Origin: Candidatus Eremiobacteria bacterium
GTDB lineage: Bacteria > Vulcanimicrobiota > Vulcanimicrobiia > Vulcanimicrobiales > Vulcanimicrobiaceae
Assembly (NCBI GenBank): GCA_963758295.1
Contig: CAVWUU010000001.1
Span: 384,001 to 448,000 of the forward strand
Direction: 5' to 3'
Length of the DNA: 64,000 nt
In this document: in pieces, positions 1 through 64,000 of the stretch
Layout of the letters: every line of letters begins with the position of its first letter
Numbering within the stretch: the stretch's first letter is position 1
Notes under the pieces: generated by a model
What the model was told of the DNA's origin: nothing
Databases searched by the model: none
What the model saw: the letters and a program-made list of their open reading frames with translations, nothing else
Translations under genes and position numbers: made by a program

Positions 1-223
1 CGCGTACGCGCTCGTGGCCCGCCGGAATCACCAGATACTCGCCGGGAAAAGATCGCGAAAGTTCATCGCGTCGCGATCGCAGCCGTGCCAATTGCGGATG
101 CGGCCCGGCGCCGCTCGGAACGTCGATCCAACCACCCGACATGAAGTCGACGAGGTTTTTCGGCGTATCGCTGTCGTGCGAAGCCCGGGTTTGTTCTGCG
201 GGCGGGTTTTGCGTTTCGGACAT
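1..223 (-). CDS. pepP: Xaa-Pro aminopeptidase (aminopeptidase P), N-terminal part; runs off the left edge
   Basis: Not in ORF track. Manual translation MSETQNPPAEQTRASHDSDTPKNLVDFMSGGW...RRDELSRSFPGEYLVIPAGHERVR matches the AMP_N start of actinobacterial-type PepP (RR..LS..FPGE.LVIPAG..KVR). Confidence 0.75.
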   Translation of the reverse strand, partial: MSETQNPPAEQTRASHDSDTPKNLVDFMSGGWIDVPSGAGPHPQLARLRSRRDELSRSFPGEYLVIPAGHERVR

Positions 224-226
224 GAT

Positions 227-248
227 AAAGGCGGCTTTCGCCGCCTTT
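227..248. terminator. Hairpin downstream of nadC, probable intrinsic terminator
   Basis: AAAGGCGGC-TTTC-GCCGCCTTT perfect inverted repeat; only a short U-run. Confidence 0.55.
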
Positions 249-271
249 CTGCTTCGCGCATCCCGAGAACG

Positions 272-1159
272 TTAAAGCGCGATGTCCAAGCCTAAATCCA
301 GGGCGGGCGCGCCATGCGTAAGCCATCCGACGGAGATCAGATCGACGCCGGCTTCCGCGACGGCGCGAATGGTCTCAGTACGGATGCCGCCGCTCGCCTC
401 GGTAAGGATGCGACCGTCAACGATCCTCACCGCTTCGGCGAGCGTTGCAAGCGGCATGTTGTCCAGCAGCACCGCATCGATGTTTTGCCGGAGGGCTTCC
501 TGTAATTGCTCGAGCGTGTCGACTTCGACTTCGATCTTGACCATGTGCCCTGCGTGCTCGCGCGCACGCGCAACGGCGTTCGCGATGGAGCCCGCCAATG
601 CCAGATGGTTATCTTTGATGAGCATTGCGTCGTCTAAGCCGAAGCGATGGTTGCTGCCGCCGCCGCAACGCACCGCGTACTTTTCAAGAGCTCGCAGCCC
701 CGGCGTCGTTTTGCGGGTGTCGGCGACATGGGCGCGCGTGCCGGTGACCGCGTCCACCAGCGAACGCGTTGCGGTTGCAGTCCCGCACAGCCGCGAAAGA
801 AGATTCAACATCGTACGTTCGCCGGTCAACAACGTCCGCGCCCGGCCCGCTATCGTGATGACGGCGTCGCCCGCTTGCACCCGTTCGCCGTCATCGACGT
901 GTACTTGCAACGATACTGCACCGGGATCGAGCAGCTCGAACGTAAGCATTGCCGCGTCTATTCCCGCGATCACGCCGTTCTCGCGAGCCATGACGCGTGC
1001 GGTCGTGCGAAGGCCTTCGGGCACGATCGAATCGGTAGTCAGATCCGCGCCGTGCGCGAGATCTTCAAGGAGCGCCGTACGGATCAGCGGCTCGATGACG
1101 AGCCGCGCCGGTTTAAGCGGGGCTGAGGTGCGTGAACGAACGTTTTGCAAGAGCTTCAT
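272..1159 (-). CDS. nadC: Nicotinate-nucleotide pyrophosphorylase (quinolinate phosphoribosyltransferase)
   Basis: ALLEDL, DTRKTTPGLRALEKYAVRCGGGSNHRFGLDD, IKDNH, EVEVD, LLDNM, EASGG motifs; start uncertain (ATG 1159 overlaps nadB end). Confidence 0.97.
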   Translation of the reverse strand: MKLLQNVRSRTSAPLKPARLVIEPLIRTALLEDLAHGADLTTDSIVPEGLRTTARVMARENGVIAGIDAAMLTFELLDPGAVSLQVHVDDGERVQAGDAVITIAGRARTLLTGERTMLNLLSRLCGTATATRSLVDAVTGTRAHVADTRKTTPGLRALEKYAVRCGGGSNHRFGLDDAMLIKDNHLALAGSIANAVARAREHAGHMVKIEVEVDTLEQLQEALRQNIDAVLLDNMPLATLAEAVRIVDGRILTEASGGIRTETIRAVAEAGVDLISVGWLTHGAPALDLGLDIAL

Positions 1160-2642
1160 CCGTCTGCGGATAGTCGGTGCGATAGTGGCTTCCGCGGCTT
1201 TCGTGCCGGGCAAATGCTGCTTCGACGATGAGACGCGCAACCACGAGCAGGTTGCGTAATTCGTTTCCGGCGCGCGGAAAAGCAAACGCAAGGTCCGTGA
1301 CGCGTGCATGCGCTTCTCGCAAACCCGCGCCGGTGCGAAGCAGGCCGACGTTAGCGTACATTACGTTGCGCAAATCGCTCGTAGCCTGCGTTTCGCCGCG
1401 CGCCTTTCCCGTGACGGCGGCCGGATTGGTTAATCGCGGCGCTAATTCCAAACTCGGATGTGTCTGCTGAATGCTGGTCGCGACGCGCGCGCCGTACACT
1501 AAGGCTTCGAGCAACGAATTGCTTGCGAGACGATTTGCCCCGTGAACGCCGGTGGCGCTCGCTTCGCCGCAGGCCCACAGTCCTGGAATCGAAGCGCGGC
1601 CCCATTCGTCGACGGCGATCCCGCCCATATGATAATGCGCGGCCGGCGCAACGGGAATACGCTCGACGCGCGGATCGATTCCGGCCGAACGGCAGAAGCC
1701 GAAGACCGTGGGAAACTCCGTGGGGAAGGCATCGCCGATCGTTTCGCGGGCATCGAGTCCGACGGTGCGCCCGCGTTGCAGCTGCTCGAAGATCGCACGC
1801 GCAACGACGTCGCGCGGCGCAAGCTCGGCCTCCGAATGAACGTCCAGCATGAAGCGTTCGCCGAGATCGTTTATCAGCGACGCGCCTTCACCGCGAACGG
1901 CTTCGGTGACGAGCGGCATGGGATCGCGCCCGATTGCGAGTGCCGTCGGGTGAAATTGGACGAATTCCATGTCGGCGAGCGTTGCGCCGGCACGCGCAGC
2001 GATGGCAATGCCGTCGCCGGTCGCTTCGATGGGATTGGTCGTGTAACGGTAGATCCTCCCGATACCGCCCGTTGCAAGAATGACGGCAGGCGCAACGTAC
2101 GCCGTCATTTTCCCGCTCGCGTTATCGCGCGCATAGACGCCCTGCACGCGGTCGTCCTCGCGGATCAAATCGAACGCCGTCGTATCTTCCACTACTTCGA
2201 TCGATGGTATTGCGCCGATTGCAAGAATGAGCGTCTTTAAGATTTCGTGTCCGGTTGCATCGCCGCCCGCTTTCACGATGCGCCGGCGTTGATGAGCGGC
2301 TTCTCTGCCAAGGGCGAGTTCGCCCGAATCGGTGCGGTCGAAGGCCGCACCGAGTGCAAGCAGTTCTTCAATGCGCGCGGGCGCGTCATACGTCAAAATC
2401 TCGACGATCTTCTCGTCGTTGATGCCGGCACCGGCGAGATGCGTATCTAGCGCATGCAGTGAAGGCGAATCGTCTTTCCCGATGGCGGCCGCGATGCCGC
2501 CCTGCGCCCAATCCGTCGCAGCGCCGAAGCCGAGGCGCGTTTTACAAATCACGGTCACGCGCATCGGCGCTAACTTGATCGCCGCCATCAATCCCGCGAT
2601 TCCGGCGCCGACGACGACGGCGTCGCTTTTACGAGCGTCCAT
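1113..2642 (-). CDS. nadB: L-aspartate oxidase
   Basis: GAGIAG FAD motif, WAQGGIAAA, EFVQFHPT, ELAPRDVVAR, HYHMGG, GVHGANRLASNSLLEA, ESRGSHYR; start MDARKSD at 2642. Confidence 0.97.
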   Translation of the reverse strand: MDARKSDAVVVGAGIAGLMAAIKLAPMRVTVICKTRLGFGAATDWAQGGIAAAIGKDDSPSLHALDTHLAGAGINDEKIVEILTYDAPARIEELLALGAAFDRTDSGELALGREAAHQRRRIVKAGGDATGHEILKTLILAIGAIPSIEVVEDTTAFDLIREDDRVQGVYARDNASGKMTAYVAPAVILATGGIGRIYRYTTNPIEATGDGIAIAARAGATLADMEFVQFHPTALAIGRDPMPLVTEAVRGEGASLINDLGERFMLDVHSEAELAPRDVVARAIFEQLQRGRTVGLDARETIGDAFPTEFPTVFGFCRSAGIDPRVERIPVAPAAHYHMGGIAVDEWGRASIPGLWACGEASATGVHGANRLASNSLLEALVYGARVATSIQQTHPSLELAPRLTNPAAVTGKARGETQATSDLRNVMYANVGLLRTGAGLREAHARVTDLAFAFPRAGNELRNLLVVARLIVEAAFARHESRGSHYRTDYPQTDEALAKRSFTHLSPA

Positions 2643-2644
2643 GC

Positions 2645-3667
2645 CTACGCCTTGACGGCGCGACTGAACTCCAACATCCGCTCTACGGCAGCGCGGGCGC
2701 GTCCGGCAACGCCTGGATCGACGGTCACTTCGTACTGCATCGTCTCGAGGCTGTGCAGAATCTTCGGAAGGTTGTTGCGTTTCATATGCGGACAGAGGTT
2801 GCACGGGCGGACGAACTCGACGTCCGGATACGAACCTGCAACATTGTCGGCCATGGAACATTCGGTAATGAGCAGCACTCGCGGATGGTTCGGCGCGTTC
2901 TCCGCGACGAAGTCGGACATGCCTTGCGTCGAACCAACGTAATCCGCTTCGGCCAGCACGTCGGGCGGACACTCGGGGTGCGCGATGACAACGAGCTTCT
3001 CATCGCCTTCGCGGTAGCGTCGGATATCTGCACCGGTGAAGCGCTCGTGAACTTCGCAGTGACCCTTCCACGCGATGATTTCGGTCTTTGTCTTCGAGGC
3101 CACGTACTTCGCGAGATACTCGTCGGGCAAGAAGATGACCCGCGGGACGTTCAAGGCCTCGACGATCTGCACGGCGTTGCCGCTCGTTACGCAGATATCC
3201 GATTCGGCTTTGACGTCGGCCGACGTATTGACGTAGGTGACGACCGGAACGCCGGGATACCGTTCGCGCAGCAGACGGACGTCGGCGGCGGTAATCGAGT
3301 CGGCCAACGAGCAGCCGGCCTTCAGATCGGGTACGAGCACGGTCTTTTCCGGATTGACGAGCTTCGCGGTTTCGGCCATGAAATGAACGCCGCACAGGAC
3401 AATCGTGTCCGCCGTGGTCTCGGCGGCCCTCATGGCAAGCGCGAGCGAATCACCAACGATGTCCGCCACCGTATGATAGATCTCGGGCACTTGATAGTTG
3501 TGCGCGAGAATCACCGCGTTTCGTTCGCGTTTCAAACGATTGATCGCGGCGACGTACGGCGCGTGCAGCGGCCACTCCACACGCGGAATGACGTGTTCGA
3601 CGCGCTCGAAGAGCTGGGACGTCTCGCGTTCGACGTCTCGGGTATACGGCAATTCGATGAGGTTCAT
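2645..3667 (-). CDS. nadA: Quinolinate synthase A
   Basis: [46 protein letters not shown]. Confidence 0.97.
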
Positions 3668-3734
3668 TGGGTTGCTGTCGAGGTTGCGGTTGGAGGGCCG
3701 GGGACCCTGCCTGTTGCACTTCCGGCGGATGCGG

Positions 3735-5456
3735 ATGCTCCGCTACCTTCTAGTACACGTGCTTTGCGCAATAGTTTGCGCTTTTGCCCCGCTGCCGGCG
3801 GCGGCGCAACTTCTGCCCAGCCTTCCGAAAGCGTCGCCGGTCCCTCCCGTTCCCGGCATCAGGCAGGAGGGGCTTTTTCTTACCGGACCGGTGACTGTAG
3901 ACGGGACCCCGGTCTTTCGCATCGCCTCTCCGGTGGCGCCGGCCGGCGGCGAACTGCCGATCAACGTGCGTTTGCTCTACGTGCAAAACGCCATTTCGCA
4001 ACTTTTGGCCGTAACGGATGGCGGCACGGTCTTCGATCCGGACAGCTTCAAGGTGCTGGTCGATCGCGTCGGCCAGCAAGAGACGCTTGTTGCGACAGAC
4101 GGCAAACATAACGGTGAAGCGGGCGAAGTGCCGATCCTTACCGTGACGTCGGCCGACACTCAGTATGCGAACGTCCCGGCCTCGATCTTGGCGGAGCAGT
4201 GGCGCAATCAGCTCCAAAGCGCGCTTAAAGCGGCGCTCAACAAACGGCAGCCGCAAGAGATTCGCCACAATTTAACTGCGCTATTGCGCACGGTCGTCGC
4301 TTTGCTTGTCCTTACGGTGTTGGGCTTTGCCGCGTTGGCGTTGCTGCGCCGTCGTGAAGCGGTGCTGAAACAGCGCGTGGCCGAGCGCCACCGGAAGATC
4401 GGGCAAGCTCAGGCCGACGCGTCGAGCGAGGGCCCTACGAATGATCGTCATCGGCGAAGGTTTTTAGCATTGGCGATGCGTGCGGCAGGGCCGGAACAGC
4501 GGCTACAACGCGTGCATGCTTATTCCGGGTTCATCTTAGCGGTGCTCGTTCTGTTGTGGCTCGGAACGGTAACGTGGGCGCTGTTGCTTTTCCCGCAGAC
4601 GACACCGTACGGTGAACTCGTAAAGCGAAGTGCCCTGAACGTGCTCTTCATCTGGATCGCTGCCGTTTTACTCACGAAGATCGGCGATCTAATCATCGTA
4701 CCGTTCTCGGAAGCTTACGCGAGGCGCGGGACAAACACCGAAGACCGAGCCCGCCATCTTGTCCGTGCACCGACGATATCGCGTTCGCTCATCGGCTTCA
4801 AAAGCTTCATCATCGCCTTCGTCGCTGCGCTGGCGACGCTCTCCGCGCTAAATATCCCGGTTGCGTCGGTCGTTACAATCGGCGGTGTGGCGGCGCTCGC
4901 CATCGGCTTCGCAGCGCAGAGTTTGGTACGCGATTTTCTGAACGGAATGCTCGTGATCTTCGAGGACCAGTACGTCGTCGGCGACTATATCATGGTCGGT
5001 GACTACAACGGCATCGTCGAGAACTTGAGCTTGCGGGTCGTTCAGATCCGGGATGTCCGCGGCCACCTCATCACGATTCCGCACAGTGCCGTGACGCAAG
5101 TTGTCAACGCTTCGCGGAACTGGTCGCGAATCGACTTCCGCATTCCGGTCGATCCGGCGGCCGACGTAAAAAAAGCTTACGAAACCCTGCGTGAAACGAT
5201 CGAAACCGTCGCCCTGGAACCGGAATGGCGCGATGCTTTCTTGAAGCCGATCGAATGGATGGGCATGGAAAATCCGTCGAAGAACGGTCTCGTGCTGCGC
5301 GTTTCGGTGCGTACGGCGCCGCTTCGGCAATTCGAATTGAATCGCGTGTTGAACGAACGAGTATGCGGTGCATTTCACGAGGCAGGTATCCCGCTCGGAA
5401 CCGATCCGCTCGCAATTCCCGCACCGCCCGTTCAGGGCAGTCCAAGTCCGCTCTAG
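3735..5456 (+). CDS. Mechanosensitive channel MscS family with N-terminal periplasmic extension
   Basis: [37 protein letters not shown]...[15 protein letters not shown]scS signature; signal-like N-terminus; start 3729 or 3735. Confidence 0.9.
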
Positions 5457-5475
5457 CGGCAGGCGGGTAGACGGC

Positions 5476-7215
5476 GTGCGAGTCACGGCCCGGTTCGTCC
5501 TGTTCGCGATTACGGCGATGGCGATCGTCATCTTCTACGGGCCGTTAGGGCATGACGACTACACCGGCCGCTGGGGTGGCGGCACCTACGGCTTTGAGAC
5601 GCGCCGGGGAGTTACGGGCTCCAACGCCGTTGCCGGTGTGCTCGCGGGCTCGCCGGCGCAGCGAAGCGGCGTTCGGATCGACGACACGATCGCTCTACGG
5701 CCGTTCGATCAAAATTCGTTCCGGCTGGCCTATCCGCGCGCAGGCGACCACGGTACCTTCACGTTCGTGCGTCCGGACGGCTCTCGATTCACGGTAGCGA
5801 TGACGGCAGTGCCTGTTCCTCATTTCACCGCGTGGGATCGGCTCACCGGAATCCTCGCGATGTTGCCGCCGACGGTGTTTCTCATCGTCGCTTTCATGCT
5901 GGTTTATCTCCGGCCGAATGTGATGACGTGGTCGTTCTACGCTTTCGGCCTCGGATATTTTTCCACAGCGCCGTCGTACCAGTACTTTGCCACGCAGTTG
6001 CCGCCGGGCGTGTTCCTTCCGCTCACATTCGTGCTCTCGACGTTTTTCGGAAACTTCGCCGTCATGCCGCTGCTGCCGTTCGTGCTGCGCTTTCCCGACG
6101 GAAACGTCACGGGAATCCGGCGGCGCTACAATCGCGCAATCTGGATTGCGATCGTCTGCGCTTTTGCGGCGTACTCGTTCCAGTGGTGGTACGAAAATGT
6201 GACCGGCGAACCGCCGTCGTTCCGCGACGTTCTCGATACGTGGTTGCCGCTGGCGTCGTTTTCCTTTGCATCCTTGATCGTCGTCAAGAAGTATAAGACG
6301 GCCTCGCCCGCGATTAGGCAGCGCTTCGGATTTCTCGTCATTGGGCTCATCGTGTCGTTCCTGGCCTACGCGATCTACTTCGTCCCCGGCGTCCCGGTGA
6401 GTGTCGCGCAGATTGCTGGATACGCGGTCGTCATCATGCCTATTGCCGTTGCCTACGGCGTGCTGCGGCATCGCGTGCTGGACGTAAATTTCGTCTTGAA
6501 TCGCGCGATCGTCTACGGCTTGCTTTCGATCTTCGTGATTGCGGTAGTCTCGCTGCTGGATTGGTTCTTCGCGATGATCGTTTCCAGGCAGCATCTTGCC
6601 CTTGCCGGCGAATTGCTCGCTACGATCGCGATCGGCTTTTTGCTCGACCGAATCAACAAAGGCATCGAACGGATGGTCGAATCGGTTTTCTTTCGTCACC
6701 GGCAGCTGGCTGAAATTCATCTGCGCCGAGTCGCCAAGGCCCTCCCTTATGCAACGGAGGAGGAAGCGGTGACCGACGGTCTCGTGCAAGTTCCGGTCGA
6801 TGCGCTGCATTTAAGTGCCGCGGCGCATTATCGGCGCTCGACGGACGGATCCCGCTTCGAAGGCGTTGGCACCTCACACGATACGCCCATGGCTCCGGCA
6901 GGGTTTAACGCAAACCACTTGCTGGTACGGCTGTTGCAAGCTAACGAGGATCGGGTTTGGCTCGACGAATTGCGTTCGCAATTGGATCGCGACAACGCAG
7001 CGATTTACGTTATCGCCATCCCGGTCGCCGTGCGGCATGAGCTCGTCTCTTTCACCCTTTATGGCGCGCATAAAAACGGCGCGCAGCTCGACCCCGATGA
7101 GCTCGAGCTGCTATGCCTGCTTTCCGATGAAGCCTCGCGCGCCTACGATCATATCGACGCAGTGCGTACGCGCGAACGTTACGACGGCCTTATAACTGCG
7201 CGAGAAACTGCGTGA
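5476..7215 (+). CDS. Membrane sensor-like protein: PDZ-like domain, multiple TM helices, C-terminal GAF-like domain
   Basis: VLAGSPAQRSGVRIDDTI (PDZ-like); about 10 hydrophobic segments; YGVLRHRVLDVNFV linker; IAIPVAVRHELVSFTLYG..H.NG..LDPDE GAF-like end. Confidence 0.6.
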   Translation: MRVTARFVLFAITAMAIVIFYGPLGHDDYTGRWGGGTYGFETRRGVTGSNAVAGVLAGSPAQRSGVRIDDTIALRPFDQNSFRLAYPRAGDHGTFTFVRPDGSRFTVAMTAVPVPHFTAWDRLTGILAMLPPTVFLIVAFMLVYLRPNVMTWSFYAFGLGYFSTAPSYQYFATQLPPGVFLPLTFVLSTFFGNFAVMPLLPFVLRFPDGNVTGIRRRYNRAIWIAIVCAFAAYSFQWWYENVTGEPPSFRDVLDTWLPLASFSFASLIVVKKYKTASPAIRQRFGFLVIGLIVSFLAYAIYFVPGVPVSVAQIAGYAVVIMPIAVAYGVLRHRVLDVNFVLNRAIVYGLLSIFVIAVVSLLDWFFAMIVSRQHLALAGELLATIAIGFLLDRINKGIERMVESVFFRHRQLAEIHLRRVAKALPYATEEEAVTDGLVQVPVDALHLSAAAHYRRSTDGSRFEGVGTSHDTPMAPAGFNANHLLVRLLQANEDRVWLDELRSQLDRDNAAIYVIAIPVAVRHELVSFTLYGAHKNGAQLDPDELELLCLLSDEASRAYDHIDAVRTRERYDGLITARETA

Positions 7216-8108
7216 GCGTTTCGTCGAACTTTTGCGGCTGGTCCAGCATCACGTAGTGTCGCGCCGCGGTAATCGGCAACGACTTGCGCTTTCGGCGCAC
7301 CCGCTACGAGCATCTTGTAGAATGTCAGCGTATCGCTTTCCGAATACGGGCTGGGCGAGGCGTACGGCATGATCTCTTCGAACGGGATGGTCACCTTCGC
7401 GAGCTGCGGACGGAGATCGGTCGTTAGATCGGCCGCGGCCCATGCTCCCACCGCTTTCGGATCGCTCTTTGAGACGAGATCGCCGAGTGACGGGGCAAAT
7501 GCAGCGTCGGTGGTGCCGATCGTCGCCATGTAATTGCGCTCGTATTGGACGAAGCTGGCGTGCTGCATTGAATCGAGTTGTGTGGTGATGCCTTTTGCCA
7601 TGGAGGCGCGCTGATCGGCCGTCGATTGAGCCGCCGCCGGAAAGACCGGAAGCCCGTCTGCCGCTACGATGCCGGCGAGGCGGTCGGGGTGCTGTTCTGC
7701 GAGCAGAATCGCAAGCGTTCCGCCGAGGCTGTGCCCGATCACAACCGGTTTATCGATGTGCCGCTGCTCGAGCAGCGACCAAAAATCACGTGTGAAGCCG
7801 GCCAGCAAATCGCTTTCGTTAGACGCTGCTCGGCCGTCGAATCCCGGTAGCGTGATTGCGTAGATCGTATAGTTCGGCGAAAAGTGCGCGATCTGTTCGT
7901 ACCACGTCCAGGTTCCACTCGCGAGTCCCGGAATGAACACGAGCGTTTTCGGCCCGGAGCCGTAGCGATCGACATGAAGCATCCCGCTGTCGAACGATTC
8001 CGTGGGATGCGGTGCCGGTGCAATGGCCGCCGCGAGGGCCGGCTGCGACGCAAAGGCGACGTTGAAGAACAGCGCCGCGGCGAGCAGCGCGCGAAAGGTG
8101 CGAATCAT
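7190..8108 (-). pseudogene. Secreted alpha/beta hydrolase with a frameshift near 7277 (real or sequencing error)
   Basis: Signal peptide, FIPGLAS, GHSLGG nucleophile. The His-containing C-terminus PITAARHYVMLDQPQKFDETLTQFLAQL* (stop 7190-7192) lies in a different frame from ORF 7179..8108. Confidence 0.8.
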
Positions 8109-8124
8109 GGTTGCTCCTGTAAGT

Positions 8125-8325
8125 TTAGTCTAATGAGCCGGCGTCAAAGACATCCTCGACGCTCTTGGAAAAGAGTTTTGAAATCTTGAATGCGAGCGGC
8201 AAGCTTGGTGCGTACTTGCCGGCTTCGAGCGCAACGACCGTTTGCCGCGCGATGCCAAGTTTCTCGGCGAGTTCGGCTTGTGAAAGATCTTGCTCCACAC
8301 GCAAGAGCTTGATCCGGTTTTTCAT
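8125..8325 (-). CDS. XRE/Cro-family HTH transcriptional regulator
   Basis: MKNRIKLLRVEQDLSQAELAEKLGIARQTVVALEAGKYAPSLPLAFKI; ATGA overlap with upstream gene. Confidence 0.93.
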   Translation of the reverse strand: MKNRIKLLRVEQDLSQAELAEKLGIARQTVVALEAGKYAPSLPLAFKISKLFSKSVEDVFDAGSLD

Positions 8326-8717
8326 CGATAGCGCAGGCGCAGTACGATCGAGGACATGAGCCATGCCGCTGCCATCACCGGCCATACCGCAAACATGCTC
8401 AAGCGCGGAAAGCCGGCTCCCTCCAGAAATCCGTACGTAAACGTGATGAACGCCGTGGCGCCGACGGTTACGGCAAGAGACGTCAATTGTATCTGGCGTT
8501 CGAGTTCGTCGCAGGCCGAGAGATACCGGACGATTGCGGCGACCGTGAAAATCACCGGAATCATCGGCGTCACGGCAAGCACGATAAGAAGCGGACGGTT
8601 TGCCGTGCCGATTCGATCCGCGATGAGATTCACCGCCACGAGCAGCACTATGTAAACGGCCAGCGATCCGAATAGCTCGATGAAATAGCGCCGGTTGACT
8701 TGCTGCTGGGTTTTCAT
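8322..8717 (-). CDS. Small 4-TM membrane protein of the type usually paired with XRE regulators
   Basis: Hydrophobic helices, DELERQIQL motif, coupled to the XRE gene. Confidence 0.8.
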   Translation of the reverse strand: MKTQQQVNRRYFIELFGSLAVYIVLLVAVNLIADRIGTANRPLLIVLAVTPMIPVIFTVAAIVRYLSACDELERQIQLTSLAVTVGATAFITFTYGFLEGAGFPRLSMFAVWPVMAAAWLMSSIVLRLRYR

Positions 8718-8815
8718 CGCGGCGCCGCAAGGACTGGAAACGGCACGAATGCGGCTTCGGGCGTGCCCGTGCTGGGACTGTGCGGCATGACCGTGGGAAC
8801 GTGGAACCAGTGCAT
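8714..8815 (-). CDS. 33-aa small ORF MHWFHVPTVMPHSPSTGTPEAAFVPFPVLAAPR
   Basis: AAGGAGG RBS upstream; its TGA overlaps the next gene's ATG (ATGA); first ORF after a sigma70-like promoter. Confidence 0.55.
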   Translation of the reverse strand: MHWFHVPTVMPHSPSTGTPEAAFVPFPVLAAPR

Positions 8816-8837
8816 TCCCTACCCTCCTTTACCGTGA

Positions 8838-8878
8838 AATGTACGGCATAAGTGACACAATGTCAATCATAAGCGACA
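8838..8878 (-). promoter_or_regulatory. sigma70-like promoter overlapped by tandem operator repeats
   Basis: TTGACA (8866-8861)-N17-TACATT (8843-8838); repeats TGTACGGCATAAGTGACA (8840-8857) and TGTCAATCATAAGCGACA (8861-8878). Confidence 0.75.
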
Positions 8879-8918
8879 TTTTGTCTTCTTGGTGCGACTC
8901 CTGGCATTAAATCATGTC

Positions 8919-8935
8919 GTGAAAGTCATTTTCAC
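8919..8935 (+). promoter_or_regulatory. Fur/PerR-like box upstream of peroxiredoxin
   Basis: GTGAAA-GTCAT-TTTCAC inverted repeat; TGAAAGT-C-ATTTTCA resembles the 7-1-7 Fur-family box; TAGAGT -10 at 8952-8957. Confidence 0.55.
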
Positions 8936-9005
8936 TTTTGTGCGGATCGGGTAGAGTGAGCTTCAGAACATCACTCGCTTTCAGCAAAAGGTGGAACTAC
9001 TCATA

Positions 9006-9560
9006 ATGTTGGCGCAAGTCGGCAAACAGGCACCCGATTTCAAACTTCCGAGCACCAAAGGCGCGACCGGAGCGAAGGACCTCGGCAAAGAGATCAAGCT
9101 CTCCGACTATCGCGGCAAATGGCTCGTGTTCTTCTTTTATCCACTGGACTTTACGTTTGTGTGTCCGACCGAAATCACGGCACTTTCGGACCGTGCAGAC
9201 GAGTTCAAAGAGTTTGATACCGAGATCCTCGGCGCGTCGACTGATTCGGTGCACAGCCACTGGGCATGGATCAACACGCCGCGTGAGAAGAACGGCATCG
9301 CGGGTCTGAACTACCCGCTAGTCGCCGACTACACGAAGGAAACGGCGCGTGCCTACGGCGTTCTCGACGAAGCGTCGGGCGTCGCGCAACGCGGGCTCTT
9401 CATTATTGATCCGGAAGGCGTGCTCAAATACGCGGTGGTGACCGACGACAACGTCGGACGTAGCGTAGAAGAAACGCTTCGCGTTCTGCAGGCTCTTCAG
9501 ACCGGTGGTCTTTGCCCGGCTGAATGGAAACCCGGCAAAGCGCTGCTCCAGAAGGCATAA
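9006..9560 (+). CDS. ahpC: 2-Cys peroxiredoxin (AhpC/TSA)
   Basis: FFYPLDFTFVCPTEI, RGLFIIDPEG, GRSVEETLRVLQALQ, LCPAEW. Confidence 0.95.
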   Translation: MLAQVGKQAPDFKLPSTKGATGAKDLGKEIKLSDYRGKWLVFFFYPLDFTFVCPTEITALSDRADEFKEFDTEILGASTDSVHSHWAWINTPREKNGIAGLNYPLVADYTKETARAYGVLDEASGVAQRGLFIIDPEGVLKYAVVTDDNVGRSVEETLRVLQALQTGGLCPAEWKPGKALLQKA

Positions 9561-10037
9561 ATGGCACTACGCATGCGCAGCCCTCTTCCTTCGCTGGAGG
9601 GGGCTGCCGCGTGGCTCAACGGTGAAGTAAAGTCCGAAGAGCTGCGCGGACTTCCCGTCGTTGTCTCCTTTTGGTCGAAGAGCTGTTACATCTGCCATGA
9701 CACCGCCGAGCAATTCGCGCAGTGGCGCGATAAATACGCAAAGCACGGTGTCGCCTTTCTTTCGGTGCATCAGCCGCGTTCCGAGGACGAACTCGACGTC
9801 GAAGCAGTGAAAAAAGATGCCGTCGAAGAGATGAAGCTTACTCAGCCCACGGCGATCGACAACGATCACGCGCTTGTGGAGCGCTTCCAAAACCAATTCG
9901 TGCCGGCGTTTTACGTCTTCAACCGAAAGCACGAATTGCGTCACTTTCAAGCGGGCGGCAAAGGCTTCGAGCGTATCGAAGCGGCGATCGACCGCGTATT
10001 GAACGAGACGCCGGAGGAAGAAGAACTGAACGCTTAG
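9561..10037 (+). CDS. TlpA-like redoxin (thioredoxin fold)
   Basis: VVVSFWSKSCYIC CxxC motif, cis-Pro region FVPAFY; abuts ahpC. Confidence 0.85.
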   Translation: MALRMRSPLPSLEGAAAWLNGEVKSEELRGLPVVVSFWSKSCYICHDTAEQFAQWRDKYAKHGVAFLSVHQPRSEDELDVEAVKKDAVEEMKLTQPTAIDNDHALVERFQNQFVPAFYVFNRKHELRHFQAGGKGFERIEAAIDRVLNETPEEEELNA

Positions 10038-10075
10038 CATGCGTTCTTAAATTTCGGTGAAAAGTATTCGCTAAA

Positions 10076-10101
10076 CGGCCCACCGCGCAAGCGGTGGGTC
10101 G
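10076..10101 (+). terminator. GC-rich hairpin after the ahpC-redoxin pair
   Basis: CGGCCCACCGC-GCAA-GCGGTGGGTCG; no immediate U tract. Confidence 0.45.
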
Positions 10102-10157
10102 TCGCGTTTTACTGCTCTTAGCACCGGGTAATGGGCCACCGCTGGGAGGATCAATAC

Positions 10158-10439
10158 ATGAATAAAAGATTCGCAAGTTTTGTCGTGCTCGGAGCTCTTG
10201 CGGCCACTGCCTCTATAGCGGCAGTTGACGCAAAGACCGCCGCACCGACATCATCTGCAACGGCCTGTCCAAGCTCGTCACCAATGGCCTCCACATCCAA
10301 CACGATGAGCGAAGACAGTACGAAAATGGAAAACTGCGCCTCGCCCTCACCCGGAGCGATGAGCAGCATGGCTCCCGGAGCAAAGGCAAGCCCCGGAACC
10401 ATGGGCAGCGCAGCGCCGACCTACACAGCTCGTCCCTAA
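10158..10439 (+). CDS. Small secreted Ser/Ala/Pro/Met-rich protein
   Basis: GGGAGG RBS; signal peptide MNKRFASFVVLGALAATASIAAVDA; low-complexity mature part with two Cys. Confidence 0.75.
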   Translation: MNKRFASFVVLGALAATASIAAVDAKTAAPTSSATACPSSSPMASTSNTMSEDSTKMENCASPSPGAMSSMAPGAKASPGTMGSAAPTYTARP

Positions 10440-10496
10440 ACTGTAACTCCGCAACGACCGGAGGTCGATGCACGCGCCGCCGCTAACGACAGGCGC

Positions 10497-12446
10497 GTGC
10501 ACGACGGGTCTTTCCGCCTCGCCGTTTTTTGCGGGCCATCGTTGCCTCAATGCGATCGTCTGGCCGACGACCGCGTAACGTATCTGCCGCCGGCATCGCG
10601 CGGCGACGTTCTTCGTGCCGCTAAAGACTACGACGCCGTCCTGCTTATCGACGGCCTCTTCCATCACGATCTCGCGCCTGCGCCGAAAGAATGTTACGAA
10701 TCGACGCTGCACGCCCGAATGTTCGGCGCATCGAGTATGGGCGCGCTGCGCGCGGCCGAATGCGCGCCATACGGTTTTGTGGCGCTTGGCGCTATTGCTG
10801 GTTGGTACGTTCGTGAATCGATCGATGGTGACGATGAAGTCGCGGTGTTAACGCATCCGCAGTCCGGCCGCGCGATCACCGTTCCCGTGGTGAACGTGCG
10901 GCACGTGGCGCGGCTAGCTCGGCGTCGCGGACTGCTTTCGCGTGCGGGCGAGGCGCAGTTCATCGCTAGCGCACGCGAGATTTACTACATGGACCGGAGT
11001 TGGGACGGCGTCATTGCATGCGCGCCTCCGTCGATTGCCAAGCAGTTACACGAACTCATTATGGAGTCAGGAGATCTAAAGCGCCTCGATGCGCGCTTTG
11101 CACTTCGGACGGTGATAAGAACGCTTCAGCGCACAAAAGACGCACGGATTCCATTCGTTACGAAGCGCCCTGCATGCGAATCGGCGCGCGAGTCCGGCGA
11201 AGTGCGACTGCCCTCGACTTCTCCGAAAGATCCCTCGACGTACGATCGCGCGACCAGCTATGCCAGCACGCTCGATCTTGCTCCGGAATTGCGGCGTCGT
11301 TTTGGAATCACTCGCATAGCGGATATAACGAACCTCGACCGGGTCGGCATCCCGGTCTATTCAACGCTCGTTCCGCGTTCGCCCGACATGCTCGGCGTCT
11401 ACAACGGGAAAGGGCTAACGCGCGACGCGTCCATCGCGAGCGCGATCATGGAGGCCGCAGAACGGCAGATCGCCGCCAACGTGCGCCTTCCGGCTTTCGA
11501 GGAAACGGTTGAAGCGGTTTCGCAGCACATCGATCTTCCCGAACTCGGAATGATTGACGTAGCGCCGTCAATGCCGGTACAGTGCGTTCGCGGGACGGAA
11601 TTGCTCTCGGGCGATTCGGTTGCGATTCCGCTTGCACTCGTCCAATGTCCGTGGTTCGGAGAGAAGCTCTTCGATGTCACCAGCACGAACGGGCTCGCGT
11701 CAGGCAACAATATAGCGGAAGCTGTTTATCATGCCTTGTGCGAATTGGTCGAGCGCCACGCCTGGGCGATGTATCACGTACGTTCGTCACTTGTTCCGCG
11801 GCTGTTCGGCGGAACGAACGCGATGGATCGCAGCGTCGCTCCGCAGCTAAAGCTGCCGACGGGCGACCGAGTCGTCGACGCGCTGATCGAAAAAATCGAA
11901 TCCGCCCGACTCGTGTTGCGAGCATTCTTGCTCGAAGAGGCGGAGCTGCCCTATACGGTATTCGTCTCGATTTTTGAGCCGGATCTCGAACCGCCGATGG
12001 TGCACATGGGCATGGGCTGTTCGCTTTCCCCCGCGCATGCGCTGGTACGGGCGCTGACCGAGGCCGTGCAGAGCCGTGCGATCGACATTCAGGGGGCGCG
12101 CGAAGACATGTTGCGTCCCGACGATCCACCGACAAATATGGGCGAACATAATCGACGCCGCAAAGAGTTACCAAAAGATCGTTGGTATTTCGACTTGCCG
12201 GCTCGAGAGATCGAGCTTTCGGGCTTCGTCGATCGTTCGAGCGATGACGTCGCACAAGATGTCCGCACGACGCTCGGCGCGCTCGCCGGTTACGGAATCC
12301 GAAAGATCTTTGCGGTCGAACTAGCGCCGGCGGATTTGTCCGTCAGCGTCGTGCGAGCGATCGTCCCGGGGTTGGAATCGTTTATGTACAGCGGGCGGCT
12401 CGGATCGCGAACTCGGGCGCTGCTCAACCCATTCGCGGTCGCCTGA
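10497..12446 (+). CDS. TfuA-YcaO fusion protein (putative thioamide synthetase)
   Basis: TfuA: VFCGPSL, PPASRGDV, LIDGLF, GASSMGALRAAE, DDEVAV, DLKRLDA. YcaO: GITRIADITNLDRVGIPV, NGKG, MEAAER, STNGLASG, ELVERHA, ALTEAVQSR, IQGARED, VRAIVPGLE. Confidence 0.92.
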   Translation: MHDGSFRLAVFCGPSLPQCDRLADDRVTYLPPASRGDVLRAAKDYDAVLLIDGLFHHDLAPAPKECYESTLHARMFGASSMGALRAAECAPYGFVALGAIAGWYVRESIDGDDEVAVLTHPQSGRAITVPVVNVRHVARLARRRGLLSRAGEAQFIASAREIYYMDRSWDGVIACAPPSIAKQLHELIMESGDLKRLDARFALRTVIRTLQRTKDARIPFVTKRPACESARESGEVRLPSTSPKDPSTYDRATSYASTLDLAPELRRRFGITRIADITNLDRVGIPVYSTLVPRSPDMLGVYNGKGLTRDASIASAIMEAAERQIAANVRLPAFEETVEAVSQHIDLPELGMIDVAPSMPVQCVRGTELLSGDSVAIPLALVQCPWFGEKLFDVTSTNGLASGNNIAEAVYHALCELVERHAWAMYHVRSSLVPRLFGGTNAMDRSVAPQLKLPTGDRVVDALIEKIESARLVLRAFLLEEAELPYTVFVSIFEPDLEPPMVHMGMGCSLSPAHALVRALTEAVQSRAIDIQGAREDMLRPDDPPTNMGEHNRRRKELPKDRWYFDLPAREIELSGFVDRSSDDVAQDVRTTLGALAGYGIRKIFAVELAPADLSVSVVRAIVPGLESFMYSGRLGSRTRALLNPFAVA

Positions 12447-13297
12447 TGGAAAACCAAGACGGGTTACTCGCGCGGGTTTTACGCGGTGATTCGGCCGAGC
12501 GGCACCACTGGGACGAATACTACCGGACATTCCATGCGATGCGGCCGCGCACGACGTCGACGTACGCGGGAAGGCTCCGAACCGAAGATGCTAAGAGTTC
12601 CTATGATGTTTTGGCGGATGCGCTTGCGCCGGTCCGGTCGGTCCTGGATATAGGATGCGGGGACGGGGTGCTGCTCGCCGCAATTCACGAACGCTTTCCG
12701 AGCGCAGTCCTTTCGGGCGTGGACCTCGGCGAAGTGGATCTCGAGTTTGCGAGAGAGCGTCTGCATAACGTGCCGATCGGGACGCTCGCCGTTGAAAATG
12801 CATTAGATCTTCCGTTTGGCGATGAGTCGTTCGATGCGGTCGTCTCTCACATGGTCTTCATGCTGATTCCGGAGTTGGACGACGTGTTGCGCCAGGCGAG
12901 ACGCGTCTTAAAAGAGGACGGGACCGTTGCGTTTGTCGTCGGCGATCCGGCAGCTACCGAAGGTCATATGCGCCGATTTTTTACCTCGGTCAACGAAGCG
13001 ATTCGTACGGAGCATCCAAAGTTCACTCCCCTCAATCCCGCCGATCCGCGAATCTTCGATACGAACGGCATCCGGGAAGCGATGGAGGGCCAGGGCTTCA
13101 CGAACGTCGCGCAAGTTCGGTTCAAATGCGCAGCGCAGCTCGATGCGGATAGCGTTTACGAACAACTCTTGCTACGCTACTACACAGGATCGCTCGGCGA
13201 ACTCGATCTCCAACGAATCAAGGACGTCGCCGGCGCTTTCGCATCGCCGTCGTTCCGCTACACCGAATCACTGCGTCTTGTGACCGCAAATCGTTAA
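12446..13297 (+). CDS. Class I SAM-dependent methyltransferase
   Basis: VLDIGCGDG motif I, GVDL, LPFGDESFDAVVS, RVLKEDG; ATG overlaps the TfuA-YcaO stop by 1 bp. Confidence 0.92.
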   Translation: MENQDGLLARVLRGDSAERHHWDEYYRTFHAMRPRTTSTYAGRLRTEDAKSSYDVLADALAPVRSVLDIGCGDGVLLAAIHERFPSAVLSGVDLGEVDLEFARERLHNVPIGTLAVENALDLPFGDESFDAVVSHMVFMLIPELDDVLRQARRVLKEDGTVAFVVGDPAATEGHMRRFFTSVNEAIRTEHPKFTPLNPADPRIFDTNGIREAMEGQGFTNVAQVRFKCAAQLDADSVYEQLLLRYYTGSLGELDLQRIKDVAGAFASPSFRYTESLRLVTANR

Positions 13298-13362
13298 AGC
13301 GGCCGCCTGTTTGTCCGATAGATTCCTAGAGCCGAACTAACTACTGCTTCAGCGAGGATTTC

Positions 13363-13641
13363 ATGGCGACAGTTCAACAGAAGGCGATTGCCGCCGGGTT
13401 TTTGCATGCATTGCAAGATCCCGCGGTGTTGGAAAAGTGGCAAGATGCCAAAGGCGATAGCATGAAGCTTCGCACGCTGATCAAAGACACGCTCGGGCTC
13501 TCGCAACTCCCCTCAGAGGCCGATCTGGATGCCATGCGCGGCCACGCCGAGGAAGCGCTTCAAGAAGAACACAAGACACTGCTCGAGCATCAAGAGCATG
13601 CGCCACACGTAGTCGGAAACGGATTTACCGTACAGCAGTAG
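13363..13641 (+). CDS. 92-aa protein, candidate RiPP precursor (Nif11-like leader)
   Basis: [26 protein letters not shown] and [11 protein letters not shown] resemble Nif11/NHLP leader motifs; directly follows the modifying enzymes. Confidence 0.65.
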
Positions 13642-16245
13642 ACTGGCTCAGAACCCAGGTCGCGATCTGAGTTCGTTTCGAAACGCCGAGCTTGTTGAAG
13701 ATGTTGGCGACGTGGCCTTCGATGGTACGTTCGCTCAAAACCAACTGCTCGGCGATTTCTTTATTGCTTCTTCCCTCCGAAATCAGATCCGCGATCTGAC
13801 GTTCGCGCGCCGTGAGCGAGCCGCCCGTTTTGCCATCGGCCAGCGTAGTTTGCGTTTGGAACCACGAGACGCCGCGCTCAGCGAGCCCTTTGGCGGCGTC
13901 GCGTTGTTCGGTGCCGCGCCCGCACGCGGCGAGCAACAAAAACCGTGCCAGCGTCATGCCCAAATACTCGCATTGCGTTGCGAGCGCTCCGATCGATCCC
14001 GAGAGCTGGCGGCCCAAGAAATGATTGGCGAGGGCACCCGTAACGCTGCGTTCCGCTGCGGAAAGGGGCTGCATGTCGGCCCAAAAGGCGGAACCGTCTG
14101 CCGCTCGAGCCAGAACGTCTTTTCGCTTCAGCCTTTGAGCTGCAAGTGCGATAGGCAGGCGCCACTGGAAAAGGTATGGGTCTTGCGAACTCGCCGCATA
14201 CGGAAGGGCGGCGTCGAGAAGCCGCGAGCTCGTTTGATCGTCCAGAAGTCCTGAAGCAGCCGACCATACCGCCATGTTATATAACACAGCCGATTTTTCG
14301 CCCGCGGCGAATCGCAGCGCTTCCGCCTCGATCGTCTTCCAATAAGAACCCGGCGATCCGCGCAGCGCATAGAGCGCCGCCGCACTGCCCAGAATACGTC
14401 CCCGCTCGGAGCCCTCCAGCGGCCGGCGCAACGAGTCTTCGATGCTAAGCGATGCCTCATCGAGACGCGCGCTCTGAATTTTTGAATGCAGAACGAACTG
14501 CGTGAGCTCCGGATTGCGCACGTCGTTCAATTGCATCCGGATGAAGCCGTTATCGCGCGTTCCGAACTGCATGTACCGAATGTAGGCGTCGACAACCACG
14601 GCATGATTGCTATTAGTCGAATGGAGGGACTTGGCGATCTCCGTTATGAGAGGTAGACGCTTGCGCGCCGCTTCATAATCGCCCGACCTGCTCTCGACGA
14701 ATGCTTGCGCAATCTCCGCTCGCATTCGGACCGGGGCCGGAAGCTCGATGTCCAGGTTCTCGATGTGTTGCAAAGTTCGCTGTAAGCCTTCAACGTCGTG
14801 TTCGCAAACGTTAAACCAAAGCGCTGCCCCGTGGAGCATCGATAAGTCAAGCGGATCGCTAAATACCGAAGCGTAGTGCCGATAGGTCAGTTTAGCCGAC
14901 TCATACCGGTCGCCAAAGAATTGTGACAAGACGAGTTGCGCCGCAAGTGCACCGAGATTCGGAAGCTTACGATATTGCGCTTCGCTTAGCGCATGAAGCA
15001 AGACGGTTTCCGCCCGGCGATCCATCGTCGAAAAGCTCAGCGCTTTTGCAAAATTTCCGTAGAACTCCAAAAAGGCGTCGTCCGGCGGCTCGCCAAGCTC
15101 CATGTGGCTTTCCGAGGCGGAAATAACCATGCGAAAAAGATTTTTTTCGTTAGCTTGCGATGAAAGCGCAAGATACGTTTCCTGCGCGAGTTTGCGGTCT
15201 CCGGCGGATAGCGCCTGTTCGGCTATTAGTAAGCGGTCTTCGACTCGCAATCGATCCGCTCGGGAAATCGCTTCGATGATCGGCGGTGCAGCGGGATCTT
15301 GATCGGAATCGTTTCCAGCACCGCTTCGCCCACAAGCGCGTGTCTGAAGCGTAGCGTCGCGCCTTCCTGAACGAGATACTGCGCGGCCGATTGCGCGATG
15401 TATTCGCCGAGTTCGGTGCTGTTCGTCCACAGGCGTGCCAACAGATCGTACTCGATCGGCTCGGGAAGGAGGGACACGATTTGAAGAAACGTGCGAAACC
15501 CGGAGCTTAGACCCTGGATACGACGAGCAATTAACGAACGCGTGCTTCTCTCAACGTCGCCCGCGTTGTGCGCATCGTTTTCGGCCGCTGCTTCGGCGAG
15601 CGCCGTGAGATCGAGCGGAACACCGCCCGAGTGCTCGATGATCCGGTCGATGACGGCCGTTTCCGCGTGCGGCAGCGATTGCTCGACGAGTTCTCTTGCG
15701 CGACGCGCATCCAGCGTGCCAAGACCGATCGTTTCGTCTACTGCCAGAGGGACGTCTGAAGCCATCTCGTCGCTTCGGCGCGCGAGAACGAGAAGGAGCG
15801 GCGAACTTGCAAACTGCGGAACGATAGCATCCAGCGCCGACAGCGTTTCTTCATCAGCCCACTGCGCGTCGTCCAATAGCAACGCGACCGGACGGTCAAG
15901 AAGAATGCCTTCGAGCGCTGTTGATAACGCAATTGCCGGATCGTGCCCTGCACCGTCCGCCGCGAAGTAGCGCGTTGAGTCCGGGCCCAAAGCGTTCGCG
16001 ATTTGCGAAAGCATGCGCGAAAGCGAGGCGTACGGAACGGTCGCCTGGATCCGAAAAGCGGCCGTGCCTACCACGAGCGCCCCTTGCTGTTGAAGCCGGC
16101 CGGCAAGCTCTGCCATAACAGCGCTCTTGCCGATGCCGCTCGGTCCCTCAACGAGCAAGACTCGGGGCACCGGCGTGGTAACGGCCGTTTTGAAAAGATC
16201 CAGGGCGGACGCGATTTCCCGTTCGCGGCCGATGAGGGAAGACAT
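13625..16245 (-). pseudogene. LAL-family (AAA ATPase + LuxR HTH) regulator split by a 1-bp deletion near 15281
   Basis: LIGREREI, GPSGIGKS, LLLDDAQWAD, FRHAL in ORF 15226..16245; [38 protein letters not shown] in ORF 13625..15430; joins as PLHRR|IIEAISR (about 873 aa). Confidence 0.85.
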
Positions 16246-16302
16246 GACCTCTCACGGTCCTGGTTGCCCGCCTGATTTTCCTTCTAATTTGACTTCATCA
16301 TA

Positions 16303-16349
16303 ACCAGGGGTTTCCACGGGCGACCCGGGGGTGTTTGCCCTGCTAGGCT
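16303..16349 (+). promoter_or_regulatory. Candidate LAL-binding box plus extended -10
   Basis: ACCAGGGGTTTCCACGGGC (16303-16321), 22 nt, then TAGGCT (16344-16349) preceded by TGC. Confidence 0.5.
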
Positions 16350-16370
16350 TAGCGCGTGGAGGAGCTTTCT

Positions 16371-16730
16371 ATGTATGCACCCGCGCTGACCCTGACCGGT
16401 TTTCCGGATCACCGCCCGAGGAGCACGCGCATGCGATCGTCCGTTCCGTACTGCTTCATCTTGGACGACACGTACCGGATCGTGATGGCCGGCCCGTCGG
16501 GCGGAGAAGACCCGCTTGCTCCCTACTACGCCTCCGACTCAGAACCCGATGTGTTACCCGGTCCCGTCGACCGCGTCGTACGCGCCCTCACGGCGGCCTG
16601 GCGTTCAACGAGAGCCGCTGCAAGCGCATCGGCATCGGTTAACGAGTTGCAGGTAACCGTGGCGCCCCTTCACGGAACCGACGGACGAAAGATCGCGGTT
16701 TTCGTGCAGCGATCCGACGAACAGAAGTAA
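16371..16730 (+). CDS. Hypothetical protein (small alpha/beta, PAS-like pattern)
   Basis: GGAGG RBS; CFILDDTYRIVMA...VTVAPLHGTDGRKIAVFVQ; divergent from the LAL gene. Confidence 0.7.
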   Translation: MYAPALTLTGFPDHRPRSTRMRSSVPYCFILDDTYRIVMAGPSGGEDPLAPYYASDSEPDVLPGPVDRVVRALTAAWRSTRAAASASASVNELQVTVAPLHGTDGRKIAVFVQRSDEQK

Positions 16731-16776
16731 GTAAAAAGGCGCAGGCGCGCGGGACGCGCCTGCCGCTCCAGCGTAC

Positions 16777-18720
16777 TTGCTGGCTGTGCGAATTGAATTA
16801 ACCGCCCGCGGCCTTCTGCTCGGCGGCCTTATTACGCTGGTTTTTACCGCAGCCAACGTTTATCTCGGCCTCAGGGTCGGCCTCACATTTGCATCTTCCA
16901 TCCCAGCCGCTGTCATTTCGATGGCGGTTCTTCGTATGTTCCGCAACTCGACGATTTGGGAAAACAACATCGTTCAGACGGTGGCGTCGGCGGCCGGGAC
17001 GCTCTCCTCGGTAATCTTCGTTCTGCCGGGTCTCGTGATGGTAGGCTGGTGGACGGGCTTTCCGTTCTGGGAATCGTTCGGCATTTGCGCCGTCGGCGGA
17101 ATTCTGGGCGTAATGTACAGCGTGCCGCTGCGTCGTGCGCTCGTAACGTATTCCGATCTGCCGTATCCGGAAGGCGTTGCAGCCGCCGAAGTATTGCGCG
17201 TCGGGGCGGGCGAGGGCGCGACCGAAGCGCAAGCCGAGAATCGCCTTGGGCTCATCGCGCTAGTTGTAAGTTCCGTCGCATCGGCGGCCGTGCAGCTCGG
17301 CGTTGCCTTTCGTTTGTTTGCCGCCGACCTCACGGCATTCTTCCGTGCGGGTAAATCCTCGACGGGTATCGATTTTTCGCTTTCGCTCGCGCTGATCGGC
17401 GCCGGCCACCTAATCGGGCTCACCGTTGGTATGGCAATATTCGCCGGGCTGATCATTGCGTGGGGAATCGCGATTCCGATTCTCACGGCGATGCATCCGA
17501 TGCCTGGGCCGGCAGCCGACGTGGCAAATTACGTTTGGTCGCATTACGTGCGATTCATCGGCGCGGGGGCGATCGGTATCTCGGCCATTTGGACGCTCGG
17601 CAAACTCGCTGCGCCGGTGTGGAACGGCGTCGCTTCCGCTATCGCGGCGTCCCGTCATCGCGCCCAAGTCGGCGCCGAAAGCCTGCCCATCACCGAGCAA
17701 GATTTGCCGATCGGGATCGTGGCGATGATTTCGACCGTCTGCCTGCTGCCGATCGTCATCCTGTTGTGGGCCTTTCTCTCGGGGACGGCGATCGTGGGCA
17801 TGGGGCCGGTGCTAATTATCGGTGCCGTGTTGTACATCGTGCTCGCCGGTTTTCTGGTTGCTGCCGCAACCGGCTATATGGCCGGACTTATCGGCTCTTC
17901 AAACAGTCCGGTTTCCGGCATGGCGATTCTCTCGGTAATCGGCGCGTCGTTGCTGTTGCTCGTGCTTTCGCATGGTGCGGATAAATCGTCGGCGCCCGCG
18001 CTCGTCGCCTATGCATTGTTTGTTACGGCGCTGTTGATCAACGTCGCAACCATTTCGAACGATAACTTGCAAGATTTGAAGACCGGCCAGCTCGTTGGAG
18101 CAACGCCATGGCGGCAGCAAGTCGCGCTGATGGTCGGCGTGATTTTTGGCGCAATCGTGATTCCGCCGGTCCTTGTTGTGCTCAACAAGGCCTACGGCTT
18201 CGGCGGTCCGCACGGGTTGCCGGCTCCGCAAGCGACGTTGATCTCCACGCTCGCCAAGGGCGTGATTCAGGGGCAGATCGACTGGAGTTTGATCGGGATC
18301 GGCGTGCTCGTCGGTATCGGGATCATCATCATCGATGAAGCGGGCCGCATCAGTGGACGTTTCCGTCTGCCGCCGCTGGCTGTCGGCCTGGGGATTTACT
18401 TGCCGACCAGCGCGACGGCCCCCGTGGTAGTCGGTGCGGTCTTCGGCAAGATTTACAACACTTGGGTCGCGACCAAACCGAACGGCGACGCAGCGCGCCG
18501 TCTCGGCGTGCTGGTCGCGTCGGGATTGATCGTCGGAGAAAGTGTTTTCGGCGTCTTCTTGGCCGGGCTTATCTACGTCTCGAATAAGCCGTCGCCGCTT
18601 GCGATCTTCGGCGATTCTTTTGCGGGCTGGGCGTTAGGCCTTGGAGCGATCGCGTTCGTCGCGATACCGTTTGCACTTTATCGCTGGATCGGCCGAAGCG
18701 CGCAAACGCTCGAAGCCTAA
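16777..18720 (+). CDS. OPT-family oligopeptide transporter
   Basis: FTAANVYLGLRVGLTFASSIPAAVISMA, ENNIVQT, LPYPEG, GSSNSPVSG, NDNLQDLKTG, APQATL. Confidence 0.95.
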   Translation: MLAVRIELTARGLLLGGLITLVFTAANVYLGLRVGLTFASSIPAAVISMAVLRMFRNSTIWENNIVQTVASAAGTLSSVIFVLPGLVMVGWWTGFPFWESFGICAVGGILGVMYSVPLRRALVTYSDLPYPEGVAAAEVLRVGAGEGATEAQAENRLGLIALVVSSVASAAVQLGVAFRLFAADLTAFFRAGKSSTGIDFSLSLALIGAGHLIGLTVGMAIFAGLIIAWGIAIPILTAMHPMPGPAADVANYVWSHYVRFIGAGAIGISAIWTLGKLAAPVWNGVASAIAASRHRAQVGAESLPITEQDLPIGIVAMISTVCLLPIVILLWAFLSGTAIVGMGPVLIIGAVLYIVLAGFLVAAATGYMAGLIGSSNSPVSGMAILSVIGASLLLLVLSHGADKSSAPALVAYALFVTALLINVATISNDNLQDLKTGQLVGATPWRQQVALMVGVIFGAIVIPPVLVVLNKAYGFGGPHGLPAPQATLISTLAKGVIQGQIDWSLIGIGVLVGIGIIIIDEAGRISGRFRLPPLAVGLGIYLPTSATAPVVVGAVFGKIYNTWVATKPNGDAARRLGVLVASGLIVGESVFGVFLAGLIYVSNKPSPLAIFGDSFAGWALGLGAIAFVAIPFALYRWIGRSAQTLEA

Positions 18721-18723
18721 ACG

Positions 18724-18930
18724 CTACGCCGTCTGAACGGGGCTGCGCTCGTCGCGCAGTCCCTGTTTCAACTGCGCCGCCAATTCCGGCGAATCGGCAT
18801 GGCCATGTGCGCCAACTGCGTGTTGTTTAGCCGCGGTCAAGACTTCATCTTCGGTTCCCGAGATATACAGCGAGCAATTCTTCTCGCTCGGGTAGTCACG
18901 GCAATCGATGTACTTGCGGTTCGTATCCAT
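18724..18930 (-). CDS. DUF1059-family small metal-binding protein
   Basis: RKYIDCRDYPSEKNCSLYISGTEDEVL.AA.QHAV..HGH. Confidence 0.8.
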   Translation of the reverse strand: MDTNRKYIDCRDYPSEKNCSLYISGTEDEVLTAAKQHAVGAHGHADSPELAAQLKQGLRDERSPVQTA

Positions 18931-19005
18931 CTGTGCTCTCACAAACTCGTCGCTCACACCGCGTAATTCACGATACGCCGCGCCGGCGGCCCCGTCAATG
19001 CGACC

Positions 19006-21261
19006 TTACGTGCCCTTCTCCGCACCGAGGTAGTGTATCCACTTGACGATCCACTGCGGCACGGTTGATAGCTGGCTCGCATCGCCATACGCGAAATAGT
19101 ACTCGTCGTGCGGGTTGCGTTTGTGGTAGGCGAACGAGAGGTTCCACGCTCCGGTGCACGGCGTGTTCGAAGGCGGGTTCGCCAGGTAGGTCACGCACGA
19201 AGCCGGCGAGTTCGTTACGATATAGGGCGCAATGCCGATGATCCGTCGAACCCCGAGAGAAATTGATTCGTCGGGACCGAGCGCATAGGTATAGCCGGCG
19301 CGCTCGAGCCACTGGACGTTGGTAGGCCCGGAATCCAAGTGCTGTCGCGTGTCGTCGGCTTCGAGTAAAAGCGTTGCCCGTTTTCCGACGCGCATAGTGC
19401 TGCTGCGCGTCCACGAATCGACGCGTCCCGGTCCGAAGCGTCCGGTGTTGTACGTAACCGTGGTCGGCGTCGACGAGGATCCGTGATTTGGGAAGTCTCC
19501 TGGACTGTTGAAGCTGCCGCTGTGCCACGTTAGACCGAGGCCCGCCTGAGTGATCGGCGTCAAGACTTGGCATCCGCGGTACTGCGCGTAGTTCATCGGA
19601 TCCACCGTAATCAAATTGCCGGGCGACGTCGCACAGTTGTTCGCGAGCAGAAACGACGAGCCGAGATTGATCTGCGCGTCGATGCGATTGCGCATGAGCA
19701 CGTCGAAGGTGAAATTCTGGTCGGTCTGATCGAGATCGCCCGCGGCGTTGTGATACCGGTCGACGGAGCCGCTCACGCCCATCGAGTTGATCGCGTCGTT
19801 TCCACTAAAGAGCCAATACTTGGCGAGATAACCGGCGTAGCCGGCGATATCCGGGTGCTGCACGAGCCCGTCCGCCGGATCGTAGTAGTAGCCGACTTTT
19901 CGCATCGAAAACGCGGCGCCGAAGGTATTCGTGTAAACGTACGTCCCGCCGTCATAGCGCTGTGCCTTATTGCCGAGCAGGACGTTACTCCCGCTGTCGC
20001 TTCCGTAGTTGAAGTACGCGCTGAAGTGTTTGCTGTCGTTGTACCGGACGCCATCGGTTATCGTATCGTCGTGTACGGACGAACTCGAGTAGCCGTCGCA
20101 CGTTTGCAGCACCGGCTGGTTGCAGTCGGCAGCGATGCGTTGCGCGGTCAGTCCCCATTTGTCGTCTTGGGAACGCCACTGGAGGGCCTGTGCCGAATCC
20201 GAACGCCCATCGTTCAAGGCGTTGAAGGCGCCGAACGAAATCGGCCCTTGTTTCCCTTCCACGGCATATCCGTCGCGCGGCGTCGGGATGTTCGGCGTGT
20301 AGAGCTGGCTGATTCCAGGGCACGCGTCGCAGTCGAAGCTGTCATAGTAGCTGGCACCCTGCGTAAAAAACGGGCGTACTTCATTGAAGAAGCGCGCGAA
20401 CGCCGTCGGCGAAATCGTTTCTTGGTCCACTTCGACGTTTGAGTAATCCGGGTGGAACGTCGAGTAGAACGATGACGTAGCAGTAATCGGTATAGAGAGA
20501 TCGGCGCCCACGCGAGAGGTCGAAAGGCCCTGTTTCGCCGGACCGAGCGCTCCGAGCCCATAGATGCCTAGGCGCGGCTGCGGTCGAGTTGCCGCGGCGG
20601 GCGAGAGCCCACGGAGCGCGCCGGCATAAATAACGTCGTCGCCGTTGGTTTGAGCGGGGCCGTACGACCAGATCTGTCGTTCGCCCGTGGACCGCACGAC
20701 GCGAACGAACTGGGCCTTCCACCCGCCGGCTCCGCCGGAGCCGCGAATTACGCGAAGTGGAATCTTCATCGTAATCGTAAACCCGCCGCTATAAGCGTTG
20801 CCGTACGATTCCCACGTCGGCGCGTACGCCGTATTCTCCGATGAATACTGAAAATGCGTACCGTTCGAAGTGGCTGCGAACTGATAGAAGAATCCGTTGG
20901 AGCCGTTAGGCCAGAGGTCGATCCAGACTTCGTCGTCCGTTCCGTCGCCGACATTGTTGGTGTGTTGCTGGGCCATCAAGCCTTCGCGTTGCTTCACGTC
21001 GAAGCGCAAATAGAGCGACGCGTTGTCGCTGAGGACGCGAGCCGTCGAGGTTTCACTTGCGGGATGCTGATGCTGGACGTCCCACGCAAGCGTGACGACG
21101 GTCGCCGTTTTCCACGTCGCGAGATCGTCGTGCGGATTCAACGACGGCGGGTCGCTGCTCACCGCAACGTTCAACGTTGCAATTTTGGACTGTTCCGCCG
21201 CATGCGCTGTTGCGGGGCAGAACAAAAGCGCCGTCAGCGCGATAAGCGCGAGAACCTTCAT
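19006..21261 (-). CDS. Secreted/outer-membrane protein with CBM9-like N-domain and DUF5916-like region
   Basis: Signal peptide; LYLRF, DDEVWIDL, FTITMKIP (CBM9-like); HPDYSNVEVDQ...FARFFNEVRPFFTQG. Confidence 0.7.
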   Translation of the reverse strand: MKVLALIALTALLFCPATAHAAEQSKIATLNVAVSSDPPSLNPHDDLATWKTATVVTLAWDVQHQHPASETSTARVLSDNASLYLRFDVKQREGLMAQQHTNNVGDGTDDEVWIDLWPNGSNGFFYQFAATSNGTHFQYSSENTAYAPTWESYGNAYSGGFTITMKIPLRVIRGSGGAGGWKAQFVRVVRSTGERQIWSYGPAQTNGDDVIYAGALRGLSPAAATRPQPRLGIYGLGALGPAKQGLSTSRVGADLSIPITATSSFYSTFHPDYSNVEVDQETISPTAFARFFNEVRPFFTQGASYYDSFDCDACPGISQLYTPNIPTPRDGYAVEGKQGPISFGAFNALNDGRSDSAQALQWRSQDDKWGLTAQRIAADCNQPVLQTCDGYSSSSVHDDTITDGVRYNDSKHFSAYFNYGSDSGSNVLLGNKAQRYDGGTYVYTNTFGAAFSMRKVGYYYDPADGLVQHPDIAGYAGYLAKYWLFSGNDAINSMGVSGSVDRYHNAAGDLDQTDQNFTFDVLMRNRIDAQINLGSSFLLANNCATSPGNLITVDPMNYAQYRGCQVLTPITQAGLGLTWHSGSFNSPGDFPNHGSSSTPTTVTYNTGRFGPGRVDSWTRSSTMRVGKRATLLLEADDTRQHLDSGPTNVQWLERAGYTYALGPDESISLGVRRIIGIAPYIVTNSPASCVTYLANPPSNTPCTGAWNLSFAYHKRNPHDEYYFAYGDASQLSTVPQWIVKWIHYLGAEKGT

Positions 21262-21305
21262 GAAAAAGCCGCCGTGGAAAGGTCGCTACCGGGGGATTCG
21301 GTTGC

Positions 21306-21348
21306 AGTCTACCGCGTGCGCCTGCTCAAGTCAACTAATTGATTAGTT
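21306..21348 (-). promoter_or_regulatory. sigma70-like promoter with an overlapping palindromic operator
   Basis: TTGACT (21334-21329)-N17-TAGACT (21311-21306); AACTAAT-TG-ATTAGTT at 21333-21348. Confidence 0.65.
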
Positions 21349-22836
21349 TTTGATATTTATTAATCGCTTGTGCGCTCGGCGGATGCGTCTCCACCCGCGG
21401 CGCCACTTAGCGCGTGACGATTTCGCTTCTTGGAGAAACAGCATAGCCAGTTCGCCCGCAGCGAAAACGGCTTCCGTTTCGCTCGCGGTTTCCCGAAGCC
21501 GTTTGACCATGACGACCGAATCGTGTTCAGTGCCAAGCAACGTTTGTAGGCGCTGCGCTTCGCGTGCGAGCAACTTGGCCCGTTTTCCAGCAGATTCCGA
21601 AAACGCTTCGGATGCATAACGGAGATGCTTAGCCTTGATACGTATCGCGTGCAGCTCGCGATCGCTCGGCGGTAGGCCCGCCGCGCGTACGGCTTTGCGA
21701 ACTTTTTTATAAACGGATTGGATCAATGTGGGCGCGATGCCGGCGGCCGGCACTTCGGGGTCGCCGGTGAAGCGCGGATTGGCCGCCGCTTGCACCAGGT
21801 CTTCCAGCAACTCGCGGTATCGCTGTTCTCGTAAGGCTTCACGCAACTGCTCGTGTTCACGTTTAAGCCGTTTGCGCAGGTCGTCAACGATGCACCGGGC
21901 GCGTTGTGCATCGGAGGCCGGAAGCTCTTCGGCAAAATCCGCAAGGCGTTCCGTCAGAACGTCGGTGTCTCGAACGGGTGATAACCGGTCCTGGAGCCAT
22001 GAAAGACGCTCGCGCAAATCGCATGCCCACGGTTTTTCGAGCAGCGGCAAAAACGTGCGGAGATTGGAACGCAAACGGCGTACGGCAACGCGAGCCTGAT
22101 GGACGGCTTCCCCGTCCTCACGCAAACGCATTTTCGCATCGTTACGCAGCAGTTGGATCGCCGATTGAGAGAGCGCGGCGCGTATCGTTTGTCCGATGGA
22201 GGAATTAGAAGATACGCTGGGGACCGCGATTTCCGGCGCAATGCCGTTCGAGCTAAGGGCCATAACGTTTTTCGGCGTCTGATTCGGCTTGCCGGCGCCT
22301 TGACTCTGCAGCGCGCCGGCGATGGCGTCTCCCGTGCCCGTTTCTATTCCGTCTTCCAATTCGATTTCCAATTGTTGGAAGCGATTTTGAACGCTCGCAC
22401 CATCAACGACGCGCACGTCGTCTTCTACCACCTCGGCGAGATCGTCGCCGCTTTGCGACTGAAACTCACGTTTTACGCGCAGCGTACGAAGTTCCGCAAC
22501 GCGCCGTACCGGCGCGCCGCGAAGATTCGCGGTCGCAAGTTCAAGAGCAGCGTTGGGCGGGCGGTCGGGGGCACCATCGAAAACGTGCTCCTCGCGCTCG
22601 AGCGCTTTGTTTTTATTAAGTACGGGAATCTTTAGCGTCCAGCCCTCGCCATGGCGGTACCGTAAGCTGCAATCCCAGCGTGTCAGACGCAGATCTTCGG
22701 AGTCGTAATAAATTGTGTGGAGTCGCTGGAATCGAGCGGCCGAGGCTACGAAGGTCTTTAGCTCGCGCGGCAGGCGGGCGAGTGAAAACCCTTGCGGCAC
22801 CGCGAGTTTTAGCTCGCGCTCCAGATTCGTGCTCAT
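21343..22836 (-). CDS. CYTH + CHAD domain protein (polyphosphate-associated)
   Basis: LERELKL, IYYDSEDLRL, LEIEL (CYTH); VHQARVAVRRLRS, LHAIRIKAKHLRYASE (CHAD). Confidence 0.92.
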   Translation of the reverse strand: MSTNLERELKLAVPQGFSLARLPRELKTFVASAARFQRLHTIYYDSEDLRLTRWDCSLRYRHGEGWTLKIPVLNKNKALEREEHVFDGAPDRPPNAALELATANLRGAPVRRVAELRTLRVKREFQSQSGDDLAEVVEDDVRVVDGASVQNRFQQLEIELEDGIETGTGDAIAGALQSQGAGKPNQTPKNVMALSSNGIAPEIAVPSVSSNSSIGQTIRAALSQSAIQLLRNDAKMRLREDGEAVHQARVAVRRLRSNLRTFLPLLEKPWACDLRERLSWLQDRLSPVRDTDVLTERLADFAEELPASDAQRARCIVDDLRKRLKREHEQLREALREQRYRELLEDLVQAAANPRFTGDPEVPAAGIAPTLIQSVYKKVRKAVRAAGLPPSDRELHAIRIKAKHLRYASEAFSESAGKRAKLLAREAQRLQTLLGTEHDSVVMVKRLRETASETEAVFAAGELAMLFLQEAKSSRAKWRRGWRRIRRAHKRLINIKN

Positions 22837-22993
22837 ACCGTAGTACGTTCCATTTTAGTACAAAGTCCAAGCCGGGCTCAAAAAAAATCGCTATTTTTAC
22901 GCAAAAATCCGCAGGACAACGGGCGAAAATACGGTACTCCGCATTGCGATAGGCGCGCGTTCGCGCCAGTGTGCAACAGCATAAGAGGAGCAG

Positions 22994-23473
22994 ATGAATA
23001 AGGTCGATTTGGTCCGTTCTGCTATGGAACGGCACGAGATGTCTCGCAAGGATGCGCTCGCATTGGTCGATGGCCTTTTCGAGGATATTCAAGATGCGGT
23101 TCTGGCCGGCGAGCCGGTGAAGATTCCGGGATTCGGTCAATTCAAAGTGCGCGATCGCGCTGCGCGTATCGCACGCAACCCCGCGACGGGCGAACCGGTG
23201 AAAGTTCCGGCGAAGCGCGTCTTCAAATTCTTGCCGGCAAAGGCGCTCAAAGACGCCATCATGGCGAAGAAGGGCGGCGGCAGCCGTAAGGCAGCAGCGT
23301 CAGGCCGTAAGGCAGCTGCGAAGCCGGCGGCACAGAAGAGCACCGCAAAGAAGAGCACTGCAAAGAAGAGCACGGCAAAGAAGAGCACCGCAGCGAAGGG
23401 CGCAACGCGTAAAGCGGCGGCTCCCGCACGCAAAGGTGCAGCGAAGAAGTCGAACGGCCGCAAGCGCCGCTAG
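22994..23473 (+). CDS. hup: HU DNA-binding protein with Lys/Ala-rich histone-H1-like tail
   Basis: MNKVDLV, IPGFGQF, ARNPATGEPVKVPAKRVFKF; C-terminal K/A-rich repeats. Confidence 0.92.
   Translation: MNKVDLVRSAMERHEMSRKDALALVDGLFEDIQDAVLAGEPVKIPGFGQFKVRDRAARIARNPATGEPVKVPAKRVFKFLPAKALKDAIMAKKGGGSRKAAASGRKAAAKPAAQKSTAKKSTAKKSTAKKSTAAKGATRKAAAPARKGAAKKSNGRKRR
23336..23395 (+). repeat. Four 15-bp tandem repeats encoding KSTAK in the HU tail
   Basis: AAGAGCACNGCAAAG x3 plus AAGAGCACCGCAGCG. Confidence 0.9.
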
Positions 23474-23495
23474 AGCTTCCCAGTAGCGAAACATT

Positions 23496-23524
23496 AAGGC
23501 TAGGCAGTGCGCCTAGCCTTTTTT
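23496..23524 (+). terminator. Intrinsic terminator of hup
   Basis: AAGGCTAGGC-AGTGC-GCCTAGCCTT followed by TTTT. Confidence 0.85.
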
Positions 23525-23729
23525 CGTTCGCGCTTCCGGCGGGTACGAAGCGCCAATGGAACAGATGGCTGTTTTTGAAGACGGCGTGCAGGCTCAACAG
23601 ACCGCCCGCGTCGCTTTATCAGCGACGCGAGCTTTCAGGCTGTGGCGGCGGTCGTGAGATGCCGATAGTCAATCGTTCGATAATGCCGTAACAATTCACC
23701 GCGGCCGTGTTATTTCAGGAACGGCGTAA

Positions 23730-24812
23730 TTACCGCCCGAGCTCCGTTCCAAGGGGAGCAAACCCGCCCGAGGTAAAGGACTGCGCCGCATGCGGCGTGC
23801 TCAAACGGATGCGGCGATTGCGATAGTCGACGTTGCGGATCGAAACTTCAACTTTTTCGCCAATTTCGTAATCGCTCGGATCCGCTTCGCGGTCGCCGAG
23901 CGTGCCGCTAACGCCCGGAGCGATTTCGATTGTAAGACGCGGTTCTTTTGCGACAACGGTTCCTTCGACGACGTTGCCCTGACGAAGCACGTCGGCGTGA
24001 TCGCGCCATGGATCGTCCAACGCGCCCTTGCGCGAAACAGCGATCTTCTTGCCGTTCTCATCGATGCGCAAAACGCGCACTTTTAGTTTGTCACCCGGAT
24101 GCACGACGTCGGAAGCCTTCTCAACGCGCTCGAAAGCCAGTTCGCCAAGGGGAATCAATGCATCGATGCCGCCGAGATCCACGAAGGCGCCGAAGTCCGC
24201 AAGCCGCACGACGGTAGCCTCACGTTCTTCGCCGACGCGAAGCGATTGGAGCAGTTGCGAACGCGCGCTTCGGCGTTCCTCTTCCATCGCGCGGCGGTGC
24301 GAAACGACGACGCGTTTGCGCTGTTCGTCCACGTCGATGATTTTCACCGGAATCGTCGTATTGACGAGAGTGTCGAGCGCCGTTCCTTTCGGAACGCGGA
24401 CGTGCGATGCAGGCAGAAATCCGCGGTAGCCGTCGATATCGAGCAGCGCGCCGCCTTTGACCGGCGACTTCACCGTGCCCGTGATCGTTTCGCCGGAATC
24501 TTTGGCCTTGACGAGCCGTTCCCACGCAGCCTGCGCTTTACGCCGGCCCTCGCTCAGTTCCGGCGTTTCCGGCTTCTCGGGCGTCTCCGCCTTTTCGGAC
24601 GTTTCCGCCTTCGCAGTCTCGGGCTCCGCCTCTCCGGTCGCGGTTACCGCCTTTGCGGTCTCGAACTCCGCCCCTTCGGTGGTCGGAGTTTCGGGGTCTG
24701 CGGGCGCGATTTCCGGCGGCGCCATTACCGCATCTTCGGCAGGCGCCTGGAGCGCCTCGTCAAGGGGCTGAGCGGGCTGCTGCGATTCGGGAGTCAGGCT
24801 ATCTTCGTTCAT
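23730..24812 (-). CDS. S1 RNA-binding domain protein (short RpsA-like, about 3 S1 domains)
   Basis: VKGGALLDIDGYRGFLPASH, ADFGAFVDLGGIDALIP..EL, RIRLS; acidic N-terminal extension. Confidence 0.85.
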   Translation of the reverse strand: MNEDSLTPESQQPAQPLDEALQAPAEDAVMAPPEIAPADPETPTTEGAEFETAKAVTATGEAEPETAKAETSEKAETPEKPETPELSEGRRKAQAAWERLVKAKDSGETITGTVKSPVKGGALLDIDGYRGFLPASHVRVPKGTALDTLVNTTIPVKIIDVDEQRKRVVVSHRRAMEEERRSARSQLLQSLRVGEEREATVVRLADFGAFVDLGGIDALIPLGELAFERVEKASDVVHPGDKLKVRVLRIDENGKKIAVSRKGALDDPWRDHADVLRQGNVVEGTVVAKEPRLTIEIAPGVSGTLGDREADPSDYEIGEKVEVSIRNVDYRNRRIRLSTPHAAQSFTSGGFAPLGTELGR

Positions 24813-25003
24813 GATTGGCGGCCCGAATATTCGTTTGCGGAACCACCGTCCCCTAGTTTTCCGACGAGCGCACCGCCGCAATTGGGACATTGAAAGCGCA
24901 TTGCCGCCGAGCATTCGGCGCAGAAGGTGCATTCGTGCGAGCACGCATACCCGGCCGCACGAGGCCCGAGCGGCGTCCCGCATTTCTCACATGACGCCTT
25001 CAT
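24809..25003 (-). CDS. DUF1272-family Cys-rich protein
   Basis: CEKC...CSHECTFCAEC...CPNCGGALV. Confidence 0.85.
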   Translation of the reverse strand: MKASCEKCGTPLGPRAAGYACSHECTFCAECSAAMRFQCPNCGGALVGKLGDGGSANEYSGRQS

Positions 25004-25016
25004 CAGCGATTTCTCC

Positions 25017-28000
25017 TTACAACGCTACGCGAGTTGAGATATCTGTTGCCCGATCCGCCGGAAGAAGAATGCCGGCTAGATTGAGCGGATCGTATGCACT
25101 TACAACGGGCAATGCTTCTTCATCGTTACTGCGACGCGAGGCGCGAAGCGCATCAACGGCTTCCGGAAGCGCGAACTGTTCGCCGACATACCCGCTCACG
25201 AAACGGCCTCCGCGAATCTCACCGCGCGACTCCATTCGCCGGAGCGAGAGCAGCAGTTCTCGCCAGCGAGGTGCCAGACTCTCTCGTTGCACGACGTCGC
25301 GAAATACGACGCCCCAACGATTCAGCAGCCGCCGCGCGAAGGCTTCAGGGTCGATCCGTTCCGTCGATGATTCAATGATCGTCCAGCGTCCGCCGGAAGA
25401 ACGTGGTCTCGCGCGCTGGCCTTTTTCGCCAAGGCGCCGTTTGGAATCGATCAACGAGCGCAGTGCATCGAAACCATCGGCGGTTACGAGTCCCGCCGCG
25501 ACCAGTTGCCACAACGCGTCTTCAACCTCGCTCGGTAAACGTCTGGTCCCGCGTACGATGTCGGCGAAGAATGGCGCGCCACGGCGCCCGATCTCTTCCA
25601 AAACTTCACGCGAGGCATGAGAAAGGCCGTTTGTGCCGCACTCGTCGCGCACGATCAATTCGTGGGCATTTTCCCTCGTGATGAGCGAAACCGGCGCGAG
25701 TTTCGTCGGACGGATTCGCCGCTCGCGTTCGTCTTCGGCATCAAGCGCCGGATGCGCGCTCAATCGGCCCCACATTACTTCGCCCGAATAACAGAGCTGA
25801 TCGAGATATTCGCGCCGGTAGCCCGCGACACGTGCCGGAAGAACTTGCGCTTCCCACGCCGCGGCGGGAATCTCATATCCTTCCAGCTGGCGAATGACGT
25901 GCAGCGTTCCTTCGACGCCGTGCAAACGGGCAAGCGGGGCCGCATGTTGCCAGCGATACAGAAAGCGGACGAACTGTGCGGACGTGACCGGTTCGATTTC
26001 CCGGCGCAAACGTCCGATCGTGCGGCGGTGAATGCGCGCCAGGACACGCCGGTTACACCACTCTTCTTCCGTGCCGCGATACCGTCCGCGAAGCAACTGG
26101 CCCTGACTCTCGAGTCGCAGCAACGCCGTATCGACGTCGTCGCCCGCGATGCCGAAACGCTCGCATAATTCAATGGAACTTACGGGGCCGCCGGATTCCA
26201 TCCAGCCGCGCAGCATTTCAGCGACCGCGTCTTCGCGCGATTCCGCCGCATTTAGCATCGGCGCTGCCTCTATCGCCGGTTCGAGGACGCCACTCGGGTA
26301 GATCAGTCTTGCCGCGCTCAAACGCTCGGCCGACGTCCAGAATTGAAGCCCGGGCAAAACCACCGTCGTTGCGCGCCGTTGCGAGACGAGCTCTTCAAAC
26401 CACGCGCGCCATTGCGCAACGGGCGGCAGGGCAACGAGTGTTGCCAATGCGTCGTGCAGCTCATCGGCGTTGCGGACGACGGGCCACGATTCCGCCGCGA
26501 CTTCGTCGATAATCGCCGCGTCGAGGATCCCGGCACCGTCGATGTCGTCGCGAATGGTGCGCCGGAGCTGCACCGCGCGTGCCCGCCGCTCTTCCAGCGG
26601 CGCGTCGTCGAGATACGCATACGGATTGGCGTTCAGAATTTCATGGCAGAACGGCGACGGCTCGGGTGTGTCGATCGCAACGGTGCGCAGTTCGCCCGCT
26701 TCCAGTTGCTGAAGGACCGCCGTGAGCCCGTCGAGGTCCATGGCTTCGCGCAAGCAGTTGTCGATCGTTTCGCGCACGAGCACGTGATCGGGGATGCGAA
26801 TCGGTCCGGAAAGGTTTTCGGCGCACGCCGCCTGATCGGGAAATACGGCGGCTATCAAATCGTCGGCGCGCATGCGTTGCAGTTGCGGAGCCACTTTCCG
26901 TCCGCCGCGCATGCGCATGATCGCAAGGGCTCGAGTGGCGTTCCAACGCCAACGCGCTCCGAACATGGGTGCTGCCAGCAAGGCTTGCTTCAGGACGTAT
27001 TCAACGCTCGCGGCCTTGACGTATTCGAAGACGATGTCCAACGGAAACGCGTGTTGCTCCGTCAACGACAGCACGATGCCGTTGTCCGTTGCGGCCGCTT
27101 GCAGCTCGACGTTGAAGGACCGGCAGAAACGTTTGCGCAGGGCGAGGCCCCATGCGCGATTGATGCGCGCGCCGAAGGGCGTATGCAGGATCAACTGCAT
27201 TCCGCCGCCTTCGTCAAAAAAGCGTTCGGCGACGAGCGTCTTACATGTCGGAACGACGCCAAGAACTTTTTTGCCGGCCCGTACGTATGCAATCGCCTGA
27301 TCTGCGCCCGCTTCATCTAAGCCGCACTCAGCCATCAAAAACTCCCGCGCGCTTCGATCGCTGCGTTCGTCGATTTCCATGCGGATTGCGCTTACCTCGC
27401 GCGAAAGTTCGATCGTGCGGCCGGGTCCTTCGCCGTTCCAAAACGGCACGGTCGGCGGCGCGCCGCTCGCATCTTCGACGCGCACGACGCCGGGTTCGAC
27501 GCGTTTTATTCGCCAAGACGTCGTGCCCAACATGAAAATATCGCCTGCGAGACTCTCGACGGCGAAGTCTTCGTCGAGGGTGCCCACGACGTGCCCGTCC
27601 GGTTCAGCGACGACGTTATAATTTGCCGTTTCGGGAATTGCGCCGCCCGACGTGATGGCGGCCATGCGAGCGCCGCGGCGTCCGCGCAAGCGGTTATTCA
27701 CGCGATCGTAATGCAAGAATGCGCCGCTGCGTCCGCGGGAGGTCGCAACGCCGTCCGCCAGCATCGTTAGCACGTCTTCGAAGTCTTTGTCGCTTAGCTC
27801 GCGATAGGGATAAGCCGTCTTCACCGTGGCGAGCAGCTCGGCCACTGCCCATTCGTCTGCACCGCATGCCGCGACGATTTGTTGCGCCAGAATATCGAGC
27901 GGCGCGACCGGAATCTTCAAGGCATCCATTGCGCCGTTGCGCATTCCATACACCAACGCGGCGCACTCGAGCAATTCGTCGCGCGTTGCCGGGAAAAGCC

Positions 28001-29111
28001 GCCCTTCCGGGCGAGCGCCGACCCAGTGGCCGGAGCGTCCAATGCGTTGCAGCGCGACGGCGATCGAACGCGGCGTGCCCATTTGCACCACCAAATCGAT
28101 GGACCCGATGTCTATCCCTAGCTCGAGCGACGCCGTAGCTACGACCGCTTTCAATTGGCCGGTCTTCAGGCGGTGTTCTGCATCGAATCGCAGTTCTTTT
28201 GAGAGGCTGCCGTGGTGTGGTAAGACCGTGCCTGGGCCGAGGCGCTCGGCAAGGGCGAATGCCACGCGTTCGCTCATGCGGCGGGTGCCGACGAAAATGA
28301 GAGTCGTGCGATTCTGCCTGATGAGTTCCGCGACGCGATCGTACGTTTCGCCCCACAGCTCGTTGCTTGCGACCGGCCCAAGTTCGTCTTTTGGTACTTC
28401 GACCGCGAGCGTCATTGCGCGCCGGCTGCCCACGTCGATGATCTTGGCTTGGGGGCTCAAGAATGCCGCGACATCTTCCAGGGGACGCACGGTCGCGGAA
28501 AGGCCGATTCTTTGCGGCTTGCGACCGGAGTGATCTTGCACCAATCGATCGAGACGCGCAAGCGTCAATGCGAGATGCGAACCGCGTTTATCGGCAGCCA
28601 TCGCGTGGATTTCGTCGACAATAATCGTCGTCACGTTATGGAAGAGCGCGCGTGATTTTTCGGCGGTGAGCAGAATAAACAGCGATTCCGGCGTGGTAAC
28701 CAACACGTGCGGCGGCGTACGCAACATCTTTTGACGCTCGCTTTGCGTCGTATCGCCGGTCCGTACGGCCGTTCGAATTTGCGGAAGTCCCAGGTTGCGC
28801 TCTTCGGCCAGCTGCATGATTTCGCCGACCGGAATTTGCAGATTTTTGCGTACGTCGTTCGTGAGCGCTTTCAACGGCGACACGTAGACGACGAGCGTTT
28901 CATCCGGCAAATCCGCTTGAAATGCGCGTCTGACGAGATCGTCAAGACAAATAGAAAACGCGGCGAGCGTTTTTCCGGAACCGGTCGGCGCCGAAACCAA
29001 AACGTCTTCGCCGTTGCGAATCACCGGCCAGCTCTGGAGCTGGGGCTCGGTCGGCGCGCCGTAGCGGGTAGCAAACCACTCGCCGAGCAGCGGGTGGAAT
29101 TGATCGATCAC
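25017..29111 (-). CDS. lhr: Lhr-family DEAD/DEAH-box helicase (long form)
   Basis: APTGSGKT, YVSPLKAL, TTPESL, DEIH, GLSAT, HHGSL, ATASLELGIDIG, QRIGRSGH; C-terminal EIRGGRFVSGYVGEQFALP. Confidence 0.95.
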   Translation of the reverse strand: MIDQFHPLLGEWFATRYGAPTEPQLQSWPVIRNGEDVLVSAPTGSGKTLAAFSICLDDLVRRAFQADLPDETLVVYVSPLKALTNDVRKNLQIPVGEIMQLAEERNLGLPQIRTAVRTGDTTQSERQKMLRTPPHVLVTTPESLFILLTAEKSRALFHNVTTIIVDEIHAMAADKRGSHLALTLARLDRLVQDHSGRKPQRIGLSATVRPLEDVAAFLSPQAKIIDVGSRRAMTLAVEVPKDELGPVASNELWGETYDRVAELIRQNRTTLIFVGTRRMSERVAFALAERLGPGTVLPHHGSLSKELRFDAEHRLKTGQLKAVVATASLELGIDIGSIDLVVQMGTPRSIAVALQRIGRSGHWVGARPEGRLFPATRDELLECAALVYGMRNGAMDALKIPVAPLDILAQQIVAACGADEWAVAELLATVKTAYPYRELSDKDFEDVLTMLADGVATSRGRSGAFLHYDRVNNRLRGRRGARMAAITSGGAIPETANYNVVAEPDGHVVGTLDEDFAVESLAGDIFMLGTTSWRIKRVEPGVVRVEDASGAPPTVPFWNGEGPGRTIELSREVSAIRMEIDERSDRSAREFLMAECGLDEAGADQAIAYVRAGKKVLGVVPTCKTLVAERFFDEGGGMQLILHTPFGARINRAWGLALRKRFCRSFNVELQAAATDNGIVLSLTEQHAFPLDIVFEYVKAASVEYVLKQALLAAPMFGARWRWNATRALAIMRMRGGRKVAPQLQRMRADDLIAAVFPDQAACAENLSGPIRIPDHVLVRETIDNCLREAMDLDGLTAVLQQLEAGELRTVAIDTPEPSPFCHEILNANPYAYLDDAPLEERRARAVQLRRTIRDDIDGAGILDAAIIDEVAAESWPVVRNADELHDALATLVALPPVAQWRAWFEELVSQRRATTVVLPGLQFWTSAERLSAARLIYPSGVLEPAIEAAPMLNAAESREDAVAEMLRGWMESGGPVSSIELCERFGIAGDDVDTALLRLESQGQLLRGRYRGTEEEWCNRRVLARIHRRTIGRLRREIEPVTSAQFVRFLYRWQHAAPLARLHGVEGTLHVIRQLEGYEIPAAAWEAQVLPARVAGYRREYLDQLCYSGEVMWGRLSAHPALDAEDERERRIRPTKLAPVSLITRENAHELIVRDECGTNGLSHASREVLEEIGRRGAPFFADIVRGTRRLPSEVEDALWQLVAAGLVTADGFDALRSLIDSKRRLGEKGQRARPRSSGGRWTIIESSTERIDPEAFARRLLNRWGVVFRDVVQRESLAPRWRELLLSLRRMESRGEIRGGRFVSGYVGEQFALPEAVDALRASRRSNDEEALPVVSAYDPLNLAGILLPADRATDISTRVAL

Positions 29112-29118
29112 AGGCTGC

Positions 29119-29745
29119 TCATAACCCCGCGGCGCGCACGCGGGTTTCTTTATGCTCTTGCAAGACGGCAACGACGCGCTCAAGCCGCATTCCGCCCTTG
29201 GCGGACGTTCCGTCCAGCGTGTAATAATAGCCTTCCAACAGGTCGGCTTCGCGCAGTTCCAACACGCAAAAGCCCATGTGGTGCTTTGCGGTTGGGTCCA
29301 GGATCTCGGGCTGCGTTTCGTACTCGTATCGCAGCTCTTGATCTTCGATGCGTACGCCGGCGAGTTTGGAGCGCGTTACGCCATGCGCGGTTTTGCCGCG
29401 AACTTCGATGCCGGACCAAGTTTGCCGGATGCGCACGTCCACCGGAATCTCGCGCTGCTCCTGAGTTGCAGAGACGGCAAAGATCGTGCCGCTCCAAGAA
29501 CCGGAGAAATCGGGAATGGGACTGAAGCGGAAGCCGAGGACATTCGTCCGCCAAAGCCACCGATCGTAAGCGACGTTCGTGACTCCGAACCAGACCGCGA
29601 ACGAGGGAGCCGCGAGCCACCACGGCATCTCGAACGGAAGCACGTGTTCGGCCTGACGCGCAAGGTATGCGAGAATGACGGAAACTATGGCGAGCATGAT
29701 ATAAACGCCGCTGCGGCCTTGACCGTCGATCGAGTATTGCTCCAC
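29119..29745 (-). CDS. Cap15-like 2TM + beta-barrel (SMODS-associated S-2TM-beta) effector
   Basis: YSID start, two TM helices with PWWLAAPS, YDRWLWR, IPDFSGSWSG, IRQTWSGI, LRYEYETQP, HMG, LEGYYYT; start GTG 29745 inferred. Confidence 0.8.
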   Translation of the reverse strand: MEQYSIDGQGRSGVYIMLAIVSVILAYLARQAEHVLPFEMPWWLAAPSFAVWFGVTNVAYDRWLWRTNVLGFRFSPIPDFSGSWSGTIFAVSATQEQREIPVDVRIRQTWSGIEVRGKTAHGVTRSKLAGVRIEDQELRYEYETQPEILDPTAKHHMGFCVLELREADLLEGYYYTLDGTSAKGGMRLERVVAVLQEHKETRVRAAGL

Positions 29746-29848
29746 GCGTAGCGATGTTCCGCGCATAGCCCCGGGCGCGCCTTTCGGATAGCAAGCAGGC
29801 GCCAAGGGATCTTTGTAACTCTGCCGTTGAGTCGAGGTATCGCACGCC

Positions 29849-30418
29849 ATGGACGCCGCTTCCCAATACGCCCTCGCCTATGCGCTCACCACAAGCGCGG
29901 GCGTTCGGGCATTGGTGCCGCTCGTGGCGCTTTCGCTCGCGGCGCACTTCGGCTACCTGCATCCGCCTCAGCCGTTTGAGTGGCTAGGATCGACCGCCGT
30001 TACGATCGCCCTAGCCGCCGTCGCGATCGCGGAGCTCTTGGCCGACAAAATTCCACTCCTCGATCACTCGCTCCATTTCGTCCAGATTGCAACGAAGCCG
30101 GCGTCGGCCGCCATTCTCGTAGCCGGCGTTGCACATCCGCAAAGTCACCAGGTGCTTGTCGGTTTGATGATTCTCGGCGCACTGAATGCGCTCGGAATTC
30201 ATGCGTTGACGTCTTCGATTCGCCTCGGTTCAACCGCAATGACCGCCGGTATCGCGAATCCGTTTCTTAGCACCGGTGAAGACGTCGCATCTATCGGAAC
30301 GACAATCTTGGCTTTCGTCGCGCCTTTTTTGGCTGCCGCAATAGCGCTCGTGCTGGCGGTAATCGTCATTCGTTTGCTGCGTAAAACGTATCGCCGCGCT
30401 CGTGTCGGTGCGCGTTGA
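29849..30418 (+). CDS. DUF4126-family membrane protein
   Basis: SAGVRALVPL, ELLADKIPLLD, TAGIANPFLSTGED. Confidence 0.85.
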   Translation: MDAASQYALAYALTTSAGVRALVPLVALSLAAHFGYLHPPQPFEWLGSTAVTIALAAVAIAELLADKIPLLDHSLHFVQIATKPASAAILVAGVAHPQSHQVLVGLMILGALNALGIHALTSSIRLGSTAMTAGIANPFLSTGEDVASIGTTILAFVAPFLAAAIALVLAVIVIRLLRKTYRRARVGAR

Positions 30419-30528
30419 AACGGCAGGCCGCTTACTCGGCCGCCCCCTGGATTTACAGGAGTGCGCTGGAAGAAAATCTCGCTAGAATGGGTTGAGTTGC
30501 AGCAAACCAGCCAGCGGAGCCGTTCACG

Positions 30529-31917
30529 ATGAAGTTTTTACCCATTGTGATGACCGCGCTACTCTCAATATTGCTTTCCAGTTGTAGCCACTCGTCATCA
30601 ACCCCCGGACCTCTCCCCGCAACCGAAGACCAGCCCATGACGATCGACGCGCAGCAGCCTCTAAGTAGTAGGCTGAGCGCTGATGCCGTTACCAGCACGG
30701 CCGCGCGAATCGGCATAGCTCATATTTTCGACAACGGAATTACGACAACGCAGATCGCCGCCTATCCGAACCGCTATGACGTGGTTTGGGGATCGTTCAA
30801 CCCCGGCCCGTGGCGCGCCGCGAATCCGAGCGCGCTCGTGTCGCTCTATTACATCCTGGAAGAAGACAACGTCTCGTATTCCAAGCACACGCTAGCGTGG
30901 TGGCAGGCAAACCATCCCGACTGGATTCTCTATTCGTGCAGTGCGAGCGGGACCCCGTCGAAAGAAGTCGCGTACACGCCCGGCGTTGGCTTTGCCGACA
31001 TTCCGCTGGACATTCACAATCCGAGCGTCGTGGCGTACCAGCAAAAGACGAGCCTGATCCCGTACGTGCTCGCGCATGGTTATAACGCGATTGCGCTCGA
31101 TGAAGTCGTTCTTTCCAATATCATGCTCGGCGGTAATCCGCGGCTGGGCCAAAGCGTCATCTCCGGCTATTACGGCTGCGGCATTTGGCAAGGCACGAAG
31201 TTCGTCCGCCGCTACGCAAGCAAGACGGACCCCGCATGGACCGCCGACGTCGTCAATTGGGTGAAAACGCTTCATACGACGCTGAAGAGCGATGTGACGA
31301 TTGCGCCGCACCATTTGGCGCTTATCATCAATCACCCGGCTAACGGCGTGAACGCAAGCGAGGAAACGCTGCTCGCCAACACGGACGTGGATCTGAACGA
31401 GACCGGTTACTCCGATTACGGTTACTACACGCTAGCGAACCGGGCAAATTATTTCGGAATGACCGTCGCTTGGACCAACTACGCGCAAGCTCACGGTGTA
31501 CGGGTGATCACGACCGACAAGTTCACGACGACGGCGTCGATATCAACCTCGCAGCTCGACTTCGCGCTGGCGACCTATCTAATGTCCAACCAGGGCCTGT
31601 CGGATCTCGTCGTAGCCGGCAAAACCTACAGCGTGCAGCCGTACTACTCGCAGTTTGCGACGAGTCTCGGCACGGCATGCGCGCCGATGTACGGCGGCGC
31701 AAACTACGATAAAACGAACCCGCAGATTTACTATCGCCGGTTCAGCAACGGCATTGCGGTGGTGAACTCCGGATCTTTGCCTCGTACCAGCGAAGTCGCG
31801 CATCTGCCGACGAATCACGTCTATAAAGACGTTCTGGGCCGCGTCGTGTCCAACACTATGTCGGTTGCATCGAGCGATGCCTTTACCATGAAGACAACCG
31901 GCTCGGGATGCATTTAG
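30529..31917 (+). CDS. Lipoprotein, putative glycoside hydrolase (GHL15-like TIM barrel)
   Basis: Lipobox LSSC; HPDWIL, LDIHNPSV, GYNAIALD, YYRRFSNGIAVVN. Confidence 0.65.
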   Translation: MKFLPIVMTALLSILLSSCSHSSSTPGPLPATEDQPMTIDAQQPLSSRLSADAVTSTAARIGIAHIFDNGITTTQIAAYPNRYDVVWGSFNPGPWRAANPSALVSLYYILEEDNVSYSKHTLAWWQANHPDWILYSCSASGTPSKEVAYTPGVGFADIPLDIHNPSVVAYQQKTSLIPYVLAHGYNAIALDEVVLSNIMLGGNPRLGQSVISGYYGCGIWQGTKFVRRYASKTDPAWTADVVNWVKTLHTTLKSDVTIAPHHLALIINHPANGVNASEETLLANTDVDLNETGYSDYGYYTLANRANYFGMTVAWTNYAQAHGVRVITTDKFTTTASISTSQLDFALATYLMSNQGLSDLVVAGKTYSVQPYYSQFATSLGTACAPMYGGANYDKTNPQIYYRRFSNGIAVVNSGSLPRTSEVAHLPTNHVYKDVLGRVVSNTMSVASSDAFTMKTTGSGCI

Positions 31918-32098
31918 CGCAATCCTAAACAAGCGTGCGCGCCGCCATATCAACGAGCGTTGATGAGGCGGCCCGCATTGCCTAGGTCTTTAGGCTATTT
32001 CCGTAGTGCCAATGCCCGCGCTTATTGCACCGGTTGATTCAATCATCGAAATGCCGCACGTCAAAGCAACATCTTCCTTTTCTTGGAGGAGGCACTTC

Positions 32099-33166
32099 GT
32101 GCGTTCATCTCAGTTTCGACGTAATGTTCTTACCGTTGTTTCGGTTTTTTTGTTGAGTTCCGCGCTTTCGGCCTGCGGTGGCGGCGGCGCTTCCAATTCC
32201 GGTACGCTTCCGACCACCGAGCAGCCGCAGAGTGTGGGCAATGATTCCGTAGTAACGCCGAGCGCCATTACGGCGACCGGCTCGACAATCCACGTCACCA
32301 GCGCGGACAAGCTGGCAGTCAAAACCGCAAAGGCCGGCAAGGCGCACGACTATGCGCCGCTTGCGGGAAGCAACAAGCTTCGTCCGCAGTCCATCGTGTA
32401 TCCGGGAGATCTTCAGTATTACGGCGGGAAGGTTCTTACTACCGCCAGAGTGTTTAACGCGTTCATCAACAGCACGCCCGGTGCATTCGGCGATCCGAAA
32501 GGTTTTGAGGAACACTTCAGCTACAGCAACATGATCCACATCATGGATCAATACGTCGGCGTGACGACGAACAACCGGTACGATTGGGCGGGCGACGTGG
32601 GCGTTTCCTACAGCACTATCACGACGCTCGGCGACAACGATTTACTTTCGATCGTGCATGCCGTGGCCAAAGCCGAGGGCGGCGCCGGCTACCATCGCAT
32701 TTTCCATATCTTTTTGCCGAAGGGCGAGAATTATTGCAGCACGGGTACAATTCTGCCGCTTGGCGCCTGCAACGCCTCGGTCACGAGTCCTAATCCGGCA
32801 TTCTGCGCGTTCCACGACTCGGTCGTTTTCAGCGATCTCGGCGAGACGATCTTTACGTTCGAGCCATATCAAGATTTGAACTTCTGCAATGTCAACAGTG
32901 GCGGAAATCCCAGCGCTCCCACGCCGAACGGCATCCAGAACGACAGTACGTATTCGACGCTATCGCATGAGACATCCGAGGCGATAACCGATCCGGATCC
33001 TTTTATTCCGGGCCTTGCCTGGTACGACAACAATGTCGGAGTCAACGGCGAGATCGGCGATCTTTGCGCCTATCTCTCGGCAACGACAAATCTAGACGGC
33101 AAGCTTTACAAGATCCAACGCGAGTACTCTAACCACGTGCACGGGTGCGACAACGCTTATCCGTAG
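32099..33166 (+). CDS. Lipoprotein with Phi-1/EXORDIUM-like zincin-type domain
   Basis: GGAGG RBS, lipobox LSAC; YYGGKVL, FCAFH, SHETSEAITDP, WYD, GEIGDLC. Confidence 0.65.
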   Translation: MRSSQFRRNVLTVVSVFLLSSALSACGGGGASNSGTLPTTEQPQSVGNDSVVTPSAITATGSTIHVTSADKLAVKTAKAGKAHDYAPLAGSNKLRPQSIVYPGDLQYYGGKVLTTARVFNAFINSTPGAFGDPKGFEEHFSYSNMIHIMDQYVGVTTNNRYDWAGDVGVSYSTITTLGDNDLLSIVHAVAKAEGGAGYHRIFHIFLPKGENYCSTGTILPLGACNASVTSPNPAFCAFHDSVVFSDLGETIFTFEPYQDLNFCNVNSGGNPSAPTPNGIQNDSTYSTLSHETSEAITDPDPFIPGLAWYDNNVGVNGEIGDLCAYLSATTNLDGKLYKIQREYSNHVHGCDNAYP

Positions 33167-33243
33167 GACACGACGGGCGAAATAGCAAAGCGCCGCCGCC
33201 GGCATTAGCTTGCGTCGGCGCTCCTTTTAAGACTCTTGCCTTG

Positions 33244-33909
33244 CTATCGCGCTTCGACGGGCATCGGGTCGATACGGAAAAGCTCGACGAAACGCTGCAG
33301 GAGTTTGGCATTCCCGCTAACCCGTACGCTACCGTTCGCAACCGCAGCTTTCGGCGTAATTTCGGCGGCCATCAGCGCTTTGAGTGCCGTCCCCGCTTCA
33401 ACCGTTAAATCGGCGCCGGGCAATTCGCCTTCACCCGCTTGCAGTTCGCCATCGTCGATTCGCGCGTGGAGAATCGTCGCGCCGAAACGCAGTTCGAACC
33501 CGGCGTGCAACCCGCGTGCGGCCTCGCGCCGGAACGTCGAACGCAGCGCCATGACGAGGGAATCCGGCGTAGCGATTTCCTCGGGCCTCGGTTCCCCAAG
33601 CGACTTCGCGCCCCAGCGTCCCAAATACACGACCGGCTCTTCCAGTTCGGCGCCGTATTGGGTCAACTCGTAGACGATAGAGGTGGCCGGGCGGGGCAGA
33701 ATGCGGCGGCGCACGATGCCTGCCTGTTCCAGCTCTTTCAGTCTTGCCGTGAGCACGTTGGTGGGAATTCCGCAGAGGCCCCGGTGAAGATCGGTGAAGC
33801 GTTTAGGGCCCACGAGCAGATCGCGCACGATCAGGAGTGACCACCGCTCTCCCACCAGCTCGAGAGCGCGCGATAATCCGCAAAACTGGCCATAGGCTCG
33901 CCTCGGCAT
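33244..33909 (-). CDS. HxlR-family winged-HTH regulator with C-terminal SCP2 domain
   Basis: YGQFCGLSRALELVGERWSLLIVRDLL.GPKRFTDL, YELT..G; V.NGSVRVSG. Confidence 0.9.
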   Translation of the reverse strand: MPRRAYGQFCGLSRALELVGERWSLLIVRDLLVGPKRFTDLHRGLCGIPTNVLTARLKELEQAGIVRRRILPRPATSIVYELTQYGAELEEPVVYLGRWGAKSLGEPRPEEIATPDSLVMALRSTFRREAARGLHAGFELRFGATILHARIDDGELQAGEGELPGADLTVEAGTALKALMAAEITPKAAVANGSVRVSGNAKLLQRFVELFRIDPMPVEAR

Positions 33910-33970
33910 GGTTATGTTATATCATGCTTTTCTGAACGCATGATGCTTGCTCAGAGAAAGTGACCGCGAA

Positions 33971-34246
33971 ATGTGCCGTAACATCCGCCCCTTGTTCAAT
34001 TTCGATCCGCCTGCGTCAAACGACGAGATACATTCGGCGTCCGTCCAGTTCGTGAGAAAGCTCTCCGGTTTCACAAAGCCTTCGCACGCCAACGAAGACG
34101 CGTTCGATCGCGCCGTAGAAGAAATTGCCGAAGCTGCGCGACGGCTAATCGATTCCCTCGTAACGTCCGCCGAGCCGCGCGACCGTGCCGAAGTTGCGGC
34201 ACGAGCAAAAGCTCGCTCCGCAGAACGCTTCGCAAAAACCAGTTGA
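33971..34246 (+). CDS. DUF2277-family protein
   Basis: MCRNIRPLFNFDPPA..EI..ASVQFVRKLSG. Confidence 0.88.
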   Translation: MCRNIRPLFNFDPPASNDEIHSASVQFVRKLSGFTKPSHANEDAFDRAVEEIAEAARRLIDSLVTSAEPRDRAEVAARAKARSAERFAKTS

Positions 34247-34285
34247 GCCTACGTACAACTTTAGCGGCGGTAAGGGAACCGTAAA

Positions 34286-34332
34286 ACCCCGGTAATCCGC
34301 CATACCCACTGACCGTGCGCTGCCTTTACGAT
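34286..34332 (+). promoter_or_regulatory. Candidate LAL-binding box plus -10; probably a leaderless transcript
   Basis: ACCCCGGTAATCCGCCATA (34286-34304), 22 nt, TACGAT (34327-34332); GTG start at 34339 with no SD. Confidence 0.6.
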
Positions 34333-34338
34333 GGGGGC

Positions 34339-35316
34339 GTGGAGAATCGTATCGCCGGGATTCCGTACGTTGAGATCCTGCGTGGGGCGGTCGTAGAGTC
34401 GGTTCACGACGTGGCGGCATATGCATTGGGTCGCAACGGGCAGCCGATTCTCGACGTCGGCGCAACGACGGTACCGGTTTACTTGCGATCGGCGGCCAAG
34501 CCGTTCATCGCGGCGGCCGCGGTGATGGCCGGAGTGTTGGAACGCTTCGGGATCACGCAGCGCGAGCTTGCGCTAATGACCGCCTCGCACGAGGCCGAGC
34601 CGTTTCACATCGAAGGCGTGCGCTCCATCCTGCGCAAGATCGGCTTGGACGAAAGCGCACTGCAGTGCGGCCCGGAGCCGCCGTTTACCGAGCCGATAAC
34701 CAATAATTGCTCCGGGAAGCACGCCGGCATTCTTGCACTGTGCCTGGCAATCGGCGCCGATCCGGCGACCTATCGCGACGCAGCGAATCCTGCTCAACAA
34801 CGGATCCTGCGATTTTGCGCTGCCCTGGCCGACCAGCCGTTCGACGCAATGGAAATCGGTATCGACGGATGCGGCATTCCGGTCTACGCGATTGCTTTGA
34901 AGAATGCTGCGCTCGCATACCGGCGGCTAGCTACGCTTGACGTTCCGGACCCGGCCGCCGCTGACGCGTTGCGGCAAGTTCGCGACGCTATGATCGCGTA
35001 TCCGGAGTATATGTCCGGAACCGGTGTATTTGATGCGGAGTTGATTCACGCCGCAGACGGCGCGCTCGTTTGTAAAGGCGGCGCAGAAGGCGTTCTCGGT
35101 GTAGCGTTGATAGAACGGGGCGAAGGGTTGGTGATCAAAGTGATCGACGGACACGAGCGGGCGCGGCCTCCTGCGGCTCTTCACGCACTGCGCTTTGTGG
35201 GTGCTCTCAACGAATCGCACCTGGCCCACTTAGAGACCTTTGCAAATCCGGTGTTACGAAATAAATCCGGAATGGTGGTCGGCAAAATTCGAGCGATCGA
35301 GAATTCCAACGCATGA
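34339..35316 (+). CDS. L-asparaginase II (Rhizobium etli-type, class 3)
   Basis: RGAVVESVH, RSAAKPF, ASH, NNCSGKHAG, IDGCGIP, KGGAEGV, KVIDG..RA. Confidence 0.9.
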   Translation: MENRIAGIPYVEILRGAVVESVHDVAAYALGRNGQPILDVGATTVPVYLRSAAKPFIAAAAVMAGVLERFGITQRELALMTASHEAEPFHIEGVRSILRKIGLDESALQCGPEPPFTEPITNNCSGKHAGILALCLAIGADPATYRDAANPAQQRILRFCAALADQPFDAMEIGIDGCGIPVYAIALKNAALAYRRLATLDVPDPAAADALRQVRDAMIAYPEYMSGTGVFDAELIHAADGALVCKGGAEGVLGVALIERGEGLVIKVIDGHERARPPAALHALRFVGALNESHLAHLETFANPVLRNKSGMVVGKIRAIENSNA

Positions 35317-37898
35317 AGTTCAAAGTTCTGCTTGCATGCGGGATGCTATTAGCCTGCGTGGCGTGTTCGCGCCCGGCTGCGCCATCCGGGTCGCTCTCCA
35401 TCGCGCAACAGTGGTCGCCGCGATCTTTGAACCCCGCGTTGGAAAACGGCACCTCGTCGATGGAATGGTCGATGCTGATCTTCTCGTACCTGGTAAAGTT
35501 TGACGATGAAGGGCGCCTGATTCCCGATTTGGCGACGGAGGTGCCGACGCTGCAAAACGGCGGCATCAGCGCCGACGGAAAAACGATTGTCTATCATATT
35601 CGCAAAGGCGTGCGCTTCGCGGACGGAACGCCGCTTACCGCGGCCGATTGCGCTTGGTCCATAGAGGCGATCAATAACCCGCGCAATCTCGTTCAAAGCC
35701 GCTTTGCTTATGACGACGTTGCGCGCGCCGAAGCACCCAACTCTTCGACGCTCGTCCTGCATTTGAAGCGCGCGTTTCCCCCGGTGATCGTCGTTGTCGG
35801 CGCCCCGCAAGGCTTTCCCATTTTGCCGAAGCACGTGCTGGAGAAGGAACCGGACTTCAATAACGTCGCGTTCAATCGGACGCCGTTCGGTTCAGGGCCG
35901 TATAAAGTCGTTCAATGGCTTCCCGGCGATCGCGTCGAGCTCAACGCCAATCCGTACTACTGGCACGGCGCTCCCGGCATTCCACATATTACGGTGCGTT
36001 TCGTTTCGAGCCCGCAGACCGCTATGAACATGCTTCGCACCCATGAGGTACAGAGCTACTTCGACGAGCAGGATTACGCGAACTATTCGCTCTTGAAAGC
36101 GATTCCCGGATATCACGTAACGAGTACTCAGCAAAACGCCGTTGGTGCGCTGATCTTTAACACGACCGACGCAATAACGGGTGACGCGCGAGTGCGACAC
36201 GCGTTGGCCGAGGCCATCGACATCCGAAGCGCCATCCAAAGAGTTTATCGCGGAGCCTTGCAGTCGCATGAAGCGGGCGCGGGTCTTTTCTTGTGGGCAT
36301 TCGATCCCAAAGCCTATCCCGATGTTCCGTACGATCCGGCCGGAGCCAGAAAACTGCTCCGCGACGCCGGGTGGCAGAGCGGCCCGGACGGCATCTTGCG
36401 CAAGAACGGAAAGCCGCTGGACGTGCTGTTGATTCTTCAGGCGGCAACTCCGGGCGACGCTTCGCTTGCGAGTCTCATCATGCAATACGAGCGCGCCGTC
36501 GGCGTGAGAGTAACGCTCAAGGAAATCAATATCACGCAATTCGTTGCACCGGCAAATGAGGGCGGTCCGGTTTACGGCGGCAAATTCCAAATAGCGCTCT
36601 ACTCCTTTCAAAACGGCGACGATCCGGATACGACAGACCAGTTTGCATGCGCGAACGTTCCGCCGGGCGGCTACAATAAGTCCAGATTCTGCGACCGAAA
36701 GGCCGACGCGCTGCTGGCACAAGGCCTATCGACGTACGATCCGGCCAAGCGCAAAGCGATTTATTCGCAGTTGCAGCGTGTGCTGTACGATCGCATGCCG
36801 ATTGCCCTGATTTACCGGCGCACGGAGCTCAATACGTTTCCAGACCGGCTCGAAGGACAAACCACGTCACTATCGGGGGCCTTCTGGAACGTGGCCGCGT
36901 GGCACTGGTGCGCGCCGAAGGTATGGCCGGCGCTTGGGCAGCCTTCCGCGGCGCAGACGTTGCACGGACCGGTTTTAGTGCTGCAGGGCGGCGGCAGCGA
37001 CATCGACGCGCAATTCCGCCGCATGCACGACATGCTTGCGCCGAATGCTTCGAAACCGGCACTCAACGTCGTCGTGCTAACCGCGCATACGGATCTCAAC
37101 GACTACACGTCTTATATCCAACCGCTCGGACCGTTTGCGTCGGTACAAACGATCGGCATTCCGTCGTGCGTCACACCCGATCAGTTGGATTCGCTCGTTC
37201 CGATTATCGACAAAGCGGACGCGGTATTCTTCGGCGGCGGCGACCAGGCTAATTACGTTTGGTGGAAAGGCTCAAAGTTTGCCGCTGCGTTGCAACGTTT
37301 GTGGATCCGGGACGGCGCTATCGGCGGTACGAGCGCCGGATTAGCGGTGCAGGGCCAGTATGTCTACGATTCGGTAGCGGCGGACCGCCTCCACGAGGAC
37401 GATCCCGACTATAACGTTACGACGGCCAATGCGGTGCGCAATCCATACGAGCCGGAGATCAGTTTCACAACGGGATTCCTCTCGTGGCCCCCGTTGCGCA
37501 ATACCATCACGGACACCCACTTTGCGCGGCGCGATCGGTTCGGACGCACCGTCGTCTTTTTGGCGCGGCTCGAGAGCGAAAACCACCTGCCTACCGGAAC
37601 GATCACCGCACTTGCCGTCGACGAACGCAGTTCCATCGTCGTGAATCGAGACGGCGCCGGAATCTTGCTGAAGCACGTAGGCGCCGGCTATCAATCGAAG
37701 GGCGTGTATCTCGTGCGCTTGCTTTCCGTGAAACGCCTCGAGCGCGGAAAACCGTTGCTCGCCACAGTCCAAGTTTTCCATATCGCAAACGCCGGGGCAA
37801 AAATAAACCTCAAAACGAAAGACGGTGACGGCGTACGATATACCGTGACCGTCGACGGGTCGAAAGCAAATCCTTATAGCCGCAACCCGTATCACTGA
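35313..37898 (+). CDS. Fusion of ABC peptide-binding lipoprotein (SBP family 5) and S51 cyanophycinase-like peptidase
   Basis: Lipobox; PDLATEVPT, RKGVRFADGTPLTA.D, GSGPYK, FWNVAAW end of SBP; then LQGGG, VFFGGGDQ, GGTSAG (Ser), DTHF (His), RDRFGR, VDE. Confidence 0.85.
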   Translation: MKFKVLLACGMLLACVACSRPAAPSGSLSIAQQWSPRSLNPALENGTSSMEWSMLIFSYLVKFDDEGRLIPDLATEVPTLQNGGISADGKTIVYHIRKGVRFADGTPLTAADCAWSIEAINNPRNLVQSRFAYDDVARAEAPNSSTLVLHLKRAFPPVIVVVGAPQGFPILPKHVLEKEPDFNNVAFNRTPFGSGPYKVVQWLPGDRVELNANPYYWHGAPGIPHITVRFVSSPQTAMNMLRTHEVQSYFDEQDYANYSLLKAIPGYHVTSTQQNAVGALIFNTTDAITGDARVRHALAEAIDIRSAIQRVYRGALQSHEAGAGLFLWAFDPKAYPDVPYDPAGARKLLRDAGWQSGPDGILRKNGKPLDVLLILQAATPGDASLASLIMQYERAVGVRVTLKEINITQFVAPANEGGPVYGGKFQIALYSFQNGDDPDTTDQFACANVPPGGYNKSRFCDRKADALLAQGLSTYDPAKRKAIYSQLQRVLYDRMPIALIYRRTELNTFPDRLEGQTTSLSGAFWNVAAWHWCAPKVWPALGQPSAAQTLHGPVLVLQGGGSDIDAQFRRMHDMLAPNASKPALNVVVLTAHTDLNDYTSYIQPLGPFASVQTIGIPSCVTPDQLDSLVPIIDKADAVFFGGGDQANYVWWKGSKFAAALQRLWIRDGAIGGTSAGLAVQGQYVYDSVAADRLHEDDPDYNVTTANAVRNPYEPEISFTTGFLSWPPLRNTITDTHFARRDRFGRTVVFLARLESENHLPTGTITALAVDERSSIVVNRDGAGILLKHVGAGYQSKGVYLVRLLSVKRLERGKPLLATVQVFHIANAGAKINLKTKDGDGVRYTVTVDGSKANPYSRNPYH

Positions 37899-37941
37899 GA
37901 GCCGCTTCGGGACAAGGGACGGCCCCGACCAGCGCGCAAGC

Positions 37942-40680
37942 ATGGCAACACGAATGATTTCGTCGGCGATCGTCAGCAATGAGTTCGTCGGGCGCCATGA
38001 AGAACTCGAGGTCCTTGAGGAAGAGTTTCGTTTGGCGAACGACGGCCGTGTCCGTTTCGTCCTCGTCGAAGGCGAGGCGGGCATCGGCAAGTCGCGTCTC
38101 CTGCGCGAGTTTGCCGCTCGCATAGAGAAGAACGCGCTCGTCTCTTTCGGCCACTCGTCCGAGCAGATTCGCCGGCCGTATTTGCCGCTGCAACCGCTGA
38201 TGGAAACCATTTCGCGGCACCGGCTCGCGCCAAAACCGAGCGAGCGGGCCTTCAGTGCTGAAGAGAAAGCCGCATACTTCGAGGCTTTCGCCGCAGCGAT
38301 TCAGCGCGAGTCGACGCGCCGTCCGGTTTTTGCCGTGCTTGAGGATGCGCAGTGGGCCGACGAAGCGTCGCTCGAATTGTTGCGGTATCTGGCGGCATCG
38401 CTGCACGGCGGCCGGCTATTGTTGGCCATTTCCCTTCGAACCGCCGACGTGATGATTAACGCCGCGCTCGCCTCTCTGCGCCTCTCGATGGCTCGGGCTC
38501 GCGCTACGACCATTTCGCTGCACGGTCTGCGTCGCACGGAGATGCGAAATCTGGTGCGCGAGCTGGTTCGTGCGCGCGACGCGCAATTGCAGCCCGATCT
38601 GCTTTCGCAAATAGAACATCTTTCCGAAGGCAATCCGTTCTTCGCCGAAGAGCTCACGCGTATGGCATTGGAAAGCGGCGAGTTGGCCTTCCGGGAAAAC
38701 ATGCCGCTTTCGGTTCAGGCGACGCTCAGCGAACGTCTTGCGGCGTTTACGGAAGGCGAACGCGACATCCTCATACGTGCGGCGATCGCCGGTCAAACCT
38801 TCAGCAGCGATTTCGTTGCGACGGTAGCGGAAGTTCCGGAAGGCGAGGTACTCGCGGCCGTTCAGCGAGCCGTTTCAACCGGCATCGTCGTTGCATCGGC
38901 GGATTCGCCGCAGCATTTTACGTTCCGCCATGCCCTGATTCGTCAAGCGCTGGCCGAGCAAGTCGTTGTGGCGTTGGCCGCGCCGCTGCACGTGCGTATT
39001 GCCGAAGCAATCGAGCACGAGCCCATGGCGGAGAACCGTGCGCCCGAGCTGGCCTACCACTACACGCAAGCTCGCGTTGCTGATAAAGCGCGTTTGTATA
39101 ACGAATTGGCCGGGAAGTCGGCGATGGACGTCTATGCCTACCGTGACGCGATTCGCTTTTACACAGCAGCTTTGAAGTGGGAGTACCCGCCGGGCCCAGC
39201 GCGTGCGGCGTTGTACGAGCGGATCGGGCAGCTGCTCTATATCGAAGGCATCGGTGAAGAGCCTGCCCGCTGGTTCGAGCGCTGTCGCAAAGAACATGCC
39301 TCGCTCGACGATCGCGCCGGCGTTGCGCATGCGTTGCTTTTGCTGGCGGATCAACGATGGGTCGACGCTCGTACCGGCCAAAGTCTACGCGACGCAGCCG
39401 ACGCCGCTTCGATTGCGTCGCAGCTCGACGCTGCGCCGCTCGCCGCGGAGGCAACGCTCTCGCGAGCGCGCTTTGCAATTACCCTTGGCGATGCGCCGGC
39501 GGCTTTGGAACATTTGGAAAACGTCTCCGCGATGCAAGACGGGTTCGGGCCCGCTACGCACGCGATGTTCTACGAAGTGCGCGCGGAAACGCGCGCCGCG
39601 CTTGGCGATTGCGCCGGTGCGCTTCGCGATTGCGAACGCGCATCGAAGCTTGCGGCGCAGACCGGATCGAGCGAATTGATCGCGCAGGTTGAGAATAACT
39701 GCGCGTTGGTCGCCGCCGACCTGGCCGAGCTGGATCGAGCCGAGCGACACCATCGAATCTCGATGAATGAGTCGCGGCGGACGGGCATGATGTGGCGCGT
39801 CGCGTACTGTGCTATGAACTACGCGCGCACGCTTGCGCTGAAAGGCCAATTAGCGGATGCCCGCGCTCTTGTGGCTGAAGCCTTGCGCTGCGGAGTGACC
39901 ACGGCGACCTTCAAGACGAAGGCGGCGAGCGTCGGCATTCCGATTGCCTTGGCGCTCAACGACCGGCAATTGCTTGAAGCGTGCGCCGACGAAGAAGCGA
40001 TGATCTACGCCGTACGCTCGGAAGAGATCCAGCGAATCGCCGCAGTGGCTGCCGCGTTCGCCGAACTTCGAAACGCGCAGGGTGCAGCGGGCGAAGCGAG
40101 GCGTATTCTTACCGAGGCGCTGCACGCAATTCCAAAGGGCCACAGAAGCGGCGGATTGTGGTTCCAAGCCGCTCAACTCGGAGGGACCGAAGAGATTCAA
40201 CGCGCAACGGCGATGTTGCGTGACTCGAGCGGCCGGCCACGCGTGCTGCGCGTTTCCATGCTGCTGTTGCAAGCACTGCGTTATCGCGAGACGGACGCCG
40301 AAAAGAGCCGGCGTCTGGCGAGGCTCGCGGCGCGTACTTATGGATCCATCGGGTTTCGTTGGCATGCCGCGTATTGCGAAGAATTGGCGGGTAATCAGGA
40401 AGCCGCCGAAACCGAGTATCGCGCGATGGGTGCCGTCCGCGATATCCAGCGATTAGCGGCGCAACGCCGGACTCGGCCGGAGCAGCGTCTCGATCTTACG
40501 GCTCGCCAGCGTCAGATTGCGGAATTAGTGGCGCGCGGTGAGACGAACCGTGAAATTGCCTCGGCGCTGCACATCAGCGAACACACCGTCGAGCACCATC
40601 TCTCGACGATCTTCACCAGAATCGGGATAAAGTCTCGCGCTCAGTTAAGCGCGTATGTCGCGGCAGAAATGACCGCCTGA
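37942..40680 (+). CDS. LAL-family AAA ATPase + LuxR HTH transcriptional regulator
   Basis: FVGRHEEL, GEAGIGKS, LEDAQWAD, GNPFF, FRHAL; LTARQRQIAELVARGETNREIA..L.ISEHTVEHHL. Confidence 0.93.
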   Translation: MATRMISSAIVSNEFVGRHEELEVLEEEFRLANDGRVRFVLVEGEAGIGKSRLLREFAARIEKNALVSFGHSSEQIRRPYLPLQPLMETISRHRLAPKPSERAFSAEEKAAYFEAFAAAIQRESTRRPVFAVLEDAQWADEASLELLRYLAASLHGGRLLLAISLRTADVMINAALASLRLSMARARATTISLHGLRRTEMRNLVRELVRARDAQLQPDLLSQIEHLSEGNPFFAEELTRMALESGELAFRENMPLSVQATLSERLAAFTEGERDILIRAAIAGQTFSSDFVATVAEVPEGEVLAAVQRAVSTGIVVASADSPQHFTFRHALIRQALAEQVVVALAAPLHVRIAEAIEHEPMAENRAPELAYHYTQARVADKARLYNELAGKSAMDVYAYRDAIRFYTAALKWEYPPGPARAALYERIGQLLYIEGIGEEPARWFERCRKEHASLDDRAGVAHALLLLADQRWVDARTGQSLRDAADAASIASQLDAAPLAAEATLSRARFAITLGDAPAALEHLENVSAMQDGFGPATHAMFYEVRAETRAALGDCAGALRDCERASKLAAQTGSSELIAQVENNCALVAADLAELDRAERHHRISMNESRRTGMMWRVAYCAMNYARTLALKGQLADARALVAEALRCGVTTATFKTKAASVGIPIALALNDRQLLEACADEEAMIYAVRSEEIQRIAAVAAAFAELRNAQGAAGEARRILTEALHAIPKGHRSGGLWFQAAQLGGTEEIQRATAMLRDSSGRPRVLRVSMLLLQALRYRETDAEKSRRLARLAARTYGSIGFRWHAAYCEELAGNQEAAETEYRAMGAVRDIQRLAAQRRTRPEQRLDLTARQRQIAELVARGETNREIASALHISEHTVEHHLSTIFTRIGIKSRAQLSAYVAAEMTA

Positions 40681-40687
40681 CCGCCGA

Positions 40688-40734
40688 TATGGCGGAAATC
40701 CAGGATACCTGGCGCCTTTCGCTCTTCCTATAAT
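40688..40734 (+). promoter_or_regulatory. Candidate LAL-binding box plus -10 of the TonB receptor operon
   Basis: TATGGCGGAAATCCAGGAT (40688-40706), 22 nt, TATAAT (40729-40734); no canonical -35. Confidence 0.6.
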
Positions 40735-40768
40735 CGAGATAACTCCAGCTCGAGGAAATGGGGGCGGT

Positions 40769-43700
40769 ATGCCGCGTTTAATCCGTGCCTGCGGTGTTCT
40801 ACTAACGCTCGTTCTTCTGGTGTCGTGCCTGACGCCGTCGGCCTTCGCGGGAACGACCGGTTCCCTTAGCGGCCAGGTTCTGGAAGCAGAAGGACGGGCT
40901 GCGATTGCAGGCGCTCGCGTGACGGCTACCAGCCCCTCGCAGAGCGCAAGCGTCGCGACCGATGCCTCCGGAAAATTCACGTTCATCTCGCTGATGCCGG
41001 ACACGTATTCGGTAAGCATAGAAAAGAGCGGCTACCAACCGATTTCGATCGCCGGCATTGCGGTGTTCGCCGATCAAAACCAAACGCTCGCGTTTACCCT
41101 CGAGAAGAATCTCAAAGAGATCGCGCGGGTCACCTCGCGGTCATCGCTGAGCCCCGTGCGGCCCGGAACGACAACCGACGTTTACTCCGTCAATCCGGCT
41201 CTTGCATCGGCTGCCGCTCCGGTGGGCGGCGGAGGCGGATTGAACAACGCCTATTCGGCCATTGCCTCGCAACCGGGCGCCTTCGTTCCGCCGAACCAAA
41301 TGGGCGTGAATCAGACCGTCTACATTCGCGGCGGATACTACGATCAAATCGGCTACGAATACGACGGCGTGCCGGTGAATCGCTCGTTCGATAACTATCC
41401 GGCTCATTCGGCCTCGAGCCTCGGACAGCAAGAGCTCCAAATTTACACCGGCGGCGGTCCGGCGAGTTCGAACGCGACGGGCCTCGCCGGCTTCATCAAT
41501 CAGGTCGTCCGCTCGGGCACGTATCCCGGTTTCGGCACGCTATCGGGCCGCGTGGGCTCGCCGGCGTTCTATCACGACCTTTCTTTTGAAACCGGCGGTG
41601 CTTCGCCGAACCGCTTGTTCTCGTATTACGTCGGCCTCAGCGGATTCAATCAAGATTACCGCTATCTAAACAACGACAACGGTGCCGGCCTGGGCGATCA
41701 GTTCCCGGTCACCTGGCCGAGCAACATCACGACGAATCTGGCATTCTGGCCGGCCGTTTATCCGACGTGTAATAACAACGATCCGACAAACTTGTATACG
41801 AACCCGTCGACCGCGATTTCGTGGAACGATCCGGGATGCTTCGCCTCGCTCAATCCCAACTTTGGCAATATCTCCACGATTTATGGCCGCGAGTTCGTAG
41901 CGAATCTTCATTTTGGAGTCCCACACCATAAGGACGGCGGTCGCGACGACATTCAGCTGCTCTTCACGAGTTCGTCGCAATTCCGCCATTATTACGACAG
42001 CGCGAACGATGCGCAGCCGCTACTGAGCACGCTGCAGAATGAAAACTTGACGGCGAATGGATCCGCGGTTGGTGCGTATGCGTATCAGCCGATGTGGCCG
42101 GACTTTTACACGTTTCCCGCGACGACCACGTTCATGCAGCCGGCAACCGTGCAACCTATTGCCTATGCGTTTCCCGGATCTCCGGCGAATCGCTGTTATA
42201 ACACGAGCCTGATTGGGGGACAAGATTCGGCGGCGGCGACACCGATTACGGTCCCCAACCAATGTCCCGACGGTACGGTCGCGGCGATGCCGAACGATTA
42301 TCGCGACGGACGGTGGGACCAGGCGGGCATCTTCAAAGTTCAGTATCAAAAGAATTTTGGCGGCAATGCCTACGCGCGGCTCTTCGGCTACACGTTCTAC
42401 TCGAACACCAACCGTAGCGGTGCGGTCCAACAAGGCATCACCGGCCCATACGGCTCGGCGAATCTCGGCGCCACCAATTACGATTACGAAGTGGACGGTC
42501 ACACGCGTGGATTGGAATTCCAGGCGGCGGACCAGATCAGCGATCAGCATCAGCTCGAGCTTTCACTTAGCTACGTGACAGCGAGCACGCTTCGCTATTA
42601 CAACTTCAACAACTACAACACGGGCGGCGCACCGCTAAACGATTTCACCGGTTCCAGCGGCCAGATGGTAAGCAATCTCACGAACGGCACGAACTGTTAT
42701 GCCGCGTATAGTGGAACGCTGGCCAACGGTCAGGAAAGCGTCAACGCGGGCGACCTCGCGCCATGCAACGATCCGATCACCCAAGGATCGTTTAGCGATC
42801 TCACCGGCAACTCCGATTACAGCGCCAGCGGCGCACCGCAAAACGTGGACTGCTCAGGCGGTCCGAACGAACCTATTCCTACAAATGCGTGCGCCAACGG
42901 CGCATCGTGGCGTATGACGTTTCTCGGCCAGCAGGCCTCGATCAATTCCGTAACACCGAAGTTCACGCACGCGTCGCTAAGCGACACCTGGCGCCCCTCG
43001 GACAAATGGAACATCACGGGAAGCCTGCGCTTCGACCGCGACGAGTTCGATCTCACCCCGGTTGCCGGCGATCCGGGGAAAGACTTCTGGTATTCGCGCG
43101 CACAGAAAGAATACTGTTACAACCCGCAGACGCTTCAGCCGGTCATCATTCCGCAGGAACCGCGGCTTCTTCGAGACGTCACGCCGTACGTCTCATTGAA
43201 TTGTCCGGTTATCGAAGGCGGCGTTCAAAGCGTTCATCCGGACGGCTTGAACGGACATTTGCTGCTGACCGACCAGTTCAACTCGACCTACGTGCAGACG
43301 TACTTCTCGCCGCGCTTCGGCGCGACGTACACCCTCGACCCGCAAACGGTGTTACGTTTCTCGGCCGGCCGCTTCGCGCAAGAGCCGCAAAATTACGAGG
43401 TAGAGTACAACAGTCTGGAGCCGAACCTCGCAGCGCAACTCGTCGGCTTCCTGCCGTTCGGTTTTACTACGCCGTTCCACGCGGCGCAAGCGCAGTTCTC
43501 GAACAATTACGATCTCTCGATCGAGCATCAGTTTCCGAAGACCGACATCGCCCTGAAAGCGACGCCATACTACCGATATGCAACAAATCAGTTGTATGAA
43601 TCGGTCAGCATTCCGACGCTCTTTGGCGTTTCGCCCTCGTTCAACGCCGGCACCGAAAAGACGTACGGCGTAGAACTGCAGGTGACCAAAGGCGACTTCA

Positions 43701-44635
43701 ACCGCAACGGATTCGCGGCTTCGCTGGCCTATACGTACACGAATTCAAAGGAGAAGTGGTCGAACTACGCCGGTACGGACATCAACCCGGTCGATCCGTA
43801 CAACCAAGACATCCAGCAGTTCAATCTCCTGACGAAATCGGGCGGCGGCGCTCCGTGCTACTTGAACGACCGGTCGGGGACCGGCGATCCTACCTGCGGC
43901 GCGACCTCGATCTTGAATCCGTATTACAACATGAGCGCGCAGCCGCTGTTGGACAAGAACGCCTACTACGATACGGGTCTCGACTATCCGTACATCTCGC
44001 CGAACACGTTCACGTTTATCCTGAACTATAAAGCAAACAAGTTTGCGGTCACGCCGGTCTTCACGCTCTACCAGGGCGCGACGTACGGCACGCCCTCCGA
44101 CTTCCAGGGGCTCGATCCGCGTTCGTGCCGTTCGAATCAAAGCTCGGAGGGGATTCCCGGTGCACCGAACCCGCTGACTGCCGACTACACCTCGTGCGGC
44201 GCAGCCGAAATCGGTGCGAGCGGGACGTCGCCCGGCCATCTGTACGTCCCGAATCCGTACACGGGAACCTTCGATACGTTCGGGCAGTTCCGCCAGCCCT
44301 GGCAATTCAACATGGGGCTGCAGATGAGTTATGCGTTCAGCCCGCGCGTAACCGGAAACGTGACGATAGCCAACTTGGTGAATCAATGTTTCGGCGGATC
44401 GGCCGAACCGTGGACTGCCGTTTATAAACCGAGCAGCTCGAACTGCGGTTACGGCTACAACAAGTTCTACATCAGCAACTACTACAATGGCGCAAGCCCC
44501 AACGACGTTACCGCAAACGGCGTGCCGCTGAACACCTACTTCTCGGTGCCGTTCGCCCCGTCGTACGCCGACGTGAATTCGGGGAACCTGCCGCTTCCGT
44601 TGCAAGTGTACTTCCAACTGCAGATCAAACTTTAA
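40769..44635 (+). CDS. TonB-dependent receptor with N-terminal carboxypeptidase-regulatory-like domain
   Basis: Signal peptide; GSLSGQV...TDASGKF; plug YIRGG...YDGVPVN; SPRFGATY; C-terminal VYFQLQIKL beta strand. Confidence 0.88.
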   Translation: MPRLIRACGVLLTLVLLVSCLTPSAFAGTTGSLSGQVLEAEGRAAIAGARVTATSPSQSASVATDASGKFTFISLMPDTYSVSIEKSGYQPISIAGIAVFADQNQTLAFTLEKNLKEIARVTSRSSLSPVRPGTTTDVYSVNPALASAAAPVGGGGGLNNAYSAIASQPGAFVPPNQMGVNQTVYIRGGYYDQIGYEYDGVPVNRSFDNYPAHSASSLGQQELQIYTGGGPASSNATGLAGFINQVVRSGTYPGFGTLSGRVGSPAFYHDLSFETGGASPNRLFSYYVGLSGFNQDYRYLNNDNGAGLGDQFPVTWPSNITTNLAFWPAVYPTCNNNDPTNLYTNPSTAISWNDPGCFASLNPNFGNISTIYGREFVANLHFGVPHHKDGGRDDIQLLFTSSSQFRHYYDSANDAQPLLSTLQNENLTANGSAVGAYAYQPMWPDFYTFPATTTFMQPATVQPIAYAFPGSPANRCYNTSLIGGQDSAAATPITVPNQCPDGTVAAMPNDYRDGRWDQAGIFKVQYQKNFGGNAYARLFGYTFYSNTNRSGAVQQGITGPYGSANLGATNYDYEVDGHTRGLEFQAADQISDQHQLELSLSYVTASTLRYYNFNNYNTGGAPLNDFTGSSGQMVSNLTNGTNCYAAYSGTLANGQESVNAGDLAPCNDPITQGSFSDLTGNSDYSASGAPQNVDCSGGPNEPIPTNACANGASWRMTFLGQQASINSVTPKFTHASLSDTWRPSDKWNITGSLRFDRDEFDLTPVAGDPGKDFWYSRAQKEYCYNPQTLQPVIIPQEPRLLRDVTPYVSLNCPVIEGGVQSVHPDGLNGHLLLTDQFNSTYVQTYFSPRFGATYTLDPQTVLRFSAGRFAQEPQNYEVEYNSLEPNLAAQLVGFLPFGFTTPFHAAQAQFSNNYDLSIEHQFPKTDIALKATPYYRYATNQLYESVSIPTLFGVSPSFNAGTEKTYGVELQVTKGDFNRNGFAASLAYTYTNSKEKWSNYAGTDINPVDPYNQDIQQFNLLTKSGGGAPCYLNDRSGTGDPTCGATSILNPYYNMSAQPLLDKNAYYDTGLDYPYISPNTFTFILNYKANKFAVTPVFTLYQGATYGTPSDFQGLDPRSCRSNQSSEGIPGAPNPLTADYTSCGAAEIGASGTSPGHLYVPNPYTGTFDTFGQFRQPWQFNMGLQMSYAFSPRVTGNVTIANLVNQCFGGSAEPWTAVYKPSSSNCGYGYNKFYISNYYNGASPNDVTANGVPLNTYFSVPFAPSYADVNSGNLPLPLQVYFQLQIKL

Positions 44636-46591
44636 ATGCGGGCGATAGCGGCCGCGGTGGCCGCTTCGCTGCTGATCGGCGCGGGAGCGGCGCCCCCGCG
44701 CTTCTCCCTCGACGCGATGCAGCGCATCGTGGAAGTATCCGGGGCCGTCATCTCGCCGGACGGCAATTACATCGCGTACGTGACCACGCAAAACGTGCTC
44801 GAGCGAAACTCCCGTGTCGACACGTTGCACGTTTACGACCTTCAGACTCGCACCGATCGCGCCGCTTCGTTCCGGCACGAATCGTATTCGAGCCTGCAGT
44901 GGTCGTGGAACGGGCATTTGGCGTACGTTGCCGATGACGCGACGAAGAATGCCGATGAAATCTTTGTTACTGATGCGGGGCTCGCGCCGGAGCGCCGGTT
45001 AACTTCCGGAACGGACGTTTTGGAATTGGCATGGAGCCACGACGGGCGAAGATTGGCGTTTTTGCGCCATGATCCTGAGCCGTCCAAGAGTGGCGCGGCG
45101 AAGTACCGTGACGCTTTTGAAGTCACCGATAACGCGTATCTTTCCACAAAGAATCCGAAGCCGGTACATTTATGGACCGTCACGCTCGACGGTCGAGAAC
45201 AGCGGCTGACCGGCGGAACGTGGAGCCTTCGCGACTCGTCGATTTCGTGGTCGCTAAGCGACCGCGCGATTTTATACGAGCGAGTTCCGAATGCGATTTA
45301 CGGAATACGCGATCGCTCCAAAGCCGAACTCATTGATGTCGAGACCGGTCGCACTTCGCCCGCGAGCCCCTTTTCCTCACTCGAGAATCAGGCGATCTTC
45401 TCTCCCGGCGGACGAATCGCTGCGATGCTTTATCCGCGAGACGGCACGCCGCAAGGTGCGCCCGCCGTATGGATGTTGCGACGGGCGGGAAAACGGCCCC
45501 GTTTGCTTACCAGCAGTTTGGACCGCCACGTCGAGGATTTCGCATGGTACGACGAGTCACGCGTGCTGGTGCGCGCCTACGACCGAACGCGTGCGCGGTT
45601 GTACCTTGCCGGCATCGACGGAAAAATCCAAGCGCTTCCGTTAGGGGAAGTTCGCGACGCATCGATCGACTCGCAACAAAGCGTCGACGGGCACGGAGAC
45701 GTGGTCTTCACGGGTTCGACGGCGACGCAGCCGCCGGAGTTGTTTCTCTTACGCCGGGGAGCGCCGGTGCCGGATCGGCTCTCGTCGTTCAACGCATGGA
45801 TCTCCGGATTCAGCGTGGGACGTCAAACCGAGATCCAGTGGAAGAGCGGCGCCTTCGTCGAGTACGGCGTTCTCACGTATCCGCCGGGCTACGATTCGCA
45901 CCGGAAGTATCCGCTGGCCATCCGGGTTCATGGCGGTCCGGCGCTTTCCGCACTCACCGCGTTCGACCCGTTCTATCAAGCGGCAGCGGCGCGCGGATAT
46001 GTCGTGCTCGCACCGAACTACCGCGGCTCCAGCAATAACGGAAATGCGTTCGAGCGTTCGATCTTCAACGACGCGAGCGTCGGTCCGGGCAGCGACGTTA
46101 TCGCGTCGATCGACGCGGTCAAACGAATGCGAATCATCGATCCGAGCCGGATCGGCGTTTCAGGCTGGTCGTACGGCGGCCAGCTCACGAGTTGGCTGAT
46201 CGCGAGATATCACATTTTTAAAGCCGCAGTCGCAGGCGCCGGCGTTCACGATCTTGTCGTCGATTACGCGATTGCCGACGACTATGACGACGATCTTCAC
46301 GCGTTTTCGTCGCCGCCGCACGCGGCTGGTTCTCTGCAGAAGTGGCAACGCCAATCGCCCATTTCGTTCGTCAGTGACATTCGAACGCCGACGCTGATTC
46401 TAGGGAACGTTTACGACGTGCGCGTCCCAATCGTCGAATCTTACGAACTGTATCACGCGCTGCGCGATCGCGGCGTCCCGGTTAAGTTCTACGCGTATCC
46501 CACCGGCGGCCATCTTCCGAACGGTCCGGTCCGCCTCGCCGATGCTTATGGCAAATGGCTCGATTGGTTCGACAAATATTTGCGCCGGTAA
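44636..46591 (+). CDS. S9-family (dipeptidyl/acylaminoacyl) peptidase, secreted
   Basis: Beta-propeller with ISPDG; VHGGP, PNYRGS, GWSYGG, DVRVP, GGH triad. Confidence 0.93.
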   Translation: MRAIAAAVAASLLIGAGAAPPRFSLDAMQRIVEVSGAVISPDGNYIAYVTTQNVLERNSRVDTLHVYDLQTRTDRAASFRHESYSSLQWSWNGHLAYVADDATKNADEIFVTDAGLAPERRLTSGTDVLELAWSHDGRRLAFLRHDPEPSKSGAAKYRDAFEVTDNAYLSTKNPKPVHLWTVTLDGREQRLTGGTWSLRDSSISWSLSDRAILYERVPNAIYGIRDRSKAELIDVETGRTSPASPFSSLENQAIFSPGGRIAAMLYPRDGTPQGAPAVWMLRRAGKRPRLLTSSLDRHVEDFAWYDESRVLVRAYDRTRARLYLAGIDGKIQALPLGEVRDASIDSQQSVDGHGDVVFTGSTATQPPELFLLRRGAPVPDRLSSFNAWISGFSVGRQTEIQWKSGAFVEYGVLTYPPGYDSHRKYPLAIRVHGGPALSALTAFDPFYQAAAARGYVVLAPNYRGSSNNGNAFERSIFNDASVGPGSDVIASIDAVKRMRIIDPSRIGVSGWSYGGQLTSWLIARYHIFKAAVAGAGVHDLVVDYAIADDYDDDLHAFSSPPHAAGSLQKWQRQSPISFVSDIRTPTLILGNVYDVRVPIVESYELYHALRDRGVPVKFYAYPTGGHLPNGPVRLADAYGKWLDWFDKYLRR

Positions 46592-46620
46592 AACGCCGGT
46601 GCACCAAAGCGACTTCGCAT

Positions 46621-46685
46621 ACTCTTAGTATACTAGTTGACGGCGACGGCGCGTTGCGGTATGTTACAACTACGAATCTAGGAGT
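46621..46685 (+). promoter_or_regulatory. sigma70-like promoter flanked by two candidate BlaI operators
   Basis: TTGACG (46637-46642)-N17-TATGTT (46660-46665); ACTCTTAGTATACTAGTT (46621-46638) and AACTACGAATCTAGGAGT (46668-46685) are inverted relative to each other. Confidence 0.7.
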
Positions 46686-46689
46686 TGCG

Positions 46690-48144
46690 ATGAACAGGAC
46701 CGCAATCCTCGCGTTGGTGCTTGCTGCATGGGCTGTGTTCTCAAGCGCCTGCGCCGCGGAAACTCGATCGCCCGCGATAATTGCCTCTACCGAGGCTTCG
46801 GTGGATCCTCGCGTCACCCACGCCGCCAAGATCCTTTTTTTAGCCGCCCAAAATGGAACCGTTACCCGGTCTGAACTGGCGCCGCGCGTGCGTTCGCTGC
46901 TGACGCCAAAGCTAGTGCGCGATACAGCACGAGAGCTGAAGAAGAGCGGCGCGCCAACGGCGTTCGCGTTCGAAGGCTCGCGTGATCTTACGATGGCGCC
47001 CGGAAAAGGTTATCTTTACCGCGTGAGCTTCGCGCGCGCTCCAGACTTGAGCTGGTACGTCGGCTTCACTCCGAGCCTTCAAGTCCTGGGAATGTTTTTC
47101 TTTCCTTACGAGCAGCGCATGCATCTCAGCGAGAGTGAAGTTATCGCTCAGTTGCGGGCGAAGCTCCAACGAGATGCGGCGGCCGGCCGGTTTTCGGGCG
47201 CCGTGCTGCTGGCGAAGGACGGTGCGCCGGTCTTTTCGCAGGCGTACGGTCTTGCCGACCGTTCGAAAAAGATTCGAAATACGCTCGACACCAAATTCCG
47301 CGTCGGTTCGATGAACAAAATGTTTACGGCTGTGTCCATTTTACAGCTCGTCCAGGCCGGCAAGGTGCGTCTCGAGGAAACGGTGGGGGAACTCATTCCG
47401 GCTTATCCCAATCGTGAGATCGCTTCGAGAGTTACCGTCGAGCAGCTTTTGACGCACACCGGTGGCACGGGCGATTTCTTCGGACCGCTGTTCGACGCAA
47501 ATAGGAAGAACTTACGGACGCTCGACGATTACATAAAGCTTTACGGGAAGCGCGGTCCGAGGTTTCCGCCCGGCAGCCGCTTTGAATACAGCAACTACGG
47601 CTTCATTCTGCTTGGAAAGATCGTCGAGAACGCGAGCGGCGAAGATTACTATGACTACGTAAACAAACATATCTACGAGCCAGCGAATATGAACTCGACC
47701 GGCTCCCTTCCGGAAAACGAGTCGGTCCCGGATCGCAGCGTCGGTTATACCAGCGAGCATGGAAAGCTCGTTTCGAACGCCGATACGCTGCCATACCGAG
47801 GGATATCCGCCGGCGGCGGCTATTCGACCGTCGGAGATCTGCTTCGCTTCGCTGACGCGCTACAATCGAATCGCCTCCTTGAGGAAAAGTACACGTCGAT
47901 GCTCACGACGGGTCGAGTGCTGATGCCCGCGTTACCGGACGTCCAGCGCAAGTATGCGTTCGGCTTCGCCGATCAGACCCAGAACGGGATTCGCTGCTTC
48001 GGCCACGACGGCGGAGCACCCGGCATGAGCGGCATGTTGCAAATCTGCCCGGCGAACGGCTATGTCATCGCCGTGCTCGCGAATATCGATCCGCCCGTCG
48101 CGGACTTTGTCGCCGACTTCATTGTTAATCGCTTACCGAAGTAA
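46690..48144 (+). CDS. Serine hydrolase, beta-lactamase class C/AmpC-like family, with extra N-terminal domain
   Basis: GSMNK (SxxK), LLTHTGG, YSNYG, GHDGG; signal peptide. Confidence 0.9.
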   Translation: MNRTAILALVLAAWAVFSSACAAETRSPAIIASTEASVDPRVTHAAKILFLAAQNGTVTRSELAPRVRSLLTPKLVRDTARELKKSGAPTAFAFEGSRDLTMAPGKGYLYRVSFARAPDLSWYVGFTPSLQVLGMFFFPYEQRMHLSESEVIAQLRAKLQRDAAAGRFSGAVLLAKDGAPVFSQAYGLADRSKKIRNTLDTKFRVGSMNKMFTAVSILQLVQAGKVRLEETVGELIPAYPNREIASRVTVEQLLTHTGGTGDFFGPLFDANRKNLRTLDDYIKLYGKRGPRFPPGSRFEYSNYGFILLGKIVENASGEDYYDYVNKHIYEPANMNSTGSLPENESVPDRSVGYTSEHGKLVSNADTLPYRGISAGGGYSTVGDLLRFADALQSNRLLEEKYTSMLTTGRVLMPALPDVQRKYAFGFADQTQNGIRCFGHDGGAPGMSGMLQICPANGYVIAVLANIDPPVADFVADFIVNRLPK

Positions 48145-48147
48145 ATC

Positions 48148-48530
48148 GTGCCGAGAAAAAAAGCGTTGGTATTGACCGATCACGAGCTACGCTTGATGAC
48201 GGCGTTGTGGGCGAAGGGCCGTGCCACCGTCGCGGACGTCACCTCCGCGCTGGCGCCCCCTCTCCCTGCCTATAACACCGTTCTTTCCACAATGCGCACG
48301 CTGGAGCAAAAGGGCTACGTAGCGCATGAGGAATGCAAACGCGCTTTCGTCTATTACCCGCTCGTCGAACGCGCCGACGCAGCAAAGTCGGCCGTGAGCC
48401 AAGTGCTCGCGCGATTCTTTCAAAACTCACCGAACGCGCTCGCGATGACCTTGTTAGACGACGTTCCGCTAAGCCAAGCGGATCGCCGGCGCATTCGCGA
48501 ACTTCTCGAACCGCAGCGAAGAGGCAAGAA

Positions 48531-48534
<4 letters not shown>
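48148..48534 (+). CDS. BlaI/MecI/CopY-family repressor
   Basis: LTDHELRLMTALW, AYNTVLSTMRTLEQKGYV, RAFVY. Confidence 0.92.
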
Positions 48535-51382
<2,848 letters not shown>

Positions 51383-51404
51383 ACACCCCGCTTCGGTCTT
51401 TAAG

Positions 51405-51441
51405 AAAAAGCCCGGCACGGAACCTTCCCGTGCCGGGCTTT
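51405..51441. terminator. Bidirectional intrinsic terminator between convergent genes
   Basis: AAAGCCCGGCACGG-loop-CCGTGCCGGGCTTT with A/T runs on both sides. Confidence 0.85.
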
Positions 51442-51458
51442 CGATTTGCGGGCGTCTT

Positions 51459-54400
51459 TTAGGGTTCGCGCGGGATCGACGGGAGGGCCTGAAGGCCGGC
51501 TTTCGTTAGTTCGCCGTTGAGTTGCGGCAGCGAAGCTGCGAATGCGTTATACGCGTCGCGCGCATTGCGATACTCTGCGTCTATGCGAGCGTAGAACTGG
51601 GCCGCAGCAGGCGTCACGATGGCTTGCACCGGGAATGACTGGAGCGATGTGAAGGCGCCGTCGAGATTTTCGCGGAGCGAGCCCGGACGAGACACCGAGT
51701 CTTCGCCGTTTGTGTACGCCGCGGTTAGACGCGCCATGACCGAGGCACGTCCCTGACGCGCGTGTTCGAGCGCCGCCCGTGCGCCTTCACCTTGCGGTTG
51801 CTGAGCGACAATCGCTTTCCCAACCTTATCGAGGTTATTCAGCATCACGTCGACGCTGGAATACAGTGAGTTGAGCTTCGCAAAGGCATTATAACTTTGC
51901 TGCATTTGCCCGAGCGTCAACGTCGCTTGCGGATCGGGCTTGACGGTGAAGGCCTGAACGAACGTGCGGCCGTTTAAGGTGATCCGCGCGCTGTAACGGC
52001 CGGGAACGACCATCGGTCCATCGTCAGGCCCGGCAAATCCCGGATTCGGCGCGCCGGTCCATCTTACGGGCGGCGCAGCCGTGAAGTTCCAAACGATGCG
52101 ATTGATTCCAGCGTCATTCGTGCCGCGTAACGTGCGAACTGTCCGCCCAGAAGCATCGAGGATCGCAACCTCCGGCGCGCGAGCTTGTTGCGTCGACTGA
52201 TAGTAGGAAACCGGCACGCCGTACGGCGGGTTCGCCGACGCGTATTGCGTGTAGAGTCCTTCGGTGTTGTTCGTGAGGTTGTATTCGTAAGAGGTGCGCG
52301 GCGCAAAAAGCATCGCGCCTGCGCCAACGGCTTGCGGAAGATCTTGCAGCGGACGAATGTCGTCCATTACCCAAATGGAACGGCCGTGCGTCGCGATGAC
52401 GAGATCGTTGAAATGCGGCTGGATGCGAATATCTCGCACGGAGACGGCCGGCATGTTATTGCGAAGGCTTTGCCAATGCGCGCCACGATCGTACGACACC
52501 CACAGGCCCTGTTCGGTGCCAAGATAGACGACCGCCGCGTTGCGAGTGTCGGGGCGGATTGCGCGCGTCCACAGTTCGCGCGGCAATCCGCCGGCGATCG
52601 ATTGCCAATGCGCGCCGCTGTCGTGCGTAACCCATACGTGGGGTGCGCTGTCGCCCATTAAGTGGGCGTCTTCTACGGCATACGCCGTTGCGCGCTCAAG
52701 CGGTGACGGCGCTACGGTTTCGAAGCGGCCGTTGGGATTTGCATCCGGCGGCGTGACGTTTTTCCAATGTGCACCGCCGTCCCGCGTCATCTGGACGTAC
52801 CCGTCGTCGGTGCCGGCCCAAATCTCGCCGGGCGATACCGGTGATCCCTCGATGTCAAGAATCGTATCGGTGTACTCGGCGCCCGTTACATCGTGTGTGA
52901 TGGGGCCGCCCGCAGGCGCTTGATGGGCTTTGTCGTTCCGCGTGAGATCCGGGCTGATGGGATGCCAGCGATAGCCGCCGTCGGTAGATTGAAATACCAC
53001 GTTTCCGCCGAACCACGCAATGCGCGGATCCCAGGGTGCGAACCCGATCGGCGATTCCCAGTTGAAGCGATACGGGCTCGTCCCGACGTTGTAGTCTTCC
53101 TGAACGCTCGTGAAGTACGGTTGCGTGAACGTGTATTCGCGCGAACGACGGTTGAACAGGAAGAGCGCGCCGTCCTGACCGTCGGACCAAATGACGTTTG
53201 CATTACGGGGATCCGGGATTGCCCACTGGCCGTCATCGTCTTGGACGGGTGCAAACCATCCGGCATTGCTGTTGCCGGCCATGTCGAGCGAATTCGACGG
53301 TCCGCAGTACGAATTGTTGTCTTGCAAGCCGCCGCAGATCGTGTACGGATTGTCATTACCCAAACCAACGCGGTAAAACTGGCCGATCGGGATGTTTGCC
53401 CAGAACGCCCACGTACCGCCTCCGTTAACGCTTAGCGCGTATCCCCCGTCTTCCCCGACGATGATGCGCTTGGAGTCGTTGGGCGCAATCCAAATCGAGT
53501 GATAGTCGCCGTGCACGTTCCTCGCAATCGCCTTGAACGTTTTTCCGCCGTCTTTACTTTCCGCAAGGGACGTCGACGCGGTGTAGACGTGGTCGGGATT
53601 AGCCGGATCCACTTCGATGTGCGAAAAGTAAAACGGCCGCTGATCGACGAGTGTATTGGAGCTCACCAGCGTCCACGTTTTTCCATCGTCGTCCGAACGC
53701 CACAAGATTCCGTGCTTCGATTCGATCAAAGCATAAATGCGATTCGGATCGCTGGGCGAGACGGCAAGACCGATGCGGCCGGTGATCCCTTCCGGCAGAC
53801 CGCCGCCGGTGAGACGCGTCCACGTGCGTCCACCATCCGTCGAACGGTAAAGCCCATCGCGATCGCCGCCGGAGCGAAACGTCCACGGCCGCCGTTGGAA
53901 CTCCCACACGCCTGCATAGACCACGTTCGGCGTGCGCGGGCTCATTGCCAGATCGGAGATGCCGCTGCTGGGTCCGCCGTCGAGCGTCTTCGTCCACGTT
54001 TTGCCGCCGTCGAACGTTACGTATGCGCCCCGATCCGAGGAGTCGGCAAAAACGTTGCCGAGCGCGCCGACGATCACGTGCTGTGAATTATTCGGATCGA
54101 TCAAGATGCGCGCGATGTGCTTGGTTGCAGCTAGGCCGACGTTCGTCCACGTTTTGCCGCCGTCGATCGTTTTATACACGCCGTCGCCGTAGCTCACGTC
54201 GTTGCGGGGATTCGATTCACCGGTTCCGACCCAGACCGTGTCGTCGTTCGCCGGATCGATAGCGACCGCGCCGATCGCTCCAACGTTTTCCTGGTCGAAC
54301 ACCGGCGTCCACGCCGCCCCTGCGCTCGTGCTTTTCCAGACGCCGCCGCCGGCGGACCCGAGATAGTACAGGTTGGGATCGTGCGCCGATCCCGCGACGC

Positions 54401-54533
54401 TCGTAACGCGGCCGCCGCCGATGGCGGGCCCGGCTTCGCGCCACGGAATGTTACCGGTAGGAAGCTGCGCGGCTCCGGCCGCGGGCGCTAAAAGCGCAAC
54501 GAACCCAGCGAGGGCGATAACCGATCGAATCAT
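51459..54533 (-). CDS. VPS10/sortilin-like BNR (Asp-box) repeat protein, secreted
   Basis: WREAGPAIGGGRV, repeated S.DGG.TW Asp-boxes, GGLQDN, RFNWESP, LVIATHGRS. Confidence 0.88.
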   Translation of the reverse strand: MIRSVIALAGFVALLAPAAGAAQLPTGNIPWREAGPAIGGGRVTSVAGSAHDPNLYYLGSAGGGVWKSTSAGAAWTPVFDQENVGAIGAVAIDPANDDTVWVGTGESNPRNDVSYGDGVYKTIDGGKTWTNVGLAATKHIARILIDPNNSQHVIVGALGNVFADSSDRGAYVTFDGGKTWTKTLDGGPSSGISDLAMSPRTPNVVYAGVWEFQRRPWTFRSGGDRDGLYRSTDGGRTWTRLTGGGLPEGITGRIGLAVSPSDPNRIYALIESKHGILWRSDDDGKTWTLVSSNTLVDQRPFYFSHIEVDPANPDHVYTASTSLAESKDGGKTFKAIARNVHGDYHSIWIAPNDSKRIIVGEDGGYALSVNGGGTWAFWANIPIGQFYRVGLGNDNPYTICGGLQDNNSYCGPSNSLDMAGNSNAGWFAPVQDDDGQWAIPDPRNANVIWSDGQDGALFLFNRRSREYTFTQPYFTSVQEDYNVGTSPYRFNWESPIGFAPWDPRIAWFGGNVVFQSTDGGYRWHPISPDLTRNDKAHQAPAGGPITHDVTGAEYTDTILDIEGSPVSPGEIWAGTDDGYVQMTRDGGAHWKNVTPPDANPNGRFETVAPSPLERATAYAVEDAHLMGDSAPHVWVTHDSGAHWQSIAGGLPRELWTRAIRPDTRNAAVVYLGTEQGLWVSYDRGAHWQSLRNNMPAVSVRDIRIQPHFNDLVIATHGRSIWVMDDIRPLQDLPQAVGAGAMLFAPRTSYEYNLTNNTEGLYTQYASANPPYGVPVSYYQSTQQARAPEVAILDASGRTVRTLRGTNDAGINRIVWNFTAAPPVRWTGAPNPGFAGPDDGPMVVPGRYSARITLNGRTFVQAFTVKPDPQATLTLGQMQQSYNAFAKLNSLYSSVDVMLNNLDKVGKAIVAQQPQGEGARAALEHARQGRASVMARLTAAYTNGEDSVSRPGSLRENLDGAFTSLQSFPVQAIVTPAAAQFYARIDAEYRNARDAYNAFAASLPQLNGELTKAGLQALPSIPREP

Positions 54534-54576
54534 ATCGTGCAATTACCGCCGCGGAAATGCCATCACCTCGTAAGGC

Positions 54577-55584
54577 TTATGGCTTCGCAAGCGACGCCAA
54601 TTCTCGAAACAGCTCCTCTTCCCGTTCGCTCAGACGCTGCGGCAGTTGTCCGATGAGGCGAACGTAAAGGTCGCCGTTTCCGCCGCCGTTCAAATGCGGC
54701 ATTCCCTTTCCCGCCGCCCGCATCAACTGTTCGTTCTGCGTTCTGGCCGGGATCGTCATCGTAATCGCGCCGGTAAGCGTCGGCACATGGGCTTCACCGC
54801 CGAGCACAAGGGAATAGATCCCGATCGGAAGATCGGTGTAGAGATCGTCTCCTTCGCGGCGGAATCGTTCGTCCGGCTTTGTGCGGACGGTCAAGTACAG
54901 ATTGCCGGGCGGACCGCCGTGAAGACCTTGACCGCCCTGTCCGCCCAGACGTATGCGTTGGCCGTCGCGCACGCCTTTTGGAATTTTGACTTCCAACGCC
55001 TTTCGCTCGAGGATCGCACCGGTGCCATGGCAATTTGGACAAATGCGCTCGTGTTGCACGCCGGTACCGCCGCACGCGGGGCAGCGGTCTTCAACGTCGA
55101 GCGAAATCGATTTCGTTGCGCCGTCATAAGCGTCGCGAAGGTCGACCTCTATCGATCCCTCTAAGTCTTGTCCGCGATGGGGCGAACGCGGTGAACCGGC
55201 GGCGCGACGTCCGACGTTCGTGAAGAATGATTCGAAGAAGTCGGAGTAGCGGTCATCGCTCGCGCCGCCGAAAAAGTCCTCGGCGCTGAAGCCCGCGGTA
55301 GTGCCCCGATCGGAGCGGTAGCGCCGTTGCTGCTCCGCCTCGCGCGACGCACTTTCCCAATCGCTTCCGAGCGCGTCGTATTTGCGGCGCTTCTCGGGAT
55401 CGCTAAGAACCTCGTACGCCTCTTGGAGGTCTTTGAATTTTTCCTCCGCAGCTTTGGCATTCTCGAGGTTCGCATCGGGATGCCATTTGCGCGCGAGCTT
55501 GCGGTACGCCGACTTGATTTCTTTCTCGGACGCGCTCTTCGCGACGCCAAGAACCTCGTAGTAATCTTTGTAGGCTACGGCCAT
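54577..55584 (-). CDS. DnaJ-class co-chaperone (CbpA-like)
   Basis: [21 protein letters not shown]; DnaJ C domain; two CxxCxGxG motifs. Confidence 0.92.
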
Positions 55585-55611
55585 CCCGGAACCGCCTTCA
55601 GCTCGAGCGAA

Positions 55612-56124
55612 TTAGGCGTTAGCGCGCTGCGGCAGTCGCCAATTCGGCCGAATGAAGTGGCAGGTGTAGCCGTCGGGATACTTTTGCAAATAATCCTGGT
55701 GTTCGGGCTCCGCTTCCCAAAAGGGACCGGCGGAAGCAACTTCGGTGACGACTTTGCCCGGCCACAGTCCCGATGCTTCGACATCTGCAATCGTGTCTTC
55801 GGCAATGCGGCGCTGTTCGTCGGTCGTATAAAAAATCGCCGATCGATAGCTCGCGCCTCTGTCGTTGCCTTGGCGGTTCAGCGTCGTCGGATCGTGAAGC
55901 TGAAAGAAAAACTCGAGCAATTGCCGGTAGCTCAGTTGCGCGGGATCGAAAACAATTTCGACGGCTTCCGCGTGATTGCCGTGATTGCGATAAGTCGCAT
56001 TCGGCACGTCTCCACCGGAGTAGCCGACGCGCGTTGAGATAACGCCCGTAAACGTCCGCAACAGCTCTTGCACGCCCCAGAAGCAACCGCCGGCAAGAAT
56101 AGCCCGCTCACTTTGTGTATCCAT
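55612..56124 (-). CDS. msrA: Peptide methionine-(S)-sulfoxide reductase
   Basis: [35 protein letters not shown]. Confidence 0.95.
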
Positions 56125-56203
56125 GCTCCCGTAACCGTTCGTGAAAGAGCGCGGGTTTCTCTGCGAAGGGCGGCCGTCACGGCGCGCGAACCCGGCGCAC
56201 GAG

Positions 56204-57112
56204 ATGAGCGAAGCGAGTGTCCTTCGGTGGCTGCTCGACGGCGATCCGTCGATTCGCTGGCAAGTGATGCGAGATCTCACCGATTCGCCGTGCGCGATCT
56301 TCGAGGCCGAGCGACAACGCGTTGCTCTGGAAGGCTGGGGTCGCGCACTGCTCGATCGTCAGTCGCCCGGGGCCTGGTGGGGCGCTCCCGACGAAGAAGG
56401 CTGGATGATCTCGACCGACGCCCTCGCTCTTCTTCGCGAGATGGGCGTCGAACCGTCGAGCGATGCCGCGCGCCGTGCCCTCGCGCGTGTCAAAACGCAT
56501 CTGAAATGGGAACGCTTGAACGGGCGGGCGTACTTTGCGGGCGAAACCGAGCCATGCATCAATGGCGCGATTCTAGCTATCGGCAGTTACTTCGGCGAAC
56601 GGTGCGACGAAATCGTCGAACGTTTACTGCACGAACAGCTTCCCGACGGCGGCTGGAATTGCGACGCGCCGCCGAGCTGCCGTTCGTCATTCAATTCCAC
56701 GATTCGCGTCCTGGAAGGACTGCTCGAATACGAGCGCGCGTGGGGACGTTCCGGCGCGGTCGCCTCGGCGAGATTCAAAGCGCACGAATATCTGCTGCAA
56801 CGCCGGTTGTTCCGGCGCGCGAGCAATGGCGAGGTCATCGATCGCGCTTGGATGCGCTTCGCATTCCCGACAACGTGGCATTACGACATCTTGCGCGCCC
56901 TCGATTATTTTCGCAGCGCCGGCATCCCGCCGGATGAACGCGTAACCGAAGCCGTCGACGTAGTAAAAGCGCGACGGCATCAAAACGGGCGATGGCCGAT
57001 GAACCGGCTCCATGCCGATCGTCTGCGGTTTCCGTTGGAGCCGGAGACGGGCCGCGCGAGCCGCTGGAATACTTTACGCGCAATGCGCGTTCTCAAATGG
57101 TATCGACGCTAG
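56204..57112 (+). CDS. Prenyltransferase/squalene-cyclase-repeat-like hypothetical protein
   Basis: [49 protein letters not shown]. Confidence 0.7.
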
Positions 57113-57890
57113 CCTTGGGACTGCCCATGTTGGTCGTCGATCGCGAAACGCTCGAGTTTAATGCGTCGGCAACCACGTACGTTGCGCCGGCGATCAAAAA
57201 ATTCAAAGCGAATTCCGACCAGTTGAAGTGCGATTCCGGATGAACGAGCAAACGTGGTACCCAGACGAGGAAGCCGAATATGCCCAACATCAAAGCCATC
57301 AGGCGCGCGGCGAGCACGGCTTGGCGATCGATAAGCAACGCTATTGCGGCTAGCGCAAAGGCGATCGTGGTGAGATTCGCCCAGAAAACCTGGTTCGGCG
57401 GTATCCATACAGGCACGAGCTGTGCCGTTACCGCGAGGTAAACAATTTGCGCGACTGCAAACGAGATCGCGCAGAGCCCTAGCCCGATGCGCGCAATGAG
57501 GCGAAATGCGCAAGCGCGTGTCGCGCCGGCGCCGGTAGCCGATAACATGGCGACAGCGCCGCACAGCAAGGCGAATTGTTCGAAGAATGCCCCGTATGAT
57601 TCGTAAACAGCCGGCATGGTAGCGATCGCGGGAATGCAGGTCAGCGAGAAAATCGCATAGACCGCCGTTAGCGCGGTCGATCCGGCGCGCAAGGTTCGCG
57701 GAAAAAACAGGCAGAGGCCGCCGGCAATCTGGGCGATCATCACGCACGTGCCTACGACTGCGCCGAGCGGCAAGCTTAGGAGCTTATATGAAGCTTGCCA
57801 GGTGGCAGCGTCGCGCCACATAAGCGCCAGAACGCCCGACAAAACTGCCGATGCTGCGAACACGATGCGGCCGTAAACTGGCCTCGTCAC
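57093..57890 (-). CDS. DoxX-like multi-pass membrane protein
   Basis: About 8 TM segments, LVPVWIPP..FWA.LT; start GTG 57890 inferred. Confidence 0.65.
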   Translation of the reverse strand: MTRPVYGRIVFAASAVLSGVLALMWRDAATWQASYKLLSLPLGAVVGTCVMIAQIAGGLCLFFPRTLRAGSTALTAVYAIFSLTCIPAIATMPAVYESYGAFFEQFALLCGAVAMLSATGAGATRACAFRLIARIGLGLCAISFAVAQIVYLAVTAQLVPVWIPPNQVFWANLTTIAFALAAIALLIDRQAVLAARLMALMLGIFGFLVWVPRLLVHPESHFNWSEFALNFLIAGATYVVADALNSSVSRSTTNMGSPKASVDTI

Positions 57891-58090
57891 GAAGTCGCAA
57901 CGTCCGCGGGATTTCAGGCGTGACGCATAGTCCAAAAGCCCCAAGAATTGCATCTTTCTGCGGGTAAGCGAGCAAACGGCCTGTTTGTTAACGTTTCCTT
58001 GGCTGAAAGCTTTCACAGCCGGCGAGCGAGCGAAAGGCCCTGCATTTTCTCGGTTGAACGGCGGATGGCAGTACAACTAAAGGGGACAAG

Positions 58091-59689
58091 GTGGGACGAC
58101 CGTTTTCAGGCCTGTCCATCTATGCTTTACTGCTCGCTACTATTGCGAGCGTAGCAGCATGTGGTGGAGCAGGCGGGGGATCTCCCGAGGCTTCCGGAGT
58201 GCTTCCGGCCGCTTCGGCTTCACCATGTCCTAGTGGTTATACCGGAACGCCCGGCCAGTGCACGCAAGTCCAGTCCGGCGATTCTTTCACGCCGGTCGCA
58301 TCGGCGACGACTGCGCCGCTTCCGGCCGTCGGTGGATTTAGCGGCACGATTCAGGTGCCGCCCGCCGGAGCAGCCGGTCCAATTCAGGTAACCGTTTCTA
58401 CCACTAATCCCGGCGTCACGACGTTCGATCGTCTGCGCCGGGCGGCAAACGGAATCACGCGCGCCGACGGTAGCGCTGCGAGCACGCCGCTCCTCTATAT
58501 CACCCTTTCGACCGGCGCCGCTGCGGTTACGTTCCAAGGCTTTCCGGGATTCGTGCTATCGCTGCCGTCGTCGGCGGGGACGGGCCCGTTCTACCTGGCG
58601 CAATTGGAGAACGCAAGCGGCGGCACGGGAACGTGGACCACGATTGCGGGGCCAACGAATGCTGTGGGTTCAATCGCAACGATGCAGCCCTCGCTCCCGT
58701 CACTGGCGATGGCTCCAAACCAATCGACGTACTTCGTCTTATATACGGGCGCTATGCCGTCCAGCTCACCGCAGGCATCGGCAAGTCCGATGCCGCCGGT
58801 GACCGCGTCACCAAGTCCGGTGCCGACGGTCACGTCGAGCCCGAGCAGCACTACGACGCCGGGCCAGACGCCGACGCCTATCCCAACGGCAACTTCTTCG
58901 CCGACGCCGGTTTCGTCGCCGACGGGTTCGCCGACGCTCCCGCCGACGGCTGCACCGACCACGACGTCTTCGCCGACTCCATTCCCGACGGCGTCACCGT
59001 CGCCGACGCCGACGCCGGGTTCAGGCACGGCCTCGACGCCGCGGACGCTTTCAGTTCACGGGCTCCCGAGCGGGACGTCCGGAACGTCGATCAATTTTGC
59101 CGCGGGAACGTTTTCGCTCAGCGTCTTGAATTCATCGGGCGCAGCAATCGCGGGATCGTTTGCCAACGCCGTCACGGTTTCGAGCAGCGACACAACCGGC
59201 GTCGTGCAGCTTTCAGTGAACGGCGGCGTGGCGGCGCGAAGCGTTTCCGTTACCTCGGGCAGCGATCTGATCGCGCTGATCTATAACGGGAGTACGATCG
59301 GCCCGGTTACGATTTCCGCCACGGCCGCCACGGCATCTACCGCATCGGCGATTTTCACGCCGGCGATTCAATCGATTCAGTACAGTGGTCCATCTAATGC
59401 TTCAAACGGCACGCCGGAAATTGATTTGTACGCGCCGAGCGGTCAGGGAACCGGATCGACGTTCGACTTTTCCGTGAGCCAGCCCGGTTACACCGGCACC
59501 TATTCGCTCGGCATTCCGAGCGCATGCAACAACTTCGCAAGCATCATTAACAACGGCAGCGGTTCGTATACGGTCAACTCGATCGCGTCACCGGTCGCCG
59601 GAACGTGCACGTTCACCGTCACCGGTTACGGCACGTCAACGGTCAGCGTGAAGCTGACGTATTCCAGCTTTGGGGTAATTTTGCAATGA
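58091..59689 (+). CDS. Lipoprotein with beta-rich domains and a Ser/Thr/Pro-rich linker
   Basis: Lipobox VAAC-GG; PTPT/SSPT low-complexity linker about 58750-59040. Confidence 0.75.
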   Translation: MGRPFSGLSIYALLLATIASVAACGGAGGGSPEASGVLPAASASPCPSGYTGTPGQCTQVQSGDSFTPVASATTAPLPAVGGFSGTIQVPPAGAAGPIQVTVSTTNPGVTTFDRLRRAANGITRADGSAASTPLLYITLSTGAAAVTFQGFPGFVLSLPSSAGTGPFYLAQLENASGGTGTWTTIAGPTNAVGSIATMQPSLPSLAMAPNQSTYFVLYTGAMPSSSPQASASPMPPVTASPSPVPTVTSSPSSTTTPGQTPTPIPTATSSPTPVSSPTGSPTLPPTAAPTTTSSPTPFPTASPSPTPTPGSGTASTPRTLSVHGLPSGTSGTSINFAAGTFSLSVLNSSGAAIAGSFANAVTVSSSDTTGVVQLSVNGGVAARSVSVTSGSDLIALIYNGSTIGPVTISATAATASTASAIFTPAIQSIQYSGPSNASNGTPEIDLYAPSGQGTGSTFDFSVSQPGYTGTYSLGIPSACNNFASIINNGSGSYTVNSIASPVAGTCTFTVTGYGTSTVSVKLTYSSFGVILQ

Positions 59690-61377
59690 AGGCAACGCAC
59701 TATCTGCGCGGCGGCGCGCTTGCGTTGAGCGTTGCGGCAGGCGCACTTGCCGGATGCGGCGGCGGCTCGATGCCGTCACACGGCGTCGGTTCGGGAAACG
59801 GAGATAGCGGTTCGTCGGGCTCAAGCAAGTACGCCGTCGCGAAACTGACGATCGTCATTCCGGAAAAGACGACGAGCGGTATGCGCCGTCCGGCGTATAT
59901 CTCTGCGTCGACGGCATGGCTTGCGTGGACGCTCGACGGCGCGCAGCAGAATCCGGTTGCGCTCTCGACGACCGCGTCACCAAATCCGAATTGCACGGGC
60001 TCGGGATCGAGCACCGTATGCACCGTCCCGTTTTATGTTGCTCCCGGAACGCACAACTTCGTCTTCACGCTTGAAGATGCGAACTTCCGCGCGCTTTCGA
60101 CCGGAACAGCCACGAATGTAACGTTGACTGCCGGCGTCGCAAATACGTTGAACCTGACGCTGGGCGGCATCCCGGCGGGCATCAGCGTTTCGTCGAACAA
60201 TACGAATTTTACGAAATCGTCTTCGATCTACACGATGTACGGCACCGGCTCGGTGACGCTCGCGATCAATGCCGTTGACGCGGCCGGGAATACGATCGTC
60301 GGCGGCGGCGCGCCGTCGTTGAGCGCGTCGTTAGCAGCGGCTTCTCCCGCGCCATCACCGGCGCCGTCGGCCACGCTGGTCGCCGGATCCGGAAACACCT
60401 GGACGCTTACATCTTCATTCCAACCTTCATCGCCGACGCAAGGAACGGCGGCCGTGCTCAAAGTGCAGGCCTCGCCCGCGGCCGGTTCCGGAATCGCTTC
60501 GTTCTCGTCGCAGTTCAGCGTGCTGTTTTATACGCCGCGAATCTTCGTTGCGCAATCCGGTTCGGGCAGCGTCACGAGTTACGATGAACAGGGGAACGCG
60601 CAATCGACCACTATCACGGGTCTCGCGGCACCGCAAGCGGTTTCGTACGGAGCGAATTCCAGCACGCCGAACCCGTTGCCGTCTTCCTATCTTTATGTCG
60701 GGAGTCTTCACGTCGTTACGCCGACGCCGCTCCCGACCGCCAACGCAACGGCCGGCCCGACGCCGACGCCGTACGGATCTATTGCTGCGTACAACATCGA
60801 CGGTTCGTCGCCTAGCGGTCTCGGCGCCTTTTCGAATGCCGGCGTACCGGTCGGCGTGGCGTTCGACACAAATCTCAACGAGTTATTCGCGCTGAACTCG
60901 ATAGGATCGGCGCTGCAGGTCTATAGTTCATCCGGCACTTATCAAAGCACCGCCGTCGCCAGTATCATCAATCCAACGGGGATCGCGTTTGATGCTGCGA
61001 GCAATGACATGTACGTAAGTACGTCGAGCAGCGTTATCGCCTACCACGAAAATGGCAGCGCCGATACGGCGGTGTCGTCTTTTTCGTCACTAAATTCGCC
61101 GGCCGGCATTGCTTATGATTCGGTGTTGAATGAACTGTTCGTCCTCAATCGCGGCAACAGTACGGTGGCGGTATACTCGCCGTCCGGCGGCGCGCCGTTG
61201 GCTTCGTTCAGCGTCGTTTCTACGCCGACGGCCTTGATGTACGATCCGTACGTTCGCTGGATTTACGTGGCGAACGCGACTTCGATTCGCGCGTATAGCG
61301 AGAGCGGCGCGCCGCAAACGCTAAGCGGTACGTGGTCCAACCTCAGTACGCCGACGTCATTGACGGTCGTCCAATGA
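59686..61377 (+). CDS. Lipoprotein with C-terminal NHL/YncE-like beta-propeller
   Basis: Lipobox LAGC-GGG; RRPAYISAST; repeats PVGVAFD, PTGIAFD, PAGIAYD, PTALMYD; ATGA overlap. Confidence 0.78.
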   Translation: MKATHYLRGGALALSVAAGALAGCGGGSMPSHGVGSGNGDSGSSGSSKYAVAKLTIVIPEKTTSGMRRPAYISASTAWLAWTLDGAQQNPVALSTTASPNPNCTGSGSSTVCTVPFYVAPGTHNFVFTLEDANFRALSTGTATNVTLTAGVANTLNLTLGGIPAGISVSSNNTNFTKSSSIYTMYGTGSVTLAINAVDAAGNTIVGGGAPSLSASLAAASPAPSPAPSATLVAGSGNTWTLTSSFQPSSPTQGTAAVLKVQASPAAGSGIASFSSQFSVLFYTPRIFVAQSGSGSVTSYDEQGNAQSTTITGLAAPQAVSYGANSSTPNPLPSSYLYVGSLHVVTPTPLPTANATAGPTPTPYGSIAAYNIDGSSPSGLGAFSNAGVPVGVAFDTNLNELFALNSIGSALQVYSSSGTYQSTAVASIINPTGIAFDAASNDMYVSTSSSVIAYHENGSADTAVSSFSSLNSPAGIAYDSVLNELFVLNRGNSTVAVYSPSGGAPLASFSVVSTPTALMYDPYVRWIYVANATSIRAYSESGAPQTLSGTWSNLSTPTSLTVVQ

Positions 61378-64000
61378 AACGCGTCGATCGTCGTGCCTTG
61401 AGGCGCAAGAACGTCGCTCGCGCGGCGGGCTTTGCCGTTTTTGCCGGTGCGGCGCTCGTTGCGGTTACCACGCGGCCGGCCTTAGCAACGCCTTCGTGCA
61501 CGGTTGTAAACACCGGCGGCACGTACCAGATCAATTGCACCGGGTCCACGCCTCCGCCACTCCCGCCTGCGTTAAGCGCGCCGCTATCGAGCGGTTCGCA
61601 GATCACGCAGACGGCAAACGGTGATAGCGGCGGCGGCGGACACGACGGTGCGCTGTTCGTTTCTGCGGGCTCCGGGCACTCGGGTGATAACGGCGGTCCG
61701 ATTTCCGGGACCTTCGGGAGCTCGGGAACTTCAATCTATAATCCCGGCGGTTCGGCCGGCATTTTCTTCCAGGCCAACGGCGGCAACGGCGGTAACGGCG
61801 GCAACGGGTATGCCGGAGCCAGCGCAGCCGGCGGCGGCTCGGCCGGGAGCGGCGGTAACATCAACGTTACAACGCAGACCTCGGGCATCTTCACTTTCAA
61901 CAACTATCAGCCCGGAGTTTGGGCGCAGAGCGCGGGCGGCGTGGGCGGTAGCGGCGGCGGTGCCTACGTTAGTTTCGGCGGCGGCGGAAACGGTGCGCCG
62001 GGCGGCAGCGGCGGAAACGTCTCGCTGACGGCGGGCGGCCTCATCTACACGCAGGGTTACGAGTCGTTCGGCATCTTCGCGCAAAGCATCGGCGGCGGCG
62101 GCGGAAACGGCGGCACCGGTTGGGGCGCGCTCGAAGGGGGCGGTAGCGGCGCAAGCGGTCAGAACGGCGGCGACGCGGCAGCGACGCTAAACAACAATGC
62201 GACGGTCTTCACGACCGGAAACAATTCCGTTGGAATCTTCGCGCAAAGCGTCGGCGGCTTCGGCGGCAACGGTGGCGGCGGAATTCTAACGTTCGGCGGC
62301 AACGGCGCCAATGGCGGCAGCGGCGGAAACGTCACGGTCACCACCAATAGCGGCTCAGCCATCTACACCCTCGGCAACGATGCTAACGGTATCGTCGCGG
62401 AGAGCGTCGGCGGCGGCGGCGGTACCGGCGGCAACAGCACGTCGCTCTTCGCGGTCGCGGGAGCGGGCGCATCGGGCGGCTACGCGGCGAACGCATCGGT
62501 CACGAATTACGCGAACGTCTTCACTTACGGAAGCCTTTCCAAAGGCATCTTCGCGCAGTCGGTTGGCGGTTTCGGCGGCGACGGCGGCAGCAGCGCCGGA
62601 CTCGTCTCGCTGGGCGGCAACGCGGGCGTCGGCAGCAACGGCGGCACGGTCAACGTCACCAATTACGGAAACGTCACGACCTACGCGACCGACGGCATTG
62701 GCGACGCGACCTCGCTCGGATCGCAGGCGATCTTGGCTCAGTCGGTCGGCGGCGGCGGCGGCAACGGCGGCGCTTCGGGCGGCTGGGTTTCGCTCGGCGG
62801 CGGCGGCGGTGCCGGCGGCAACGGCGGCAGCGTCACGGTCTATAACTCGGGAAGTCTCACGACCTACGCCACCTTCTCGCAAGGTTTGCTGGCGCAGTCG
62901 GTCGGCGGCGACGGCGGCAACGGCGGCGGCTCGGATGCCGTCGGCTTAGGCGGCGCGCTTTCGATCGGCGGCAACGGCGGCTCGGGCGGCACGGGCGGCG
63001 CGGTCAACGTCAACCTGAACGGCGGCACGATTGCAACGCACGGCGCCTTCTCGGACGGCGTGCAGCTGCAGTCGGTCGGCGGCGGCGGCGGTAACGGCGG
63101 CGCTTCGCTCTCGGCATCGATCTCACCGACGGTCTCGATTTCCGTCGCCGTCGGCGGCTCCGCGTCGGGCGGCGGCGCCGGCGGAAACGTCTATATGTGC
63201 GTCAACGGCCCGTCATGCGGATCGCAAGGGTCCATCGTAACGACCGGCGACTTCTCGGACGGCATCCTCGCGCAAACGGTCGGCGGCGGCGGCGGCAATG
63301 GCGGCATGGCCATCGCGGCGTCGGGCGGCCTCGCGGCGCTGAGCACCGCGGTCGGCGGCTCGGCCTCGAGCGGCGGCACCGGCGGTACCGTGCAGGTTGT
63401 CTCCAACAATAACGTCCAGACCAGCGGCGCCCAGGCCATCGGCATCATCGCCCAGTCGGTCGGCGGCGGCGGCGGCACCGGTGGCAACAGCGTCTCGGGC
63501 AGCCTCGGCATTGCCTCAGCATCCCTCGCCATCGGCGGAACCGGCGGCGCCGGCGGGAACGGCGGAACGGTCACCCTCTCGAGCACCGGCACCGTTCAAA
63601 CTTCAGGAGCCGGCGCAATCGGCGTCATGGCGCAGTCGGTCGGCGGCGGCGGCGGCAACGGCGGTTATGCGGCGGCCGGATCCATCGGCGCAATCGGGTC
63701 GGCGGGCCTCGCGCTCGGCGGCAACGGATTGACCGGCGGAAACGGCAACACGGTTACCCTCTCGAATTCCGGTAACGTCACCACGGGCGGCTACGATGCG
63801 ATCGGGCTCTTCGCTCAGTCGGTCGGCGGCGGCGGCGGCAACGGCGGCTTCGCTGCGGCGGGTTCGTTAGCCGCCGGAGTCACGGCCGACTTCGGGATCG
63901 GGGGCAAAGGCGCCACCGGTGGAACGGCTTCGACGGTTACCCTGAACAACAGTACGGATACGATCACGACCATAGGCGACAGCGCCACGGGCATTCTCGC
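61374..64000 (+). CDS. Large Gly-rich autotransporter-passenger-like surface protein; runs off the right edge
   Basis: Not in ORF track. ATG 61374 overlaps the upstream TGA; signal peptide MKRVDRRALRRKNVARAAGFAVFAGAALVAVTTRPALA; many GIFAQSVGGGGGNGG repeats, still in the same frame at 63780. Confidence 0.85.
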   Translation, partial: MKRVDRRALRRKNVARAAGFAVFAGAALVAVTTRPALATPSCTVVNTGGTYQINCTGSTPPPLPPALSAPLSSGSQITQTANGDSGGGGHDGALFVSAGSGHSGDNGGPISGTFGSSGTSIYNPGGSAGIFFQANGGNGGNGGNGYAGASAAGGGSAGSGGNINVTTQTSGIFTFNNYQPGVWAQSAGGVGGSGGGAYVSFGGGGNGAPGGSGGNVSLTAGGLIYTQGYESFGIFAQSIGGGGGNGGTGWGALEGGGSGASGQNGGDAAATLNNNATVFTTGNNSVGIFAQSVGGFGGNGGGGILTFGGNGANGGSGGNVTVTTNSGSAIYTLGNDANGIVAESVGGGGGTGGNSTSLFAVAGAGASGGYAANASVTNYANVFTYGSLSKGIFAQSVGGFGGDGGSSAGLVSLGGNAGVGSNGGTVNVTNYGNVTTYATDGIGDATSLGSQAILAQSVGGGGGNGGASGGWVSLGGGGGAGGNGGSVTVYNSGSLTTYATFSQGLLAQSVGGDGGNGGGSDAVGLGGALSIGGNGGSGGTGGAVNVNLNGGTIATHGAFSDGVQLQSVGGGGGNGGASLSASISPTVSISVAVGGSASGGGAGGNVYMCVNGPSCGSQGSIVTTGDFSDGILAQTVGGGGGNGGMAIAASGGLAALSTAVGGSASSGGTGGTVQVVSNNNVQTSGAQAIGIIAQSVGGGGGTGGNSVSGSLGIASASLAIGGTGGAGGNGGTVTLSSTGTVQTSGAGAIGVMAQSVGGGGGNGGYAAAGSIGAIGSAGLALGGNGLTGGNGNTVTLSNSGNVTTGGYDAIGLFAQSVGGGGGNGGFAAAGSLAAGVTADFGIGGKGATGGTASTVTLNNSTDTITTIGDSATGIL

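Follow-up and report, generated by a model that had tools for sequence, protein, structure and literature searches.

The window, a 64,000-nt stretch of an assembled Candidatus Eremiobacteria genome from an uncultured soil bacterium (GCA_963758295.1, contig CAVWUU010000001.1, positions 384,001 to 448,000), carries at 10497-13641 three co-oriented ORFs that encode a TfuA-YcaO fusion, a class I SAM-dependent methyltransferase and a 92-aa protein (Table 1). As the preliminary description of this DNA had it, the first two genes overlap by 1 nt: base 12446 is common to the fusion stop and the methyltransferase start, which together read GCC TGA/ATG GAA. A GAGGA sequence lies 6 nt upstream of the ATG of the 92-aa ORF. 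The nearest neighbours encode an AhpC/Prx protein, a thioredoxin-like protein, a STAND-LuxR regulator whose 3' end overlaps the 92-aa gene by 17 nt, a 124-aa protein and an OPT-family transporter; the last, 3.1 kb downstream, is absent from the earlier account.

Scanned with Pfam, the ORFs at 5368-18957 include no LanD-like, kinase/HopA1, dehydrogenase, RRE, protease or ThiS gene, bearing out the initial observation that the accessory genes of thioamitide and thiopeptide clusters are missing nearby. That no ThiS gene is adjacent holds for this interval, and we amend the claim by a ThiS-family gene present elsewhere in the genome, on contig C6 at 90015-90200. In a promoter and terminator scan of 9900-16900, counts were not above those in shuffled sequences.

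Table 1. Features of the candidate cassette, in window coordinates
Feature	Position	Strand	Evidence
TfuA-YcaO fusion gene, 649 aa	10497..12446	+	Pfam PF07812, PF02624
TfuA domain, residues 52-168	about 10650-11000	+	Pfam PF07812, E 5.7e-27
YcaO domain, residues 303-627	about 11403-12377	+	Pfam PF02624, E 2.2e-54
Class I SAM-dependent methyltransferase, 283 aa	12446..13297	+	Methyltransf_11, E 1.3e-20
Candidate precursor peptide gene, 92 aa	13363..13641	+	Family alignments, AF2, profile search
Putative leader, about residues 1-79	13363-13599	+	Four helices, conserved across the family
Proposed core, A80 to residue 92	13600-13638	+	
STAND (AAA_16)-LuxR (GerE) regulator, LAL type, split ORFs	13625..16245	-	Pfam and DNA alignment
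PAS-like 124-aa protein, divergent from regulator	16356..16730	+	Locus conservation, AF2 model

The fusion enzyme resembles thioamide-forming YcaO and TfuA proteins

HMM searches with PF07812 and PF02624 match both domains within one polypeptide, the YcaO domain over model positions 1-325 of 325. Two details of the preliminary description recur in the translation, which contains the IQGARED motif (I531-Q-G-A-R-E-D537) and ends ...ALLNPFAVA, with no C-terminal PxPxP. Across 12 aligned homologues, the acidic motifs M318-E-A-x-E-R-Q324 and C415-E-L-x-E-R-H421, which we take to have a role in ATP/Mg binding, are invariant; in the same alignment the TfuA domain is highly conserved, with many invariant columns, and TfuA is kept in every cassette, fused or separate. 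No second YcaO or TfuA was found in the genome, where the fusion gene is the sole copy of each.

The best NCBIfam matches are to the McrA-glycine thioamidation pair (TIGR03266/NF033432): methan_mark_1 at 209.9 bits, under its 365-bit cut-off, and ThioGly_TfuA_rel at 135 bits, under its cut-off of 235.2; because both lie below the equivalog cut-offs, function is transferred here from distant relatives. Among solved structures, the best matches are the MJ1094 YcaO (6pe3, E 6.9e-32) and TfuA (6xp8, E 1.1e-24), and the azoline-forming TruD and LynD match far more poorly (E 2e-5 and 1e-4). By these comparisons, the enzyme's nearest kin are archaeal YcaO and TfuA proteins that form thioamides. The likeness to thioamide-forming enzymes first noticed in the YcaO, to which TfuA is fused, thus extends to its nearest relatives in NCBIfam and the PDB.

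The 92-aa protein has the anatomy of a RiPP precursor

Neither Pfam nor NCBIfam has a model that matches the 92-aa ORF. Its AF2 model places helices at residues 4-17, 20-29, 33-44 and 52-78, with a disordered tail at 76-92. A profile search of 1.84 billion proteins found relatives in about 79 clusters (50% identity), and in the family alignments the leader is conserved and the C-terminal tail hypervariable, column entropy being 2.1-2.6 bits at residues 1-60 versus 3.1 bits at residues 77-92. In at least 10 of the 79 representatives the module P-x-x-V/A-G-x-x-x-x-x-Q is repeated 2-5 times with a period of 9-19 aa, an arrangement typical of multi-core RiPP precursors. One locus (L017) has a 5-core precursor gene between TfuA and YcaO, and tandem precursor paralogues occur elsewhere, for example three in L014. 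The conserved leader, hypervariable tail, multi-core relatives and linkage to the enzyme all favour the original view of this ORF as a precursor-like peptide.

Structural searches with the 92-aa model gave no match in the PDB at E ≤ 0.001 by Foldseek (best E 4.5), a best Z of 5.8, at noise level for helical models, in a wide VIA-align search, and, in the ESM Atlas, look-alikes only in unnamed 'hypothetical protein' clusters with a recognition value below the useful range. The motif pattern is suggestive of a Nif11-like leader; Pfam and NCBIfam searches of 10 and 15 family members returned no model match at E up to 10, the Nif11/NHLP leader models included. The Nif11 leader MppE (9zn4) aligns to the 92-aa model with Z 4.4 and rmsd 3.5 over 58 residues, at rank 20, a score tied with many unrelated helical chains and at noise level for helical models. 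No description of this precursor or cassette family was found in the literature searched. Most likely, the 92-aa protein belongs to a previously undescribed precursor (leader) family.

Val84-Gly85 is invariant within the core. None of Cys, Ser and Thr is conserved there, which excludes azoline formation as the conserved chemistry. A single ATP-dependent mechanism of amide activation is common to YcaO enzymes, which differ in their nucleophiles, and for this reason the enzyme might act on the 92-aa peptide with other chemistry, making an amidine, a macroamidine or an azoline on Thr89 or Cys, with TfuA vestigial or in another role. Some members do have Cys-containing cores (e.g. VGxxCxAED), and the YcaO scores under the thioamidation equivalog cut-off. 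However, a vestigial TfuA is hard to square with its conservation and its retention in every cassette, the window core and those of most relatives show no conservation of Cys, Ser or Thr, and the nearest solved relatives form thioamides; we therefore consider such chemistry quite unlikely.

The peptide gene travels with the enzyme genes

In a sample of 401 Eremiobacterota genomes, TfuA/YcaO occurs in 78 (28 of 116 genera) and the peptide in 52, all of them among those 78; the peptide was found in none of the 323 genomes without TfuA/YcaO. On the same contig, 56 of 58 peptide genes lie at most 5 kb from TfuA/YcaO. A peptide homologue follows the enzyme genes in 11/11 related loci and then in 20/20 further loci, with the whole gene set recurring in the former and, with variations, in the latter; because many loci are kin, these counts overstate the number of independent observations. 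The linkage survives splitting, re-ordering and divergent orientation of TfuA and YcaO (L009, for instance, reads TfuA, methyltransferase, YcaO, peptide). A second set of 50 loci has the peptide in 43, the 7 misses lying at the ends of contigs or outside the retrieved flank, and an enzyme-based scan with two peptide patterns yielded, among its best 80 matches, only Eremiobacterota-type loci. By these comparisons, the gene arrangement is far beyond chance. The neighbourhoods of homologues thus agree with the initial reading in that the peptide recurs beside the enzyme, and the methyltransferase co-occurs in a sub-clade.

The flanks are conserved, and the cassette sits between them as a 6.7-kb indel: in a same-genus genome without it (the unpublished genome G213), the thioredoxin-like and OPT genes lie 459 nt apart, against 6.7 kb here. 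The OPT transporter and the Prx/thioredoxin genes had been considered as cassette members, under the idea of metallophore import or export, and were rejected because this cassette-free genome keeps them adjacent.

This distribution bears on whether the enzyme pair modifies a housekeeping protein, with the 92-aa protein as a small regulator or adaptor instead of the substrate. Protein-modifying YcaOs exist for McrA (PMC5589413, partial text) and uL16 (PMC13063428, partial text), and a folded helical domain is predicted for the 92-aa protein. Against this, the cassette is patchy across the phylum and is an indel even between genomes of one genus; no McrA (MCR_alpha) turned up in the genome, at its 82% completeness; and the uL16/S12-type YcaO model NF040716 scores only 21.3 bits against a cut-off of 700. 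A hypervariable tail, tandem paralogues and multi-core repeats would also be unexpected of an adaptor. A housekeeping target is thus highly improbable.

A methyltransferase accompanies one sub-clade

The second gene matches Methyltransf_11/25/31 in Pfam (E 1e-20 to 6e-18), and the best PDB match of its product is the RiPP-cluster methyltransferase LahSB (6uak, E 1e-11). A methyltransferase is carried by the window and by loci L001-L011, L015-L017, L025, L030 and L033, and is missing from 13 of the 31 comparison cassettes, including L014, whose cores resemble the methyltransferase-associated type. Because it is confined to one sub-clade, we regard it as an accessory, putatively tailoring enzyme; given its absence from those 13 cassettes, and from L014 in particular, operon position is what points to the peptide as its target. 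The preliminary description had proposed a system of thioamidation plus methylation. Comparison supports its thioamide part, and the methyltransferase becomes a sub-clade accessory, not part of an invariant core.

A putative regulatory pair adjoins the biosynthetic genes

The regulator combines an N-terminal AAA_16/STAND NTPase (E 3.1e-22) with a C-terminal GerE helix-turn-helix (E 5.2e-19), the architecture of LAL regulators, with the two domains on separate halves. A 1-nt deletion near 15280, seen by DNA alignment against L004 and L001, breaks the window copy into ORFs of 339 aa and 601 aa; ten loci carry the gene whole, as single ORFs of 858-905 aa. Of the 31 comparison loci, 29 have the regulator (L023 and L009, the latter cut off by a contig end, do not show it), and wherever it adjoins the precursor it is convergent on it. 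The 124-aa protein occurs in 10 of the first 11 loci (L009 ends before it) and 10 of the 20 further ones, and its AF2 model (pLDDT 74) has PAS domains as its top VIA-align matches (Z up to 8.0, rmsd 2.5-3.0 over 79-90 residues). Their recurrence makes the STAND-LuxR regulator and PAS-like protein part of the conserved cassette.

Because the regulator is frameshifted here, the cassette may be silent or mis-regulated, or the deletion may be an assembly error. A decaying or silent cassette, with a regulator pseudogene and no product, would leave the chemistry that we propose below unchanged for its relatives; the deletion relative to L004 and L001 would fit it, as would the gain and loss of the cassette between close relatives. 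But no break affects the three biosynthetic ORFs or the 124-aa ORF, a single-base indel may be an assembly error, and the L004 assembly likewise has a split, there in the YcaO gene, so we think decay or silence unlikely. Among the sequencing runs listed for the window there is no RNA run, and one soil DNA run with a 0.06 share of words covers only 12912-13238 and 15819-15969; it misses the frameshift site and is uninformative on expression and on the reality of the deletion.

The regulatory pair also raises a more speculative idea: that short hydrophobic thioamidated (here methylated) peptides could be strain-specific cell-cell signals, with the co-inherited STAND-LuxR regulator as receptor and the PAS-like protein as its partner. 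This would fit the near-constant presence of the regulator and its convergence on the precursor, the 5-residue hypervariable window between conserved flanks, the missing immunity and export genes, and a sensor half whose divergence far outpaces that of the enzyme (pairwise identity averages 43% versus 69% for YcaO, over 231 pairs from 22 loci). Over the same pairs, however, regulator, methyltransferase and core identities all correlate with YcaO identity (r 0.63-0.89), so the divergence data cannot separate co-evolution from shared ancestry. We hold a signalling role to be a long shot.

A candidate thioamidation and methylation pathway

Taken together, the locus is probably a RiPP biosynthetic cassette of an undescribed Eremiobacterota family that thioamidates and then methylates its 92-aa precursor. 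Gene content, linkage, precursor anatomy and enzyme affinities are read directly from the genes; from these we infer that a thioamide forms, which site is modified, what the methyltransferase targets, how proteolysis frees the product and how the cassette is regulated. Comparison supports the earlier reading to this extent, with thioamidation and methylation as its predicted steps.

In the proposed pathway, the TfuA-YcaO enzyme would recognise the folded helical leader of about 78 residues and use ATP to activate at least one backbone amide of the 13-residue core, most likely around the invariant Val84-Gly85. Oxygen would then be exchanged for sulfur, brought by the fused TfuA from a thiocarboxylated ThiS-type carrier encoded elsewhere; TfuA works with carriers of this type in delivering sulfide equivalents (PMC13063428, partial text). 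The co-translated methyltransferase would next put at least one methyl group on the same peptide. The cassette encodes no protease, so release of the short modified peptide is presumed to fall to host enzymes of that kind, the peptidases, and the convergent STAND-LuxR regulator and PAS-like protein would control the cassette. That the cassette has no protease, exporter, immunity gene or RRE counts against this explanation.

We also predicted the complex of fusion and peptide, which gave ipSAE values of 0.51, 0.60 and 0.57 (median 0.57), against 0.00 for the best of three controls; for scale, 116 of the 157 solved complexes reach the ipSAE mark, as do 2 of 215 mismatches, and with values no higher than 0.60 only 18 of those solved complexes and both mismatches do so. 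Between runs, contacts are shared at 49% or more, with partner pLDDT of at least 77. The prediction hints at an enzyme-peptide complex.

Discussion

To our knowledge, backbone thioamides rarely occur naturally, and characterised TfuA-YcaO product families are few. Here, one four-helix leader appears to serve several core classes as well as multi-core arrays, making it a natural scaffold for studying how an RRE-less, putatively thioamide-forming YcaO recognises its substrate. The cassette is very small, with one fused enzyme gene, one peptide gene and an optional methyltransferase, and is attractive for heterologous reconstitution and for placing thioamides in designed peptides. Its product would give the terrestrial Eremiobacterota (Baltobacteraceae) a first specialised-metabolite function. 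Baltobacteraceae are a widespread uncultured lineage of soil and peat. The strict linkage to a STAND-LuxR/PAS regulatory pair is what raises the signalling hypothesis; if it were true, an uncultured phylum would have a pheromone or pherotype system built on RiPPs, in which multi-core precursors would amplify the signal.

Several known systems resemble the cassette in part. Methyltransferases occur in thioamitide clusters. The thioamitides (thioviridamide-like) and thioamidated thiopeptides share with the cassette TfuA-YcaO thioamidation of a RiPP core, which here is predicted by analogy. Unlike those clusters, the interval 5368-18957 has no LanD-like decarboxylase, kinase/HopA1 lyase, dehydratase, [4+2] cyclase or azole machinery, and the precursor is unrelated in length and architecture. 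Nif11/NHLP precursors are alike in their long helical leader (~75 aa), several core classes and short variable core, but the double-glycine site and PCAT exporter have no counterpart here. The McrA thioglycine system (YcaO methan_mark_1 plus TfuA) provides the best curated-family and structure matches for both domains, and the proposed target motif here too has a conserved Gly; the scores fall below the equivalog cut-offs, as noted above, and here the putative substrate, in a genome where McrA was not found, is a small dedicated peptide whose core varies. In Burkholderia thailandensis clusters TfuA and YcaO are likewise one gene, together with two radical-SAM genes and a different predicted precursor (PMC8120280, partial text); the main text and one supplement of that paper do not mention Eremiobacterota.

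A close parallel is thiovarsolin from Streptomyces varsoviensis, as far as the available part of its description goes (PMC6511847). There, varA, varY and varT alone suffice, the precursor has 1-5 imperfect repeats and host peptidases release the product. Both are minimal systems of TfuA, YcaO and precursor, both precursor families span one core to five imperfect repeats, neither system encodes a dedicated protease, and a Pro motif opens each module, APR there and AP-H/R-x-V-G here. The cassette differs in its fused TfuA and YcaO, its long four-helix leader of an unrecognised family, and its class I methyltransferase, STAND-LuxR regulator and PAS-like protein. The var cluster, in the same partial text, has heme-oxygenase-like, ATP-grasp, amidinotransferase and MFS genes that the cassette is without; among the ORFs scanned at 5368-18957, no heme-oxygenase, ATP-grasp or amidinotransferase domain was seen. 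Thiovarsolin also comes from a different phylum, and it is by published description, not by sequences, that we set the cassette apart from VarA, VarY and VarT. Like TfuA-associated RiPP loci in general, the cassette brings together a complete YcaO fold, a TfuA partner and an adjacent precursor with a variable core. We judge that it adds to the known TfuA-YcaO thioamide RiPPs and that its precursor family is new.

Gene content of the cassette

The preliminary description proposed a minimal thioamide-RiPP system of three co-oriented genes, the first two overlapping by 1 bp, and the ORF list bears out this arrangement: base 12446 is common to the stop codon of the TfuA-YcaO fusion and the start codon of the methyltransferase (GCC TGA / ATG GAA). 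Pfam searches placed TfuA (PF07812, E 5.7e-27) at residues 52–168 and a full-length YcaO (PF02624, E 2.2e-54) at residues 303–627, confirming that the two domains share one protein; the IQGARED motif (residues 531–537) and the C terminus without PxPxP, both claimed beforehand, are seen in the translation. The second protein contains class I methyltransferase domains (Methyltransf_11, E 1.3e-20). The small ORF, with GAGGA 6 nt 5′ of its ATG, encodes a protein with no Pfam match.

Between the thioredoxin-like and TfuA-YcaO genes lies a 102-aa ORF whose product starts with a signal-peptide-like segment and ends in a tail rich in Ser, Pro, Ala and Met. It has no Pfam match, and three comparison loci (L001, L004 and L033) show weak conservation of it.

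Features of the cassette and its surroundings, in window coordinates
Feature	Position	Strand	Length	Basis or remarks
102-aa ORF	10131-10439	+	102 aa
TfuA-YcaO fusion	10497-12446	+	649 aa	GTG start; ORF list
Methyltransferase	12446-13297	+	283 aa	ORF list and Pfam
Small ORF (probable precursor)	13363-13641	+	92 aa	ORF list
STAND-LuxR regulator	13625-16245	-		AAA_16/STAND NTPase and GerE helix-turn-helix (Pfam); convergent
DUF1059 protein	18724-18957	-	77 aa	directly 3′ of the OPT transporter gene
Second STAND-LuxR (LAL-type) paralogue	~37978-40677	+

Conservation of the cassette across the phylum

The order TfuA-YcaO, methyltransferase, small ORF was found at all 11 loci recovered with the fusion protein, with the fusion resolved into parts in one of them (L009: TfuA, methyltransferase, YcaO, small ORF); this unfused arrangement indicates that rearrangement does not separate the cassette parts. 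Downstream, 10 of the 11 have a convergent STAND-LuxR gene followed by a 124-aa ORF; the L009 contig ends inside the small ORF. In 20 more loci drawn from other genera of the phylum, TfuA and YcaO are always present (as a fusion, side by side, divergent or with the regulator in between), as is a small-ORF homologue. STAND-LuxR occurs in 19 of these 20 (it was not seen in L023), the 124-aa ORF in 10 and the methyltransferase in only six (L015, L016, L017, L025, L030 and L033). The TfuA-YcaO gene of L004 (6001-7942) is broken into two overlapping ORFs (229 and 449 aa), which suggests that indel errors or decay affect such long-read MAGs too.

The MAGs with related loci are labelled Eremiobacterota, Vulcanimicrobiota, Baltobacteraceae or Ca. 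Aquilonibacter; a few SMAG records bear other NCBI labels, and GTDB-based placement puts these in the same phylum. The NCBI labels of L005, L010, L037, L056, L060 and L083 (Acidoferrum, Acidiferrales, Alphaproteobacteria, Dormiibacterota) clash with synteny, and that of L083 (genome G168) also with a GTDB-based placement in the order of the window.

In an even sample of the phylum (401 genomes, 116 genera), relatives of the fusion protein occur in 78 genomes and 28 genera, including a partial match in the unpublished genome G248. Searching with a small-protein profile gave 58 matches in 52 genomes, all 52 among the 78 that carry the enzyme, and none in the 323 enzyme-less genomes, counts that are not independent trials because many of the genomes are kin. 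Fifty-six of the 58 lie within 5 kb of a TfuA/YcaO match on the same contig, at a gap of 22–145 nt where no methyltransferase intervenes and of 895–1041 nt where the enzyme is of the fused type; the other two (G263:C199 and G371:C4) are on different contigs in fragmented assemblies. The 26 enzyme-positive, peptide-negative genomes mostly have more divergent YcaOs, and one of them, G055 (locus L018), yielded a weak family member in an ORF-level hmmsearch (E 3e-5). In a second, partly overlapping set of 50 loci, the peptide was found in 43, with the seven misses at contig edges or outside the flank covered.

Cassette boundaries and regulator

In G213, an unpublished genome of the same genus (88% complete) in which enzyme and peptide are absent, the thioredoxin-like and OPT genes are 459 nt apart, against 6.7 kb in the window, which marks the cassette as an insertion or deletion unit. 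This unit is the fusion, methyltransferase, precursor, regulator and the gene for the PAS-like 124-aa protein, together with the 102-aa ORF, whose membership is uncertain. The Prx, thioredoxin-like and OPT genes were rejected as members and are flanks, the latter two remaining neighbours in cassette-less G213.

The regulator is 858–905 aa in relatives. The window copy, compared with the L004 and L001 orthologues, lacks 1 nt near 15280 (CACCGCCG-ATCATC in the window versus CACCGCCGAATCATC in L004) and is thereby broken into two overlapping ORFs, reflecting either a pseudogene or an error of assembly. Identity to its paralogue elsewhere in the window is 27% for the N-terminal half and 46% for the helix-turn-helix. 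In several relatives, an extra, shorter STAND-LuxR paralogue lies between the 124-aa and OPT genes; its open frame of 431–535 aa corresponds to the NTPase part plus the initial third of the C-terminal half.

The 124-aa protein has no Pfam match; its model (pLDDT 74) is a five-stranded sheet with a helix. PAS, LOV and phytochrome PAS domains dominate its VIA-align matches, led by 9qq6_B (NifL; Z 8.0, rmsd 3.0, 90 residues aligned) and 3fc7_B (Z 8.0, rmsd 2.5, 79 residues), and the top Foldseek E is 0.0098. Because Z 8 is at the stated borderline of the structural search, we call the modelled fold PAS-like only and do not claim PAS family membership.

Anatomy of the probable precursor family

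Close homologues of the small protein are 92 aa long and 57–82% identical, with P81-H-V-V-G85 and Q91 invariant. Distant homologues (36–40% identity) keep the N-terminal 78 residues and end in AP-(H/R)-H-V-G, five variable, mostly hydrophobic residues and (M/T)-Q-Q. AlphaFold2 (15-row alignment) predicted four helices (4–17, 20–29, 33–44 and 52–78), with block pLDDT 67–82 over residues 1–60 and below 50 in the tail from residue 76. Column entropy is 2.1–2.6 bits in the leader (residues 1–60) and climbs to 3.1 bits over the final 16 residues.

Against 1.84 billion representative proteins, the precursor profile gave only 79 matches at E ≤ 1e-3, nearly all of 88–125 aa. A single leader family unites them, and their tails fall into several classes (x-V-G...Q; aromatic-N-G; Cys-containing VGxxCxAED; others); in at least 10 of these 79 representatives one leader is followed by 2–5 tandem tail modules with a period of 9–19 aa. 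L017 has a five-module precursor gene between TfuA and YcaO, and L014 three tandem precursor genes. Together, the conserved leader, variable core, tandem paralogues and multi-core arrays are a RiPP-precursor signature, and the 92-aa protein is probably the substrate of the enzyme. Two candidates were discarded: P0085 as a family member (a false match to a TPR protein) and P0069 as a multi-core precursor (a spurious repeat call).

No Pfam or NCBIfam model matched the family at E up to 10, which leaves the idea of a Nif11-like leader unsupported by profiles; in VIA-align, the Nif11 leader 9zn4 matched the small-protein model at Z 4.4, at rank 20.

In some precursors (L016 8060-8416 (-), P0013, P0014 and P0019), the core or cores are followed by a conserved segment, D-L/V-x-L-R-E-L-L-E/Q-L-S-R/Q-L-T, possibly serving as a further recognition element or as a C-terminal follower peptide. 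The L017 cassette (G118:C26:68000-84000), with TfuA, five-core precursor, YcaO, methyltransferase, second YcaO and second, Cys-class precursor, looks like a natural two-enzyme, two-substrate arrangement.

Enzyme affinities and proposed mechanism

The top NCBIfam match of the fusion is the McrA-glycine thioamidation YcaO (TIGR03266, 209.9 bits versus a cut-off of 365); the TfuA partner model NF033432 scores 135 bits (cut-off 235.2), the azoline-type SagD model 90.9 and the E. coli-type YcaO model 21.3. The closest solved structures are likewise thioamide-forming, namely M. jannaschii YcaO MJ1094 (6pe3, E 6.9e-32), with TfuA structure 6xp8 at E 1.1e-24; azoline-forming TruD (E 2e-5) and LynD (E 1e-4) match far more weakly. 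The host genome (3.03 Mb, 6 contigs, 82% complete) contains no second YcaO or TfuA and no McrA, and has a ThiS-family gene on a contig other than that of the cassette. According to PMC13063428, citing Liu et al. 2021, TfuA works together with thiocarboxylated ThiS homologues to deliver sulfide equivalents.

Complex prediction with the fusion (12-row alignment) and peptide (15-row alignment) gave ipSAE 0.51, 0.60 and 0.57 (median 0.57; best of 3 controls 0.00), the runs sharing at least 49% of contacts with partner pLDDT at least 77. It was graded 'weak support': 116/157 solved complexes and 2/215 mismatches reach the mark in calibration, and at ipSAE ≤0.60 only 18/157 solved complexes and both mismatches do so. 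No interface was reported for this prediction.

The methyltransferase is a generic class I enzyme whose closest solved relative is LahSB (6uak, E 1e-11), with plantazolicin-type BpumL (4kwc) at E 4.8e-5; both of these act on RiPPs. The window and 17 of 31 comparison loci have the methyltransferase, all with an x-V/T-G core motif, and 13 lack it within the DNA examined (L032 is cut on the relevant side). Four genomes with methyltransferase-less cassettes (G120, G033, G065 and G168) have no homologue genome-wide at E ≤ 1e-10; G144 has one of 31% identity ~470 kb from its cassette. We conclude from this distribution that it is a putative accessory tailoring enzyme of one sub-clade. Where the methyltransferase is present, the cores share only Val-Gly and, further downstream, a Gln, Glu or Asp, which does not single out one methylation site: the methyl group may go to the N terminus, the backbone, the thioamide sulfur, a side-chain amide or a carboxyl group.

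Linkage, precursor anatomy and enzyme affinities thus support the minimal thioamide-RiPP reading of the preliminary description. In the mechanism we propose, the leader would dock on the YcaO-TfuA enzyme, and YcaO with ATP would phosphorylate a backbone amide oxygen in the core; TfuA would bring sulfide from ThiS-COSH, and loss of phosphate would leave a thioamide, most likely, by analogy with glycine thioamidation, at the invariant Val84-Gly85. The methyltransferase would act on the same peptide, which cellular peptidases would then trim, as PMC6511847 proposes for thiovarsolins. We regard this full mechanism as moderately likely.

Comparison with known systems

In the openly accessible literature searched, neither the precursor family nor any TfuA-YcaO cluster in this phylum is described. 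An ocean-microbiome paper on Ca. Eudoremicrobiaceae mentions neither YcaO, TfuA nor thioamide, and a global TfuA survey (PMC8120280) names the phylum neither in its main text nor in one supplement; that survey describes fused tfuA-ycaO genes in Burkholderia, with radical-SAM partners. Among characterised systems, the thiovarsolin pathway comes nearest: it likewise has a minimal precursor, YcaO and TfuA, 1–5 core repeats and no dedicated protease, and the differences lie in enzyme fusion, leader, accessory genes and phylum. We rate the cassette as a new RiPP precursor and cassette family inside TfuA-YcaO thioamide biosynthesis.

Follow-up and report, generated by a model that had tools for sequence, protein, structure and literature searches.

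A precursor peptide family linked to TfuA-YcaO in Vulcanimicrobiales, a candidate source of thioamidated signals for an adjoining STAND regulator

The gene at positions 13363..13641 (+) of the window, which here means the whole stretch of 64,000 nucleotides analysed, very probably encodes the precursor of a TfuA-YcaO RiPP family lacking prior description. With equally high probability the 13-residue tail of this precursor is the substrate of the TfuA-YcaO enzyme, as judged from the sequences compared below. In the genomes covered the family occurs only together with sulfur-inserting enzymes and nearly always next to a large regulator, so that the tail probably becomes a sulfur-modified peptide and would serve as a signal, and we give about even chances to the reading that the thioamidated, allele-variable peptide would be a ligand or signal of the adjoining STAND regulator. 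A wider proposal is made more tentatively, and may well not hold: a new cell-cell signalling module in which thioamide pheromones with strain-specific alleles are imported, are read by STAND NTPase receptors whose outputs may be of LuxR, SARP, XRE or adenylate-cyclase type, and control the synthesis of c-di-GMP.

The precursor gene, its occurrence and its operon

The frame 13363-13641 (+), quoted in an earlier note on this DNA as a precursor candidate, is real. It translates into the 92-aa protein given there, a ribosome-binding site GAGGA (13354..13358, +) lies 4 nt upstream, and its homologues were found beyond chance. Nine close homologues, 57-82% identical, are every one 92 aa long, and 31 more matches, up to E 0.001, were obtained in the representative library. 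One of these (P0034, 3726 aa) proved to be a repeat-rich false match and was discarded. No longer or fused precursor forms were found among 7990 candidates searched, which is weak evidence. The family is unnamed: no Pfam or NCBIfam model covers any of the 34 members tested, a PDB sequence search with the family profile gave nothing credible, and a search of mostly open-access papers, the cluster tables in the supplement of PMC8120280 set aside, found no account of these clusters.

A profile (A1) built from the precursor and its nine homologues, ten sequences together, matches 46 of the 301 genomes of the order, a set in which 73 genomes are TfuA-positive. All 46 have TfuA, on the same contig and within 7 kb in 42; the other four are fragmented assemblies. 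The earlier suggestion of a RiPP-type precursor tied to TfuA-YcaO is thus supported. Small ORFs adjoining TfuA-YcaO in further genomes are distant members of the family, and a wider profile, partly circular for those distant members found beside TfuA-YcaO, matches 67 of 401 genomes of the phylum (0/99 from other families), all 67 being among the 73 with TfuA. The six TfuA genomes lacking a family match comprise two in which small ORFs that the profile does not match occupy this place, one whose contig stops after the enzyme and three with a different type of TfuA-YcaO. For comparison of neighbourhoods 5-18 kb were fetched around every peptide-positive locus, giving 69 loci from 67 genomes and 22 genera; three genera that share a gene order account for 34 of the 69, so that these kin are not independent. 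YcaO is present in 67 of the fetched loci. Genomes flagged as unpublished (G161, G163, G237, G264 and G178) count in denominators only, save that G178 also enters the box and cyclase counts given below.

The precursor gene is the third and last gene of an operon that starts with a TfuA-YcaO fusion (10497..12446, +), a predicted thioamide synthase by its Pfam and best PDB matches, and continues with an accessory class I SAM methyltransferase (12446..13297, +). The fusion carries PF07812 (residues 52-168) and PF02624 (303-627), and its closest solved structures are the thioamide-forming MJ1094 (6PE3, E 7e-32) and TfuA (6XP8, E 1e-24). The ATP-site motifs of YcaO are kept, NGxAxG in 63/66 copies and ExxER in 66/66, and a proline-rich PxPxP or PHPF C-terminus was seen in 0/66. 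Azoline-forming YcaOs end in such a proline-rich motif, which is used as a class criterion. The kinship with MJ1094 and TfuA, the kept ATP motifs and the missing proline-rich end make thioamide formation the expected chemistry of the fusion. According to PMC13063428 TfuA draws on ThiS to provide sulfide when little of it is available, and ThiS is present in the host genome (82% complete) along with a single YcaO and a single-copy peptide gene.

The methyltransferase (PF08241) is found in 49/69 loci as labelled by loose BLAST matches. Its best PDB match is LahSB (6UAK, E 1e-11), described in PMC11285071 as a RiPP C-terminal carboxyl methyltransferase; an orthologue ranks LahSB only fifth, so this assignment is a weak lead. 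The 41 neighbour proteins scanned, each standing for one of the commoner clusters, include no C39 exporter, protease or other exporter, and no kinase or decarboxylase for aminovinyl-cysteine. Thioamitides of the thioviridamide type are recognised by a C-terminal Cys together with a kinase and a decarboxylase that form the aminovinyl-cysteine ring. Cys makes up 1.9% of the tail residues in this family, which thus falls outside that class. In the host genome, as far as it is complete (82%), neither McrA (MCR_alpha) nor C39 peptidases were found.

Just upstream of tfuA-ycaO and on the same strand lie genes for a peroxiredoxin (AhpC) and a redoxin (8991-10037, +). AhpC is present in 23/69 loci from 8 genera, which may indicate a redox link or inherited synteny. 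Between the redoxin gene and tfuA a 102-aa secreted-looking Ser/Met/Pro-rich protein is encoded (10131-10439, +), and small ORFs resembling it recur in other genera. A scan for sigma-70 promoters and terminators gave chance level only. An element CAGG...(about 17-20 nt)...GC[TA]AA, spotted by eye shortly before the tfuA start in L035, L038, L041, L046, L064, L090, L100, L102 and others, is possibly an alternative-sigma promoter.

Several loci are built differently. Genome G035 (L052, L115, L116) has two peptide-YcaO-STAND loci, which differ in type, and only one tfuA, located apart from them, which suggests a shared TfuA. Two YcaO genes and two precursors, one of them with five core repeats, occur together in L048 (6073-10355), and the cluster of L044 (8506-11554) has a B12-dependent radical SAM enzyme and a diguanylate cyclase gene inside the operon. 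In L059 (4871-5206) and L071 (3477-4606) small helical ORFs with YF(A)G-type tails stand between YcaO and an NB-ARC regulator; they do not match the family profile and are perhaps a sister family.

Leader and core of the precursor

The first 79 residues (13363..13599, +) form a leader domain, predicted as four helices, distantly Nif11-like and devoid of a double-glycine site. The structure model places the helices over residues 4-78 with pLDDT 68-83 over residues 1-70, and leaves the tail unstructured and at low confidence; a fold search with this model returned generic helical matches only (best Z 5.4). The earlier note had called the leader Nif11-like and had pointed to the motif in which such leaders end. 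The likeness was borne out in part, as a distant one. Against a profile of 25 Nif11 proteins from the same phylum hhalign aligned 52 columns with a probability of 45%, E 2e-4 and a score of 26.4, a level that amphipathic helices can reach; the reversed control scored 8.3 and 30 block shuffles at most 16.3. The motif did not stand, since the alignment spans the first helix and the upstream GFDFTxEE turn and not ELSDEELxxVAGG. The N11P family is defined in PMC2887384 by the ELSDEELEAVAGG cleavage motif, and no counterpart of ELSDEELEAVAGG is present in the leader. G60 is not conserved, and Gly-Gly within residues 55-84 occurs in 6/110 sequences. Neither PF07862 nor TIGR03798 matches the precursor (P0001), none of the 34 members reaches the cut-off and two divergent ones come to E 0.07 and 0.096. 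The lack of an HMM match and of a cleavage-motif counterpart places the family outside Nif11/N11P, and a distant kinship of the leader with Nif11 is plausible from the profile comparison. The host genome (G000) has no Nif11 match. Elsewhere, in L132 and L144 (G165:C93), tandem Nif11 precursors carry Val-rich terminal cores that lack Gly-Gly and resemble the Gly-free cores of the present family.

The core comprises residues 80-92 (13600..13638, +), with a conserved V-G (G85 is 13615-13617), a conserved Q91 and hypervariable residues 86-89. It is delimited by tandem repeats: P0012 and a precursor of L048 carry a 14-residue unit five times over, and this unit corresponds to the last 13 residues of the query, which agrees with the terminal core of about that length assumed in the earlier note. 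Core repeats are also carried by P0016, P0018, P0035 and P0040. Out of 127 sequences collected 120 were distinct. The tail counts use the 110 of these that are full-length and have a single core, and leave out rows that are multi-core, truncated or of odd length. The tails fall into 71 of a [VCA]-G type (P-x-x-V-G-x4-[MV]-Q-Q), 17 of an [ND]-G type and 22 of neither. Many of the last are Gly-free hydrophobic strands, so a glycine is not required across the family. Hydrophobic cores of very different sequence, some with glycine and some lacking it, thus seem to be tolerated by the YcaO as long as the leader is the same, and this would make the enzyme useful for installing thioamides. The protein's most variable columns (2.7-3.5 bits) include residues among 86-89. 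For the 17 genomes of genus g21 these four residues show pN 0.52 and pS 0.65 with flanks at pN 0.12 and 0.01, values that are uncorrected and not proof of positive selection.

It had been proposed that the tail repeats the thioglycine site of McrA, with thioamidation at a glycine of GNGF and methylation of nearby His residues. The McrA sequence cited for this agrees with PMC5589413, where the thioamidated Gly465 is the second Gly of LGFFGFDLQD. The site does not hold for the family as a whole: GNGF was found in 6/110 tails, GxGF in 9/110 and G[FY]xxQ in 11/110, few positions of the protein vary more than that of the second Gly, and the stable glycine is the first one (G85). Nor did the methylation claim survive alignment, the His residues of the His/Glu-rich stretch being conserved in 13% (H70), 8% (H76) and 1% (H79). 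A McrA mimic was consequently rejected as the general identity of the family, the motif not being conserved and no McrA having been found in the host genome (82% complete).

A narrower version concerns enzyme recognition, namely that an McrA-like G-F-x-x-Q is recognised independently of the leader, G87 is thioamidated and the methyltransferase methylates His. The closest solved relative of the YcaO is indeed the McrA enzyme MJ1094, a Q follows four residues past position 87 in 54/69 VG-type tails and F or Y directly in 32/71, the subgroup nearest the query has G or A at position 87 before F/Y (17/110), and [ND]-G cores put Gly in the same register. G[FY]xxQ is rare as such (2/2714 long-ORF ends in the host genome), but the motif was chosen after the fact. 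However, position 87 is Gly in only 10/71 VG-type tails, being mostly I, F, V, A or L, and the enzymes stay below the cut-offs of the McrA system (TIGR03266, 210 of 365 bits; NF033432, 135 of 235); together with the scarcity of GNGF, the absence of McrA and the unconserved His positions this makes the narrower version improbable too. As to the thioamide site itself, G85 is the best single guess. The conserved Q and the G or A before F in near relatives keep G87 as a candidate for this allele, and it is our second guess.

The lack of a protease, exporter or cleavage motif, from the neighbours scanned and the C39 search of the genome, would also suit an intracellular sulfur or redox reporter: an uncut 92-aa protein whose tail is thioamidated when sulfide allows, and which switches the STAND regulator as a whole. 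A leader predicted to fold, the peroxiredoxin and redoxin genes just upstream and the supply of ThiS sulfide by TfuA under scarcity (PMC13063428) all fit such a reporter. We consider it unlikely, as tandem core repeats and the presence of several precursor paralogues in one locus suit excised products, and neither the fast divergence of four core residues nor importers would be needed by an internal sensor.

The STAND regulator, the PAS gene and the box

The gene convergent with the precursor gene (13625..16245, -) encodes a STAND regulator made of an AAA_16 NTPase, a helical sensor and a LuxR HTH. Both genes overlap by 17 nt, tail-to-tail. One base is missing from a two-base run near 15281, which frameshifts the regulator and splits it in two ORFs; its two close relatives in L072 and L073 are intact, and the frameshift is possibly an assembly error (long-read) or recent decay. 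Within 500 bp of the peptide gene a STAND gene occurs in 66/69 loci (21/22 genera), the methyltransferase in 38, YcaO in 26 and TfuA in 7. Two of the three exceptions are contig ends and in the third the STAND gene is in pieces. The host genome has only 6 STAND loci in 3.03 Mb. The link of the peptide to YcaO drawn in the earlier note is right, but the tightest neighbour link, that to the STAND regulator, had been missed.

The peptide-STAND pairing is kept through changes of gene order, orientation and regulator type. In several genera YcaO and TfuA have moved across to the other flank of the regulator, and the peptide gene still adjoins it. Most regulators are of the AAA_16-sensor-LuxR type, convergent and often overlapping, with AAA_16 and GerE in 35/35 of those aligned. 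Another ten are NB-ARC-TPR proteins, headed by a BTAD, cyclase or XRE domain and encoded either convergently or divergently. A YcaO tree of 49 rows does not unite the loci of this second type in a single clade (p-AU 0.0008, 2-3 changes), the group having been defined by domain content and the AU test run after the first tree was viewed. The class of core follows the class of regulator: of the peptides beside the NB-ARC-TPR type 8/10 have [ND]-G cores by script, a ninth being misfiled as VG, and of those beside the LuxR type 1/63.

Within the regulator divergence is greatest in the sensor. TPR families match only 3/35 regulators, with weak matches to TPR proteins at 341-547, and the ATPase encoded in the window matches TIGR03903 at E 2e-17. 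In g21 the covariation of core and sensor has a partial r of 0.54 that falls to at most 0.26 with fuller controls, 23 windows having been tried; the methyltransferase reaches 0.28, and the value for the sensor is above that for YcaO. One of three EIAL cores is paired with an unlike sensor, and the covariation is a hint only. A complex prediction of the intact orthologous sensor of L032 (residues 300-805) with its unmodified precursor scored 0.00, which counts neither for nor against binding.

That the regulator is the closest neighbour might be explained by the small protein being a mere partner of STAND, an inhibitor or chaperone, while TfuA-YcaO modifies another protein; some YcaOs do modify folded proteins, uL16 being the example in PMC13063428. 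We regard this as very improbable, given that every peptide-positive genome has TfuA and that a Nif11-like leader and repeated cores are traits of precursors.

Divergent from the regulator lies a gene for a stand-alone 124-aa protein (16356..16730, +) with a predicted PAS-like fold, based on fold matches to many PAS domains at a middling Z of 6-8. It co-occurs with the system, being present in 40/69 loci. The close stand-alone subfamily (E < 1e-33, with a profile built from linked members) occurs in 46 genomes, all peptide-positive. A PAS-like domain is found more weakly in 168/301 genomes, mostly inside longer frames, so that only the close stand-alone subfamily tracks the system. A -10-like hexamer TAGGCT (16344..16349, +) ends 6 nt before the PAS start codon and the transcript is likely leaderless. 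Most g21 loci (L035, L036, L088-L110) encode a further AAA_16 protein, smaller than the regulator (about 430-470 aa), from a gene convergent with that for PAS.

The PAS gene is followed directly by that of an OPT-family oligopeptide transporter (16777..18720, +; PF03169, E 9e-96), a candidate importer, and a DUF1059 small protein (18724-18957, -) is convergent with the transporter gene. OPT occurs near 25 loci from 4 genera and a family-5 peptide-binding protein near 11 loci from 5 genera, so that 36/69 loci have one or the other and none has both. Importers are absent from the other 33 fetched loci and may be inherited synteny.

The divergent promoter between the regulator and PAS genes contains an operator-like box (16300..16321, +; matrix score 16.9 against a null maximum of 7.8), a 22-bp imperfect inverted repeat placed 21-25 nt before the -10-like hexamer. 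Such a position suits an activator site. The box precedes the PAS gene in 38/40 loci, including three of the held-out genus; its strict pattern occurs in 39/301 genomes, 38 of them peptide-positive, and these are largely training sites. The host genome has the box a second time (G000:C1:278412, -; L163:1574-2845), ahead of a PAS-GGDEF diguanylate cyclase gene, and additional copies in six further genomes, G178 among them, likewise precede such a gene. When homologous cyclase loci were compared the box was found in 24/30: 16/18 of the peptide-positive genomes, 5/9 of the peptide-negative ones (one of them G178) and 3/3 of unassigned status. For this reason its role as a system-specific operator was dropped, and the box is taken to belong to a wider LuxR-type network; its assignment to the adjoining STAND regulator we infer. 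No good box was found before tfuA-ycaO in the window, the second-best score of the locus being 3.8. Weak boxes precede PAS-tfuA-ycaO-peptide in two g20 loci, conserved boxes precede peptide-ycaO-tfuA operons divergent from BTAD-type regulators, and in L044 the cyclase gene lies inside the cluster. Upstream of the peptide gene L054, L057, L062 and L063 also share a CTCTT(T/C)CCGGG-TGGGGCCC-like element, in the gap that separates a STAND gene of BTAD type from its divergent peptide-ycaO-tfuA operon.

It is common for biosynthetic clusters to contain large ATP-binding regulators of the LuxR and SARP kinds that do no more than switch them on. The peptide could be an ordinary thioamidated natural product, its core released as an antimicrobial or other metabolite and STAND controlling expression on an unrelated signal. 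This would be in line with TfuA-YcaO and the multi-core precursors, with the B12 radical-SAM enzyme of L044, with the boxes before the two g20 loci (weak) and before the BTAD-divergent operons, and with thiovarsolin clusters, which in PMC6511847 are likewise described without a dedicated protease. Among the rival explanations it deserves the most weight and still seems doubtful, because it leaves unexplained why the peptide gene, and not the operon promoter, stays with the regulator through rearrangements (66/69 against 26/69 for YcaO) and why core class tracks regulator class. Moreover, the neighbours are importers, not exporters or immunity genes.

Proposed function and comparison with known systems

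In the proposed signalling scheme the leader would recruit YcaO, and ATP together with sulfide from ThiS/TfuA would give a thioamide at one or more backbone amides around V84-G85-N86-G87. The methyltransferase, where present, would cap the core, most plausibly at the C-terminal carboxylate, and housekeeping peptidases would cut the core from its helical leader. After import of the released core by OPT or Opp-type proteins its binding to the helical sensor could switch on the NTPase, and the LuxR domain could then activate box-bearing promoters, including that of the PAS-GGDEF diguanylate cyclase gene. The outcome would be a strain-specific peptide signal feeding c-di-GMP.

The substrate part of this scheme draws on TfuA in all positive genomes, the intact ATP motifs, the kinship with MJ1094 and TfuA, ThiS, and core repeats as in thiovarsolin precursors. 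The signal part draws on the proximity of STAND in 66/69 loci, the swaps of regulator type, the sorting of core class by regulator class, the hypervariable residues 86-89, the importers and the box. Against the signal part stand the lack of a protease or exporter among the neighbours scanned and of C39 in the 82% complete genome, the weak core-sensor covariation, a box that is not system-specific, importers in 36/69 loci only and a regulator that is frameshifted in this assembly.

To our knowledge neither product nor role has been established for most TfuA-YcaO clusters, and the ligands of MalT-like STAND regulators are mostly unknown. If the signalling reading is true, TfuA-YcaO RiPPs would gain a signalling role, and bacterial MalT-like STAND regulators would have a ligand that is a modified peptide encoded in the genome. 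Both questions are open to direct tests in a laboratory host, since the system supplies dozens of naturally paired peptides and regulators that vary by allele, a synthesis unit of three genes and a candidate operator.

The nearest known clusters are the thiovarsolins (varA/varY/varT; PMC6511847) and the TfuA-YcaO RiPPs surveyed in PMC8120280, where TfuA-YcaO also lies beside a short precursor, in some cases with repeated cores, and no dedicated protease is described; fused tfuA-ycaO and Nif11-like precursors both appear in that survey. As in those RiPPs, tfuA and ycaO here adjoin the precursor, with intact ATP motifs and no proline-rich end. In contrast to what these two sources describe, the precursor is unrelated, its folded leader of about 79 residues lacks Gly-Gly, and the STAND regulator is obligate; importers, a PAS gene and the box are added, and the phylum is another.

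With the methanogen YcaO-TfuA that acts on McrA Gly465 (TIGR03266, NF033432; PMC5589413) the locus shares the closest solved enzymes, the predicted chemistry and, in this one allele, G-F-x-x-Q, whereas McrA is missing, the enzymes fall below both cut-offs and the motif is not conserved. With N11P (PF07862, TIGR03798), as portrayed in PMC2887384, it shares a long helical leader, whose first helix and GFDFTxEE-like turn align over 52 columns, and a variable C-terminal core; N11P has ELSDEELxxVAGG and a C39 exporter, neither of which was found with the present family, and the conservation of the latter runs on into the core.

NHLP-Burk precursors (TIGR03795) with TIGR03903 are similar in their long leader, in having motif 1 only, in an 11-residue suffix and in their dependence on YcaO. 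TIGR03903 genes, which are TOMM kinase/cyclase fusions, presumably adjoin these precursors. None of the 34 family members matches TIGR03795, and NHLP-Burk stands for azole chemistry with a cyclodehydratase, whereas the family described here goes with TfuA and with LuxR, BTAD, XRE or cyclase output domains.

In RRNPP sensing (Rap/Phr, PlcR/PapR, Rgg/SHP) and among agr pherotypes a small peptide gene stands beside a helical-repeat regulator, a hypervariable window lies in a conserved frame and oligopeptides are imported. RRNPP regulators combine an HTH or phosphatase with TPR and have no NTPase. Membership was rejected here, AAA_16 and GerE being present in 35/35 regulators and TPR families in 3/35. 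The receptor would be a MalT-like STAND NTPase and the peptide would be enzymatically thioamidated, and neither a signal peptide nor an exporter was seen. By analogy, then, the system appears to work like RRNPP sensing and to resemble the NHLP-Burk arrangement, while standing outside the definition of either.
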